A stretch of DNA of 64,000 nt from Convolutriloba macropyga (lineage: Eukaryota), in contig NC_134479.1 in assembly GCF_964194025.1 (NCBI RefSeq), forward strand, positions 12,896,001 to 12,960,000, in the 5' to 3' direction. Of this stretch, positions 1 to 64,000 are shown piece after piece. The notes under the pieces were generated by a model. That model searched no databases. It was not told where the DNA came from and was given only the letters and a program-made list of their open reading frames with translations. Positions within the stretch are counted from its first letter, which is position 1. Each line of letters begins with the position of its first letter. Position numbers and translations under genes: made by a program.

Positions 1-3000
1 AGTGTTTCCTCACTTATGGCCTCGTCAAAAACATCTAATCAACGTAAACATGATTACGTTATTTCCTAAATGAAGCGCGAGGAGATCGAAAAACGGAACG
101 AAGCAGCCATTTGCCTTGCTGAACAGAAAAAGCAAATAGAGCTAGATGAACTGGAGGAAAAAAACAGAAAACTGTTGGCAGAGGCAACTCTGCAAGAGTT
201 TTAATTGCTGGACGCCGTTTCTAAAGGTAGTCATTCTGAGACAACTGCAAGTGCTAGGAGCTCAATGAGAATTGAAAAGGTTGTCCATGACTGGATTAAC
301 ACCTCACTTGCGTCACTTTTTAACAAAGATGATAAAACTGGTGAACCAGAGATTATGATTGACCCTCCAGAATGTCCTAGCCACAGCAACGGTGAAACAG
401 TGGAAGATCAGAACACTTAAATTTCAACGCATTCTATTCCAAAAAATTGTCGAGGCAATTACATTTTAAGCAATGACACCTTGCAGCAACTCGATCCTTA
501 TTACACTCCACCTGAAAATTTTTTGGCTGCTGCTTTCACGCAGGCGTTATACTAGGCGCAAACACGAGCGCAAATGAATCAAACAGGCCATCGAGGTATG
601 GCTCTTCCAAGCATAACTAACCAAGGAACTGCAGATAATCACCCGCCTCCTGTACACGCCACAGGGGCTTCATCACCACCCGGTCAAGAGCCCGTTCAAC
701 CGCAGCCGTTCGCACCGCAAGTAAATCAAATTAAGTCGTCCGAGTTTTTTCAACACGCACAACTTTAAATCTCACAATCCGGAGGACCTGAAACACCAAG
801 TCTGCCTGAGAACAATTCGACGCAGCGTATATGCTCCCGACATCAGATTCATTTTGTTTCCCGAGCCCCAAACGCCACTCTTCCTCCTTTTCCGACAACA
901 AACAATCCAGTCCCTGCAATAAATGTTCCCTTGCATCCAAGCACCCCGCCAAGTCCGAGAACTCAACACCACAGTTTGTTATCCAATAATCCTAATGACC
1001 TTCTCATCCCATATCCAGTATTTGCACCTAACCTCACTGTTCCCATTCCACACGCCCCTTTGATTAATCAGCCTCTCGTTAACAATACTTTTCGGAAGAA
1101 TAGTAACCGAGTACACAAAAGTCAAACGTTCTGTTGCTGCTCATGTCCCAAATATGCCCAATATCCCTTGGGCAAACACTTTGTGCCAAATATGAGTCAT
1201 TGGCATTTTCCACAGCACAGACCGTCAATAGTCAACCAAGACACTTTTACCGTGAACAGTGAGCCTCCAAATGTACAGGCACATATTGCACCCTCAAACA
1301 CTAACTTTTCAATACAAATATATCAGAGTTCACCTTTTGTTTGAAATTAAATCACCACAAGACCCAGAGCAGGAAAACCCGATCACAACTGCTAGTAAGG
1401 TTGTACCTGGTACAGCCACTCCGGTTTTTCAGTCATCACATCCATCATAAAGTTGGCCCACACCGTTGAGTTTGAGTGGTCCACAGTTGTCTGCACCCAC
1501 CTCTTCAATAGCACACAATGCGTCATTGATTAGGGATTTGGCTGAAGCAATAACACGTACGAAAACCGACCCTTTGCCTATGTGGAAACTTGCACAGTTT
1601 AATGGCAACCCATTACAGTGGCATAAGCGGTATAATCAACTCCAAAGCGCAATTGACTCGCAGTCGCTCACCGATGACGTTAAATTGACCCACCTTAAAC
1701 CACTCGTCACCGGTGAAGCAAAGATTGCAATAGCCGAGTTTGCTTACTGTGGTTTAATGTACAAGGGTGCATTAAGGACTTGACTTAAGGATGTAACTTT
1801 GGCCTGCCACAGGCAGTCGTAAGTGCACACTTGGATAAACTAAGCAATTTTCCGCCCCTTAAAATGCACAATAGTTATAACATCATTAACTAGTCTGCAG
1901 CCATATCCAGCCTCGTTGGGGTTTTCAAGTGACTATCATATGATGTTGACTTGAAAAGCGCTTCCCTACTTAACCAAGCGGTACAGAATTTACCATCAAA
2001 CATGAAATAGTCGTGGCAGCTCTTTACGGTTAAGAAACACTGGGTTAAGCCTGCCCTCCTTGACTTTAACGATTGGCTCAAAGAAACGGCTGAGGCCCAA
2101 GATCATACGAAACAAAGCGCAACCAAGGCAAAACCTGAAGAGAACAGCACTTCAGTAACTAAGATCAAAACATTCTCAAAAGTGTTTGCGTCAAAATCAC
2201 AACAAAGGGAAACAAAGAAGCAAATGCCATCTTCTTCCACAAACGAATACTCTCGCTGCATTAGATGCCAATGTAACCAGCGGCTATGGGTGTGTCGAGT
2301 TTTCAAGGACTCAGAGAGCTAAGTTGGTGGCGAATAACAAGTTTGCTTTTCAAGCTTACAGGACAAGCACACATTCCGACAGTGCCCTCAACCGAGAAAG
2401 TGCCGAGAAGGGGGGCAATAGTTCGCATAACACACTATTGCATGAGGCAGATAGGCTTTTCCCAACAAAGCAACCAACAAATCCCAACACTATTCAAGTC
2501 AGAGTAAGGCAATAACTAGTCAACAGCCGTCTAATACAGCTACAACGATGTCATCTGTTACTGATAATAAGGGGCTCCTTCAGGTGACCGAATTGCAGTT
2601 GTTTAATTCGTGAGACTTAGACATCAAGGCTTTAGTCTTGCGTGATACCGGCTGCAGTAACTCTTGGGTGGCCGGTAGTCTCACAAATACCCTCAGTTCG
2701 CACGGTAAAGCACTAAAGTTAACTGTCAAGGGTATTAATACCGAAGAAGTAGTTGATAATAGGGTTGTTGAAGTTACTGTGAAATCAAGAGAATATCAGT
2801 ATTTCGAATCATTTACCCCCAAACCTTTCGTTAAAAGCAGTCTGAACGTGAGTTCAGATATAATTAATAATGTACAGGCTTTGCAGTAGACTAACTTGCA
2901 CTTAGCCGTCCTTGATCCCGTGACATATTCCTATCAAAAAAATTGAGATGATACTCGGACAATGTCTATCATGCCATCCGCTAGTTGGAATACTTCTCTG

Positions 3001-6000
3001 CCGATGATAAGCGTTCACCCGTCGCCGTTGGCTTACCCATAGGTTGGGTCTCAAGCGGTCCGTCACCATCAAGTTCGTTTTTAACCTCAACGTGCTTTAA
3101 AGTGAATATCGAAAATGACAATGAGTTAGCAAGTCAAGTAAAGTCATGGTACGACATTGAATAAGTTGGGCCAAGCACGCAGGTCGACCCAAAATCTGCA
3201 GCAGACGCAAGGACTCACGAAATCGAGAGTACCACCATAGACGATGACCTGAGATACGATGTCTGAATGCTGTGGGCGGCAGACAACATCAAGCTGCCAA
3301 ACAATTACTTCTCCTGCCTTGTGCAACTAAAATCACTCCAACAACGATTGGTCAGGGATGAAGACCTTAGCGAGAAGTATACTAGTACCATCAAAAAAGA
3401 TCTAAATAAGGGGTATTTATTGAGGTTCCCAACGCTCACAAAGTTGAAAACGGGTCCGATAAAGAGTGGTTCCTACCCTACCATCCGGTTTTAAACCCGA
3501 ACAAACTATGTAAGGTGGGTAGGGTGCTCAATGGAGCAGCGAAATTTCAGTATTCCTCGCTGAATAAATCCTTGCTCACTGGTCCTGATCTGCTGCAAAA
3601 CCTTATTTATGTACTTCTCCGCTTACGACAGCAGCCACATGCTGTGTCTGCCGACATTGAGGGAATTACCATCAAGTTGGGGTATTACCGTCAGACCAAC
3701 CGTCGCTTCGCTTCTTGTGGCGGAAGGCCCCAACAACTAACGTTGAATTATATCAATATATGCGCCAGTCTAATGACCCGCTCACCTGCGCCAACTATGC
3801 ATTACAACGCACTGCGAGAGACAATGCAAAGTTTTACCCCGAAGCTGCAAAAGCCGTCCTTGAAAACCTTTTACTTGGACGATTACCTTCCTTGACTCAG
3901 TGTAGACTCCTGAGAAAACTATCAAAAGATCGAAGGAACTGGTACATCTTCTCCATCTCGGTGGGCTCAAACTTACAAAGTTTGTAAGCAATGTGGCAAA
4001 TCTGGCTGATCGAAGTGATGGTTCTCCTCAACCTACCGAGCCCAAGGTTATTGTTTCATGTCAGTAGGGTTCATCGCATGTGCTCGTGCTAACGTGGGAC
4101 CACACTAATGACACGTTAGTTGTGAGCAGGGGTACAAGCTGCGCTATCACCAAGTCACTCACGCTGCGCATAGTCCCAAGTCTAGTCTCGAAACACTTTG
4201 ACCCCATTGGTTCTGTCGCACCGTTTACCGTCGTTGCATGATTGCTCTTAAAGGAAATCTGGCGTGTCACAAGTCAACACTGGGATGAAATGCTCCCACA
4301 GGACAGGATTCAAAGACTTTTGGTATGGAGTGCGGACTTACCGAAGCTTGAAAATATCTAAATTCCCCAAAGTTATTTTACTGGAGCCTTTGATAATATA
4401 GAGTTGCATATGTTCGGTGACAGTTACCGGGATTTTTTCAGTGCCGTTGCCTTCTTGCGAACTCGAGTAACATATTCGAGGGGCAAGATAAAGACAGAGG
4501 TAAAAAGCATTTGTTTTGGGGAAAGCGCGCGTGGCGCCAATGAAAGTAATGACTGTCCCAAAGCTGGATTTGCAAGCAGCTCTAATTGCTGGTCGGCTGA
4601 AGAACGAATTTATTTAGGCACTTACGGTTATTGTTAACCAAGTAATCATGTGGACGGAGAGCACGATCGTTCATCAAGGGATAAAATCTAATGAAAAGCA
4701 ACCAATTTTTGTTGCAAACCGCGTTTGCGAAATTTTGAAGTTTACCAGCGTTGAACAATGGAACCACGTCGCAACTAAGGATAATCCTGCTGACTTTGGC
4801 ACGCGTAGAATCACCGCCGAAGTTTTGCACCTAAGCAGTTGGGTCAAAGGTCCAGGTTTCTTATCTATTTCAAGCTTCACTTTCGTACCGAACAAAGACG
4901 TCATTAAAAACATCAAACTTGGCGTCAACCAAGCGGTCAATATAGAAGACACTGTATCTCTGGCTACAACTGTCGAAACAGACAACCCCCATTCCCTCAA
5001 TATTTCCGTTTGATAGGTTTAGTTCTTATCAAAAGTACTTGCGCATTGCGACATACGTTCTCCAATTTTTGCCAAAACATGCCGGCTACCGTAACATCGA
5101 TGGTGATGGTAGCATTACTGACCCTACTGAGCTTGACAAAGCCGAGCATCATCTCCAATACTTTGTGCAAGGAGAGTCTTTTGAAACCGAAAGGAAAGAT
5201 CTTCTTGACAAAAAATCTGTTAAACGGAGCAGCCGAATCGCTCCTTATTCCCCGTTCCTTATTCCAAATGGGCTAATCCCTTCCTCGGCCGCATCAAACG
5301 GTTAATGGAATTTGGGTTTAACGTAAAGTACCCAATCATCTTAGATGCGCTTCATCCGTTTGTAAAACTGTTCCTTGTACACGCCCACGTAAAGCATTGT
5401 CGTCAAGGTGTTGAATACCTAAGATCATTTGTGCCGGAACACTAAACAGTACTGAAATTAAGATCATCTTTGTGTTCTATCAAAGCAGACTGCCTGAGAT
5501 TCCGAGAATTACAAGCCGTAACTATGCAACCAATCATGTCTGACTTACTTAGTCTCCTCAAGTCTCCTCCCTTCACGAACAAGTCCGTCGTTCTATGTTA
5601 CTGTCCGTCGTACTACTGAAAAAAAGTGGGGTTTCCTCTTCACCTGTCTCACTACTGGCGCGGTTCATGTTGAGATAGTTCCATCCATGGACACCAGTTT
5701 TTGTGCTATGGGAGTTGAGTTGTTTGTGTCACGTAGGGGCACACCTGCCATGATTTGGTCGGACAATGGCACTAATTTTATTAGAGCGGAGAAAAAACTC
5801 CGAGAAAGGGTAGAAAAGTGGATCATTGTCAATAATGCAGCTGAGCTCGCTCACGAAAGTATGAGGTGGATGGTCAAACCACCCAACGCAAAAAGCCAGG
5901 GTGGTATCTGGGAGAGGTTGGTACGCAGCTTCATGCGCAAGTTCTTTACTATTCTTGGCACGCATCGCCTCGCGGATGAGGTGCTGCAAACTATCTTTTG

Positions 6001-6464
6001 TTCTGTTGAGCATGCACTCAATTTGTGTCCTTTAAAACCCGTAAGCGCTTATCCGTGCAATTTGAACACTCTAACGTTCAACCACTTTCTCTTAGGAGAA
6101 TACTCTACCGGTATTCCGTCTCTTGTCGGCAGCAATTTATTTGACCATCGTGAACGTTACGCCCGTGCGCAGTCGTGCGCTAATGCGATCTGGTCTCGTT
6201 GGTTCAGAGAGTACGTACCGACACTGAACCAACGCTCTAAATGGCAGACGCCTGCCGATCAACACATTAAGACCAGTGGCTTAGTTTGGATAGTTAAGGA
6301 AATCAACCCTGGGGGTTATTATTCTACCGCTCGGATCGTGGAACTCCGTTACGGCTCCGATATCGTCTCTCGCGCGCCGTTATACGTACGTCGACCGGTC
6401 CACTTGTCCGCCTGCTCGTAAAACTTGTACCAGTTTTCCCAACATCTTCCTCTGGACTGGAGGA
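1..6464 (+). mobile_element. Degenerate BEL/Pao LTR retrotransposon, internal gag-pol region (continues beyond the left edge; many stops and frameshifts)
   Basis: Fragmented ORFs occur in BEL order. Gag DUF1759-like WKLAQFNGNPLQW (~1580) and HNTLLH (~2425). Protease DTGCS (~2644). RT SLLTGPDLLQNL..ADIEG (3515-3660) and FYLDDYL (~3870). RNase H-like HMFGDS and ATKDNPAD (4400-4800). Integrase WSDNGTNF..GGIWERLV (5755-5925). DUF5641-like WFREYVPTLNQRSKW. Confidence 0.95.
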
Positions 6465-6764
6465 TGTTACATAAGAAATGATTTTTAGTCAATCAAAATG
6501 GAGTATTTAAATGCGTACAGAAACCGTTCTAAATTAATAAAGTACCTTCTAATATACGTAGAAAGATCCAAAAAAGTTCGTTTAACATAGTTTTAAGTAA
6601 ATATAACCACGATATGTATCGATTAAGCTGGTTTTCGGCTTAATATTTTTAAGTTTTCTGGACAATTGTTGGCTGAATACGAACCGATCTGACTTCAATG
6701 ACATCAGACAAAAAACATGTTAAATGAACATCAAAAAAATCTTACCGTCTAAGTTTCACTTGTT
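6465..6764 (+). mobile_element. Truncated 3' LTR of the BEL/Pao element
   Basis: Purine-rich GGAGGA followed by TGTTAC at 6465, directly after pol. 6490-6764 aligns by eye with the reverse complement of ~21113-21345 (e.g. ccgtctaagtttcacttgtt). The similarity stops at ~6764. Confidence 0.7.
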
Positions 6765-7898
6765 GCTCTGAACTTGATAATGCTTATACGTTATTGGACT
6801 GTACCTTGACAGCTATACGTTGCTTTATGTTGCTTGTAATGAAGAAAAAGATTGAAATCACGAGCTTATCGGCCTATTGTTTTATTCAGAAGCTTTGTAA
6901 CTGTAAAGCGGTGGTATTAATTGTTGACGCTGGGCGTTTTAGAAATTCAAATGACGGTTTTCTAAATGCACCAGCTCTCTCAGAGGGTTGTAATTCTGTC
7001 GATACTACGTTGAGAAACTTAAGTACTGAGTCTGATAGTGGGTTAAATAAAGTGTCATAAATGAGTGAAATATAAGTATTAGTGCGAGGATCACAAATAA
7101 AAAGAATTGAGCATTTTGTTGAGCTCCGTTTAAGTTTGAAAGAAAAGCGGTCGGTGAGACCTGTGAAACTTTGTCCGGTAAAGAGAGGAGAAGCTGTTGC
7201 TCTACTGCAAAATAGTGATATATAAGCTGTTTTGCTGTGTTTAGAAGTAAGTTTAATTCGTCTTGATGATGATATTGTGCAATCTTAAATGGTAGGATTT
7301 TGTGCATAGGGCGTTAGTGCTGTTGAGTAAGAACAGCTCATTGTAATTCGTCGGAATTTGGATCCCATTTTGATGGCGTTTGGCCCGTGTGACGTCTCAT
7401 TTTGTAAGCGTTTATATTTTGGTCTTGTTATTTTGATTATTTGTTGGGGTTGTTCCCCGTTTTCTAAAATTTAAATGTAAAAAGAGTATAAAGTTGTATA
7501 AACTAGTTCTAAGTTTTTTCTCAAGAGAGAATAGTGTGTTTTGTGTAAGTTCGTTTTACGGTTAGAGTTTGTTAACTCACTGGTCGCACCAGTTAAGGCA
7601 GGCCCAATGTGGGCTCCTTTTACAGCCTTAAAGTATAAAGAGCTAGGGCTACTTATTTCTGCACGCGAAGTAGGCTTACCTATATCTCTCAGACTGACCG
7701 ACTCTGTAAAACACTGAAGGTATACTTCAATTTTAACGATTTATAAAAGAGTTAACACCGAAGTCAGAGGTATACACATTGTACAACTACTCTATTAGAC
7801 TGAATACAGTTAGTGGAGTTAGTGCTATATAAAAGAGAATAGTGTCTTCGCAGTCTGTGATTGGTTGGAGGAGTACATCGAGTATTTTTACTGCTACA
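6765..7898 (-). mobile_element. 5' fragment of a different LTR retroelement (LTR, PBS, start of a degenerate ORF) abutting the BEL LTR
   Basis: On the minus strand: a TGTAGCAG start at 7898, CCAAT and TATATA motifs, and after ~305 bp TGGTGCGACCAGTGAG (PBS-like, 7591-7576). This is followed by an A/C-rich leader and an interrupted ORF (7307-6770). Confidence 0.5.
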
Positions 7899-7998
7899 AT
7901 TCAGTTCATTTCTTTGCTATAAAATTGGCACGGAAACCTGTACCCGAGTAAACACCTTTATTGTTCCTTGAAATGTCCTAACTCTAACTTTTTTCCAG

Positions 7999-8418
7999 GG
8001 CCCGCTGAGGACAACGCTTTACTCGGTACTTATGTTGAAAACGAGCAATGGGAACTAATTCGTCCTGTGAAAATATCGGATCGCTCCGATTTCTGCGCCT
8101 TGAAAATATCTAACAGTTCTTTTTACGATAGCTCAACTGTCGTAACAATCCAACTAAGAAGGCGTCCTCTCTTTTACACCTTCATTTTAGTAATTCCGAA
8201 TGTTCTTCTTTATTTACTATCGACCTTAGTTTTCTTGTTGCCAGTCGATTCGGGCGAGAAGTTGTCGTTCATTGCGACTATTCTATTGGCTGAAACTGTC
8301 ACGGTCGGAACATTGAGTAGTATTTTACCTTCGAGTTCAATGAAAATTCCAGTTCTGCTTCAATTTGTGATTCTGATAGTGATTCATCTATCTCTTTTGT
8401 GTGCTGCGACGGCTGTGG
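7999..8418 (+). CDS. Internal exon of a Cys-loop ligand-gated cation channel (nAChR-like subunit): end of ECD, M1, M2, M3
   Basis: ttttccAG acceptor (7997-98) and GTAAGT donor (8419), phase 1 at both ends. Translation: YVENEQWEL...IQLRRRPLFYTFILVIPNVLLYLLSTLVFLLPVDSGEKLSF...ILPSSS..IP. These are the canonical RRPLFY, LP.DSGEK and M2-M3 loop motifs. Confidence 0.95.
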
Positions 8419-11368
8419 GTAAGTAAAATCCGTACATTTTCTCTTCCATCAAAAATTTTCTTATCAAAAAAGTTGGCACAAAAAAGTATCCTGGTAATGT
8501 GGGTTAGCACATGATGTTTCGACCATTCTCTTCTGCAAATTTCTCTCAGTTTTCTAGCGAAAAGCAACGAACACAATAAATGGTTCGATACGAAGAATTG
8601 GAAATCTTTGGCACAAAAATGCTCTTCGCAAAGTTGAAACGGTCGCGTTCAACTCGGTTGCGCTTAATTAAAATTTATTGTAGTGTGAAATAATAAATTG
8701 CATAAAATTTGTACAGCAATTGACAAAGATCAACAAATTGTGAAAAAGTAATTTCACCTTTTTTTGTTTTTGATCGGGCAGGGTAAATTTTCTCTGAGTT
8801 TACAACATAAACTTCAGAGTTATGGTATGGTTAATTTATCCGGACTATTTTCACACTGATTCAAGATACATTTAACAGAGGAGGTTAACCTTGGAAAATG
8901 ATGTGGAGAACAAAAATATGACAAATTTATATAATAATATAAAGACAATTGGCAAAATCTAATTTCAAAAATATTCGCATTTTTGTTTCCATAGTTATCG
9001 GACTAAACGGCTGAAAACCTTTAGTTACGACCAAACGTTTGAAAACCTTTAGTTAAGATCTATTTATACCTAGGGGTCAAAAAACTTTATGACAAACATG
9101 AAAGAAAAGCGGCAACGTGTATTAATAGTTACAGCTTTTAAAAAAAATTTCGCCTCTATAGATTGGAGCACGAAAACGTCTATAAAAACAATAAAAATAT
9201 TTAACTATTTGGAAGCAGCTACAAAAAAAAATTCACGAAAATTAGTAATTCTCAAATGTGGTGTCGGTTTTGGTGTACCAAAATTGGTGTATCAAAAGTC
9301 AAATATATTTTTTAAATAGATGGCTAAATTCGAAGCAATTTTTTGTAAACGTTTGTGCCTTTTTCATGCAATATTTTCAATTGACCGTTTTTGCGTTTTA
9401 GTGTTAGAACATTTTTTGACTTCTTGAGTGACTATTTTACTATTTAGTTATTTATGTTAGTAATCTGAGTGGTCCTCGTTCTGAAATAAAGTTTGTTGCT
9501 AGAAATGATTCGTACCGAAATCAATTGAAGACATTGCGGTGTGGCTGAGTGATTAGAAATGGAAAATGGAGGTCAGTCGTCGAAACACCTATGGGAACGT
9601 TTTCTTTGCACCAATATAAAATTTTTCAACTCACATGCCCCCTAAATCAAATTTCTCGACTTGACTATTGAAAGCAATTCGCTCATGTTGGTTAGTTTAT
9701 TTTTAACGCCTTTTTTGTCGAAAAAAATAGCTTCGGCTAAAGTGCAGCAGAAAAACAATGCGGTCGATCTAAAGATCAAAAATAATTCTTCAGGAATTCT
9801 TACTTTTTTTAGGAATACAAAAGAACTGGAAATAATAGTAGAAACATAATCTAAATTAACGGAATTATCTTTGAAAATCTACTCAATCGAATGGTCATTT
9901 AACTCGTTTTGAGTGGTCTGACTGTAGTTATTGTTTTCCAAAATCAAGATACAACACATTCCTCATAAAAACTAAGCTGCCTGAACGTCGTTATTTAACA
10001 AGTGGTTAGAAGCACTTCGATGTTTCCTTTAAATTGTCGCGTTTTCGAAAGCAAAATTTCGCGGTAAAAACTTTTGCTTCGCTGGAATCACTAAAATACT
10101 TCCGTTTTGCTTCTTATGACTATTTTTCTGATCTCCAGACGCGTCTAGTGGTATACGTCTATCTTATATTAGACAATATTAGAAAGTTTTTTGAAAATAT
10201 TGTTTTTCTAGCAGATATCATGAAAATTGTTTGATTAATGACAGATGTGAAGCAGACATACAAATCAAAGCAGTATGCAATAAACTATATAAATGAACTT
10301 TGATGAAAAAGAAAATTGGAAAAACAAAAGCACGAACACGGAAAACAGATTCCGATAAGAGACCACGAAGCGGTCAAAGTTGATGGAACCTAATTAAACT
10401 CTTTCTATTTAAAAACTGACATCTTGGCGATGAAAATCATGCCCTCATAACTGCTGATTCAATTAAATGATTTGTGGCAGTAAAACCGAATTTTTCAATA
10501 GGTGTGACAGATAAACTGGCCGCAATTTCTGCAGAAGTTGGCGAATAAGAATATAAAATTCAGCCAAAATTTATCTAAAAATTAGCTGTTTCGAAAATAC
10601 CAACGTTTCTTAGAAAACAAGAAGCCCCAGGAGCGTAAAACTAAGACAAATTTTCCACGATGGCTTTTCTTTTGAACACAAGATCTCCACCAAAACGTGG
10701 TAACAAATACTGTTGAAGAAACTAAAGGAAGTCAAGTAAAACAAACTGAAGCAAAAGATGTTAATCCTACTATTTTTCAAACTCTAAGTTTTTTTTCAAA
10801 TAAAAGAAAGGTTTCTAGTTGTCCCACTGAACTGTTCAAATTTGAAATCTTTAAGATGGAAAAAAAGTACAACAAAAGATGAATCAAATTTGCAAAATGT
10901 CCCAAAACGGTCCAAAAATAGTTGAAATTGGCCCCTAAATATTGCCAAAACTTTCACGTTTAACAACAGCTCGAAACAAATCGAGTTTTGAAAAATCCTC
11001 AAATTTAAAAACTCTACGCGTGTAAGGGCTCTCTGATGATACCACGAGCAAGTTTTATTTTTATAAGCATACCAATTGGCCAAAATTGATTGAAAAAATC
11101 AAACTGAGTTGAGCATATAATCCCCCCATTAAGTAGAGTTCAAACAACTAAGCACTAAATTTCAGCACTCATTAAAATTTCGCAAATTTGCAAAAGCATT
11201 ATTGAATAACTGAGCACAGTAAATATAGATCGACAACGGAAACATGACTATGTGAGAAAAATTTTTGCAGCAAGGGCCTGACAAGGCAAGGCAGGCGTAT
11301 GATTTCACGGACCTCGAATCGAATACAGAGACAGGCAACTATTTTTTTACATAAAAAGGTAGATTTTA

Positions 11369-11911
11369 CCCGGGCCGAGTATTTGGCCAAAATTATGTAA
11401 GATAAGCAGTAACTAACATTGACAGGGCAGAAAAATCACCATTGAATTCAACGCATTCAACGCAAAATTATGCGAGAAATTAGCGCCGATTTTTTCAATT
11501 TGTCAACGCTAGTTACCGCTTATATTAAATAATTTTTGCGTTTCTAAGCGTATATCTTACAAAAGTTTGAACTGATTCAGCGTAGAACTAATATAAGTTT
11601 GCGTGGAATTTATCGTTGATCTTACAAAAACTCAACGCCTAGACCTATGCGTATGAGACTTGAACCACTGCCCCCTGCCTGCTTGTCACCTCTTCTACCA
11701 TTGTGCCTCAGTACTTTAGTTTTCTACAAAACCGCACTCTTTATGAAAGGAAGACAATGAATGGGAGAGAGAAAAGAAGAATAGAGAGATCGAAATGAGG
11801 ATAAGAGAACAATGGCTGGATGAGCGAGAAAGTATTTGAACAGTGAGGGGAAGCAACCGATAGAGCGAAAGAAAAAGAGGAGAGAAGAGGTTACGAGAGA
11901 GAGAGAGAGAG

Positions 11912-11953
<42 letters not shown>

Positions 11954-14205
11954 AACTAAAGAAAAATTATATTAGAAGGAGAGATAGCAATGGAGAAAAA
12001 ATTAGGTCGAAACTATGAAAAAACACAACGAAAAAAAAGACAGAGCAAAGAGATGAAAAAAGAGAAAAGATGAAAGAACAATGATTGCACGCTAGAGTGA
12101 CAAAAGATGAGAGAGCTATGGGTCAGTGAGAGGGATGAAGAGTGTTTGANNNNNNNNNNNNNNNNNNNNNNNNNNNNNNNNNNNNNNNNNNNNNNNNNNN
12201 NNNNNNNNNNNNNNNNNNNNNNNNNNNNNNNNNNNNNNNNNNNNNNNNNNNNNNNNNNNNNNNNNNNNNNNNNNNNNNNNNNNNNNNNNNNNNNNNNNNN
12301 NNNNNNNNNNNNNNNNNNNNNNNNNNNNNNNNNNNNNNNNNNNNNNNNNNNNNNNNNNNNGAGAGAAAAGAACAAAAGAAAAAACTATATTGGAAGGAGA
12401 GAAAAAATTAGGTCGAAACTATGAAAATAGAAAAAGAAGAGAGAGAGAGAGAGAGCAAAGAGATTAAAATAGAGAAAAGATGAGAGAACAATGAGTCAGC
12501 GAGAGGGAGGAAGAGTGTTTGAGAGTGTGTGTGTGANNNNNNNNNNNNNNNNNNNNNNNNNNNNNNNNNNNNNNNNNNNNNNNNNNNNNNNNNNNNNNNN
12601 NNNNNNNNNNNNNNNNNNNNNNNNNNNNNNNNNNNNNNNNNNNNNNNNNNNNNNNNNNNNNNNNNNNNNNNNNNNNNNTGTGCGTGTGAGATAGAGATAG
12701 CAGGAACGAAAGAGAGAAAACTATAGAGAGGGAAGGATTAGAGGGATCGAGAAAAAATGAGAGAAACGAAGGAATGATAGAGAAAAGTTGAGCATAAAAA
12801 AGATGAAAAAACACAGACACACTTACACAGAGAAAGAGCGAAATAGAGAAAAAAGCAGAGATAGAAAGATGAAAATGGAGGATAAAGAAATCATCTGAAC
12901 AAGAGAAAGGAAGAACGAGAAGGAGAGAGAATTGATTAGATCAAAATAAGGACAAGATAAACTGTTTGAAAAACGATAGAGGAAGGAGTGTGCAGCAGAG
13001 GTTGTGAGTGAGATGAGCGGAAAAAGGAGAAGAACAGGAAACACGAAATAGAGAAGAGGAAAACGGTTAAGGAAAGGTTAATATATCTCTCTCGCCACGC
13101 TCCCTCTCTGAGAGAGAGAGAGAACGACAAAAAATGAAAGAACAGAAAAAAATGAAAGAGAAAAAAAACGAAAATAACGAGATGTTCAGAAATAGAAAAA
13201 AGTTAACGAAAGAATCGAACGAAGAAGTGATCTCGATTTTTTAAAAGGAGTTTAAAAAAATCAGAGAGAAGCAGTGGGATTGGAAGATTATAAAACGCAA
13301 AAGATGAATGGGCACAAAAAATAAGGAACTTAAACGAATAGGCACTGTTACATTAATTGTTTTACACATTTTTTGAAAGCAAGCATCAGTAATCGATATT
13401 ACGAACAAACATTGGATTAAAATTTTTATCCAAAAATTTCAACAGGATTGAAAGTAACACTAAATAGAACATTGCCGAAGTTTTTCATAAAAGACCCCAC
13501 ATACACGCTTGCTCTCCCACATACAGACATACATACACACACATCACTCATATACACACATACAGACGCACTCACCCACAAACAACACAAGCTACCCAGA
13601 ACATTATTTCCTCCCCTTGGGCGAGCTGTTGGCACGACCGTACAGCCCTGAAGAAACTGTTGGCCTATTGACCCAGTTCCGATTCCCATCCAATTACAGT
13701 TCGCTTTTGTTCGTTTCAGGTCCCTGACCTCTCTAGTGTGTTTGTTTAACCATGCTGTTCAAAGCGGTTCTTAAACATGCACTTCAAGGGGCCCTTAAGC
13801 ATGCAAAAGTCTGACGCCTAAACATGCAAAAATTGGACGCTTAAACATGCATTTTTGGCCCTCGTTGAAGATGGTGCCTCATCATGTCTTTCGTTTAATA
13901 TATAGGAGGATTATGTAAGGTCTAGGCTAAACTCAACGCAAAAATACGTGAGATCTGCGCATAGTTCAACGCAAAATTACGTGAGATCTGCGCAAAATTT
14001 AACGCAAAATTATGTAAGGTCAACGCTAATTTCATCGATCTGCGCTTATAAACGCAGAATTATGTAAGAGTAGCGTTGAGAGCGTTGAACTTATCTGAGA
14101 TTTTCGCCTTAGTGAAATAATTGGAGCGCCTTTTACATAAATTCAACGTAATCACCGCCATTCTTACATATTGTTGCGTTTTTGGCGTTGACACCTCGGC
14201 CCGGA
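11369..14205. mobile_element. ~2.8 kb non-autonomous TIR element inside the channel intron, with an expanded simple-repeat interior
   Basis: TA|CCCGGGCCGAG at 11369 and CTCGGCCCGGA|TA ending at 14205. Subterminal arrays of tcaacgca/aaattatgtaag. Its ends match the opposite ends of the 15097-15911 element. Confidence 0.7.
11740..13260. repeat. GA-rich low-complexity/(GA)n,(GT)n microsatellite tract with two assembly gaps (N 12150-12360, 12537-12678)
   Basis: Direct reading. The unit ...aaaaattaggtcgaaactatgaaaa occurs on both sides of the first gap. Confidence 0.95.
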
Positions 14206-14227
14206 TAGCTTTAATCTGTCTTTTCAG

Positions 14228-14577
14228 CTTATCATGTCGCTCGCAAAACGAACAAAAACCCAAAAATTGAGGAGATTATATCCTGGAAGGCATGGAGGAC
14301 TCTCAGACTGTTAGACAGAACCGTCGTAATCATGGCAGCCCAAAATCCAGAACAAACGACTCGGGAGACGCTCGAAATGACTATCCTCAATAGGAAGACT
14401 GAAAGTGATGAAAGTGCCAAAACCATCGAGGACCGTATGGACAAGCAACGGTTTACAGGAACAGCAGCGGAATCCTGGAAAATTTTTGCTCTCCTATTTG
14501 ATCGAATTGCTCTCATTAACCACTCATTAATTATGATAGGTGTGTTCATTTATTATTTTTCATCAACATTGTTTTAA
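14228..14577 (+). CDS. Terminal exon of the same Cys-loop subunit: M3-M4 loop and M4
   Basis: ttttcAG acceptor at 14226-27. The phase-1 join to 8418 gives an open frame AYHVARK...AAESWKIFALLFDRIALINHSLIMIGVFIYYFSSTLF* (W..A...DR pre-M4 motif). AATAAA at 14792. Confidence 0.9.
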
Positions 14578-15096
14578 TTGAAAAGGCCTGTTGTTCGCCG
14601 AAAATTATTGATTACTGTTCAAAACATTTGTTGCCCCTATTACAAAGCACTTTTATTTCGTTTTGTCGGCGCAAAAAATGCCGACGCTGAAAAAATTTAC
14701 GTATAAACCGATATTTTGATCAGCATGAAAAGTTTTTATGCTGATCATAATTTTTCTCTTGTATCGAATTTGTTGTAGAAAATGAACAGTAAATAAATCT
14801 CACTCAATACCGAAGTGCTTCAAATGACAGAAAATTATGAGTCACTTCATAAAACAAAGCTAGCTTAATTCTTTTGCCATTTGTAAAAGTTGGAAAATAT
14901 TGCCGAGGGCTTTAATTAGAACCAAAATTTATTATATCAGAAAATGGAGGGTTCATTGATTGAACTAAGTCGTATGTTAAAAAAAATTAACAAAAGATGA
15001 TATATTATTTAATTCAAGTTTATAATCAGTTCCTTAATTGAACGGCTCTCTGAACAAATCTTGGCCATCAGAAAATTCTCATCAGTTTGAATAATG

Positions 15097-15911
15097 CCCG
15101 GGTCGAGGTATCACCGCCATTCAACGTAAAATTATGCAAGACAAGCGGTGAATGCGTAAAATTTGATCAGATAAGCGGTGAATGCGGGGAAATTACATAA
15201 ATCAGGCGGTGAATGCGGTGAAAAAACCTTTATCGCCTGGTAGTGGTGAAATTTCATAAATTCACCGCTTTGAAAAAATTTTCCAATTTATATAAGGTAA
15301 GCAGTGAATGCGATGAAATTACATAACTTAAGCTTAACTTAGCGGTGAAATTACATAAAACCACCGCTTAGAAAACGCTTCGAATTGTCTTTTGTTCAAC
15401 GAAGTTAAGATACATTTATTAAAAGACGCACGGAAAATTTAACCACGGATAATCATACATCTTCTTGAAACTTTTGTTAAGCGGTGAATTTATGTAATTT
15501 CACAACTACAATAAGCGGTGAGCTTACATAATTTCACCGCATTCACATTTCACTGCTAAAATTTGTAATTTCACCGCTTACCTTATAAAAGTTCAACGCG
15601 TATGTTTTACATAAAGGAGAGTGAATTTGATTTATTATCTAAACAAATATGCCAGATTTTACTGAGAAGTGTCGCAGTGGAAGAAGAAGTGGCTGTGATG
15701 CAGGAGGTGAGATGTTCGAATCCATGCAAAGACGGTAACTTGTAGTAAGCGCTGAAAAGTGGTGAAATTTTTTAAGTTCACCGCTTACTCTAGCAGTGAA
15801 CATGCCAAATTTCACCGCATTTCACCGCAACACTATGTACGAAATTTGCGGTGAAAAAACCGACTTTTCACCGCTTATCTTACATATTTTTCCGATTTTT
15901 TCTCGACCCGG
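15097..15911. mobile_element. MITE/foldback element with GCGGTGAA/TTCACCGC arrays
   Basis: TIRs CCCGGGTCGAG ... CTCGACCCGG. Many gcggtgaa and ttcaccgc motifs in both orientations. Confidence 0.8.
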
Positions 15912-16719
15912 ACGCGTTTTGAGCGCCAGTTAAACACTATTCATTATCAATTATAAGTTTTCAAAAAAACAACTGTGGAAAACTATAATTTGCCGCTAAC
16001 TGTTGTTGATATTTTCGATTGATATCGTTTATCAAAAACAACTTGGTGAGCGTTTTCAAAAAAGGAAAACAAATTGTTGGGAAAATTTAAGTTACGGTTT
16101 TTTTTTGGTGGGGTGCTTTGGGGATGTAATCTGTCCTGTCACGATTAGCAGTCAGCTTTAATTATTTTTATTTCCATATAGAACTACTTGTATGACGCGA
16201 AATACTTCTTCAAAATTTAGCCATATGATTGACGATACAAACTTGATTGACTTTGTTTTACTCTAGTTCTTTCCTCGGAATACACATCAAGCTTTCCTGA
16301 TGAGTGTATGAACAACAGTTGACAGTAAGATTTAAAAATTGCAACTGAAGAAATTCTTATTCACATAATTATTAGACGATATGTTCAATTTTCAGCGTGA
16401 AATATGTCTTAATCGCATAATTTCTTCATGAAAAAAGTCAGAAACATTTATATGGCTCTCAATTTTTGTGAATATTTGTGTGAATGTTAATTAATTCTCT
16501 TTTATCTAATCGTGAGCATGTTGAATTTTTAGAATGGTTTGTGGCATAATTAACAATGATGGCTTCACTTTTTTAAAATTAAACAAATTTGTAAGCTTGC
16601 ATTGGATGTAATCATAATTCTTTTAATTCAATTATTTCTCTCATTATGGTCCTTCAAGCAAAAGTGTAGAAAAAATTTATGACCCACACAAGGCACAAAC
16701 TTAAGTAAATTATAGCTAG

Positions 16720-19230
16720 GAACAGCGCCATCAAGATCCACTGTTGTGATCAAGTAATTTTACTGGCATTTTGGGGAAATTTTCCTGATTATCAAGCGAA
16801 TTCAACGTCACCCCATTTTTTAAGAAAAAAATCAGCATCGAATCGGTATAATGACACCATGTTTTACAGTGTGTCCATTAGTTTTTTTGGTTTTAGCAAC
16901 GGATTGGACTAACTGTTCCTCGTTTTCAGGTTAGACTTAGTTGATACAGAAAAGAAAAATTAGCTTGACGTTCGTTTAAAATGTTTTCTCAGTGACATGT
17001 GTGTTTGCAAAAAAAGTTATTCTATTGAACAACGGTCGTGCTATCAGTCCACATGAATGCATAAAAAACAGTTACAGTAAATGCCCGAAAAGTTTCATTT
17101 TTAAGCCACGCGGCAGCAAGTCGATCTGCTTGTAATTCCAATTTTGGGAAATTCATCACTTTCATTGGTGCCCCACGATTTTCCCGTAAAACAAATGCCA
17201 GCTGTTTCTCCTTGTCCGTAGCTGTTTCAATTTGACTCGTAATGATGCGACGGCACTGAAAACATCCTGTGAACTGTCGACCAACAAATGGAATTCTGGA
17301 CTGTCAAAGGGTCCAGTAAAAAAACTTCGAAGATTTTTTATTTTTTCAAGCCTTGGTAAGTGTGCACTCCAAACCAAAACTTTTGATGACTTTTAAACAA
17401 CTTTCAAGAAATGACTTTTAGGAGCAGCCAAGAACCGACAAAAAATCGTGAGAGAAGACCATTTTGGTCAAACATTTTACAAAGTAGGCTTAAAACCAAG
17501 CAATGCGTGATTGACTCGAAAATACCTCAGCATGTACCCTTAATCACAACTAAGCTGTTCCATGTGTGATGAATCCTCTTGGCTTGAAGGAATTACATTG
17601 AGTCTGTGGATTGTCGGGTCAGTGAGTAAGGACATAATCAACGAGGTACCGTCGCATTCTGCTGCTCCATTGAACACCCAACGCATTTTACCCGGCTTGT
17701 TCGGGTTGGCTAGTTGTCATTATTTGTGATCTGAGAAGAAAAATGCTCTCTGCATCCTGCAACAATGTGCTGTGAGGACTAGTGCGTCCTTCTGGTCTGC
17801 TTTCTCAGGTTGAGAGAACTGTCGGAACGTGTTTTCATCTCTCAAGCAAGAGAAGCAAATTTATTTTCCGCTCGCTGTGTGGTAGTTTTTTTCTTTGAAG
17901 ATTTTGCTTTACCAGAAGCGGTGGTTGCTATTAAAAACAACCCAGAGCTAATTGAATGGCGTTGAAGACGAACATTGTTTTCTTGTTTGCTTTTTTTGCG
18001 TATTTGATTGGCAATTTGGTTCCTGGTTGCTGAAGTGTGGTTATCTTTACCCTCTGTCTTGTCCGGGCTTTGATTCATAAGAGCGTGTACATCAGCCTTC
18101 TCTTTCAGTCGTTGAAGTCAAGGAGAGTTGGCTTAGCGCAATGCTTTTTAACTGTAAAGCGTGAACAAGACATATTCAAGTTTTGATGAGTCATTCCGTT
18201 CTCTTGAATGAAATTCATTCTTTGGATGAGACTCATTCACGTTTGGATGGTAACTTTTGTACTGTTTGGTTAAGTAAGGAATTACTTTTCAACTCAGTGT
18301 CTTGTGATTTTGACTTGAAAACCCCGACAAGTCTAGATATAGCTGCAGATTAGTTGATATGATGTTATCACTATTGTTAATTTTAAGGGGCTAATAATTG
18401 CTTGGTAACACATGTGAGCATTTATGAGTTTCTGTGACTGGCCAAATTTACGTTCCAAAGTGCTTAGTGCATACTTGTACATTAAACCACAGTAAGAAAA
18501 CTGGACGATTGTAATATTTTAAGGAAAGTCAACCTGGCGTCATCCGCAGGCAACTACGAGCCAAGTAAATCGCAATTTTGAATTCCCCATACCATTCATT
18601 CCACTGTAATGGGTCGCCTCAAAATTGTGCAAAATTTCACTCCAGCAAGGGATCGTTGGCTTGCTTGTAAATGCATCAGAACTTTCTCAATCAATTACGC
18701 ATTGTCTGGTATCGGCGGAGTAGGTGGAGACACTTTCGGACCAAGGCAACACAACATCGGCCCATTTTAACCATATGTTGCGCGGAGAACAGGAATGGGT
18801 AGACAGTTACAACATTAATGACCTCTGCTATCGGGTTTTCTTGTTGTAGCTGGATAGTGAATGCAAAATAAAGTGAGTTTTGACATTCTTGCAGTGGAAC
18901 ATTGGAGGGCACACTATTAACGGTAGTAGTGCCTTTGTTGACTATTGATTTTCTGGGCTGTAAAAAACGCCAATAACCCATAATTAGCACAAATTGTTGG
19001 CCAAGACGGATATTGGGCGTGTTCGGGGCAGCAGCAGCAACGAAATGAACGATTTTGTGTACTTCATTAGCAATGCTGTTTTTTTAAGGGGAATTCGAGC
19101 TAGCAAAGTGCGACGCAACGGAAACGTGGCCGAGAGGAAATTGAGCGAGCAACAAGCTACGTAACTGAAAAGCGACGGACGGAAAATAGAGAAAACTTTT
19201 ATTCCAAACCGGCACAAAACCACACAAACT
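16720..19230 (-). mobile_element. Internally deleted, degenerate BEL/Pao element related to the 1-6464 copy
   Basis: Minus-strand FTGPFDSPEFHLLVDSSQDVFSAVA (cf. FTGAFDNIELHMFGDS at ~4380), NPNKPGKMRWVFNGAA (~17700), and gag DUF1759-like segments at 18100-18680. Boundaries are approximate. Confidence 0.8.
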
Positions 19231-20596
19231 AACTATTAATAATTCGCGATTTAACCAAATCACACAACAGATCAACGTGAGGTATAATAATTGAAGCACA
19301 AACCAGCAAAGGACATAACATGGCGTGAGAGCAAACATATGTATAATCAAAGCCAAGGTTCTGAAAGAGTAGGAAAGGCTGCGGAAAGTAACTTGTGATT
19401 TAACATACAATACAAGTCATACATTAGAAATACCTAGACCCTTAACACCAATCAGCATCCTACCAACATCAGACTATCTACAGCAAAGTTTAATAAAAAA
19501 AATTTCCAATTTGATTGTAGACTAGGACCGTTGGAAAAGTCAAGAGACAATTAAATCCTAACTCCAGAACAAACCTAATTGGCACCGTTCATGGTAACAG
19601 AACGAAACTAACAATTATGCAATCACTTAACAAAAAACAGCAACAAAAAGTAGTATACTACAACAAGAGGACCAGCAAAAAAGTCGAAAAAGTCTACACA
19701 CAATCCACCCGCAGTTTGTGAATCAACTAATTCATATCCTTAAAAACAACAAGAGGAGAACAACGAAATAATTAACATACTATCCTAATCCCAGTTTCAA
19801 CACAACTTCAATATCACTCATCAAATACCAACATACTGAGTTGAATATCAAAAGTAGTTGGAGACAAAAAGGAAAACAAGCTTTAAATGAAAAGTTAAAG
19901 AACAAAACACGCAGACGGTTTGATATTGAAACGAGCGAGCGGAAAAACAATGCAATTTTTTTTTCTGAAGGCAGGAGCTTGTGCATTTTTAACATCGTTC
20001 TTTGTTTCACTCAATTGACGAATTTTCGAAATTAAGAACAATATTTTTTAAAAATTTTGTCACAAAAATAATTCTTTCGTCCAATTTCTATTTTTGTTGA
20101 TCATTTTCAGCCAATTCCTGATTCCGAAACGGTAATCTGGTAAACTTGACGGCTTTTGCATAAAATACTGTTTATCAATCTTCAGTATCGATTTTCGAAT
20201 TTATTTTGAATTGCGTCAAATTTGACCAAAATTTTTTAAAATTGAATAACTTAACATAATCTTTGCTGAGTTTTATCTATATGAGAGGTTAGTTTGATTT
20301 GATATAAATTTTTCGAGTTATCAGCAAATGTATGAAAAAATTATTAAAATCAACTTTTCTCAAAATTTATCTTTATGGAGTTAATCGTTATCAATTATCT
20401 ATCAAAGTTTACATTTAGGGCTTCTGTGACAGTGATGTCTTATTGTCATTTTATTTTTAGCCGTCTAAACTAACTCAATCTCAAACAAAAATGTTTTGGA
20501 TGAGTCTTGCAGTTCTCTTTTTTTGTCAAAAATTTGCTTTTGGTAGTTGATGCTAGTCCATATTCTTCTGAGCTACACACCAAACCCAGCCAGATT

Positions 20597-21360
20597 TGTT
20601 GAGGGTTGCCAAAATTTGCTCACATTGAACTGACGTCTGGGAACTGAAATGGTTTTCACGTCACCGATGACGTCATCGAGAGCGAGAGTTTCAGTGTCTT
20701 TCGAATGGTCGGATTGAAAACTCGGCGTGGTCAGGAGTGGGAAAGGCACCGGAAATGACCTCGAGTTCAAAACGTAGTCTGATAGAATCAAACGTGTACT
20801 CGTAATCGACCGTAGCTCATCGGAAGACTCGAAAACTGGCCTTTTCACCATCTCTATGAAACCGTGGATCTTTGGAGGAAATTGCACGTATGCTCGGGGC
20901 AGCGCTCAGGAGGCGTTCATACGACGCAAACTACAGTACTTAGGCAATAAAGAATGGTAATCGGGTAGCGACATCAATATTTACCCAGTAAAAACAAACG
21001 TAATCCGAATCGATTTCAATTCATCAACTTTAGATAATATAGCAACGTATTCAGTACTGGTTATATCAACGTATTTCAGAAAACAAAGCAATGTTTAAGC
21101 TAAACGTCCTAGTAACAAGTGAAACTTAGACGGCAAGGTTTTTTAATGCTCTTTTACAGGTTTTTTAAGGTTTTCGACGTCAACGTTAGTTAAAAATTCG
21201 GTCAAAAATCGTCAAAAAAACCTGAAAATTTTTTACTGAAAATAATTTTAAAAAACTTTATCGGAGCTTTCTACGCATATTAGAACTTATTTTATTGATT
21301 TAATACGATTTCTCTAAGCATTCAAAATACGCAATTCTGATTGGTTGAAATTCAGCTGAC
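20597..21360 (-). mobile_element. LTR of the same BEL family (solo, or 5' LTR of the 16720-19230 relic)
   Basis: The reverse complement of ~21113-21345 matches 6490-6764. The minus strand ends ...CTCAACA at 20597 followed by AATC-TGG. The 5' TG end is not preserved. Confidence 0.55.
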
Positions 21361-22079
21361 GGCTGATATTCAGCTTTCGAATATAGATGAAATTCCTGAC
21401 TTCTTTCCTTTGGGTATTTGGCTGTGACAGAGAACGATTAGTTAATTAAATTGGTTTTCAGAATCTAAAGACGCATCAATCACAACACAAAACACACAAA
21501 CTCAAAGAATCCTAGTGAAGCTATACCTTGAAGCAGTTGAAGATACTTGCCCAACAGACTTACAACTAGTCTTATGCGTTATTAGATAGTTTGTTCAACT
21601 TCTCAAAATCGACAAAGAGAATTAATGATTTATTTTCCTTCATTTGGCTTTCTCACCATAACTATGGCTAACAGTTTGAAATTTCTCAAATAAGCAGATT
21701 AGCGAAAAGCATTATAAAAAATTAATTGAAAAAATAAACGACTGATATATTCTCAGTTCGTTACACTAGGTTGTGCAGCGCAAAAAGGAAAAAAATTAAC
21801 TGAACGAGTGTTACTCTCCTATATTATGGAACACTCCAGCCTGTCGTTTTATATTAGAAATTTATTCGAAACTATTTACTGTAATGAACTCCAATAAAGA
21901 CGTCTATTGAAATGTGCAATTTTTATTGAAATCGTAGAAATTGTTCAGAACTGCCTAATGACCGTAGTGTTTAAATACGGCCATAACCGAGCTCTCGTTA
22001 ATTGAATCAATTTCTTTAAACTCCTGATTGACAATATTGCATATATGTGGATGCCTTCAGTGAGAGCAAGCTTCGTCGT

Positions 22080-23591
22080 TAACTGATATAATAAACAAGC
22101 CCTATTATTACTTCATTCGGATAATCCAAGACGGACCATCAACCTCATCGAAATTGAGTAAAATTGAAAGAAACAGATTTTTTTCCACTCGGAAGTTTCA
22201 TCAATAAATTGATTTCAAATTGGTGTCTTAAGAGTAAACAACAAGGAAACTTCTCTAAAACTTCTCAGAGTCTGTCACGCCTTTACAGCTCATCGCTCTG
22301 GAACTCCATCGGATATATTTTTAGCGGATATATTCTGCTAACCATTCGTTTGTCTGAATTCATTTCAAAGGAGATATTACATTCACATATATCAAAGTCA
22401 GTGACTGCTGGAAGTCTCATTTTCCGTCCTAGCACTAGTCCTACAGGAGTTTTTCCGCGCGTCTTGAAAGTATTTCTGCGTGTTATCAAAGCCCGCTGTA
22501 GGAGTGCGCCAGATGACACTTTCAAATTTGGACTCCACACTTGAACAGCCCACTTACTTGTTTGGACCGCTAGCTCGTGGATGGTAGATGGGTGCCTCCA
22601 CCTTTTTAACCCCAGTGATTCACACCACACTTTTAGGTCACTGCTTGCAAACACTGGACCATTTTCTAATACTAACGTTTTTGGTATCCACAACTAGCGG
22701 AGATTTGACTCAGGTACAACTTCACAGTTTGTGAGGTCAGTTTCACAACAGGGAACGTTTTTATCCAACCTGATCCTGCGTCTACTATCACTAAGTTACT
22801 TCCTTGCTCCTTAACATAACCCCAGTCTATATGGATTCCTTCTCAAATTTCTGATTTTGGCCAGGTAGGCACTGTTTTCCGCAGGCTAAGCCTGTTTTCT
22901 CGGCATTCCTTACATCTACTAACTTATCGAATCTTGCGTACTGCCGTTTCAGTTGCATTTTTGCCTGAGTGGCTCTCATAAGGTCTGGCGTTCACCCCAT
23001 CTCTTTGTTTGGGTTGAATGAAAGACACAACTTCTCGAAAGATCACTCCCATGTGGATAGTTCAGGCGTCTTTCTGTTGCTGAAAACCTTTCTCTGCTTC
23101 TCAGCGCTGTTTCCAGTTTCCACTTTGTATTCTTTTGATGACATCTTGGCAGAGTTTATTCGATCCCAGTCCAAATCTGATGTCTGACAGGGTCACCAGG
23201 TTGGATTGAACAAAATACCAGGTTGGATTGGACTCAATCATTGTCGTCGTCGTCATCCAAATCAAGTCTGCTCAAAGCATCAGCGTTGGGGATCTACACT
23301 TCAAATGTTTATTTTAATTCGAAGTCGAATCTCATTAGCTCTATAGCTCATCTGGTGATTTTTGCTGAGGCTGTTTTAGGATTATCCTCGTCTGGCGCAA
23401 AGAGATATTTGAGAGGTTTGTGATCAGTTTGTAGAGTGAACCTCCTTTCGAGCAGGAATTGTTTGAATCTATTGCTAGTGCCTCTCGCTCAATATGGGAG
23501 AAATTGTGTTCGATTTGCGACAACTGCCTTGAGACGTAGATCACAGGACGCCCTTCCTGAGCGAAAGCCCGCCTATTGTTTTCTCAGAGAC
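22080..23591 (-). mobile_element. Ty3/Gypsy (Mag/K02A2.6-like) relic: RNase H and integrase part
   Basis: Minus strand: YVSRQLSQIEHNFSHIEREALAI, TDHKPL, RIHIDWGYV and IPKTLVLENGPVFASSDLKVWCESLG. Confidence 0.85.
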
Positions 23592-24200
23592 TGTCTTCTT
23601 AGATCCAAACATGATCTATCCGTAAAAATTATATGAGAGCTTATTGGGGCAGCCGATCGAAGAGGTTTTGTTATCATTGTTTGTCAAAGCCTATTCAATG
23701 TTTAAATAGTATCATTTTATTGTGAGGTTATCAATTGTTCACCAACAATATAAGCTTTGTTACTTTCGAGGAATGAGAATTTGCAGAACTGACAGTTTGA
23801 GTTTTTGCGAAATGATTTTATTAATCAAGATGTAACTCTTATTACCAAAAAAATTTTTGGCCCATCAAAAAATTTTCAAGCTGATAACGGTTCTTAATTA
23901 AGTTTTATTTCCAATGAGGCAATTAACTGACTTGAAAGTATGCTGTTAGAAAATCTCAATGATTCTTATGCAGCTCGAGACAAAAACAGTAGTTTTTGGT
24001 TGTTCGATTTTTTATTGAATATTTATATCACAAACAATCGATAGCTACTCATGTGATTATAGTTTTCTTATAGAGCTGCACGTCCTCAACTCAAAATATA
24101 AATTGCTTCTAGTTTAGTACATAAATGTTATTTTATATACAGCAAAATAACAACAATCATATTAGTTTTTTCTTTGCTTTGATTGAAAAGATTTTAAAAT

Positions 24201-24577
24201 ATGGCAAACAGACCTGTGAGTGACAATTCAGCTAACACACAAAAACACAGTGATTACATTGCACCATCATATCAGCAGAACTTAGAAGCCCGAGTTCTTG
24301 GAAAAGATTCGGCTGATAAATCCGAACCGGGCAATGAAACATTTTGTATCGGTGGAAGCAAAATTTTGATATCCAGATGGTTATTCGTTCTTTCATATCT
24401 TACTTTTTGATTTCGGTTGTGCTTTTGATTGCAATTGTTATTGTATGCGCCGTTCACATTAACTCATTGGACTCCAAATAAATAAATTCTAACAATGATG
24501 TTGCAACTCTCAAACAAAGTGTTCGACAAACTCAAGAAGACTACTTATTGTCTCAGACTGCTATGACATTGAACAAG
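24201..24577 (+). pseudogene. Coiled-coil/LGG family paralog B, exon 1 copy 1 (1-nt deletion in TM, in-frame TAA 24479-81)
   Basis: Near-identical to 30734-31112. Homologous to 45590-45934 (DYLLSQTA vs DYLTSQSA). Ends in AAG|GTTTGA. Confidence 0.85.
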
Positions 24578-24747
24578 GTTTGATTCCAGTTTCCACTTTT
24601 CATTCTTTTGATGACATCTTGGCAGAGTTTATTCGATCCCAGTCCAAATCTGATGTCTGACAAGGTCACCAGGTGGGATTGAACAAAATACCAGGTTGGA
24701 TTGGACTCAATCATTGTCGTCGTCGTCATCATTGTCGTCGTCGTCAT

Positions 24748-25044
24748 CTTAGAAGCCCGATTCCCTGGAAAAGATTCGGCTGATAAATCCGAACCGGGCA
24801 CTAAAACATTTTGTATCAGTGGAAGCAAAATTTTGATATCCAGATGGTTATTCGTTGCTTTCATATCTTTTCTTTTATTTCAGTTGTGCTTTTGATTGCA
24901 ATTGTTTTTGTATGCGCCGTTCACATTAACTCATTGGACTCCAAATAAATAAATTCTAACAATGATGTTGCATTTCTCAGACAAAGTGTTCGACAAACTC
25001 AAGAAGACTACTTATTGTCTCAGACTGCTATGACATTGAACAAG
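24748..25044 (+). pseudogene. Paralog B exon 1 copy 2 (5'-truncated, 1-nt deletion, TAA 24946-48)
   Basis: Starts mid-exon at cttagaagcccga, fused to Gypsy sequence. Same 3' Gypsy junction as copy 1. Confidence 0.85.
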
Positions 25045-25050
25045 GTTTGA

Positions 25051-26890
25051 TTCCAGTTTCCACTTTTTATTCTTTTGATGTCATCTTGGCAGAGTTTATT
25101 CGATCCCAGTCCAAATCTGATGTCTGACAAGGTCACCAGGTGGGATTGAACAAAATACCAGGTTGGATTGGACTGAATCATTGTCGTCGTCGTCATCAAA
25201 ATCAAGTCTGCTCAAAGCATCAGCGTTGGGGATCTACACTTCAAATGTTTATTTTAAATCGAAGTCGAATCTCATTAGCGCTCTAGCTCATCTCGTGATT
25301 TTTGCTGAGGCTGTTTTAGGATTATCCTCGTCTTGCGCAAAGAGATATTTGAGAAGTTTGTGATCAGTTTGTAGAGTGAACCTCCTTTCAAGCAGGAATT
25401 GTTTGAATCTATTGCTAGTGCCTCTCGCTCAATATGGGAGAAATTGTGTTCGATTTGCCACAACTGCCATGAGACGTAGATCACAGGATGCCCTTCCTGA
25501 GCGAAAGCCCGCCTACTGTTTTCTCGGAGACGCCTGTTGTCACGGTTGATTCCTTCGTTAAGCTGTGAAGTTGAACAACTTGGTTAGCACAAAACTCATG
25601 TATTCGAAAGCGTTGTTCTTTTTTTCCATCGGATGTCCTCTTTTTGAATTTCGTTCAAAGGTAACCTTTTTAGGAATTTGATACTTTTAAGAGCTGGCTC
25701 GATGCAATTCTGGAAGATAAGTGAAGATTTCGTTAAGCCCTGAAGATGCCTGCACGTATTAAACAATCCTTGCGATGTGTTGGTTTTACATGTTTCTTCA
25801 GCATCCTCGTCCAATTCGATTCAATAGTATGTGTCTAACAGTAAATACTGACAAAGTGAGAGGCCCTATTAAGATAATGGAATATGGTCTCCATGTCTTG
25901 GACAGGATAGACCTCGTCCATAAGTTTACCGTTAATGTGAAGTTTCAGGTCCAGGCTTTGTCTTAGAGCTCCATTTTTCATTCGCTGCCAAACTACTGGG
26001 GAAGCATTTGTGACCCCACCAGGTTGCACGGGCTCAAATATCTCCTGTCGCAACATCGTCTAGTCTTGTTTTGACCCTTGTCTTGTATAGATAGAGGTAT
26101 GTTTCTAGCCTTGCAGAACATCGGCTGTGATCTCGGTATGAGTTTTACATGAACTTTTTGTCCTTTTACTGCAGGCAGTTTGTCATCAAACCCTGTGTTG
26201 AAGCCTTCTCGGGGTTGTATATCTCTCCTAAATAGTCCAAATGCTTTGTCGGATTTTGAAACTGCATACTTTTACTGTACCGACGGTACAATTTTGGACC
26301 TACAGGTAGCGAGTCTCTTTCTGAGTGTGCGCGAGCAAGACGCACTTCTCAAACATAGGAGCCTATAAGCCCTAAAAACTACAAGACACTCATCTTAATG
26401 AAATCAAAGTATTAAATCAAAACTTTTTCCCCAAAGAGAGAGTTATAGCGGTAGAAAGGGCTCCATTTCTGTCAGTTGTCCAAGAAGTTGCAGAAACCGA
26501 CGCTGATTCCTTTAACATGAAATGTCGTGCCCTACTTAAATGTCATATATTCCCATGCTACTGACATGTTCAACACGTCTTCCCGTGTATAGCACATCCC
26601 CAATTCTTTTTCGAAAGATGTTTGACCAGACAACTTACCCACTTCCTCGCTGAATTTGTTGTACTGGTCGAACTTACCTGAAATAGGCTAGGTTATACTT
26701 TTGCACGTTTTCACAAAGTGCCCAACCTTTTCACAGGTGTTACATTTTCTGTTCAAAGACCGAAGCGGCTTGCTACTGTGTGGCTTACCTCCACATCTCT
26801 TTAGACAAAAGCTATTGTTTCTAAGAATCATAAAATCACTATTTCTTCAGCCTAAATGCTTTTTCTTGGTAGTCACTGACCTCAGATAAT
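25051..26890 (-). mobile_element. Ty3/Gypsy relic: gag zinc knuckle, RT and RNase H part (same element, split)
   Basis: CNTCEKVGHFVKTC (CX2CX4HX4C, ~26745-26702). RT ASPVVWQRMKNGALR and NTSQGLF...SSLIFQNCIE. 25051-25531 duplicates ~23112-23591. Confidence 0.85.
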
Positions 26891-27072
26891 AATATCACGT
26901 ACTGAACAGTAGAAAGCTCTGCCAAGAATTATTTTTCCTCAAGGAAAAGAGTGAACCAAAATTGCTATGTTAAAATATAAAATGAAAAAAATTGTCGTGG
27001 ACATTAGGTTTTGGCTAATTGGGTATACGGGTACACAACTATGTTTTGCATACAACTCAAAGACCAACTCTA

Positions 27073-27937
27073 CCCGGGTCGAATCTGAATGAAGAATTTG
27101 TAACAGCTTGCATGTTTTTGCAACTTCTTACAACGCGATTTATCGCCCCGCAAATTTTTCTCCCAATGACCTGCAAGTTCTTAAAATTTAACCATTCGTC
27201 TTACAAGTCTTTTGAAAAATAACTATTTGACTCACATGGCTCTTACAAGTTAGCCATTCGACTTAAATTATTAGTTCTTGTGTAATTTCTTAGAATATAT
27301 GTTGGTACAAAATAACAATTATGCCCATATTTTAGCAAAACACTTTAAAACCGTTCAACGTATGAATGAAAACAGATGTTTAAAAAATAGAATCTGGGAA
27401 AATATAAATCGATTTCATAATAATATTGATATAAAGAAAGAAAGGGTCATTAAATTACTTTGAGAAAAAGCTGACAAATAAATTTGAAACTTCAATCAGT
27501 GTTAAAAAGGGTAAAAAATATTAGGAAGATTTTTAAAAAGCAATAGTGAAGAAGATAATTGAGAACCACTATTTATTAATTGAAATGCAAAAGGACTTCT
27601 TGGGTTAATAGAAATGAAATATAGTATTTTTTCAAATAAAGTCGCTTTGTTATTTTGTTATCCAAACTGAGCAACAAGCTCGCACGCGTTTTCTACGACA
27701 ATTTACTGAAAAATGAACTCAGTTAACCAATAAGAGTTGAACTCAATCGCAACGAACTTGCGAGAAAGTTACAAGTTGGCCATTCAGCTTTCAAGTTCTT
27801 GCAGTTTAACCAATCGACTTGCACTTTCTTACAAGTTAACCATTTTTTGTAAGAAACGTGCAAACTCTTACAAGTTTACTATCTTTTTGCAAGAAAATTG
27901 GATTTGCCTACAAGTTAATCATTCGGTCTCGGCCAGA
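27073..27937. mobile_element. MITE with cttacaagtt arrays (partly duplicated at 29206-29917)
   Basis: TA|CCCGGGTCGA left end. Degenerate right end CTCGGCCAGA (CTCGACCAGA in the duplicate). Repeated acaagtt motifs near both ends. Confidence 0.55.
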
Positions 27938-28753
27938 TTAACTGTAAAACGTGGGCTGACAAAACCAATTTTGTTAACTTTGATTTCTCTGACGTTAGTC
28001 ACCTAATGTGTCATGCAAAGAATTTCTAATTCAATTCGTCAAAATTTTCTATGAGCACGGGGGAAGTAACAGTAAGTTCGATAAGATTTCTATGAAATCA
28101 ATTTGCCGTTATTAATTAATAAAGAAACATAGTTTGATCAATCATGTCTTCTTAGATTCAAATATGATCTATCCGTAAAAATCATATGAGAGCTTATTGG
28201 GGCAGCGGATCGAAGAAGTTTTGTTATCATTGTTTGTCAAAGCCTATTCAATGTTTAAATAGTATCATTTTATTGTGAGGTTATCAATTGTTCACCAACA
28301 ATATAAGCTTTGTTACTTTCGAGGAATGAAAAATTGCAGAACTGACAGTTTGAGTTTTTGCGAAATGATTTTATTAATCAAGATGTCACTCTTATTACCA
28401 AAAAATTTATTGGCCCATCAAAAAGTTTTCAAGCTGATAACGGTTCTTAATTAAGTTTTATTTCCAATGAGGCAATTAACTGACTTGAAAGTATGCTGTT
28501 AGAAAATCTCAATGATTCTTATGCAGCTCGAGACAAAAACAGTAGTTTTTGGTTGTTCGATTTTTTATTGAATATTTATATCACAAACAATCGATAGCTA
28601 CTCATGTGATTATAGTTTTCTTATAGAGCTGCACGTCCTCAACTCAGAATATAAATTGCTTCTAGTTTAGTACATAAATGATATTTTATATACAGCAAAA
28701 TAACAACAATCAAATTATTTTTTTCTTTGCTTTGATTGAAAAAATTTTAAAAT

Positions 28754-29132
28754 ATGGCAAACAGACCTGTGTGTGACAATTCAGCTAACACACAAAAACA
28801 GAGCGATTACATCGCACCATCATATCAGCAGAACTTAGAAGCCCGAGTTCCTGGAAAAGATTCGGCTGATAAATCCGAACCGGGCACTGAAATATTTTTG
28901 TATCAGTGGAAGCAAAATTTTGATATCCAGATGGTTATTCGTTGCTTTCATATCTTACTTTTTTATTTCGGTTGTGCTTTTGATTGCAATTGTTATTGTA
29001 TGCGCCGTTCACATTAACTCATTGGACTCCAAATAAATAAATTCTAACAATGATGTTGCAACTCTCAGACAAAGTTTTCGACAAACTCAAGAAGACTACT
29101 TATTGTCTCAGACTGCTACGACTTTGAACAAG
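28754..29132 (+). pseudogene. Paralog B exon 1 copy 3 (+1 T frameshift, TAA 29034-36)
   Basis: T5 instead of T4 before GTATC. The shifted frame reads CISGSKILISRWLFVAFISYFFISVVLLIAIVIVCAVHINSLDSK*INSNNDV...TTLNK. Confidence 0.85.
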
Positions 29133-30733
29133 GTTTGATTTTTAGTGATTTAAATTGATGAAATTTCAAATGCGAAACCAAAATTAGATGCTAAAAAATA
29201 CTCCATTTGACTCACATGGCTCTTACAAGTTAAGCATTCGACTTAAATTATTCGTTCTTGTGTAATTTCTTAGAATATATGTTGTTACAAAATAACAATT
29301 TTGCCCATATTTTAGCAGAAAACTTTAAAACCGTGCAACGTATGAATGAAAACGGATGTTTGAAAAATAGAATCTGGGAAAAAATAAATCGATTTCATAA
29401 AAATATTGATATAAAGAAAGAAAGGGTCATTAAATCACTTTGAGAAAAAGCTGACAGATAAATTTGAAACTTCAATCAGTGTTAAAAAGGGTAAAAAATA
29501 TTCGGAACATTTTTAAAAAGCAATATTGAAGAAGATAATTGAGAACCACTATTTATTTATTGAAATGCAAAAAGACTTATTGGGTTAATATAAATGAAAT
29601 ATAGTATTTTTTCAAATTAAGTCGCTTTGTTATTTTGTTATTCAAACTGAGCAACAAGCTCGCACGCCTTTTCTACGACAATATACTGAAAAATGAACTT
29701 AGTTAACCAATAAGAGTTGAACTCAATCGCAACGAACTTGCGAGAAAGTTACAAGTTGGCCATTCGGCTATCAATTTCCTGCAGTTTAACCAATCGACTT
29801 GCACTTTCTTACAAGTTAACCGTTTTTTGTAAGAAACGTGCAAACTCTTACAAGTTTACTATATTTTTGCAAGGAAATTGGAATTGCATACAAGTTAATC
29901 ATTCAGTCTCGACCAGATTAATTGTAAAACGTGGGCTGACAAAACCAATTTTGTTAAATTTGATTTCTCTGACGTTAGTCACCTAACGTGTCATGCAGAG
30001 AAATTCTGATTCAATTCGTAAAAATTTTCTACGAGCACGGGGGAAGTAACAGTAAGTTCGATAAGATTTCTATGAAATCAATTTGCCGTTATTAATCAAT
30101 AAAGAAACATAGTTTGATCAATCGTGTCTTCTTAGATCCAAATATGATCTATCCGTAAAAATTATATGAGAGCTTATTGGGGCAGTGGATCGAAGAAAAT
30201 TTGTTATCATTGTTTGTCAAAGCCTATTCAATGTTTAAATAGTATCATTTTTTTGTGAGGTTATCAATCGTTAACCAACAATATAAGCTTTGTTACTTTC
30301 GAGGAATGAGAAATTGCAGAACTGACAGTTTGAATTTTTGCGAAATGATTTTTTTAATCAAGATGTCACTCTTATTACCAAAAAAATTTTTGGCCCATCA
30401 AAAAATTTTCAAGCTGATAACGGTTCTGAATTAAGTTTTCTTTCCAATGAGGCAATTAACTGACTTGAAAGTATGCTGTTAGAAAATCTCAATGATTCTT
30501 ATGCAGCTCGAGACAAAAACAGTAGTTTTTGGTTGTTCGATTTTTTATTGAATATTTATATCACAAACAATCGATAGCTACTCATGTGATTATAGTTTTC
30601 TTATAGAGCTGCACGTCCTCAACTCAAAATATAAATTGCTTCTAGTTTAGTACATAAATGTTATTTTATATACAGCAAAATAACAACAATCATATTATTT
30701 TTTTCTTTGCTTTGATTGAAAAGATTTTAAAAT

Positions 30734-31112
30734 ATGGCAAACAGACCTGTGAGTGACAATTCAGCTAACACACAAAAACACAGTGATTACATTGCACCAT
30801 CATATCAGCAGAACTTAGAAACCCGAGTTCCTGGAAAAGATTCGGCTGATAAATCCGAACCGGGTACTGAAACATTTTTGTATCAGTGGAAGCAAAATTT
30901 TGATATCCAGATGGTTATTCGTTGCTTTCATATCTTACTTTTTTATTTCGGTTGTGCTTTTGATTGCAATTGTTATTGTATGCGCCGTTCACATTAACTC
31001 ATTGGACTCCAAATAAATAAATTCTAACAATGATGTTGCAACTCTCAGACAAAGTTTTCGACAAACTCAAGAAGACTACTTATTGTCTCAGACTGCTACG
31101 ACTTTGAACAAG
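30734..31112 (+). pseudogene. Paralog B exon 1 copy 4, nearest exon 2 (+1 T at 30875-79, TAA 31014-16)
   Basis: 379 nt = 126 codons + 1. The corrected translation aligns with 45590-45934 across the TM and coil. Phase-0 donor AAG|GTTTGA. Confidence 0.85.
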
Positions 31113-33379
31113 GTTTGATTTATAGTGATTTAAATTGATGGAATTTCAATTGCGAAATCAAAATTAGATGCTAAAAAATTACTCCACTTTCCATATATAA
31201 ATTCACAATTTACATAGCACCGTAATCGCTCATGCCTAGTTTTTGTTCCCACATTTTTGAAAAACAAATGAGAGAATTTTATGCCAACCGCACTTTTATC
31301 GGACAAAATTTAGATTTTTTTGGGTACATCCCATACCACAACATGTGGTATCATGTGGTACTCCTACGTGTAGAATATCACAAATTAAATTATCAATAAT
31401 GTTGTTTTTTCTGGAAAAAGCTTTGGCACCACTTCTGGTGCAGAATTTAAGTACTCTTTATACAAATCGCCTCTTTTTTTCTACAACTGTTTTCTTTTTT
31501 AATCAATTTAGATGAGTGGCAGTTTTTACTGTATTTAAGAAAACAAATAATCAAAATTTGATTTTCTGTCCAACGCTTTAACTATCTGATATAATTACAA
31601 AAACGCAAAAAATTGAGAAAATTGAGACAATGTTTAAGCTTTTATTTAGCAAATTTAACGAAACCGAAATTTAAAAACAAAACAAAACGTAATTTAGAAA
31701 GAGAAAAAAATTGAATCCACAGCAACCAAAAAGAAATTGTTTACCTTCAGCAGCTTTTTCATCCTTGAGATTTAAAATAATAATTTCCAAATTTCCTCAG
31801 TATGATTTTACTCAAGTTTGACTCCTACTCAATCATTAAAATAATTTTAGAAAATGCCATGAACAACTTGATCTCGTTAGAAGGCCATTAATAAATTCAA
31901 AATGAAAAATTTCATAAATTTTAATTTATATTTGAGCGTCAAATGTTTTGACACTTCTGTTCTTATCTTTCTGTTATATATGAGGAAATGTTGTCGCTCA
32001 CTCCACGCATCATATGCATGAAAAATGAGCACCTACAAGGCCTCAAAAACTACTTAGAAAATAAGAGGAACAACAAAAGTCCGCTAGAATGCTTGATCAC
32101 ATATAGTTTTTGACTGTTGTTTTCACGTTTTTGCTTTCGCGACTCCGACTTTCAAAAAGGAAAAACAAAGCCAACATTTTGAAGAGTTTCTGTTGCTTGT
32201 TCATATTGTCAACGTTTGGTTCGGTAAATATTACAAGGTTTTTGGATGAATTCTTTTAACTATCATTAGGATAAGATTTAACTGTGAAGTGCAATTATCC
32301 GGTCTCTCTCTCTCTCTCTCTATCTCACTTTCCTCATTTTTTTTAAATTTATTACTTTTTTAAAAATTTTTTTAACCAAAACAATTCAATTTTCAGAAGA
32401 TGCAAAGCTTCGGGGCGTAGATGTTGTTCAGTTGATCTATAGACAACATAGTTCATCGCATTTGAGCAACAGTTTTGTTGTATAACTTCTGTTTCCTCCT
32501 TTTCGTATTTTACTAACTGTACTAACGACTGTTTTAACGAATTTTCTATTTCTTTCTATTTTTAATCCAATTTTCTGTTTCTTCCTCTATTCTTATTCCA
32601 ATAGCTACTCCCGGTTGTTGTTGTACGCTTTAAGATTGACTTGTGATGTTCTGTGTCATTTAAATTGATTCGGTGCTCACCATAAATATTAAACGACTTT
32701 AAAATCACCGTTGTCGCGTTTCAATTTTTTTCATGGGATCTTTTTCACTTAAACATGATTTATTATTCTTCTCAATCTACCTAATTTAAACTGAAATCAA
32801 CCGAATGCAGCAAATTCCAGGATGTGGTTTTCAGTCACAGTTAACAAAATCCAGAAAAAAATTGCTTATATAATTTCTTCAAGTGTAAAATAATCCAACA
32901 ATCTCATGACTCAAAAAGAATGATATTGGAGCATCCGGCCAACAAAAATGCAATTTGAGAAATTTAAATTTGCAGTTTCAGTTTTTTTATTCTGTTAATC
33001 ATTATCAAGAGAAAACACGAAATATTACTTCTTTTAAAAAAACTGAATTTTCACGCACTAATTTTTTGTTATTCTTCTCAATTAAGTTTCAATGCCTATG
33101 AAAAAATTTAATTTGTTTAAGAGCTTTAGTTGCTAAAAGGGAGTCAAGTCAATCTGTCTTCTATAAATTTGGACTAAACTTTATCTCATAAGTAATTGAT
33201 ACTTCGTGTTCCTTATTCGTGTCATAATACTTAAATCTGCCTCAATAGGTCGTCCCTGTGTTCTATGTTATGAAAAAAAATTAAAGAATTTGTTGTTGCT
33301 TTCATAATTATGCTGTTTTGATTTAATAATTAGACGCTAAATTCATTCCTTAAAGAAAGGTTAAAACTTCTATTGCCTC

Positions 33380-34105
33380 CCCGTACTGAGCCTCCAGAGA
33401 CCATCAGGCCTGATTCAGAAAAAAATCAGACAAGGTCCCAGGCCTGATTCAGAGTCTGATCATGTCAAATACAAGGCTGCTAAGAGAACACTCCAGAGTC
33501 GATCTCTGAGGTTTCTATTGACAGAGAAAAATCAAGACTTGGGGACTTAGGATCTATTTTTTAGGACATCTTTTTCTTGATTTTTCTAGGACTTTTTCTT
33601 GATTTTTTTAGACTTTTTTAGATCCTAAAAATAAGCATGGGTCCTATTTTGAAACAAATACTCAGTTGTTACTTTTATCATGGGGATATTTCGTATATCA
33701 GTGAACGTGAAGAGAAGAAACCGATTCTAAGACTTGGCAGAGAAACCCAAGACTTGGATTTTCTCTGCCCAGAGAGGCCCCAAGTCTTGGGGTGAAGTTC
33801 ACAAATTTCACCTGCAAATGGTTTTTTTTGACAGAAAACGTATAATTGGGCACCAAATTTATAAAAAAAGTTGCCCTCATTAAATAAAAACTCCGGATCC
33901 TCATGATGTCAACCTTAACTCTGCTCAGAGAAACCCAAGACTTGGGGTCTGCGCTGCCCAGAAAAACCCAAGTCTTGGCCTCTCTCTGCCCAGAGATGTC
34001 TCAAGTCTTGGCTTCGCTACCCAAGTCTTGGCATCTCTCTGCCAAGACTTGGCCTCTGGAAAATCTCTGAATCAGGCCTGATGGGCTCTGGGGGTTCGGT
34101 ACGGG
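33380..34105. mobile_element. MITE with ~40-bp TIRs and ccaagacttgg/ccaagtcttgg arrays
   Basis: cccgtactgagcctccagagaccatcaggcctgattcaga ... tctgaatcaggcctgatgggctctgggggttcggtacggg. Confidence 0.85.
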
Positions 34106-36116
34106 TCGTTAATCAAGTTTTATTTTTTTATTGTCAAGATGAAACATGAAGACATTAGACCCTCCATACAACTTTTAAAACAGAGCCAATTTTTCTAGGG
34201 CGTCCTTACTACAAAAGACTTCCGCTGAAAAGCACACAACTTTTTATTCTTAAAGTTCAATTGGGAGACAATCAATTTGACTTGAATTTTGTAAGCATTC
34301 ACAAAGACACTTATGACACTTATGAACAGAGACCGGATGAACCAATGAGAAAAATTTTGACTGAAATCTGGCCCCCACTCTATGCTGTCGTAGTAACCTT
34401 CAATTAAACCACTGCGCCATTGATTCTTGAAATTCTTCCAAACTATTTTGTTTATACAATAATAATCGGTTTTATTTAAAAAATGCACTAAAATGCGTCG
34501 AAATCCGCTCAATTCATGGCAGAATTGCGAGAAAATTTTGCACTTTTATCAAATATTTCATCGCATTTGAGCGTTCTCTGGTGCATGGTCCCCCAATTGT
34601 TGCGTTGTAAACTTAAGATCAAAATAAATGGTCATGAACTCAGCACTTAGAGCTAAAAAGCGTTGAAATGCACTGAAGTTGTAATAAAGGCGCAGAGTTT
34701 TTATAGCATTTCTTTCAGAAACTCTGCCCTATTCAGTTACATATATTGTAAGATTTTGGGCTCAGTTTTCATAAAAAGCAATCAGCGAATTCTGCACATT
34801 CAACGATTTCAGCGGCTTCGGCGCATTTCCTACATAATTTAATCGCATCCAGGATTTTTTAATGCACCCAACTGGCGCTGACATCGCAATTCAGGTTTTC
34901 CGTCACATAACCAGCTGGTAGATATCAAAGAATCTGCAGCGTAAATCTAATTTACGCTGAATTAGAGCAGTCAGCAGAAAAAAAAGTTAATTAGGAAACA
35001 TTTATTAATACATAAAGTGGATTTGTTTAAATTATTGGGTTTGAACTAGCTGTTAATGCATCCCTTTTTTACCAAAAGTTTTTCTTTTCTCGTTTTTGGT
35101 TCACAAACAGAAATCTTAGGGTTCTTGTACTCAGTTAGGTAAACTTTACCAGGAGAGGCTCGATCAATTAAAAAAACTTTGTTAACTTTATATTATTAGA
35201 GCTGTTAAATTGTAACAGCTGCCCAAATACGTCGCTGAGATAACGCTATGCTCTCTATGTTTTTCCCTGTTTTTACCTAAAACAAAAAATTTTATGTCTC
35301 CTTCTTAATTTCCCAACACTTTCCCAAGCGCACTTTGAGCATTTTAATTGTTATTATGGCAGATGCTTTCCGTGTTTTGCTCAAACCAATAATCAACAGA
35401 GTCAGCGGAGCTTTTCTGTTAAATTCCTTTAAGCTTTCGTTTTAATCAAAATTTTTGATTTACTAGTTATAGTATTAAAGCCAAAATCCATTCACATAAA
35501 GACAAGAGAAACAATTTTTCATTCATCACCCGATTAGTCGAATTTAAAATGAAACAAAATATATTCTTACGTAGTCTAAGCTTAATGTCAAAATTGCAAT
35601 TGTTTATAAAAGAATTTGTAAACTTTGTAAAATATTGCATTATTTTCGCAAATATTTGCAAACAGGTCTGAATATTTTTATCCCTTATCGTTAGAAGTTG
35701 GCCTTGTAGTGTTGTTTGACCTCACATATCGTTTAGAAGTTGAATTAAGCAATCTCGGAGAAATGGTTGGGAAAATGACACATATTGCTTAACTGAGCAG
35801 AACTTGATCGGAAAGAACTCTTGCAATAGTTTTCAAATGTTTGCAAACACAACACTATATTGCAAAATTTTGCCAGTTTGACTTTGTGAAGAGATAATAT
35901 TTGCAAAAATTTACAATTTTGGCATTATCGAGCAAAAATTTAGTTCAAAAACTTGTCACTAGTTTTGAACTAGGGTTTAACAGGTTCTTCTCACACCCAT
36001 TAGTATTCAAAATCACTTCTGGTTCTCAAGTAATTTATTTCAGTGAATAACGTACAAAACAACATAAAAAAAACTCATTTTGCTTCCAATTTGTAATGTC
36101 AAAAACTTTGTTTCAG

Positions 36117-36389
36117 TTGAACGAGACTTCATTTAAACTCGACATATTCAATAATTCAATCTCAAGCCTTGAAGGTGACGTAGATTACTACACTGACGAG
36201 TTGATGAAGGCTGTGAACAGAACAGATCACCTGGACAGCGAGTTGATCTGGCTCAGTTTTGATTTAGACACTACATACCTAAGAGTTTCTTCAAACGCTG
36301 ATTCAATTGCCGAACTTTACATCAAAGAAATTGTTCTAAAAAGCCGCGTAGCGACTGCAGAATACCGTATATTAGCCTTGGGTGGCTGA
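36117..36389 (+). CDS. Paralog B exon 2 (90-aa coiled coil ending RILALGG*); open, but all its exon 1 copies are disabled
   Basis: tttcAG acceptor at 36115-16, phase 0. It is 273 nt, exactly like 48569-48841, and 18 of the last 29 residues are identical. Confidence 0.8.
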   Translation: MNETSFKLDIFNNSISSLEGDVDYYTDELMKAVNRTDHLDSELIWLSFDLDTTYLRVSSNADSIAELYIKEIVLKSRVATAEYRILALGG

Positions 36390-36719
36390 GACGGAGACTT
36401 ATGTCCCTCGTAACTTATTAACTCTAGAACTTTCCCAGACAATTACTTTCAAGAAATCTGTATTCGCTTGGCACAACCAAAACAAAAAGCACGGCTCACA
36501 CAACAATTGTCACACTCTAAGACAATAGTTGCTGCATTGAAAAATAATGAAAAGTAGTCAGCTTTTTGTTTAAAATTGTTATTTTTCGTCAATGCGTTTG
36601 TTACCAATGCTTATATTCCTTTGCATGTAGGAAAAGCGAATTGTCTATTGCATTTTGTAATGGTGAACCCAGATGTGGATCTCAGCTGATTAAACTGACC
36701 TATTGGTTGTTTTTCCTAA

Positions 36720-38420
36720 TCAATGTCTAGACAAATTTACCTGCAACGTTTGCAGGCCAGCAAAAAAGCAGGTAGCGTTATCTGCAAAGTTACCTGCAAT
36801 AAAATGATACGTGCAATTTACCTAGAATACATTACTCGAAATTACCTGCAGAATCAAGACAATAAATTATCTTAGGTATGTGTACTCTGATGTGAGAAAA
36901 TTTTTAAACACTTCGGTTAAATTGTAGGTCATTTTGCTCAATGGCTGATCAGAATATTTCAAACTAAGTCCGAGCAGCGAAAAAGAAAACGTTGGCAGAA
37001 GTTATTATTCGCTGCCAGCTACGGTATAGTTGCAGTTCGTAAAAAGTTTTTGACATGTTATCCTAATTTTTTATTTTTGTTTGCAGTAACAAAATTGCTG
37101 AAACCCATTAAAAAAGGCAGGAAAATGATGCAGGAAACTTTGACAACAGAACATATATTATCCTAGGCATTTTAATTTCAGCTTCAAAAAATTTTGCGGT
37201 CATAGAAAGCTGTCAAATGTCTTGATAACGACTTAACTCTATTTGCAGCAGCTTTTAGTAGCCAGAGGTAAGCTGTCAGGTTAATTGAAAGGCAATCTTT
37301 GTTTGTTCTATGTCGAAAGACTAATTTTATATGTTTTATGTCGGAAACGTAGTTCAAATCATTATAAATTACATTACTCTAAAATACTAACTATAAGCAG
37401 AACAACGAAAACTGGAAGCTCTAATAATCAGACAAACAATTTCCATGAAACTGCGAGGGAGAGCAAAATAATGCAATCTTCTTGGCAAAACTTTGTCGAA
37501 TCAGAAACTTGTTTTAAGGGTAATTCAAACCATTCAGGAAAAAATTTATCCGATAGTGCGTTAAATAAGGTTATCATGTCACGCGAACAGAAGTCAAAAT
37601 GTATTTAAAGCTCTCCATGATCAAATTGAAGGTTTAAAAAACAATGAAACAACAAAAAATGTTGAAGGAGGAAGTCAGCCGGACTACATTATCAAACAAA
37701 TTCCATTGTAATCAGTAAATGGAAACGAGCATGGTGCCGAGCCAATGTTGATTAGTTTTAGTGTTGATCCCGTGATTTTATCACTGTGTTTATTTGGTTA
37801 AATAGCTATTTTCCGCAGAAGGAAGAGTGGGAAAGTGATTTAGAACATTTTTAACTCACAGTAAATACTTTACCCTGTGTTTTTTTTGCAGTTCTAAAAA
37901 CGACCATTCAGAAAAAAAAATTCCTAAGATGCAGGTAAAACTCCATGCAAATTTTAATACAATCGACTTAGAGTTTTCAGGTAAAGATGCCTAGAACCCT
38001 TCTTGCAAAATAAAATCAGTTGAATTTAACTGCAGAAAATATGCGCGAATTGCTGGTAAATATACCGAGAAAATTTTTGCAGGTAAATGCCTAGGTGTTT
38101 TCTTCTGCAATTTCTTTGTAGATTGTTATTAAAATTCTAGATTTTTACCGTCGACTATAAAGTTTTTTGTATATTTAGCTGCACTTTGCGGTTGTATTTT
38201 ATAGGTAAACTTACTCACAATCATTTTTTGCAGGTAAGAATCTAGGTTGGTAAAATTTCAAATTCTAGGTACCTTTTCGTTAATTTTACCACGAATTTCA
38301 TGGAATATATTGTATTTACAGCTAGATTCTAGACGAGTTGAACTAGAGAGCAGTCTACTTGCAAAATTTTTGTAAACTTACCTAAAATTCATTGTCAATT
38401 TTGCTGCAATTTTTTTATAG
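36720..38420. repeat. Degenerate foldback-like repeat with ttacctgca (left) and tgcaggtaa (right) motif clusters
   Basis: Motif clusters at ~36735-36850 and ~37930-38390, mostly in opposite orientation. Termini not resolved. Confidence 0.45.
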
Positions 38421-40071
38421 AGTTTTGTTTATCAGATTCTGCCGTTCCTTTATTCAGTGCAAGTAAATTATCAAGTGAAAATTATTGGTTTTTACTTTCA
38501 ATTTCTCAGGCTACGAAAAGTTTCTCTTCAACTCAGTTTCAATGGAACTTCAACTCAGTTCTTGCCAAATTTTGCGCATTTTCAGTATATTTAATACATT
38601 TTTTAAATACATTTTTTAAATACCTTTTTCAATATCTTTCTTTCGGACTTTCGGTACTTCCATTCATGCCTCTCAAATATTTAGCTTATTTCAGCGCATT
38701 TGTTACAAAATGTTTTTTTTATATAAAAAATATCGTTGACAAAAAGGCGACAATAAATTGCACAGATGATTGGATGACAACTAACAAATATTAGAGAATG
38801 GATCGAGACTGAGGCAACACAAAAAGAGCATGACAATGAGCTCAAATTTTTGAAATTCAGCTGATTTCAGCGCATTTCACACAAAAAATCACCAGATTTC
38901 AGCAAATTCCAGTGCATTTTTACGCAAGGTTTTTGCGTTGAAATTAGGCGAATTTCTTGCAAATTTTTCAGAAAATGTCGCGATCCGTGCACCGGTTTTC
39001 CTCCCGGTGTACGGTGTAGAAAGAACATTGATCGTTCCCACAGCGCTCGCTTCCAAATTACGGTACTTCATAACACTTATTAGCATCAAATGGTAGTTAT
39101 TATTTCCGGTTAGTGTTTATCATTTTGGCACAAGAAAAATCAGATACTACTCGTCGAGACTCACTCTTGATTGTATGGAGCCCGTGGTTTATTGGACTTT
39201 ATAAAATCGGCCTCCGAACACACAGGGTTGTTCCATTTGCAACGCCAAAGTAGACAGGGAAACCATAGAAACTGGATGTGGCAAAAAGAGTTCAAGATCT
39301 TACACAACAAGAGCAAGTTGGCGATAAAAGAAAAAGAAACAATACAGCAGCCCTGATAACTATAAGCCAGAAACGTTACACTAACATTTTTGGCTATGAA
39401 AGTATTTTTCAGATTCAGCCAGAACGGCTCAACCTCTAACAGAATTTTGAACAGTTTTCATTCTTAACTTTTATCAATAACTGCTCCAATGAGAGAGCAG
39501 CCATAGGCCTAGTGAATTTTGATAACTGACCGCCATTAATCCCCACAAAAATAACTTTAGATAGGATTAAACACCGACTGGGCAAACGGTGTGTATAACA
39601 TTAAATAACCCCAGATATAATAATATGTCTCTTAATGCTAAGTGCACAGTTTTGAAAATGATAGGTGAATTTTAATGCAATATGAAAGTATATTTTCAAA
39701 GAATTTAAACCAATTTTTGGAAAGCCGTTCTATGAGGGGGAAAATTGCTGCTTAGTGTGTGCATTAGGGGTCTAGTCTCATCGTTAGCCACTGATTTGTT
39801 TCCTCACCCCTCAATCTTTGTTTTTCAATGGCTCTCTGGTTGTATTATTCAATTTTCTTCTGTTAACGAATTAATATTTATAGTCTGCTGTTAACGAATT
39901 AATATTTATATTCGGCTGATTGGTTCTTTGGGTCGGGATGTGTGACCTAGTTAACACACACCCCTAGGGTGTGACTTAGTTAACTCACGGGTTGTAGCTG
40001 GTAGGATCCTTGATTGATCCTACATTCTCAGTGATCTATTTCATTTCTCTCAATTAAACTATTGTAAAATT

Positions 40072-40493
40072 GGTGGCGGTCAAGCAAGCCGATAGGCAAG
40101 CAAGCCGAATTTTGAAAATGAGGTCAAGTAAGCCGAAAAATTCTCGGATACCCGTATTTTAAGTTGCCCCTGGCGGGCCGGTGGGCGCGCTTCGCCTTCG
40201 CCGCGATAACCGGCCCGCTATTTCCGGATTACATCCCACAGCGGATGAGAGGCATGGCCATGGACAGCGGTCTGCTGAGGCCCGTACCCACTAGATGTCT
40301 AAAAGTTGACGCATTTTTGTTTCTTTGGTGCATTGGAATACATTATGCACTATAAAACTACGCGCAGTATTGATTGTAACGGCTGACAATGTATTATTTC
40401 TGATAGATTACATAACTATTACATAACTATTACATAACTATCGGCTTGCTTTTCTGTCGGCTTGCTTGCCTATCGGCTTACTTTGCGTTCGCC
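40072..40493. mobile_element. Non-autonomous Mutator-like (MULE) element
   Basis: Perfect 9-bp flanking direct repeat TGTAAAATT (40063-71, 40494-502). GG...CC termini. Subterminal inverted aagcaagccga/tcggcttgctt arrays. Confidence 0.75.
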
Positions 40494-41932
40494 TGTAAAA
40501 TTACATATTTTCACATACTCATATATTTAAAATTCTACGGTGGGCTTCACTTAATTCTCGACTGATTGTCTGTAGGTTTCTCTGGTTCGATAGCTGTTTT
40601 GTTTGCTGCATCTCCATAGTCAGGTCTCTTCCGTCTTGATTTTCACTCCGTGGCTCGTCATTCGCCCGACATCTCCCCCACCAATCTCGCTTTTCGCTGC
40701 GTTCTAAATCGCACTCCCGACTTCTTTGCTGCGTCCACAATGTATTTGTCTTAGTTTTTTTAGTCTGTTCAGTCCCGTTGCTTTAATCTTTGCCCATAAG
40801 TCTTTTTCTTCCAGTCCACCTTGATCCCTGTTTTGTTGCGCGTTGTTCATTTGGTCTCAATTGAATTGGTTCCCGTTCCTTCCCTTGATGCTCGATCGCT
40901 TTTCCGTTCACCTCTCTTTGTCGCTTCACCGAAATAATGTTTGGCGCTTTCTGGTTCCATTGTTTTGTTCTGGTGCCTCTGCCTTCTCTTTGCACAATTT
41001 TTCAGCTCGTTGCGCAGTTTTTTCTTAACAAGCCACCTATCGTGTGCTGCGATTGGGTGCTTTTCGTGTGTAGTTTGTGCGTTTTTGGTTTGTTTTGCAT
41101 GTGCGTGTCTTCGGAGCTTGAGTTTGTGAAATAATAGCTTGTATTTAATCATAGAAATTTTAATACTATAGTATCCACTAGCCTTGATTTAAAAAAATGT
41201 CAAAATGTTGAACGCTGCTGGATCGATATATGAAACTGGGTTTATGCTATTCATTCATTGAATTATTGCCAAAATAGGCGAATGAGAGTTGAACGATTGG
41301 TGACAAATTGCAGCAAAGCTTTTGTGACAGTTGTACACAAAAATGAGGACTTGACAGCGTTTGTTGGAAAGCAGAGGATCCGATTGCACTCGTTTCGTCA
41401 TTGGAACCATGATGGGAGGCAACGCTTTTAACAACGAAATCACTCTCAACTCAGCAAAAATAATTCAAAAAAATTATAGGATATTTATGTTAAGTCCAGG
41501 AACGGAAAGCTCTCCATCGTTATTAAATTTCCTCTATGATTGCTTCGTAAAAACATCAAGTCAACGTAATCCTGATCATTTGATTGCCAAAATGAAGCAA
41601 AAGCAGGTTGAAAACATAAAGAAGCAGCCATTCGCCTGGCTAAACAGAAAATGCAAACAGAATGAGATGAATTCGACGCAGATGGTGGAAGCGGTTGGCA
41701 GAAACAACTCATAAAGAGTTTAAATTGTTTTCTGTAAAGGTATAATTGAGAAGCTGTTGCAAGTCCCAAAGATTCCATTTGGAGTCTGAAAGCGGTTCAG
41801 GACTAGTACATTTTCTCACTTGCTTTAAGTTTCATCAATGATGACATGATTTTCAAATCAGAAGCTTCTATTGAGTCTGCGGACAGCACTGAAGTTTTGG
41901 AATTATTAAAACTTGTTCGAATTGATGACATC

Positions 41933-42094
41933 CCAAGATGAAGTCCTCGACCCAAGACAGGTATGGGCCAGGGTGACCAAAGTCTGTTCTGTCTGGCCCA
42001 TACCTGAATTCGGGTCTGCTCCGTCTGAACCCCCCTGTCCGCGACCCAGGTCAGTCTGGCCCATACCTGTCTTGGGTCGAGGACTTCATCCTGG
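41933..42094. mobile_element. 162-bp MITE with 39-bp TIRs
   Basis: ccaagatgaagtcctcgacccaagacaggtatgggccag vs ctggcccatacctgtcttgggtcgaggacttcatcctgg (1 mismatch). Confidence 0.9.
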
Positions 42095-43559
42095 TATAGT
42101 AGTGGTGGATCAGAACACTGAAAATTCAAGGAATCTAATCCAAAAATATTGCTGGTGTTAACAATATCCGTAATGAGAACTTGCAGCAACTCCATCCTCC
42201 TTAGGACCCGCCATTAGATTTCGACTGCCGCAACTGCATATGCATTGTATCAAGCACAGATACACACGTAAATGAATCCACCCGACCAACATCGCGCAGC
42301 ATAGTCAAACGGAACATAATCTGGAACTACAGGGAATTGCACGTTCACAACCTGATTTGAGCAAGTCACGCGACTAAATAATCAAGTCTACCTGAAAACA
42401 GTTAAGCAGAAAGCATAAGCCAACAATATGAAAAAAAGTTAATCAGATTATAAAGGCTGGCTATTCTTCCAGTGTTCCTGGAACAAATGCATCAGCCTCT
42501 TCAACAATTGTTTCATTCATTCCAACCGCCCACTCAATCTTAAATACCCAGTAGCGCAAGGAGCATCCATAACGTTCCTCCCAACCTGAAATTTTGCTCC
42601 GCACCCAACCTCAATACTCTCCATCCACGGGCCCCATTAGGTCATCTTCCTGTACCTCCCAACTGTGTTCCAAGCATTAACATGAGAAACTGCCTTTTCC
42701 ACTCATGAAGCTCCAGTGAAACTGTTCTTCACGCATAAAGCTCCTACCCCTTGTCTGCCAGTTGTCAACACTGGCCGACCATTTAGCGCGGGTCCTCCTG
42801 CCCATAGTCCGCCAATTGACCAAGCTGACCAAAAATTTGCACCAAATCCAAGATGCTGTTGCTGTGAACAGTGTGCCGACAAACAAAAGGAAACATTTTA
42901 CACCATCAAAAACTATTTCCCACCCCCAGTCCATTGAAATTAGGCTCTTTGTTTGACACGCAGTCTCTATCGTGCGTTCAACAGAAAAATCTTTCGCAGT
43001 GGCCAACCAAGATGCAACTGGTTTCGCGAATCCAGTTTTCAGCAAATATAAAATCATATAGGGTCCACTTTGTTAAAAATAGATTGCTCCGCAAGGTGCA
43101 TGCTACTTCTTCAATAATTACCAGACAAGGCGTATTCGATTAGGGAACTGGCTGATGAATTGAAACACAAGAAAAGTAACCATTTGCCCGAAGCGAAACT
43201 GTGCCGTCGCTCACTGGTTACGTTAAGTTGATAGATGAAAACTGTTAGATCAAAAATGGCAGTCACCAAGTTCAGAGTTCGCCTTTTGAATGGGTTATAA
43301 TACAAAAGATAGAATTGGGGACAACGGAGCATAAATAAAGTAAATTGGCTCATCGAGATACAGTCGCAAGTGCTCACTTGCATATACAAAGCATTTTCTT
43401 GTTCTCAAAATGCACACTAGTTATTACTCTAGTGCATCTTATCAAGTTTTGGGTTTTTTGAACCATGGTTTTTTGAAGTTGAGTTGAAAAAAGTTTTTCT
43501 ATTTAACCATGATGAACCAAAAACATATTGTTGGATTCATGTGGGCAGCACCACATAAG

Positions 43560-43720
43560 GAGTTGCACCTACCTCGTCATTCAATTTTGAAAATCAACAA
43601 TTCAATTAAGGTGCGTCGGGTGCTCACTGAAGCAGCAGAACTTCATGGCTGAATCTCATTGAATAAATGCCTCCCCGCTTCCACTGATCTGTTAGAAAAC
43701 CTATTTTAAGTACCTCTAAC
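43560..43720 (+). mobile_element. Short BEL/Pao RT fragment
   Basis: YLPRHSI..IKVRRVLTEAAE..SLNKCL..DLLENL parallels the RT start at 3470-3610. Confidence 0.6.
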
Positions 43721-45589
43721 AACAATCAGAGAGATTCTCCGGTTTGTACAAAAAATTAGACCAATTTGTTAGGAAGCAAGTTAGTTTTTATTCAGGAAAA
43801 TTGGGCATTTTGCAAATAACAACTTTAAAAAATTAAAAGGGTCATTGATTTAATCAACTTAAATAAAATTTGAATTCTCCGTTACCGAAAGACTTCGAAT
43901 CTAACTCACACTGAATTTTTAATTATGTTCTTTTATATAAGAAAACTAGTTTTACATAATAACCTTAGCGCTTTTTGCGAAGATTATTTCTATTTAAGAA
44001 ATACACAGTTTCAACTGATCAATGAGTTCTTCAAAATAAACCAAACTCAAATGGGTGTTCCCCAATGTAGGCGGTTTTTAACAAAAAATAAGTTTTCAGA
44101 GCTTTTAGTGCAGTTTGCCCAGGAAGGAAAAACATTACTCTTAAGATTTTGGGCAAATTGATTTGTAAAAAAAAATTATCGAGTGACAGGTTGACGTATC
44201 TGTTACCTCTGGCTGATTGTTTTCTGAGTTGACAAACAAAGTAATCATAAGCTGATTCATGTACGTATACAAAGCGAAGAAAATGAACGAGTATTGAGTG
44301 TGCTATAGTTATTTCATTATTAAATGTTTAATGTGTGATACGCTCTAATCATCATTTGTTACGTTTTTTTAAAAAAAAATGGTTTTAAAAAATACGAAGT
44401 TAAGCAAAAAGTAATTTTACCCAGTTTGCACATAAAAAAATAGTTTTCCGGAATTTTGAACAAAAAAAAATTTGAAGAACGTAGTTCCATCGGATCAATT
44501 AGTAGTTCAAAAAGACCAAACTCGAAGGAATGTTCCGCAATATAATTGGTTTTTAACAAGAAAAATGAGTTTTGAGTCCAGTTTGCCCAGGAAAAAAAGG
44601 TTTTCCATGAAAATTTTTCGCAAAATATATTCTTATAAAAATTTTTTATCGAGTCATTAAGTTGGCGATTTGACGTATCTGTTGATTCTGGCTGATTTTT
44701 TTCCGAGTTAAAAAATAATCTTAAGCTAATTCAATTGAGTATACGAAACAAAAAATGAACAAAAAATGAGAGCGCTATTGTAATATTTTTGATTAAAAGA
44801 GTATTGTATGATACGCTCCAACCTGCCTTAAAACGTTCCAAAACTTTTGTACAATGCATACTGTGCGAACTTTTAGAATTTGTAAGATCTGCGCTTTTAA
44901 AGATCAAAATTAGGTAATTTCGAGGCATCGTAACGCCAAATTATTTCAGATGCACCACCGTTAGAGTTTCAGAATTATGTGAAATCTTCGATTAGAAACG
45001 CAAAATTAGCGTTGACAAGTTATAATACTTACAGCAATTTTCTTTTAAATTTTTGCGTTAAATGCGTTTAATTTACGACTTTAAAATAAAAATTTCAATG
45101 CACACTTATGCAAGAAAATTGCCTTAAAATTTATAAATTGTAAATGTCAGCGCTAGTTACCGTTTATCTTGAACAATTTTCTCAGCTTGCGTGTCTATGA
45201 AACCTTCATGGCAAATTTACTTTCTTGTCTGTAGATTAAACATATAGATATGAGCATATGCTTTACCACAAGAGCAAGTCAAAGTTTTTGTTGAATTTAT
45301 GCAGCGCGTATGTTTGCATAACAAGTAGTTTTGTATTTTTGACGAATATTTCACGAAAAATGACCAAGCAATATTCAACGAGCTCACAATACGCTGTTTT
45401 CAATGGCAGCTCAAAGTATGATTTTTTAGAGAAGAGTATAAAACGTCAATCAGCCGTGTTTTTTCTTTCGTTAATAAATTGGCTGGCATATACGTGGTCG
45501 TTTAGAAAATTTAAAACTATAACCATGCTCTATTGCTTTGTTAAAGACAGTTTAAAAGACAGTGCTCAATTTTTTACGCAAAAAAAACA

Positions 45590-45934
45590 ATGAGCAGCCC
45601 AGAAGGCAATAGTTACATTAAGCCAGCTCATCAACTATCAAACAAGCAGAATACGGAGACGTCAGAAAATGATGAGCGAAATCGAGACTTGAGAACAATT
45701 TGCTTTACTGGTGGCCAGGTAACCCTACCTAGTTGGTTATTCTTAGGTTTTGTAATCTATTTTATCATTTCTGCTGTAGCTTTAATTGCACTTTCTTCTG
45801 TCTGTGCATTTAAAATCAGATCGATAGACTCGAAAGTGAAGAACATCAACAACGAGGTCAAGGATTTGGATGAAATTGTTCGCGAAACACGAGAAGACTA
45901 CCTGACGTCTCAGAGTGCTACTACATTGAAAAAG
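45590..45934 (+). CDS. Gene A exon 1: single-pass membrane coiled-coil protein (N-terminal tail, TM, start of coil; 115 aa)
   Basis: aaacaATG start. No signal peptide. One hydrophobic span, WLFLGFVIYFIISAVALIALSSVCAF. Heptads IRSIDSKVKNINNEVKDLDEIV. Phase-0 donor AAG|GTTTGT at the same position as in paralog B. Confidence 0.85.
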
Positions 45935-48305
45935 GTTTGTCTTCGGCTAAACTTTTGAACAATTTGTTTTTTTGTTACAGAAATGGTACAAGTTCTGTAA
46001 CAACTTTGCAAGATTGCATTTTCCCCCATTGTGAACGAAAAGTTGAGTGCGGGTTGTTACCTCAGTAGCTCATATCATTACATCCTAACCAATAACCCGA
46101 AAATAGGTCTCTAATTTCTCGATTGATTGCATAGGCGGTTGAATTACTTTTTTCTTTCTCCGACCGTTGCAACGTCCAATAACAGTCAGACGGTTTTCAA
46201 ATACCAAAATTTGGTGTTGAAGTCCAAATTATATATTTTTTTAAATGATACCAATGATTTCTAGTGATACCTTAATTAATATTGACACTCATTTAAGGTA
46301 GATTTTATGGTCAAAACCTAAAATTAATTTATGGTCAAAACCAAATTCATGAATTAGTTTTTGTGATTCTCCATTCTCGTTTTTTCTTCATTTTGTAAGC
46401 GTTTTTTAAGTTTTTCCTTCTTTCTTAATTTAACTAACCAGGATCTGTACAACGTGTTTTTTTTAATATATACGAGTAGATTTATCATTGAAAGCAATTG
46501 TTCAATTGAAAACGCGACACATAGGAGCTAACAACTTTTTAACTTCTATAACTAAGCAAGAACTCATTTGATGTTTTCATACCGCATAAGCAGACTTGAG
46601 TTGCATTTGACTGATTCTGCTTTCGTGGAATCCTCAAAAAAATTCCCATTTTTGTGGAATTGCGCTAAGTTGTAAAATGCAATCTGGTTGCGATATCTAG
46701 TAACTAAACTCCACAAGTTAGTAGCAAATTCCACAATACCTGTTAATAATTTTAGACAACATGTTACTAATTATACAATTAATATCACTTAATTGTAATC
46801 GGATTAAATAACCGTCACTATTACTGGTTATTGAATTTGAGTTCAAAATAATAAAAAAGTGTCTTCTTCATTTGAATAATTTCAGCCGAGAAATATTTCG
46901 ACAAAAAATTTAGTTTAAATTTAGCTCCGCAATTAGTTCTGATAGAAAGTCAATGCATTATTTGCTCAAAAACCGAATTCAAGCTACGGGTTTTGTAGCC
47001 TGGATTCAGCAATTCTTAAATTTACTGGTTTTTTTTGGAGTCGGCTCCTAATTTCCTTTCCAAATAGCCTTGTTCTTAAATGTAACCCAATTCTGTAAAA
47101 TGTATGTACACATACATTTTTTGTATGAAATTTGTATGATCACCAGGAAATCATACAAATCATATATGACCTTGTATGATTACAAGGGATCATACATGTC
47201 CTGGTTTGAAATCTGTTAGAATATCGATCAAACTATAGTCTTAAACTTAGTGAGAATTAGAAAGAAAGTTTAACTTACCGGATTAGAAAGACAAAAGCCA
47301 ATTGATTTTAATCAGAGAATTTATATAAATGAACCGTCAAGAAATGGTGCTTAGAATCAATATTCGGTTCAAATTGGTGAATCTAGATAACTAATATTAG
47401 AGTGAGATTATTGGATGTAAATTCATCCCAGCGTGCATTAAATGATTATGATATCTCCGGAAGTGTGAATGAATTCTCAGAAAAGTGCAAATGCATTCCA
47501 TTTATGGTTCCCTTTGCGACTGATTTGCAGAAGCAAACCATATTGGGTAACCCTTGCGAACCCCACTGTAAATCATGGTGCTAAGATTAGTTTTGTATCT
47601 TTACTTTCTCGCACTGATATTGGGTATATATACAGCTGATTTCTGGGCCTTTTTTCATCCCCAAAATCAAATCACCATCTTGATCTAATAATCAGATCTC
47701 TCCTGTAAATCTCTAAATTCTACTGTAAAATATCATTAATGTTATTCTCTCATTGTGAGAAATTAATTTTTCTACTTAGTTAAAAACGCTTTTTATTCCG
47801 CTTGCGAAAACCCATAAACCAACAAAATTAAGGAAAGTTGTATGATGAGATAACCGGGTAAATCTCAGGCGACACACTGTTATGCTTGAATTTATCCATG
47901 TTTAATTTTTTATTCAATTTTCATGTTGATAGTTGCAACGTAATCAAAACGTTTCTCTTTAATTTTCGCAATTTACTCTATTTGTGAAAATAAAACCGCA
48001 ATTTTTGTCCGAAACATTGGCTTGGCTTATCTCAAAATAGGTGGCGATACCCTACAACAGTTGCTATTTTTCTCGTAGAACTTTGCATAACTGGAAACCA
48101 AAAGCGATGAAAACGCAAAAGTTGGAAAGAAGAGTATATATTGACATAGTCATGTCGGGACAAAATGTTGCAACCTCTGCCCCGGCATTTTAATTTTGTC
48201 CCATAATATACTCAATGGCAAGTAAACACCAAAAAACATGGCAAGGCATTTTATTACTGTGTTTTTTTCATACTGCTTTGTCTGCCACAGAATTGTAAAA
48301 ATGAA

Positions 48306-48471
48306 GGATCCTTTCCGTTTGTGCGTTCCGCAGTACGAATTATGCACCCCCTCCCCATTACAGAGCACGTGCTATTACATTGTAAAAAATTATGTAAAAT
48401 ATAGCACGTGTGTCTGGGGGTTGCCAACAATATGCAGCCACTAAACTGGGGGGCACAAACGGAAAAGATCC
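48306..48471. mobile_element. Small MITE in the gene A intron
   Basis: TIRs ggatcctttccgtttgtgc ... gcacaaacggaaaagatcc. Confidence 0.7.
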
Positions 48472-48568
48472 AATAAGAGAAGATTTAGCAAGAGAGATCT
48501 TCTAAGGAAGTGCATCTTCTAAGAAAGCGATGACAGATGAATGAATCTGCCATTTGCTGATTGTTTAG

Positions 48569-48841
48569 GTTAATGATGTGGAGATCATGTCTTTCAACGT
48601 CACAATAGAAGTCATGAATAACAACCATCAGCTCATCAATTTGACATCAAGCTTGACAGAGCTCAATGAAGAAATGAAAATCTTTCGTAATCAAACTGAG
48701 GAACTTGATTTCCATCTTTCAGAAGCTGGATATATTTTATCAGCTATTGAAGACAGTATTATAGACTTGTGTCAAAAAGAAGACGTGCTGAAAGGTCGTG
48801 TAGGGATAGCTGAAAATCGAATTACTCTTCTTGGTGGATGA
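48569..48841 (+). CDS. Gene A exon 2: 90-aa coiled coil ending RITLLGG* (spliced protein 205 aa)
   Basis: ctgat branch-like motif and tttAG acceptor (48567-68), in frame. Sequons NVT, NLT, NQT. AATAAA at 48897. Confidence 0.85.
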   Translation, partial: VNDVEIMSFNVTIEVMNNNHQLINLTSSLTELNEEMKIFRNQTEELDFHLSEAGYILSAIEDSIIDLCQKEDVLKGRVGIAENRITLLGG

Positions 48842-51800
48842 GTACAACGTCAATCCACGGAAACAATTTTATTAACTTTTCAGAGCATAGTTTAATAATA
48901 AAAAAGAAAATTGATCTCTTCGGTTTCTGTCAACATTTTTGACTATGCAAACAGTTTTCCTTGAAAGACGTTTGTCTGTCCCATTTGCAGCTAACATGCG
49001 TAAATTTAGTGAAAATATGGGAGCAGAACTTATTGGTAGTTGTGTTGTTTCTAATATCTAATTGTGAGCAATTCACACATCAAACGCATTCGAAGCAAAT
49101 TCTGATGAAGGAGTGACAGGAAGGAGAGCATTTCAATTTGAAATCATATCGTCAAATAAACAAAGTGAATACCAGGTGTAGTTGGAGTTGAAATTGTTAC
49201 AACTCCGATGATACTTATACATCTGCTTCTAATTGCTTTTGTTATCCGTGTGATGCGTGTCCAACGAGCTACAAATTTTGTGAACAGGGCCAAGTTTTTA
49301 AACAATGAATCATTTGTTCGCCTGGATTCACATTTTGCAAAAACTTTGCAAGATTTGAATCATTTTTTTTTTAATTTTCAAAAATGTAAATTTAAAGTTA
49401 TAACCACAACAAAAACGTTTGGTTAAATATTTACATTTTCAAAATCGCCTCGTATATATTTGAATAGTTTGGTTTTTACACTTCAGTAGAACAAATTTGT
49501 AAAGCCTCTTACTTGTCTATCTATTGGAACACGTTCATGCAGATTGACCATTTCGCTGCTTAGTTTTTCCTTAAATTTATTTTTAGTTTTCTCTTTTCGG
49601 ATTTCAATTGGCAAATTATTCCACTTCCTAGAAAAATTTCTAATCAGTGACCTGTCACTCTATTTGGATTGGCACTTATTCTTTGGAAAGTACTGGATAG
49701 TTCTAGAGATTTTGGTCAATTCGTACTTTTCAAAAATCCTGAATGAGGAGTTTTTGGTTTCTCGACTGCTCTCTTTATATTGTGAGAGGAGGTCAAAAAA
49801 TTTAAGAAGACAAACGTTTTTAATGAAAACTTTGCTGGTAAAATTTTGTCTTTCAATAATAGATCTCTTGCACTGTCAAACTTTTTGCGCAGATTTTGCA
49901 AGAATCTTGAATCATTTGAATCCCGCAATCACTATAGGTGAGGTTTTAATTCTCTCATTTTTGACCCATTGCAGATCATAAAAAGAGGCAAGTAAATTGC
50001 TCTGTCTAAAAAGTTGAAAACTTTAATGATTTCAATAATTGAGAAAGCATTTCATTTTTAAGCATTTTTAAGCAAATTTTATCTGATAGAAGAAGAAGCA
50101 ATAGAAAATAATTCATATACGGAAACCGTCTGCTTCACAAATACTTTTCTTATAAACGTTTCAGGAAAAAAATTCCTCAGATCTCATCCCTTTTTCCAAT
50201 TTTTCTATTTCTCAACACCGTTTTAAAGCTAGTAAATTTTTGAAGTCACTAAACTTTTTTCTGTAGCTTATATGATCTGTAAAAAAAGAACGCTGTAATT
50301 CTATCTGGTTTAAATCAAGTCAAATAAAATATCAAAGCCAGTGCGAGTTTATTGGACCCTGCTTTTGAAAATTACTGTAAAGTCTTATTGTTCTGACCCA
50401 CTTTAGTGGGGGGAGGAACTATGTACTCAAATGGGTTTTTTTTGTTGAGTCAAATTTGGCCGATCGATATGAACATTGTAGAGAGTTGAGAGTAGTATCA
50501 TTGGAAAGCCCTCCAGCGTAGAAAATAGAATTATTAAAATTTTTAAATACTTGTTTCATACAGGGAGTAAATGAGATTTTCATTTTTGTGAATAGTAGAT
50601 GGAATTTCGTTGTTTTTATTGAAATTTTCCGAATTTTTGACAAAATTTTTGCAAAACTTGCAAAAATAAGTTATAAATCATAACAATAGTACTATATGTT
50701 TAATCCCCAGAGATAGAGGAGGGTTGCTGAATTGTTCAATTCAAGTTTTGTTGGCTATATTTTGTGCTAAAATTTTCAAAACTCCGAATTTTTCGTTCAA
50801 AAAAGAGACCAAATAAGCATTTTTAGTCCCATCTCTCTAATCTTGCTTAAGGTAGACAACTAAAAATTGCGTGGATGTCCTTCGTATGATCAAAAAAGAG
50901 CTAGTTTTACTATCGCTGGCTTTAGGAGCTTCTGGAATTATAAGTTTTGCCAGTTTTTACAAATATAAACTCGATAATGTTTGAGAACAAATTGCTTTAT
51001 TTATTTTTGATACACTTGAAAATTTAGAATGAAAACTGATGTAATTAGCATCTCGAGCAATGGGGTGTTTTCTTTGAGGCGCAGAAAAATTGAGGTTGAT
51101 CTTGATCTCACAATGGATCCTTACTTTTCCAAATATTTAGGTTTTATTTGGGCGCGAACTTTTTTGAAAAATACCTCGGCATTCGCATTTTTTTGCATTA
51201 GCTACTGACAAGAATTTCAATTCAGGTCTAAAATTTTGACAGATAACATTTACAAAAACACCCGACATAACGAACATATTTTGGATTCATAGTTGAGCTC
51301 ATGGTTTTTTGGGATTTTATGACTTGCTTCCATTTGTTGAATTTTTTGCAGCCCAATGAAACAGTCCTGCCAATCATAGAACCAATTGGAATCTTTAAGT
51401 GCTATAAAAAAGCCTAGACAAACTTTTCAGATGTTATCTAATGTCTCTTAAGAGTTTGAAATTATTTGTTTCAAGAAAAGATCTGTAAGTTTTTGAACTT
51501 CGCCACTATTTTATCTTCTGGCGTAGTATGAGTAACGAAAAAAAACTTTCCTGTGAGTTTTAATATAAGGTTTGTAACGGTTTTTTTTACTAATGTTTTC
51601 CTGGTTTCGAAAGCCCGGGTTTTTTTAAAATTATTTTTAGTTAAAATTGCACTTTTTAGGGCCAATTTGTTTCTTTGTCGGACTGTCACTTCATTGAAAA
51701 GCCCCGTTGAACAAACGCACTGTAAGGAAAATGACCAGCGTTGAAAACAAAATGAATGTTTTCATAGCTTTTGTGGAATGGTTTTTGATTTGTGGGCTGA

Positions 51801-51949
51801 GACACAGTTCTCTCTCAAACTTAAGTGTTTTTTTTTTATTTTTGCTTGTGTTTGTCACTCTTTTGATGTTGCATAACATATACCTGATAATGACAGTCAT
51901 TTGCTTCCCCAGAACTCACTTATAACTGAACCTACTTGACGATTTCTGT

Positions 51950-53600
51950 TTTTAGCTAGTTGTTTTAATGTCATTTTAAAGAACTCAAAAAAACGAAGAA
52001 AACCTTTCACTTGCCGTTTTTTGCTCTCAGTTTTGTCTTCGTGTAACTCATCCCCATTAACAAGAAGTCTCGTCTACTTATTTCTGCATCAAACATTAAA
52101 TTCTCAGTTGCTTTTATAATCTGACCGATGGCTTTTTAAGGAAGATCCTTTCATATTCTTATGAAACTCAATACACGATTTGGAGTTCTTGCAAATAACA
52201 TCCCATAAATAATAATAGTGTCATCACAACTATGATGTAAAAATTGTTGTGAAATTTTGGCTTCTGCCTGTTTTTGTTATTTTTTGTAGTCGTTCGACTT
52301 ATTGTCATTACGAACACGCGCCATTGGTTTCCTGGGGCGTTGCAGGTTAATCCATTCCAATCAGTTAAAATCTAATGTCTGATACGACTTTAAAAAACAT
52401 TTGTTATCAAAAACATATTTGAGTTTTTCAGCTTTACCACACTTTTTTAAATCTATTTTCCGTCGATTTGTAGTTTAGTCTCTATCCAGTCAGCACAACG
52501 TTAAGGACAAAGTTCACTCAGGAAAAGGCAATTCTCAGTCCGTTTCCAGTGAGCTATAATTCAATCTTTATAAAGGTTCAAGTTTCAACCATTTGTTTCT
52601 CGGCTTTAATACTATGAAACTTCATTAAATGCTGGTGATTTTTGTATATTTGTAAGTTTTATAGGATTTTTGATTTGTTCGTTTATAACATTTGCAATAA
52701 GTTAGTAGGTCTCTTTGGTTTTGAAAAAAAATTGTGCAAACGAACAATTTTGTAGCTCATAAGGACAAACTTATTGTTTTAACGGCTTCACTGCTATTTT
52801 CGCGCAAATTTTGAACTTCTTAATTTTGCCGGTTTCTGTCCCTTTTTTGTAGTCGTATGACGTAAAATGGATTTTGACAGGTCTCAGTTGCTTCCTATGG
52901 AGATATAAACCATTTTTTGGTGACTTTTATTGATAATATAACTTTTTTAGCACTTTGAAAATAATTGTATTCAAAAATAGATACGTACTTTGGAACATCG
53001 CCCATTTTTGTTTTTTGTCGACCTGCGCTCCAGTTGCTTTAAGCACAGTTCCCATACCTGATTTGTTTTGCTGATCTTTATCTGATACGGGTTTGATTTT
53101 CTTATTAAGAATTTTGTAATTAATGTTTTTATTTGATTTTAATAATTGTCTTTTCTAGTAGTCCTAATAACAACAAAATTTGCTGGCCCTCTAAAGTGGC
53201 ATCATTTCATTCCATTAGTCGTTTGTTGAACGTTATGTATGTTTTTGAAATTTTTTATCTCTTCCTCATTTGGTTGACCATTAAGTCAAAAACGCGGACG
53301 AGCTGGGGTCGGAATATTATGTTCAAACGCACATTACCGAGCCTCCTTGTTATAAATAATTTTACTGTACCAATCTGTCTGTACAACGCTCGTTTTCTTG
53401 TACATTAAGTAGGCAGTTTTATCATTATCTGGATAAGTGAACATCTGCGTATTTATATCAGCTTGGCCGCTTATTCGTAATCTCAATTTCCTAAATGGCA
53501 ACTTGATCTTGTAGTGTTGTCCGGTATAGAAAAAAACTTGTAAGGTTGTCCGGTGTTTTCTTTGTTCTCTCAACGTTTGATTACCGATAATTTCATAGCT
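51950..53600 (-). mobile_element. Very old BEL/Pao pol remnant
   Basis: Minus-strand motifs in the right order: GQHYKIKLPFRK (~53520), LVRVFD (~53295), integrase-like SLETD (~52540). Heavily decayed. Confidence 0.45.
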
Positions 53601-54994
53601 TTGGAAAAAATACTCCTTTGATTAAATTCAACTCGAACCATTCATACACTATCAAAGTTTGTGAGTGCTTATGCGCTGCTTTTGTCGGCATTGGTATATT
53701 CGGTGTACAACAAATTTGGCATGTGTTGGCATTTGTCTTCGAGTAGACGGCTGCCTGAATAGTTTCTTGTAAAATTTATTTCGTTCAGATAAAATTTATC
53801 AGCAAACCTGGACTGTTAATACCTCTAGCATTCATAAGACCTTTTTAATTTAGAGAATCGAACGACATAGAGACAAAGAGGTGAAAGCTAGCAGAGCAAA
53901 GGGAATCAAGTCAACCATCGGAAAAGGACAAGCGACTAACAGTTGATCATTTGATGACCTTGCTTCTGATAACAAAACTACAAAAAATGCGTTGTAGTTT
54001 GGAATCCACATCAGTCAATATTGACTGTTTCTTTCTCACGTGGTTTTGCGTAACTGCTCTTTAGTATGGTGGTGGAGATGTTCATTGGCAGCTGCAAACT
54101 TTTAGCAATTACGATCCAAAAGGTCTCTTCTCAAAATTGTATCCAGGTTAAAATAAAACTCAAAGCATTAAACAATCTCAGAAATTTCTCCAAAGAAATT
54201 GTAGAAACAAAGAATTTTTAGCCCACAAACTGAGCTAGATTACTGCCGAATGTCAGCTCCTCTTCACAAAGATTACAAAAGAATTTCTCTAAATAAATCT
54301 AATTAACCAATAATAATGTTCATTTGCAGCAAGTCCCTCTATTGGTTTCAACATTACCAATATCAAACTGACTGGCCTCAGTGAAAGCCACAAAGAAAAA
54401 CTGACTCTGAGCTCCGTACAAAATTTCTCTAGCTTGGGATAATTGTTCCTCAGACGGAAAGACTGAGAATATCATATTTAATTGTTTCTTCTTCAAGTCA
54501 ACTGTTTAGTTTTAACTATAAAATCACTAAGTTGAATTAAAGAAACAAAGCACCGTGAAAATCATTTTACGCTCAAGAATGATGTCAACTTTAATAAGTC
54601 GAGAATAAAAATTAAAATGACCAAATTTGCAAATTTATCTTTTTTCTGGCAATTTTTTGCCTGTAGGCCCACTTAAACCAAAATAGACAGAAAAATATCA
54701 TGCCAAGGCCCTTCTCTACATGGATATTCTCCAGTTCTAGAATTTTTCCGCTTTGGTAGACGAAAACAGATCTGATCCAACTTCCTAACTTTGTCGTAAT
54801 AAATCAAATCTACCGGATGTTCGTTGATTCTATGCTAAGCCTCCTCTAGAACATAGTCTAGAGACAACAGATCTCAACAAGTGTTCTTAATTTCATAAAC
54901 TTCCGCCTCAATTAAGTTCCAAAAAGGAATCCATCTAAAAATTTTCAACAGGAAACTCATACGAAGAGATCTAGATAAAAATCCTTGCGCTTGT

Positions 54995-57839
54995 CTTGCA
55001 GACACTATTTCAGTCAACACCAATCTCAAATCTCGATGACAACGTTTTTTTGACAACGATTCCGACAGGGAGCCATCGCCATCCAGGGAGACATCGAAGC
55101 GATGTTTATGCAAATCGGAGTACGACAACAGGACCGACGTTATCTACGATTCATGTGGAGACAACCCAACAGCTCAGAATTAGAGGTGTACGAATACCAA
55201 CGACACATCTTTGGAGCCAGAGACTCACCAGCTTGCGCAAATTTTGTTTTGCAACAGACAGCCAAAGACGACATCGAAGATCACCCAAATTCTCTAGAGA
55301 TCATTCAGCGGACATTCTACATGGATGACATGGTTGCATCTTTCAGCGACGCCATCACAGCTTTCACTACAGCCAAGGATGTCAAGGATACTCTGAAGAA
55401 TGCTAAATTCAATCTGACAAAATGGTGCAGCAACAGCCGTGAGTTTTGTGAGCAGATGCAAGATGATCTCTGCAAACCAGTGGAGGAGCTCTTCAGTAAA
55501 GGTTTTCATCAAAGAGTACTTGGAGTTTACTGGAGCTTAGACGAAGACAAAATCATGTTCAAAGCGAAAGACAGAAGGAACCTGAACAGGAAAACTTGGA
55601 CCCAACGCAAGTTTCTCTCTTTCGTGTCAAGTTTCTATGATCCTTTGGGAATCATATCGCCATTCCTCATACGAGCCAAGATTCTACTGCAAGAGTTGTG
55701 GAAACATGGACGCGAATGGGACAAAGCTATCAGTGGAGACAATGGAAAGGCCATCAAAGACTGGGTACAGGAAACGGAACAGATATGTACAGTAGGGGTA
55801 AACAGGTTGGTAGGTGGTACAGCACTTGGGGACACAATGGAACTTCATGTATTCTGCGACGCATCATTGGAAGCAACCGCAGCAGTAGCATACATCAAGA
55901 CAACCAGGAACCAAGAAACCACAACTCGTTTTCTCATGGGAAAACAAGAGTGGCACCCTTACGTCAAACAACAATTCCCAGACTAGAACTGCAAGCAGCA
56001 CTTTACGCGGCAAGATTGAAGAAAACAATTGAGGATGAAATGGATTTCAAGTTTGACAAAATCTTTCTGTGGAGTGACAGCACGACTGTTCTCAGTTGGA
56101 TAAAGAACTTCAAATTGAAACACAAGATGTACATCGGAAACCGAATTGCCGAAATAAGGGATCTCACAAACACCAATCAGTGGAACTACGTCAACACCAA
56201 GGACAACCCAGCAGATCAAGGAACGAGGGGACTAACAGCAACAGAAATGACAGAAAAATCTCTTTGGTTACAGGGACCACAGTTTCTTCTATGTTCTAGC
56301 GACAACTCTACAACAGACTAACAACAACACGAAACTGTTTTCTTGAACAGCGCAGAACAGAGGCCTCAGGGAACAGGACGACAGCCAATTGACAAAGACC
56401 TAATTGATGCCAACAGGTTTAGCCAGTGGTTGAAACTAAGAGCCGTCATCATCAAAATGAAAAACCTCAGAAACAAAACGAGAACACGGGACCAGCAGAT
56501 CATAGATGCAGAGAACTTTCTTTTCCGTCTATCTCAACAACAATCATTCGACGAGGACATAAATCAACTAACACACAACAAGCCAATTCAAAAACGGAGT
56601 AGATTGATTCAGTTGACACCTTCAATAGACGAAGATGGTATCATTCGTTCAAATAGCAGACTAGCCAACGCACCAGTTTCAACAGCAACAAAGAAGCCAA
56701 TAATCTTAGACGGTAGAAACAGGATTATTCGTCTTTTTCTGGAACTGCAACACAACATCAATAGTCATGTTGGAGTTGAACAGCAAACACACACCATTCA
56801 GTTGAACTTTTGGGTTCTTCAATGCAAAACAGTAATGAAGAAGATCTCGAACAGATGCTACGAATGCACACGACAGAGACAACTCAACAGCCAGCCTCAG
56901 ATGTCAGATCTTCCGATCTACCGATTCTCAGTCAAACCTGTAGCCTTCAAGGAAGCCGGAGTAGACTTTTTTGGGCCATTTGAAATCTACAGCCAGATCA
57001 ACTTAGCCATGAAAGTATACTGTTGCTTATTCACCTGTCTGACGATACGAGCCGTTCATATCGAAGTCACCAGGAACTTGCAAAAAGAATCATGCATAAT
57101 GGCATTCCAACGATTCTTCAGCCGACGAGGACTACCGGAAAGAATTCACAGCGACAACGCTTTATATTTCACCAGTACAGCAAAGACCTTCGAAGAAAGC
57201 AGCTTCACAACTACAGAGATACAGAAATATGCGGAATCAAAAAAGATTGCATGGAAATTTATTCCACCAGGAGCTCCACATTTTGGTGGAACATAGGAAC
57301 GCCTCATTGGGATGAGCAAACGACTCTTCTTCAATATCGCCGGATCTAGGAAACTCCAGGAAGACAGTTTCTCAACCCTTATTTGCCAAGTCGAAGCTCT
57401 ACTCAACAGCAGACCTCTAACATCAGTCAGCAGTGACGTACGCGATGTGGAAAGCCTGACACCAGGACATTTTTTGACAGGAATGACAACAGGGCTGCCT
57501 TCAGATACTACAATTAGCAGCAACGACAGAGGAACAGGAAAACTATGGAAGAACGTCAACAGTATTATGAACGAGTTTTGGACACGTCTTTTAAAGGAAT
57601 ATCTGCCCACACTCAGACAACGTCGAAAATGGCATTCAACAGTAGACGGGATAGAAGTAGGGGACATGGTATGGATACTAGAAAACAACACACCCAGGGG
57701 TATTTGGCCGGTAGGTAGGGTACAGAAGGTAAATAAAGGTAAGGATAATGTGGTAAGGTCTTGCCTGGTTAAAACATCAAAAGGGGATTTTGTTAAACCA
57801 GCTATAAAACTTAGCTTGATCAGCGACAAATCAACATAA
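54995..57839 (+). mobile_element. Young, 5'-truncated BEL/Pao pol (RT, RNase H, integrase, DUF5641) with one frameshift (~55960) and two stops (56319, 57294)
   Basis: DIEAMFMQI, HIFGARDSP, FYMDD, YDPLG, HVFCDAS, TIPRLELQAA, WSDST, DNPAD, H..H..CYEC, GVDFFGP, HSDNA, PGAPHFGG, LNSRPL, LTPGHFL, EYLPTL. Confidence 0.97.
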
Positions 57840-59009
57840 AGGTTATCAAAAGCAAATGGAGAACAATAATTTAAGCACAATCTGAAGCAAACTTGATATC
57901 AGTTTTGGGATTAGACTAAAGTGAAAGATGAAAAATTTAAAGTTCAATTCAATGAATTAGCAATTCAAAGGGACTATTAGGTATTATTCAGGTACAATTA
58001 GGGATTTCAATAAGTAACTCACAAGGCAACTCAAATTAGCAAAGCTTATCGTACATTAGATAAATACATTCAAACGGGAAAATTTAGGTAGGTAGGTTTA
58101 ACAGGAAGACAAAATCTGGATAGACATTAGGTAGGTTTTGGAATTCAAATGCACAATTAATTAGCTTATTGCAAAACAGCAGAGAGTTGAACAGACAGGA
58201 TAAAAGTATGTTGAATAGTTATATGACACTAAACAGCTTAGGTAAAACCAGACATAGGTAAAACCAGACTTAGGTAAAAAATTATTACAAAACATTTGGT
58301 ATTCCGACAAACTCTAATTTGGGAAAAACAGGTAAACGTAGGCAATAGGTACAAGGTAGTGGTAGGTTTAGGTAGGTAGGGAACACGGGGAGCATCAGTT
58401 TTTCAACTCTCAAGGAGCAGACCAGCAACAACAACATTTCCGGAAATTGTTCAGTATTTGACAATCGCCAATCAGCCAATACAAAAGTTGATTCAAAACA
58501 ACTACAAATGTACACAGTTAAACGCAATCAGCACAAAAAGCAATTCAACTTTCCAGCATACCACTTTCATATAACACTACAAGCAGCACGTTGACAACCA
58601 GTACACAGCAACAATCTACAGACAACACCGACGGAAGACATCAGCAGAAATTTCACAACAACAAACACTTCAGCAAGAATTACTTCAGAAGAAGCAACAG
58701 CATTTTTTGAACAGCAGTCAACACATTCATCAACAGCAGACATTATCAAAGTCAGGACAGACAAACTTGTGGATATGGACGAGTCCATAACTTCAAGATC
58801 AGCGTTTTATTGAGGACACAACTCAATACAACATTTCAGCATAATCATCAGCAGATGAAGTAAGAAATACAGTTCAGCTACGCAAAAGACACAACAGAGC
58901 AAAAGAGAACACGATGAGACGACAAAGAGCAACTTCAAACAGACTTCAACAACAACAACAGATCGACCACAAACTTTCTGATTTTTGGTACCCAAAAATG
59001 GGGGCCCAG

Positions 59010-59730
59010 TGTACCAGGAGATGCACGTGCTAAAAAACTGTAACTTTGAACACCAAGTCATAATGTTGATTATATAGATGTAATTCAATGGTTAGGAAAT
59101 GGATGACTTTTTCACGGTAGCAAAAGAAGATTTGTGAAGCAAATCTCACGAAAGTTTTAACTGTTGACAAGGAACAACAGTGGGCAAAGGGTAGCCCAGG
59201 CATATCGTGCCAAAGTAACTATAACTCAAGGGTCTTTTTTGAAACACCACCAACACTGGCGTCAGTGAAGCAAGCTGATTAGTTTGCTTCTCTGACGTCC
59301 GGCCACAACACCGCCAACACTACACATTCAAAATTAACTGAAGGCGGAACACCGCACACCCCCATTACAATAAAAACCTCAAGACGAAAATTGTTTCTTC
59401 AGTGATGCTTAACTTTCCGCACTTCCAGAATGCCAATTCAGTGACAATCAATGCATCAACTTTGATAAAGAACCCCTTCCATATAAGGCCGGGCTTGATC
59501 TCAATTTCACTCAGGCCATACTTTCGTTCATGCACCCTATCACCAGCCTTACAAGAGAACGAATCGAACGAAACAGCAACACCCTTTACTGCCTCGGTAC
59601 CATATGCATCCCCAGGTAACAACAATCACCTGCACTTGAGCGTTAATTTCCTTTCGCGCGATTTTCTAATTTTCATCTACTGAATTATACCAGAATACTC
59701 CAGAGAAATCCCTGTAACTAGGATCCAGAA
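59010..59730 (+). mobile_element. Probable 3' LTR of the 54995-57839 element (right end approximate)
   Basis: AAAAATGGGGGCCCAG (PPT-like) then TGTACC at 59010. TATAA at ~59482. Abrupt return to AT-rich sequence near 59730. Confidence 0.6.
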
Positions 59731-61235
59731 AAAACTTGATATGCCTTTCAACCTCATCATTGCATCTCTTGTCCAATGTTTCTGCCTGTACAAACACTTT
59801 TACCTAAAGAAAAAGAAAAAAAATTAACTCGTACTTTTTTTTATCACGCATTGCTTAAAATAAAATATTGTCTCTAAAAAGAAGAAAAACTCCTATCCAA
59901 TTTTTTACTAGTACCTCTTTAAAAAAAATTTAATATTTACTTAACTAGATACATAATTTCCGGGTAAGTCTATCAAATAGAAGAATGACGCCACTTAAAA
60001 AAACTTTCTCATTGGGAACGCTTACCAAAGAACCAAACAACTACAATTTTACTAGCCTTATTCCGCGCAAACCTTACTTTTACCTTCACTACATCGAGAA
60101 CTAGTGTGATTCCTCTTTGTACTGTAGATACATTTGACTCTATTTTCATAATATAATGCATAGTTAAGTACAAAAACTTTTTTGTTTTAAAGACTTTTTT
60201 ACTCTCTTGATAAATTTGATAAACTTTTCAATGTTTCTTTTTGACACACAATTTTTCTATCTCTCTTTCTCTCTATTTCAATAACCTACATGTAGCCTCG
60301 TCTTTTTTTATAGAAACCACTTTTTGTTTTAAATTCCTGGCAAGGAAATAGTAAAACTCTCAACCCAAGTGTGGAAACGTCATTTCATTTTACCAACCAT
60401 ATAGGTAAACTTACGCAGCAGATTGAAAAAAAGAAGATTTTGTATAAAATTATACCCCAGCGAAACAAACATACTGTTCAGTTCAACAGAATTTTTTTTT
60501 AAAAAAAAACCTTGCGCTAATTTTGTTATGTCGAATGTTTTGACTTCTTGAAATGTTTAAAAAGAAAAACCATAAAAAATATTTATTGGATAGGACAAGA
60601 CTTAGTAGTCAGAATTTTAAACGTTCTTTAATGAAAAAGCATCACTGAATATGCACAACTTCCTAATGCCCTGTTCACGTTGATGTTCTATCCATTGCAT
60701 TGTTAAAACGCGCATGAGTAAAATTTAAAATGAGAGTTCTCTCAAGTGCCATATTTGACAATACTAGGTTTTCCTATGTAGTAGAAAGCCCATCTCTCAC
60801 GAAAGGCCATCTCTCGCATATCTCCCATCTGAGTTGCAGCAGGTTAAACATAATGGTTTGAAAAATCTATATTAACTGGATCTAAAGTTTTTATTCAAAT
60901 CCTTTCGCAAATAAACTCGTTGAGTCTCTAAAATACAAAACTAGTTAAAAAATGCCGAATCTTCTTTCATTGGAAATTTAAAACTAGAATAAAGTGTACT
61001 TCTTTTTTTAGGTAAATTCTATAATTACCATCTCCTTTTATCTTTGCTACTGTCAAAATATCTGCATTAAAATGCAGTAAAGTTTTTTTCTGTGCATCTC
61101 TTTCACATAAGTATAACACAAACTATAAGACGTAGATGAAGGAAAATTTTACAAAAAAAATTCTGTGCCGGTAATGTTGGTCGTACCGGTGGCCAAAAAT
61201 ACTGATATATACGCACTTGTACGTATGCTATATTC

Positions 61236-61972
61236 TCCTGGAACGAGTTCCAAGTCTTGATTGGTACTTCTCCAGTGTAAAACAAGTCTTGCCTTGACAA
61301 ATCATTACTGATTACGTCTTATTTCAAGTCTTAGGACTCGCTCAGGACTTCATTTCAAGTCTTGGCAGGTATTGAGTCAAGTCTTGGCCACAACTTGACG
61401 AGTTTAATTATTGCGCAATATATCAGCAAAATAGGGTTCTGGGAGATATTTCTGACGAGAAATTTGTTAATCTGGCCCAACTAATTGTGATACGGGCATA
61501 TACCAACTTATAATGTACCATATATTCACTCCAACACCATTTTTTATTCAATGGTCAGAAAGGAGTGGCCATGACTAGTACCTTTGGGCGATATCTAATT
61601 TTTTGAGTTCTCTATCAATTTAATTTTATAGAAGTGCACGCGTTTTGTTTTTGAGTGATTCTTTTTTCAATTGAGAGGGTTTTGTAGGCAAGCCACTGTA
61701 AGTGGCGGCCTTTTCCTTTGGTTAAGAAACGATAGAAACCAACAGAAAAATTATGGCCAAGACTTGTTCAAGACCTGTCATTTCTTGGCCAAGACTTGCG
61801 CAAGACTTGTCAATTTTTGGACAAGACTAGCGCAAGACTTGCCAAGACTTAAGACTTGACGTGACTTGCCAATTGTAAAAAATGACATGATCAGAGCTCT
61901 GATTAAGTGTTGATCCAAGGCTTGCAATTTAACTGGATCAGTACTGATTAGGACTTGACGTTCAGTCAGGGA
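61236..61972. mobile_element. Foldback MITE with caagtcttg (left) and caagacttg (right) arrays
   Basis: Orientation-segregated motif arrays. The right end ...agtcaggga|ta matches the left end only degenerately. Confidence 0.7.
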
Positions 61973-62661
61973 TAACTACACCATAGGATTCTTCAAGTAC
62001 TTATATCCTTGACTGAACCTACTGAACCTGCTCTGCTTCTCCTCTTAAAGAAGGCACTTTTGTTTCTGAATCAATTAGTTAACAAAAATTTCGAAGTAAA
62101 TTTGAGAAATCGAAACGCTTTTCGTTTGAATGTACTAAAAAAACGTGCAATAGAAGATCATTGCTCTCAATTTTCTGAAGAACTAAAAATAGTGTTGAAT
62201 GATTTCTCTAGTAATTTTGCAGGGCAGGATATCCTGGGCAGATACGAGACCCCGGCTGGCAGATGTTTTCATATCTCGCTTTGATGTAAATTGCTTTTTG
62301 CAGACCCGCTATCCAAATAAAAGCAAATATCTGCAAAAAATTGGTTTCCTTATCTGCCTCAACTATCTACTGAATTTTGAAGGCTGGCAATACAATTAAA
62401 CGAGAAAAAAAGACTGGTTTATAAAATTGAAAAATATAATACTCAGCCAGCGTAACACAACCATTGTGCATTGTAACCTTATGACCAGCTACACAAATTC
62501 CAGCGGTTTTCAGCGCCTTTTCGACATAAATTTTTAAGAGTAAAAACCTTGAACCCGGAAATTGTTATATCCATTTAACTTTACTTTCGAGAAACTTACG
62601 CTCGGTACACAAGAGCTAATTAAAGCCAAAATTAATTTTATGTTATCATTTTTTACCAAAA

Positions 62662-62861
62662 ATGGTGCCCATGAATATTTTATCTTCAGTGTTTCATTAC
62701 TGTATCTTCTTTGTTATTACTGTACACGGAGCTCCAGAAGACATCCAAATTGAAAAAGAGCTAATTGAAATTGTGAAAGCAAATATTCCTCGTTACAAGG
62801 CACCGATGGATATACAAAACAAAACAGGGATCAAATTATTTGTTTATTCAATTAAAATACC
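62662..62861 (+). CDS. Probable first coding exon of another Cys-loop receptor subunit (signal peptide, N-terminal helix, beta1)
   Basis: Signal-peptide-like ...CIFFVITVHG|AP. Then EKELIEIVKANIPRYKAP, with the E..L...P spacing of nAChR ETRLVAKLFKDYSSVVRP. NKT sequon and beta-like IKLFVYSIKI. Possible donor GTAAAC at 62862. No downstream exon was found in the window. Confidence 0.5.
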
Positions 62862-62931
62862 GTAAACATCGAACTTTCGTTGAAGAAAGAAAGTGCGATA
62901 AAATATTTAAATACATTCATTGTATACCGTA

Positions 62932-63203
62932 CCCTTGCAGCAGCTAAAGGCATGTTTCCGGCGGTTCTTGCAAGACGGATATCTTACAAGACTCTTGCAT
63001 TTCGGACGGTTATCTTGCAAGATCTTGCAAGAATCTTGCAAGAGTCTTGCAAGATGATGCATAGTGTTGCAAGATTCTTGCAAGATTCTTGCAAGATCTT
63101 GCAAGATGACCGTCCTCAATCGACTAGGGTTGTGGGGCTCGGATGTTAATCTGGCGAGATCTTGCAAGAATCTTGCGAGATTAACATCTGGTCTCGGCCA
63201 GGG
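62932..63203. mobile_element. Composite MITE with an array of palindromic TCTTGCAAGA units
   Basis: TA|CCCT left end, internal TCGACTAGGGT (~63120-63130) and terminal CTCGGCCAGGG. Tandem tcttgcaaga at 10-11 bp spacing. Confidence 0.75.
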
Positions 63204-63619
63204 TGGGCATATGTGAATTAGCATAATTAGAAGTAACTTTAGTTGGATTAGTAAGCTCGGGAATTTAAAATGTCAAAACAAAGTATTTTAATTGGTATTC
63301 CGTTTATTTTGTTTGCCGCTTTTGAGAAATTAAATTTGCCATATTAGCTGTCATCGGTTTGGGCTGCGCGAAATCATGTAGATCAATGCAACTTAATCGG
63401 TCTTAGTCTCATGATTATAGAATAGCATATAGTTATTCAACTTGACATAACTGCTCACGTGATTTCTCAAAGCTTTCGTAGTTCGAGTCCCGCCCATTTT
63501 ACAAGAGAAACCAAGTAACAACAAAAATCAAAATTTTTGAAGTGTAATTTTAAAACCAAAACACTATGCGAACAAACGAAGCTGAGCAGCTTTGCTCATT
63601 TAATCGCAGAAAATTTTAT

Positions 63620-63817
63620 TGTCCAGCCGAATTCAAGGACACGTTTTAATTTTCTAGCCAAAATCGAGGACGGTTGTTTTCGTTCCAGCCAAAGTCGAGG
63701 ACGGTTGTTTTAGTCCAGACAAATCCATTTCATACCAAATATCTGCCGAGGACGGTTTTTCCATAGTTCATATCTGTCTAGGACGTTCTTTTCATAATTC
63801 CAAGATAAGACTAGGGT
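63620..63817. repeat. Degenerate gaggacggtt repeat array ending in GACTAGGG|TA (MITE arm)
   Basis: Five aggac(g)-core motifs, two in a near-perfect 30-bp tandem. The terminus resembles the one at ~63122-63130. Confidence 0.5.
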
Positions 63818-64000
63818 ATATTACCAATTATTATGTTTAAAATAGTACGTTTTACCATAGTATATTAATATTATATATGTTCATTAATATACTAAAACAG
63901 GGAGGCTCGGTAATGTGTGTTCATAGATAATGCCCGACCCCAGTCATCTGAGTTCTTGCCTTAATGGTCTACCAAATGAGGAAGATATGAATCATTTTCA

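What the first reader, a model, noticed from the sequence alone, without database searches (positions are those of the whole stretch)
45590..48841. Unrecognised family of 'headless' single-pass coiled-coil membrane proteins
Seen: two exons splice in phase 0 into a 205-aa protein with a ~48-aa N-tail, one TM helix and ~130 aa of heptads carrying three NxS/T sequons. The protein stops right after RITLLGG. A paralog (30734-31112 + 36117-36389) has the same intron position, TM-flanking cysteines (TICF/TFCI, VCAF/VCAV) and C-terminus. Known: this resembles the TM and neck of class A scavenger receptors and C-type lectins, tetherin/BST2, and GOLM1-type Golgi proteins, but it has no collagen, SRCR, CTLD or TNF head and no GPI signal. 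RVGIAE/RVATAE resemble the RhxxhE trimerisation motif, with Ala at the second h. Inference: a lineage-specific, tandemly duplicating surface or luminal rod (~19 nm at 0.15 nm per residue) whose tip is functional, for example in recognition, tethering or defence.
Basis: partly seen in the sequence, partly recalled or inferred. Interest (0 to 1): 0.8.

Follow-up and report, generated by a model that had tools for sequence, protein, structure and literature searches.

The report
Acoel orphan family of membrane-anchored coiled-coil rods
This is a real, expressed two-exon gene of the acoel worm Convolutriloba macropyga for a small membrane-anchored, sugar-coated, probably three-stranded coiled-coil rod with no head domain; it belongs to an unnamed species- or lineage-restricted gene family whose function is still unknown.

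Summary
The main observation holds. Exons 45590-45934 and 48569-48841 join in phase 0 into a 205-aa protein. One 832-nt contig from an exon-only (RNA-like) run spans exactly that junction and ends at 45487 and 48952, so this transcript carries no head exon.

The "paralog" in the window is not an open gene. Its exon 1 (30734-31112) has a frameshift and an in-frame TAA, and three further relic copies share that TAA. Only the exon-2-like piece (36117-36389) is open.

The genome is Convolutriloba macropyga (acoel). The family gives about 34 exon-1 matches, 24 of them without stops. Most lie in one same-strand array on C12 (11.8-12.95 Mb). Two long members (747 and 822 aa open frames) also lack a head.

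No Pfam family and no homolog outside this species was found.

The 21-aa tip is identical in two distant paralogs although 14 of its 21 codons differ synonymously. It matches the RhxxhE trimerisation unit of solved trimeric fibres such as phage gp26. A three-copy model gives a parallel, in-register trimer (0.70 against a best control of 0.01).

Sequons are enriched on the C-terminal side and phased by heptads, which supports type II topology. The N-tail carries an invariant YxxP.

The tip therefore reads better as a folding and trimerisation nucleus than as a recognition head. This is a new family of a known architectural kind, of moderate interest.

The parts
45437..45443 (+). TATA-like box upstream of the transcript start
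   Evidence: The sequence TATAAAA lies 44-50 nt before the 5' end of the RNA contig at 45487. This is a consensus match only.
45487..45589 (+). 5' UTR. It contains a 22-codon uORF (ATG 45525) whose TGA stop (45591-45593) overlaps the main ATG.
   Evidence: The 832-nt contig of run X3 begins at 45487. The uORF was read from the sequence.
45590..45934 (+). Exon 1 coding part, 115 codons: N-tail, signal-anchor TM, membrane-proximal heptads and hinge motif.
   Evidence: Translation. GT donor at 45935. Covered by the RNA-like contig.
45614..45625 (+). Y-I-K-P (residues 9-12), the YxxP motif of the N-terminal tail.
   Evidence: Y9 and P12 are invariant in the 9-member exon-1 alignment A2, whose members are otherwise 19-41% identical. 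The motif is also present in the long members as VYSAP.
45734..45811 (+). Transmembrane signal-anchor, residues 49-74.
   Evidence: A 26-residue hydrophobic stretch. It aligns with the TM segment of all family members.
45893..45934 (+). Conserved non-heptad hinge EDYLTSQSATTLKK at the end of exon 1.
   Evidence: Heptad scan. The motif recurs in paralogs.
45935..48568 (+). Phase-0 GT-AG intron of 2634 nt, containing a high-copy repeat insertion at about 47213-47825.
   Evidence: The X3 contig skips it. The repeat shows very high depth in DNA runs and is absent from the other haplotype.
48569..48841 (+). Exon 2 coding part, 90 codons plus TGA: continuous coiled coil with three sequons.
   Evidence: Translation. 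RNA-like contig. The three-copy model shows a/d contacts from residue 4 to residue 88.
48776..48838 (+). Tip KEDVLKGRVGIAENRITLLGG. It includes RVGIAE (48797-48814), the RhxxhE unit in g-a-b-c-d-e register.
   Evidence: The 21 residues are identical in the C3496 member while 14 of 21 codons differ synonymously. It matches the gp26 repeat at E = 4e-8. R77-E82 contacts between chains appear in the model.
48842..48952 (+). 3' UTR with AATAAA at 48897-48902.
   Evidence: The X3 contig ends at 48952. Sequence read directly.
30734..31112 (+). Broken exon-1 relic of a paralog, with a frameshift and an in-frame TAA. Sister relics lie at 24389-24580, 24859-25047 and 28878-29135.
36117..36389 (+). Open exon-2-like piece of the paralog, 90 codons, ending RILALGG.
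   Evidence: No open exon-1 copy was found elsewhere in the window.

Best explanation
The locus is a compact two-exon gene of Convolutriloba macropyga. It has its own promoter region, a short uORF and a poly(A) signal, and it is transcribed and spliced as predicted.

Its 205-aa product is most likely a type II (N-in, C-out) single-pass membrane glycoprotein. The parts read as follows:
- The TM segment acts as a signal anchor.
- The roughly 130 residues after the TM form a parallel, in-register, probably three-stranded coiled coil. It is broken once by a conserved non-heptad hinge at the exon junction.
- N-glycans sit at outward-facing heptad positions.
- The chain ends two residues after the last core layer, so there is no globular head.
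- The highly conserved C-terminal unit (L-K-G-R-V-G-I-A-E-N-R-I-T-L-L) is a trimerisation and register-setting nucleus of the R-h-x-x-h-E type. This unit, rather than a ligand site, is what selection preserves.
- The middle of the rod is the variable, exposed surface.
- The short cytoplasmic tail carries a family-invariant YxxP motif. This probably docks a cytosolic sorting or SH2-type adaptor.

What is shown and what is inferred:
- Shown: gene structure, transcript, family and array, constraint on the tip, and motif identity.
- Inferred: topology, glycosylation, the trimeric state, the role of the tail motif, and any role at the cell surface such as glycocalyx spacer, adhesion or microbe/symbiont contact.
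For: - Splice junction and transcript ends: a single 832-nt contig in the exon-only run X3. The genome paper lists one poly(A) RNA-seq specimen among the three specimens of this project.
- ORF and motifs.
- Family size: about 34 exon-1 matches, 24 without stops, mostly same-strand on C12 between 11.8 and 12.95 Mb.
- Shared gene structure: every member checked has a 122-127 codon exon 1, a phase-0 donor and a 90-95 codon exon 2 that ends at the end of the coil.
- Tip: 21 of 21 residues identical with 14 codons differing synonymously, and an unalignable 3' UTR.
- Profile of exon 2 against 1.84 billion proteins: only own-species fragments plus phage tail-fibre (Gp58), YadA-stalk and Lpp-like repeats.
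- Profile of exon 2 against PDB: gp26 at E = 4e-8, then sigma-1, autotransporter stalks and LINE-1 ORF1p, all trimers.
- Three-copy model: score 0.70 against a best control of 0.01, partner pLDDT 89-90, runs agree in at least 98% of contacts. This mark was reached by 21 of 30 proteins solved as pairs of one chain and 0 of 23 solved as single chains. The calibration used two copies and microbial proteins, so it holds only roughly here.
- Sequons: 21 observed against 9.8 +/- 2.7 expected in seven exon 2s. The long member has 26 against 9.2 +/- 2.6, none in its 214-aa N side, with spacings that are mostly multiples of 7. N-tails have 3 against 6.0 expected.
- Y9 and P12 are invariant.
Against: - The positive-inside rule does not decide topology. 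K+R counts in the 15 flanking residues are 30 (N side) against 32 (C side) across nine members.
- The main protein's own three sequons are not significant (3 against 1.7).
- Members in the sequon test are related, so its p-value is optimistic.
- Only three copies were modelled, so a dimer or tetramer was not compared. Coiled coils can score high from memory of solved ones.
- The other haplotype changes 13 of the last 36 residues, including N to I inside the tip, so the tip is not immutable.
- There is one RNA sample and one contig. There are no read counts and no tissue information.
- There is no functional evidence of any kind.
Confidence: 0.6

Rival explanations
1. The tip is a recognition or binding site. 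On this reading the rod only presents the last ~20 residues and the free LLGG carboxy end to a ligand, such as a microbe, a symbiont or a partner receptor.
For: The tip is the most conserved part of the protein and is under strong purifying selection. The stop codon position is conserved.
Against: - The tip is one copy of a generic trimer-forming repeat found in phage fibres and bacterial adhesin stalks.
- Its conserved residues are the core a/d positions and the g/e salt-bridge positions.
- More distant subfamilies and the second long member end in different sequences.
- The other haplotype alters 13 of the last 36 residues but keeps R-h-x-x-h-E.
Confidence: 0.15
2. The orientation is reversed or the protein is internal. 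Either the coiled coil faces the cytosol (N-out, C-in), or the protein stays in the ER or Golgi lumen as a spacer or scaffold like CKAP4 or GOLM1. In either case it is not a cell-surface rod.
For: Flanking charges do not favour either orientation. There is no signal peptide. The main protein's own sequon count is not significant. Nothing here addresses the compartment.
Against: For the cytosolic version: sequons are about twofold or more enriched on the C side, phased by heptads, placed at outward positions, and depleted in the N-tails. The invariant YxxP lies in the N-tail. The luminal ER/Golgi version is not argued against by any result here.
Confidence: 0.15
3. The gene is an expressed but functionless young orphan in a decaying repeat-rich array. 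On this reading the open frame and transcript carry no selected function.
For: Many family copies are broken. The locus is full of repeats and local duplications. No homolog was found outside the species. NCBI's annotation appears not to include this gene, since no 205-aa entry turned up.
Against: - The tip protein sequence is perfectly conserved while synonymous sites are near saturation.
- Y, P and the gene structure are invariant across members at 19-41% identity.
- Both haplotypes keep the frame, the splice sites and the stop.
- Sequon enrichment implies selection on the product.
Confidence: 0.08

Closest known systems
Trimeric coiled coils with the R-h-x-x-h-E trimerisation motif (Kammerer et al. 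2005, from my own knowledge). Solved examples hit here: phage tail needle gp26 (4lin, 2poh, 3c9i), reovirus sigma-1, trimeric autotransporter stalks and LINE-1 ORF1p.
   Same: The C-terminal unit LKGRVGIAENRITLL aligns with the gp26 repeat LDGRVTTAENNISAL. R sits at g, V at a, A at d and E at e. A parallel in-register trimer is predicted.
   Different: The protein has one unit at the very end instead of a tandem array. It is an animal membrane protein, not a virion fibre or bacterial adhesin. The similarity is confined to a short coiled-coil motif, so it is best read as convergence and not as homology.
BST2/tetherin
   Same: A short N-terminal cytoplasmic tail with a tyrosine motif, one TM, a glycosylated extracellular parallel coiled coil, no globular head, and similar size (about 180-205 aa).
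   Different: There is no C-terminal hydrophobic GPI signal; the chain ends in GG. No match to any BST2 Pfam model appeared in the scans. Tetherin is a disulfide-linked dimer, whereas here a trimer motif is present. BST2 is known from vertebrates.
Class A scavenger receptors and collectin / C-type lectin necks (SR-A, MARCO, COLEC12)
   Same: Type II orientation and a trimeric alpha-helical coiled-coil stalk with N-glycans.
   Different: There is no collagen Gly-X-Y run, no SRCR and no CTLD in the protein or the transcript. A published survey found no class A scavenger receptor architecture in xenacoelomorphs (PMC12849515).
PLVAP, CKAP4/CLIMP-63, GOLM1/GOLIM4 (type II proteins whose luminal or extracellular part is essentially a coiled-coil rod)
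   Same: Headless type II rods that act as spacers, diaphragms or scaffolds. This is a possible functional analogy.
   Different: No sequence match in Pfam. Those proteins are larger and belong to different lineages. Their oligomeric states differ.
Polymorphic clusters of single-pass transmembrane genes in the snail Biomphalaria (GRC, PTC2)
   Same: Clusters of small (166-530 codon) single-pass TM genes with no known domains, a TM displaced from the N-terminus, low identity among paralogs, haplotypes with multi-kb indels, and no homologs outside the lineage (PMC7494358). Here the two haplotypes also differ by an 8-kb indel and a replaced tip.
   Different: Different phylum. Homology was not tested and is not expected. 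There is no phenotype link here. The genome-wide heterozygosity of this acoel is already 3.65%, so divergence at this locus is only about twofold above background.

Membership tests
Class A scavenger receptor | Collagenous Gly-X-Y domain after the coiled coil | tested here: not met
   The protein ends at RITLLGG and the transcript contig ends in the 3' UTR. There is no Gly-X-Y run.
Class A scavenger receptor | SRCR or CTLD head (in most members) | tested here: not met
   The Pfam scan of both exons gave no domain hit.
BST2/tetherin | C-terminal GPI-attachment signal (hydrophobic tail after the omega site) | tested here: not met
   The last residues are polar or small and the stop follows GG.
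BST2/tetherin | Sequence match to the BST2 family model | tested here: not met
   No such Pfam hit at E up to 10.
R-h-x-x-h-E trimeric coiled coil | The motif is present with R at g, hydrophobic residues at a and d, and E at e | tested here: met
   RVGIAE has R192 = g, V193 = a, A196 = d and E197 = e, both by the heptad scan and by the model contacts.
R-h-x-x-h-E trimeric coiled coil | Forms a parallel three-stranded coil | tested here: inconclusive
   The three-copy model scored 0.70 against a best control of 0.01, in register. Two and four copies were not modelled, and there is no experiment.
Phage tail-needle gp26 / Gp58-type fibre | Tandem array of the 14-residue repeat plus virion-attachment domains | tested here: not met
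   Only the last unit matches. There are no other fibre domains.
PLVAP / GOLM1 / CKAP4 | Match to the family profile | tested here: not met
   Both exons and the long member gave only generic coiled-coil matches.
The new family itself (C. macropyga LOC142357643-like) | N-tail YxxP, one TM, a phase-0 intron after the hinge, and a coiled coil that ends the protein | tested here: met
   Alignments A1 and A2, gene structures and the long members. The tip is identical to that of P0032.

The most novel reading that the evidence does not exclude
The family is an acoel-specific, fast-diversifying set of headless trimeric surface receptors. Their variable, glycan-studded rods bind microbial or algal-symbiont ligands. 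Their invariant cytoplasmic YxxP tyrosine motif signals through SH2-type adaptors. On this reading the family is a home-grown recognition system in an animal lineage reported to lack the conserved immune signalling pathways (PMC12849515). Alleles would be kept divergent by selection, as in the snail TM1 clusters.
Probability: 0.1. Interest if true: 0.75.

Novelty: new variant of a known kind. Interest (0 to 1): 0.4.

Why it matters
Acoels are a key lineage for early bilaterian evolution and their genomes are barely annotated. This gene appears to be missing from the public protein set, since no 205-aa entry was found. Its named relative is only 'uncharacterized'.

The family is a clean natural example of a minimal membrane-anchored, glycosylated coiled coil whose C-terminal unit is held fixed while the rod and its length vary. 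Lengths run from 205 aa to over 600 aa, and there is a shorter annotated isoform of one long member.

If the rods sit on the cell surface, they are candidates for glycocalyx structure, adhesion or host-microbe/symbiont contact in a photosymbiotic animal. If not, the finding still adds a defined orphan family and a corrected gene model. Nothing here shows a function, so the value for now is descriptive.

Tried and rejected
- **Pfam on both exons, the paralog exon 2 and the long member:** only sub-threshold or generic coiled-coil hits.
- **ESM Atlas feature search of exon 2:** best score 0.78, no lead.
- **Word-indexed search of 5.8 billion proteins with exon 1:** the frame was extended upstream so that 205-aa proteins were in the length range. 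The only hit was the unspliced 122-aa ORF from the other haplotype.
- **Same database with the long member, and with P0032 residues 300-446:** only P0032 itself. The first of these hit the 8000-candidate ceiling.
- **Exhaustive profile search with exon 2:** no eukaryote-like relatives beyond two own-species fragments. The other 28 hits are repeat-driven matches to prokaryotic or phage coiled coils, which I do not read as homologs.
- **AlphaFold2 of P0032:290-446 without an alignment:** two long helices with a break, pLDDT 74.8, pTM 0.40. This was uninformative beyond helicity, so I ran no fold search on it.
- **Positive-inside rule:** undecided.
- **Donor of the other haplotype's tip in the primary assembly:** none found; only repeat fragments of the 3' flank matched. 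'Gene conversion from a paralog' is therefore not shown.
- **Second RNA-run search:** only the same single study.
- **Two papers on C. macropyga immunity and symbiosis:** neither mentions such proteins.
- **Rejected ideas:**
  - A variant genetic code as the explanation for the TAA in the relics. The family's own stops are TGA and TAA.
  - A weak GT inside GGTGGATGA as a hidden donor to a collagen or head exon. The RNA contig runs straight through it into the 3' UTR.
Full report
**1. What is in the sequence**

An ATG at 45590 opens a 115-codon exon that ends AAAAAG|GT at 45934/45935. An acceptor (tttag|G) ends at 48568 and opens a 90-codon exon that stops at TGA 48839-48841. Joined in phase 0 they give 205 aa.

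The protein has these parts:
- a 48-residue hydrophilic N-tail;
- a 26-residue hydrophobic segment (residues 49-74);
- 131 further residues ending RITLLGG;
- three NxS/T sequons at residues 125, 139 and 156.

A simple heptad scan gives strong a/d periodicity at about 75-104 and, without a break, at 128-205. The two stretches are separated by a non-heptad stretch (EDYLTSQSATTLKK and the first residues of exon 2) that straddles the intron.

**2. Is it a gene?**

Four public runs of one study hold the exons. Three of them cover the whole 5.7 kb evenly and are DNA-like. The fourth, X3, covers only the exons plus scattered repeats.

In X3 a single 832-nt contig lies on 45487-45932 and 48567-48952. 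This is the predicted junction, with the usual 2-base AG/AG ambiguity (table 8). The contig ends in the 5' and 3' flanks of the ORF, so this transcript has no further coding exon.

The genome paper lists exactly three specimens for this project: HiFi, Hi-C and poly(A) directional RNA-seq of a whole animal. X3 therefore fits the RNA specimen by its behaviour, although its record does not say so.

Other features of the transcript unit:
- A TATAAAA lies at 45437-45443.
- An AATAAA lies at 48897-48902.
- A 22-codon uORF starts at 45525. Its stop overlaps the main ATG as ATGA.

**3. The 'paralog' in the window**

The interval 30734-31112 is 379 nt long and cannot be read as one frame. The N-tail is in frame 0 and the TM and neck are in frame 1. 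A TAA replaces the codon after DSK.

The same TAA sits in three further copies (24389-24580, 24859-25047, 28878-29135). These lie in a 1980-bp and a 467-bp local tandem duplication. They are dead copies that were duplicated after the nonsense change.

The exon-2-like piece 36117-36389 is open and ends RILALGG. No open exon-1 copy for it to pair with was found elsewhere in the window.

An intact close relative lies about 195 kb upstream. It has 127 + 90 aa and a 649-nt phase-0 intron.

**4. Organism and family**

The long-member search returned an NCBI entry, 'uncharacterized protein LOC142357643 isoform X3 [Convolutriloba macropyga]'. The genome size, 1,175.98 Mb in 4,694 scaffolds, matches the published assembly of that acoel.

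A profile of nine exon 1s finds 34 places in the genome at E <= 0.01, 24 of them without stops.
- Most are on C12 between 11.82 and 12.95 Mb, and all but one of those are on the + strand.
- Smaller groups lie on C9, C4, C3, C1 and on unplaced contigs.

Every member examined has:
- a 122-127 codon exon 1 ending in phase 0 at a GT (one at a GC);
- a 90-95 codon exon 2 that stops at the end of the coil.

The ends read LLGG, ALGG, ALRA, NLLGI or NWLWI.

Two long members have the same plan on a larger scale. They are C3496 (747-aa open frame) and C6 (822-aa open frame). Each has:
- a long Gly/Ser/Lys-rich N side carrying VYSAP;
- one TM;
- 400 or more residues of sequon-rich repeats;
- no head.

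The annotated isoform X3 of the C3496 gene skips the repeat block, so rod length may also vary by splicing.

**5. What is conserved**

In the exon-1 alignment, at 19-41% identity, the invariant residues are the start Met, Y9, P12 and one TM leucine. This amounts to a YxxP motif in the N-tail.

The last 21 residues are identical between this gene and the C3496 member. Yet 14 of the 21 codons differ at synonymous sites, the stop codons differ, and the 3' UTRs do not align (14 of 60 bases match). That pattern indicates old divergence with strong purifying selection, not recent gene conversion.

**6. What the tip is**

A profile of five exon 2s was searched against 1.84 billion representative proteins. 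It found two own-species fragments. The other hits were long proteins with many short matched stretches. Those examined carry Gp58 (phage tail fibre), YadA-stalk, Lpp and similar coiled-coil models, and show repeats of the form LxGRVxxAExxIxxL.

Against PDB sequences the best hit is a phage tail needle gp26 (4lin, E = 4e-8). It aligns ...LKGRVGIAENRITaL... with ...LDGRVTTAENNISAL.... Next come other gp26 entries, reovirus sigma-1, trimeric autotransporter stalks and LINE-1 ORF1p. From my own knowledge, all of these are parallel trimers.

In this protein R192, V193, A196 and E197 fall on g, a, d and e. This is the register of the published R-h-x-x-h-E trimerisation motif, which I cite from my own knowledge.

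A three-copy model of exon 2 gave the following:
- a parallel, in-register bundle with a/d contacts from residue 4 to residue 88;
- R77-E82 contacts between chains;
- a score of 0.70 against a best control of 0.01, a partner pLDDT of 89-90, and at least 98% contact agreement between runs.

This mark was reached by 21 of 30 proteins solved as pairs of one chain and by 0 of 23 solved as single chains. The tool warns that the calibration used two copies and microbial proteins, and that coiled coils may pass from memory. The result supports self-association. It does not discriminate a trimer from a dimer.

**7. Topology**

Flanking charges are uninformative: 30 K/R on the N side against 32 on the C side across nine members.

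Sequons are informative:
- Seven exon 2s carry 21 sequons against 9.8 +/- 2.7 in shuffles.
- The long member carries 26 against 9.2 +/- 2.6 on the C side and none in its 214-residue N side. Their spacings are mostly multiples of 7.
- The N-tails carry 3 against 6.0 expected.
- In the main protein the three sequon Asn residues fall on c, c and f, which are outward positions.

This argues that the C side is exposed to the glycosylation machinery, which means type II topology. Because the sequences are related, the shuffle p-values are optimistic. The topology is inferred and not shown.

**8. The other haplotype**

An 81.5-kb ENA contig is colinear with the window at 88-95% identity.
- It keeps the ORF, both splice sites and the stop.
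- It has an 8-kb insertion in the intron and lacks the window's repeat at 47213-47825.
- Exon 1 differs at 5 amino acids and 5 synonymous sites.
- The first 54 codons of exon 2 differ at 2.
- The last 36 codons differ at 13 amino acids, with many multi-base changes, and the 3' flank is unrelated.
- Two of its variants (48579 T>C, 48636 T>A) appear in the DNA runs (table 3).

No donor for this alternative tip was found in the primary assembly, so its origin is open. Genome-wide heterozygosity is already 3.65%, so the background divergence here is high but not extraordinary.

**9. Reading**

The simplest account is a minimal type II, N-glycosylated, self-associating (probably trimeric) coiled-coil rod.
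- Its C-terminal unit is conserved because it nucleates the coil and sets its register.
- Its middle is free to vary.
- Its short tail carries a conserved YxxP docking motif.

The length estimate of about 19 nm is an upper bound, since the hinge may bend. Whether the rod is at the cell surface or in an internal lumen, and what it does there, is not addressed by any result here. Surface spacer, adhesion or microbe/symbiont contact is my preferred guess, at low confidence.

**10. Comparison and novelty**

In architecture it is closest to tetherin, to PLVAP/CKAP4/GOLM1-type rods and to the stalks of class A scavenger receptors. It fails the defining features of each: GPI signal, collagen/SRCR/CTLD, and family profiles.

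Its tip shares a motif with viral and bacterial trimeric fibres, which I read as convergence.

As a gene cluster it recalls the snail polymorphic TM1 clusters, by analogy only.

It is a new family of a known architectural kind. It is real and tidy, and it has no known function.

Noticed in passing
window 45525-45593: A 22-codon upstream ORF lies inside the mapped 5' UTR. Its TGA overlaps the main start codon (ATGA). This arrangement fits termination-reinitiation control.
   Followed up: no
window 47213-47825 and 48431-48473 (inside the intron); also 49357-49900: These are very high-copy repeats, with k-mer depth of 10^4 to 4x10^5 in the DNA runs. The 47213-47825 element is absent from the other haplotype, so it is a polymorphic insertion.
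   Followed up: partly
L038/L037 (ENA contig ctg31528_57x_l), between the two exons: The other haplotype has an 8-kb insertion in the intron that carries a 558-aa called gene. The gene was not identified.
   Followed up: no
window 55102-57880 (+) and 5687-6421 (+): Pieces of a BEL/Pao LTR retroelement pol gene are present: RVT_1, Peptidase_A17, integrase and DUF5641. The frames are split over several ORFs.
   Followed up: partly
window 7968-8426 (+): An open frame matches the transmembrane region of neurotransmitter-gated (Cys-loop) ion channels (Pfam E = 1e-9). It is probably an exon of a neighbouring gene.
   Followed up: no
G000:C6, about 46.9-49.4 kb (L039, minus strand): This is a second long family member with an 822-aa open frame. 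Its N-terminal region is very similar to that of the C3496 member. Its ectodomain repeats are unrelated (about 35 residues each, each with sequons) and its end is different (IEADIALLQSQP).
   Followed up: partly
L036 (G000:C3496) 1277-3520 (-) versus P0032: NCBI isoform X3 (446 aa) removes the central repeat block from what is otherwise a continuous 747-aa open frame. Stalk length may therefore be varied by splicing within an open frame.
   Followed up: no
P0002 (92-aa own-species fragment): This is a variant of the 36117-36389 exon. It ends ...RVVAAEDLY instead of ...RVATAEYRILALGG, so the tip is lost. This fits decay of that paralog.
   Followed up: no
window 12150-12360 and 12537-12678: Two runs of N (211 and 142 bases). 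They were left as they are.
   Followed up: no
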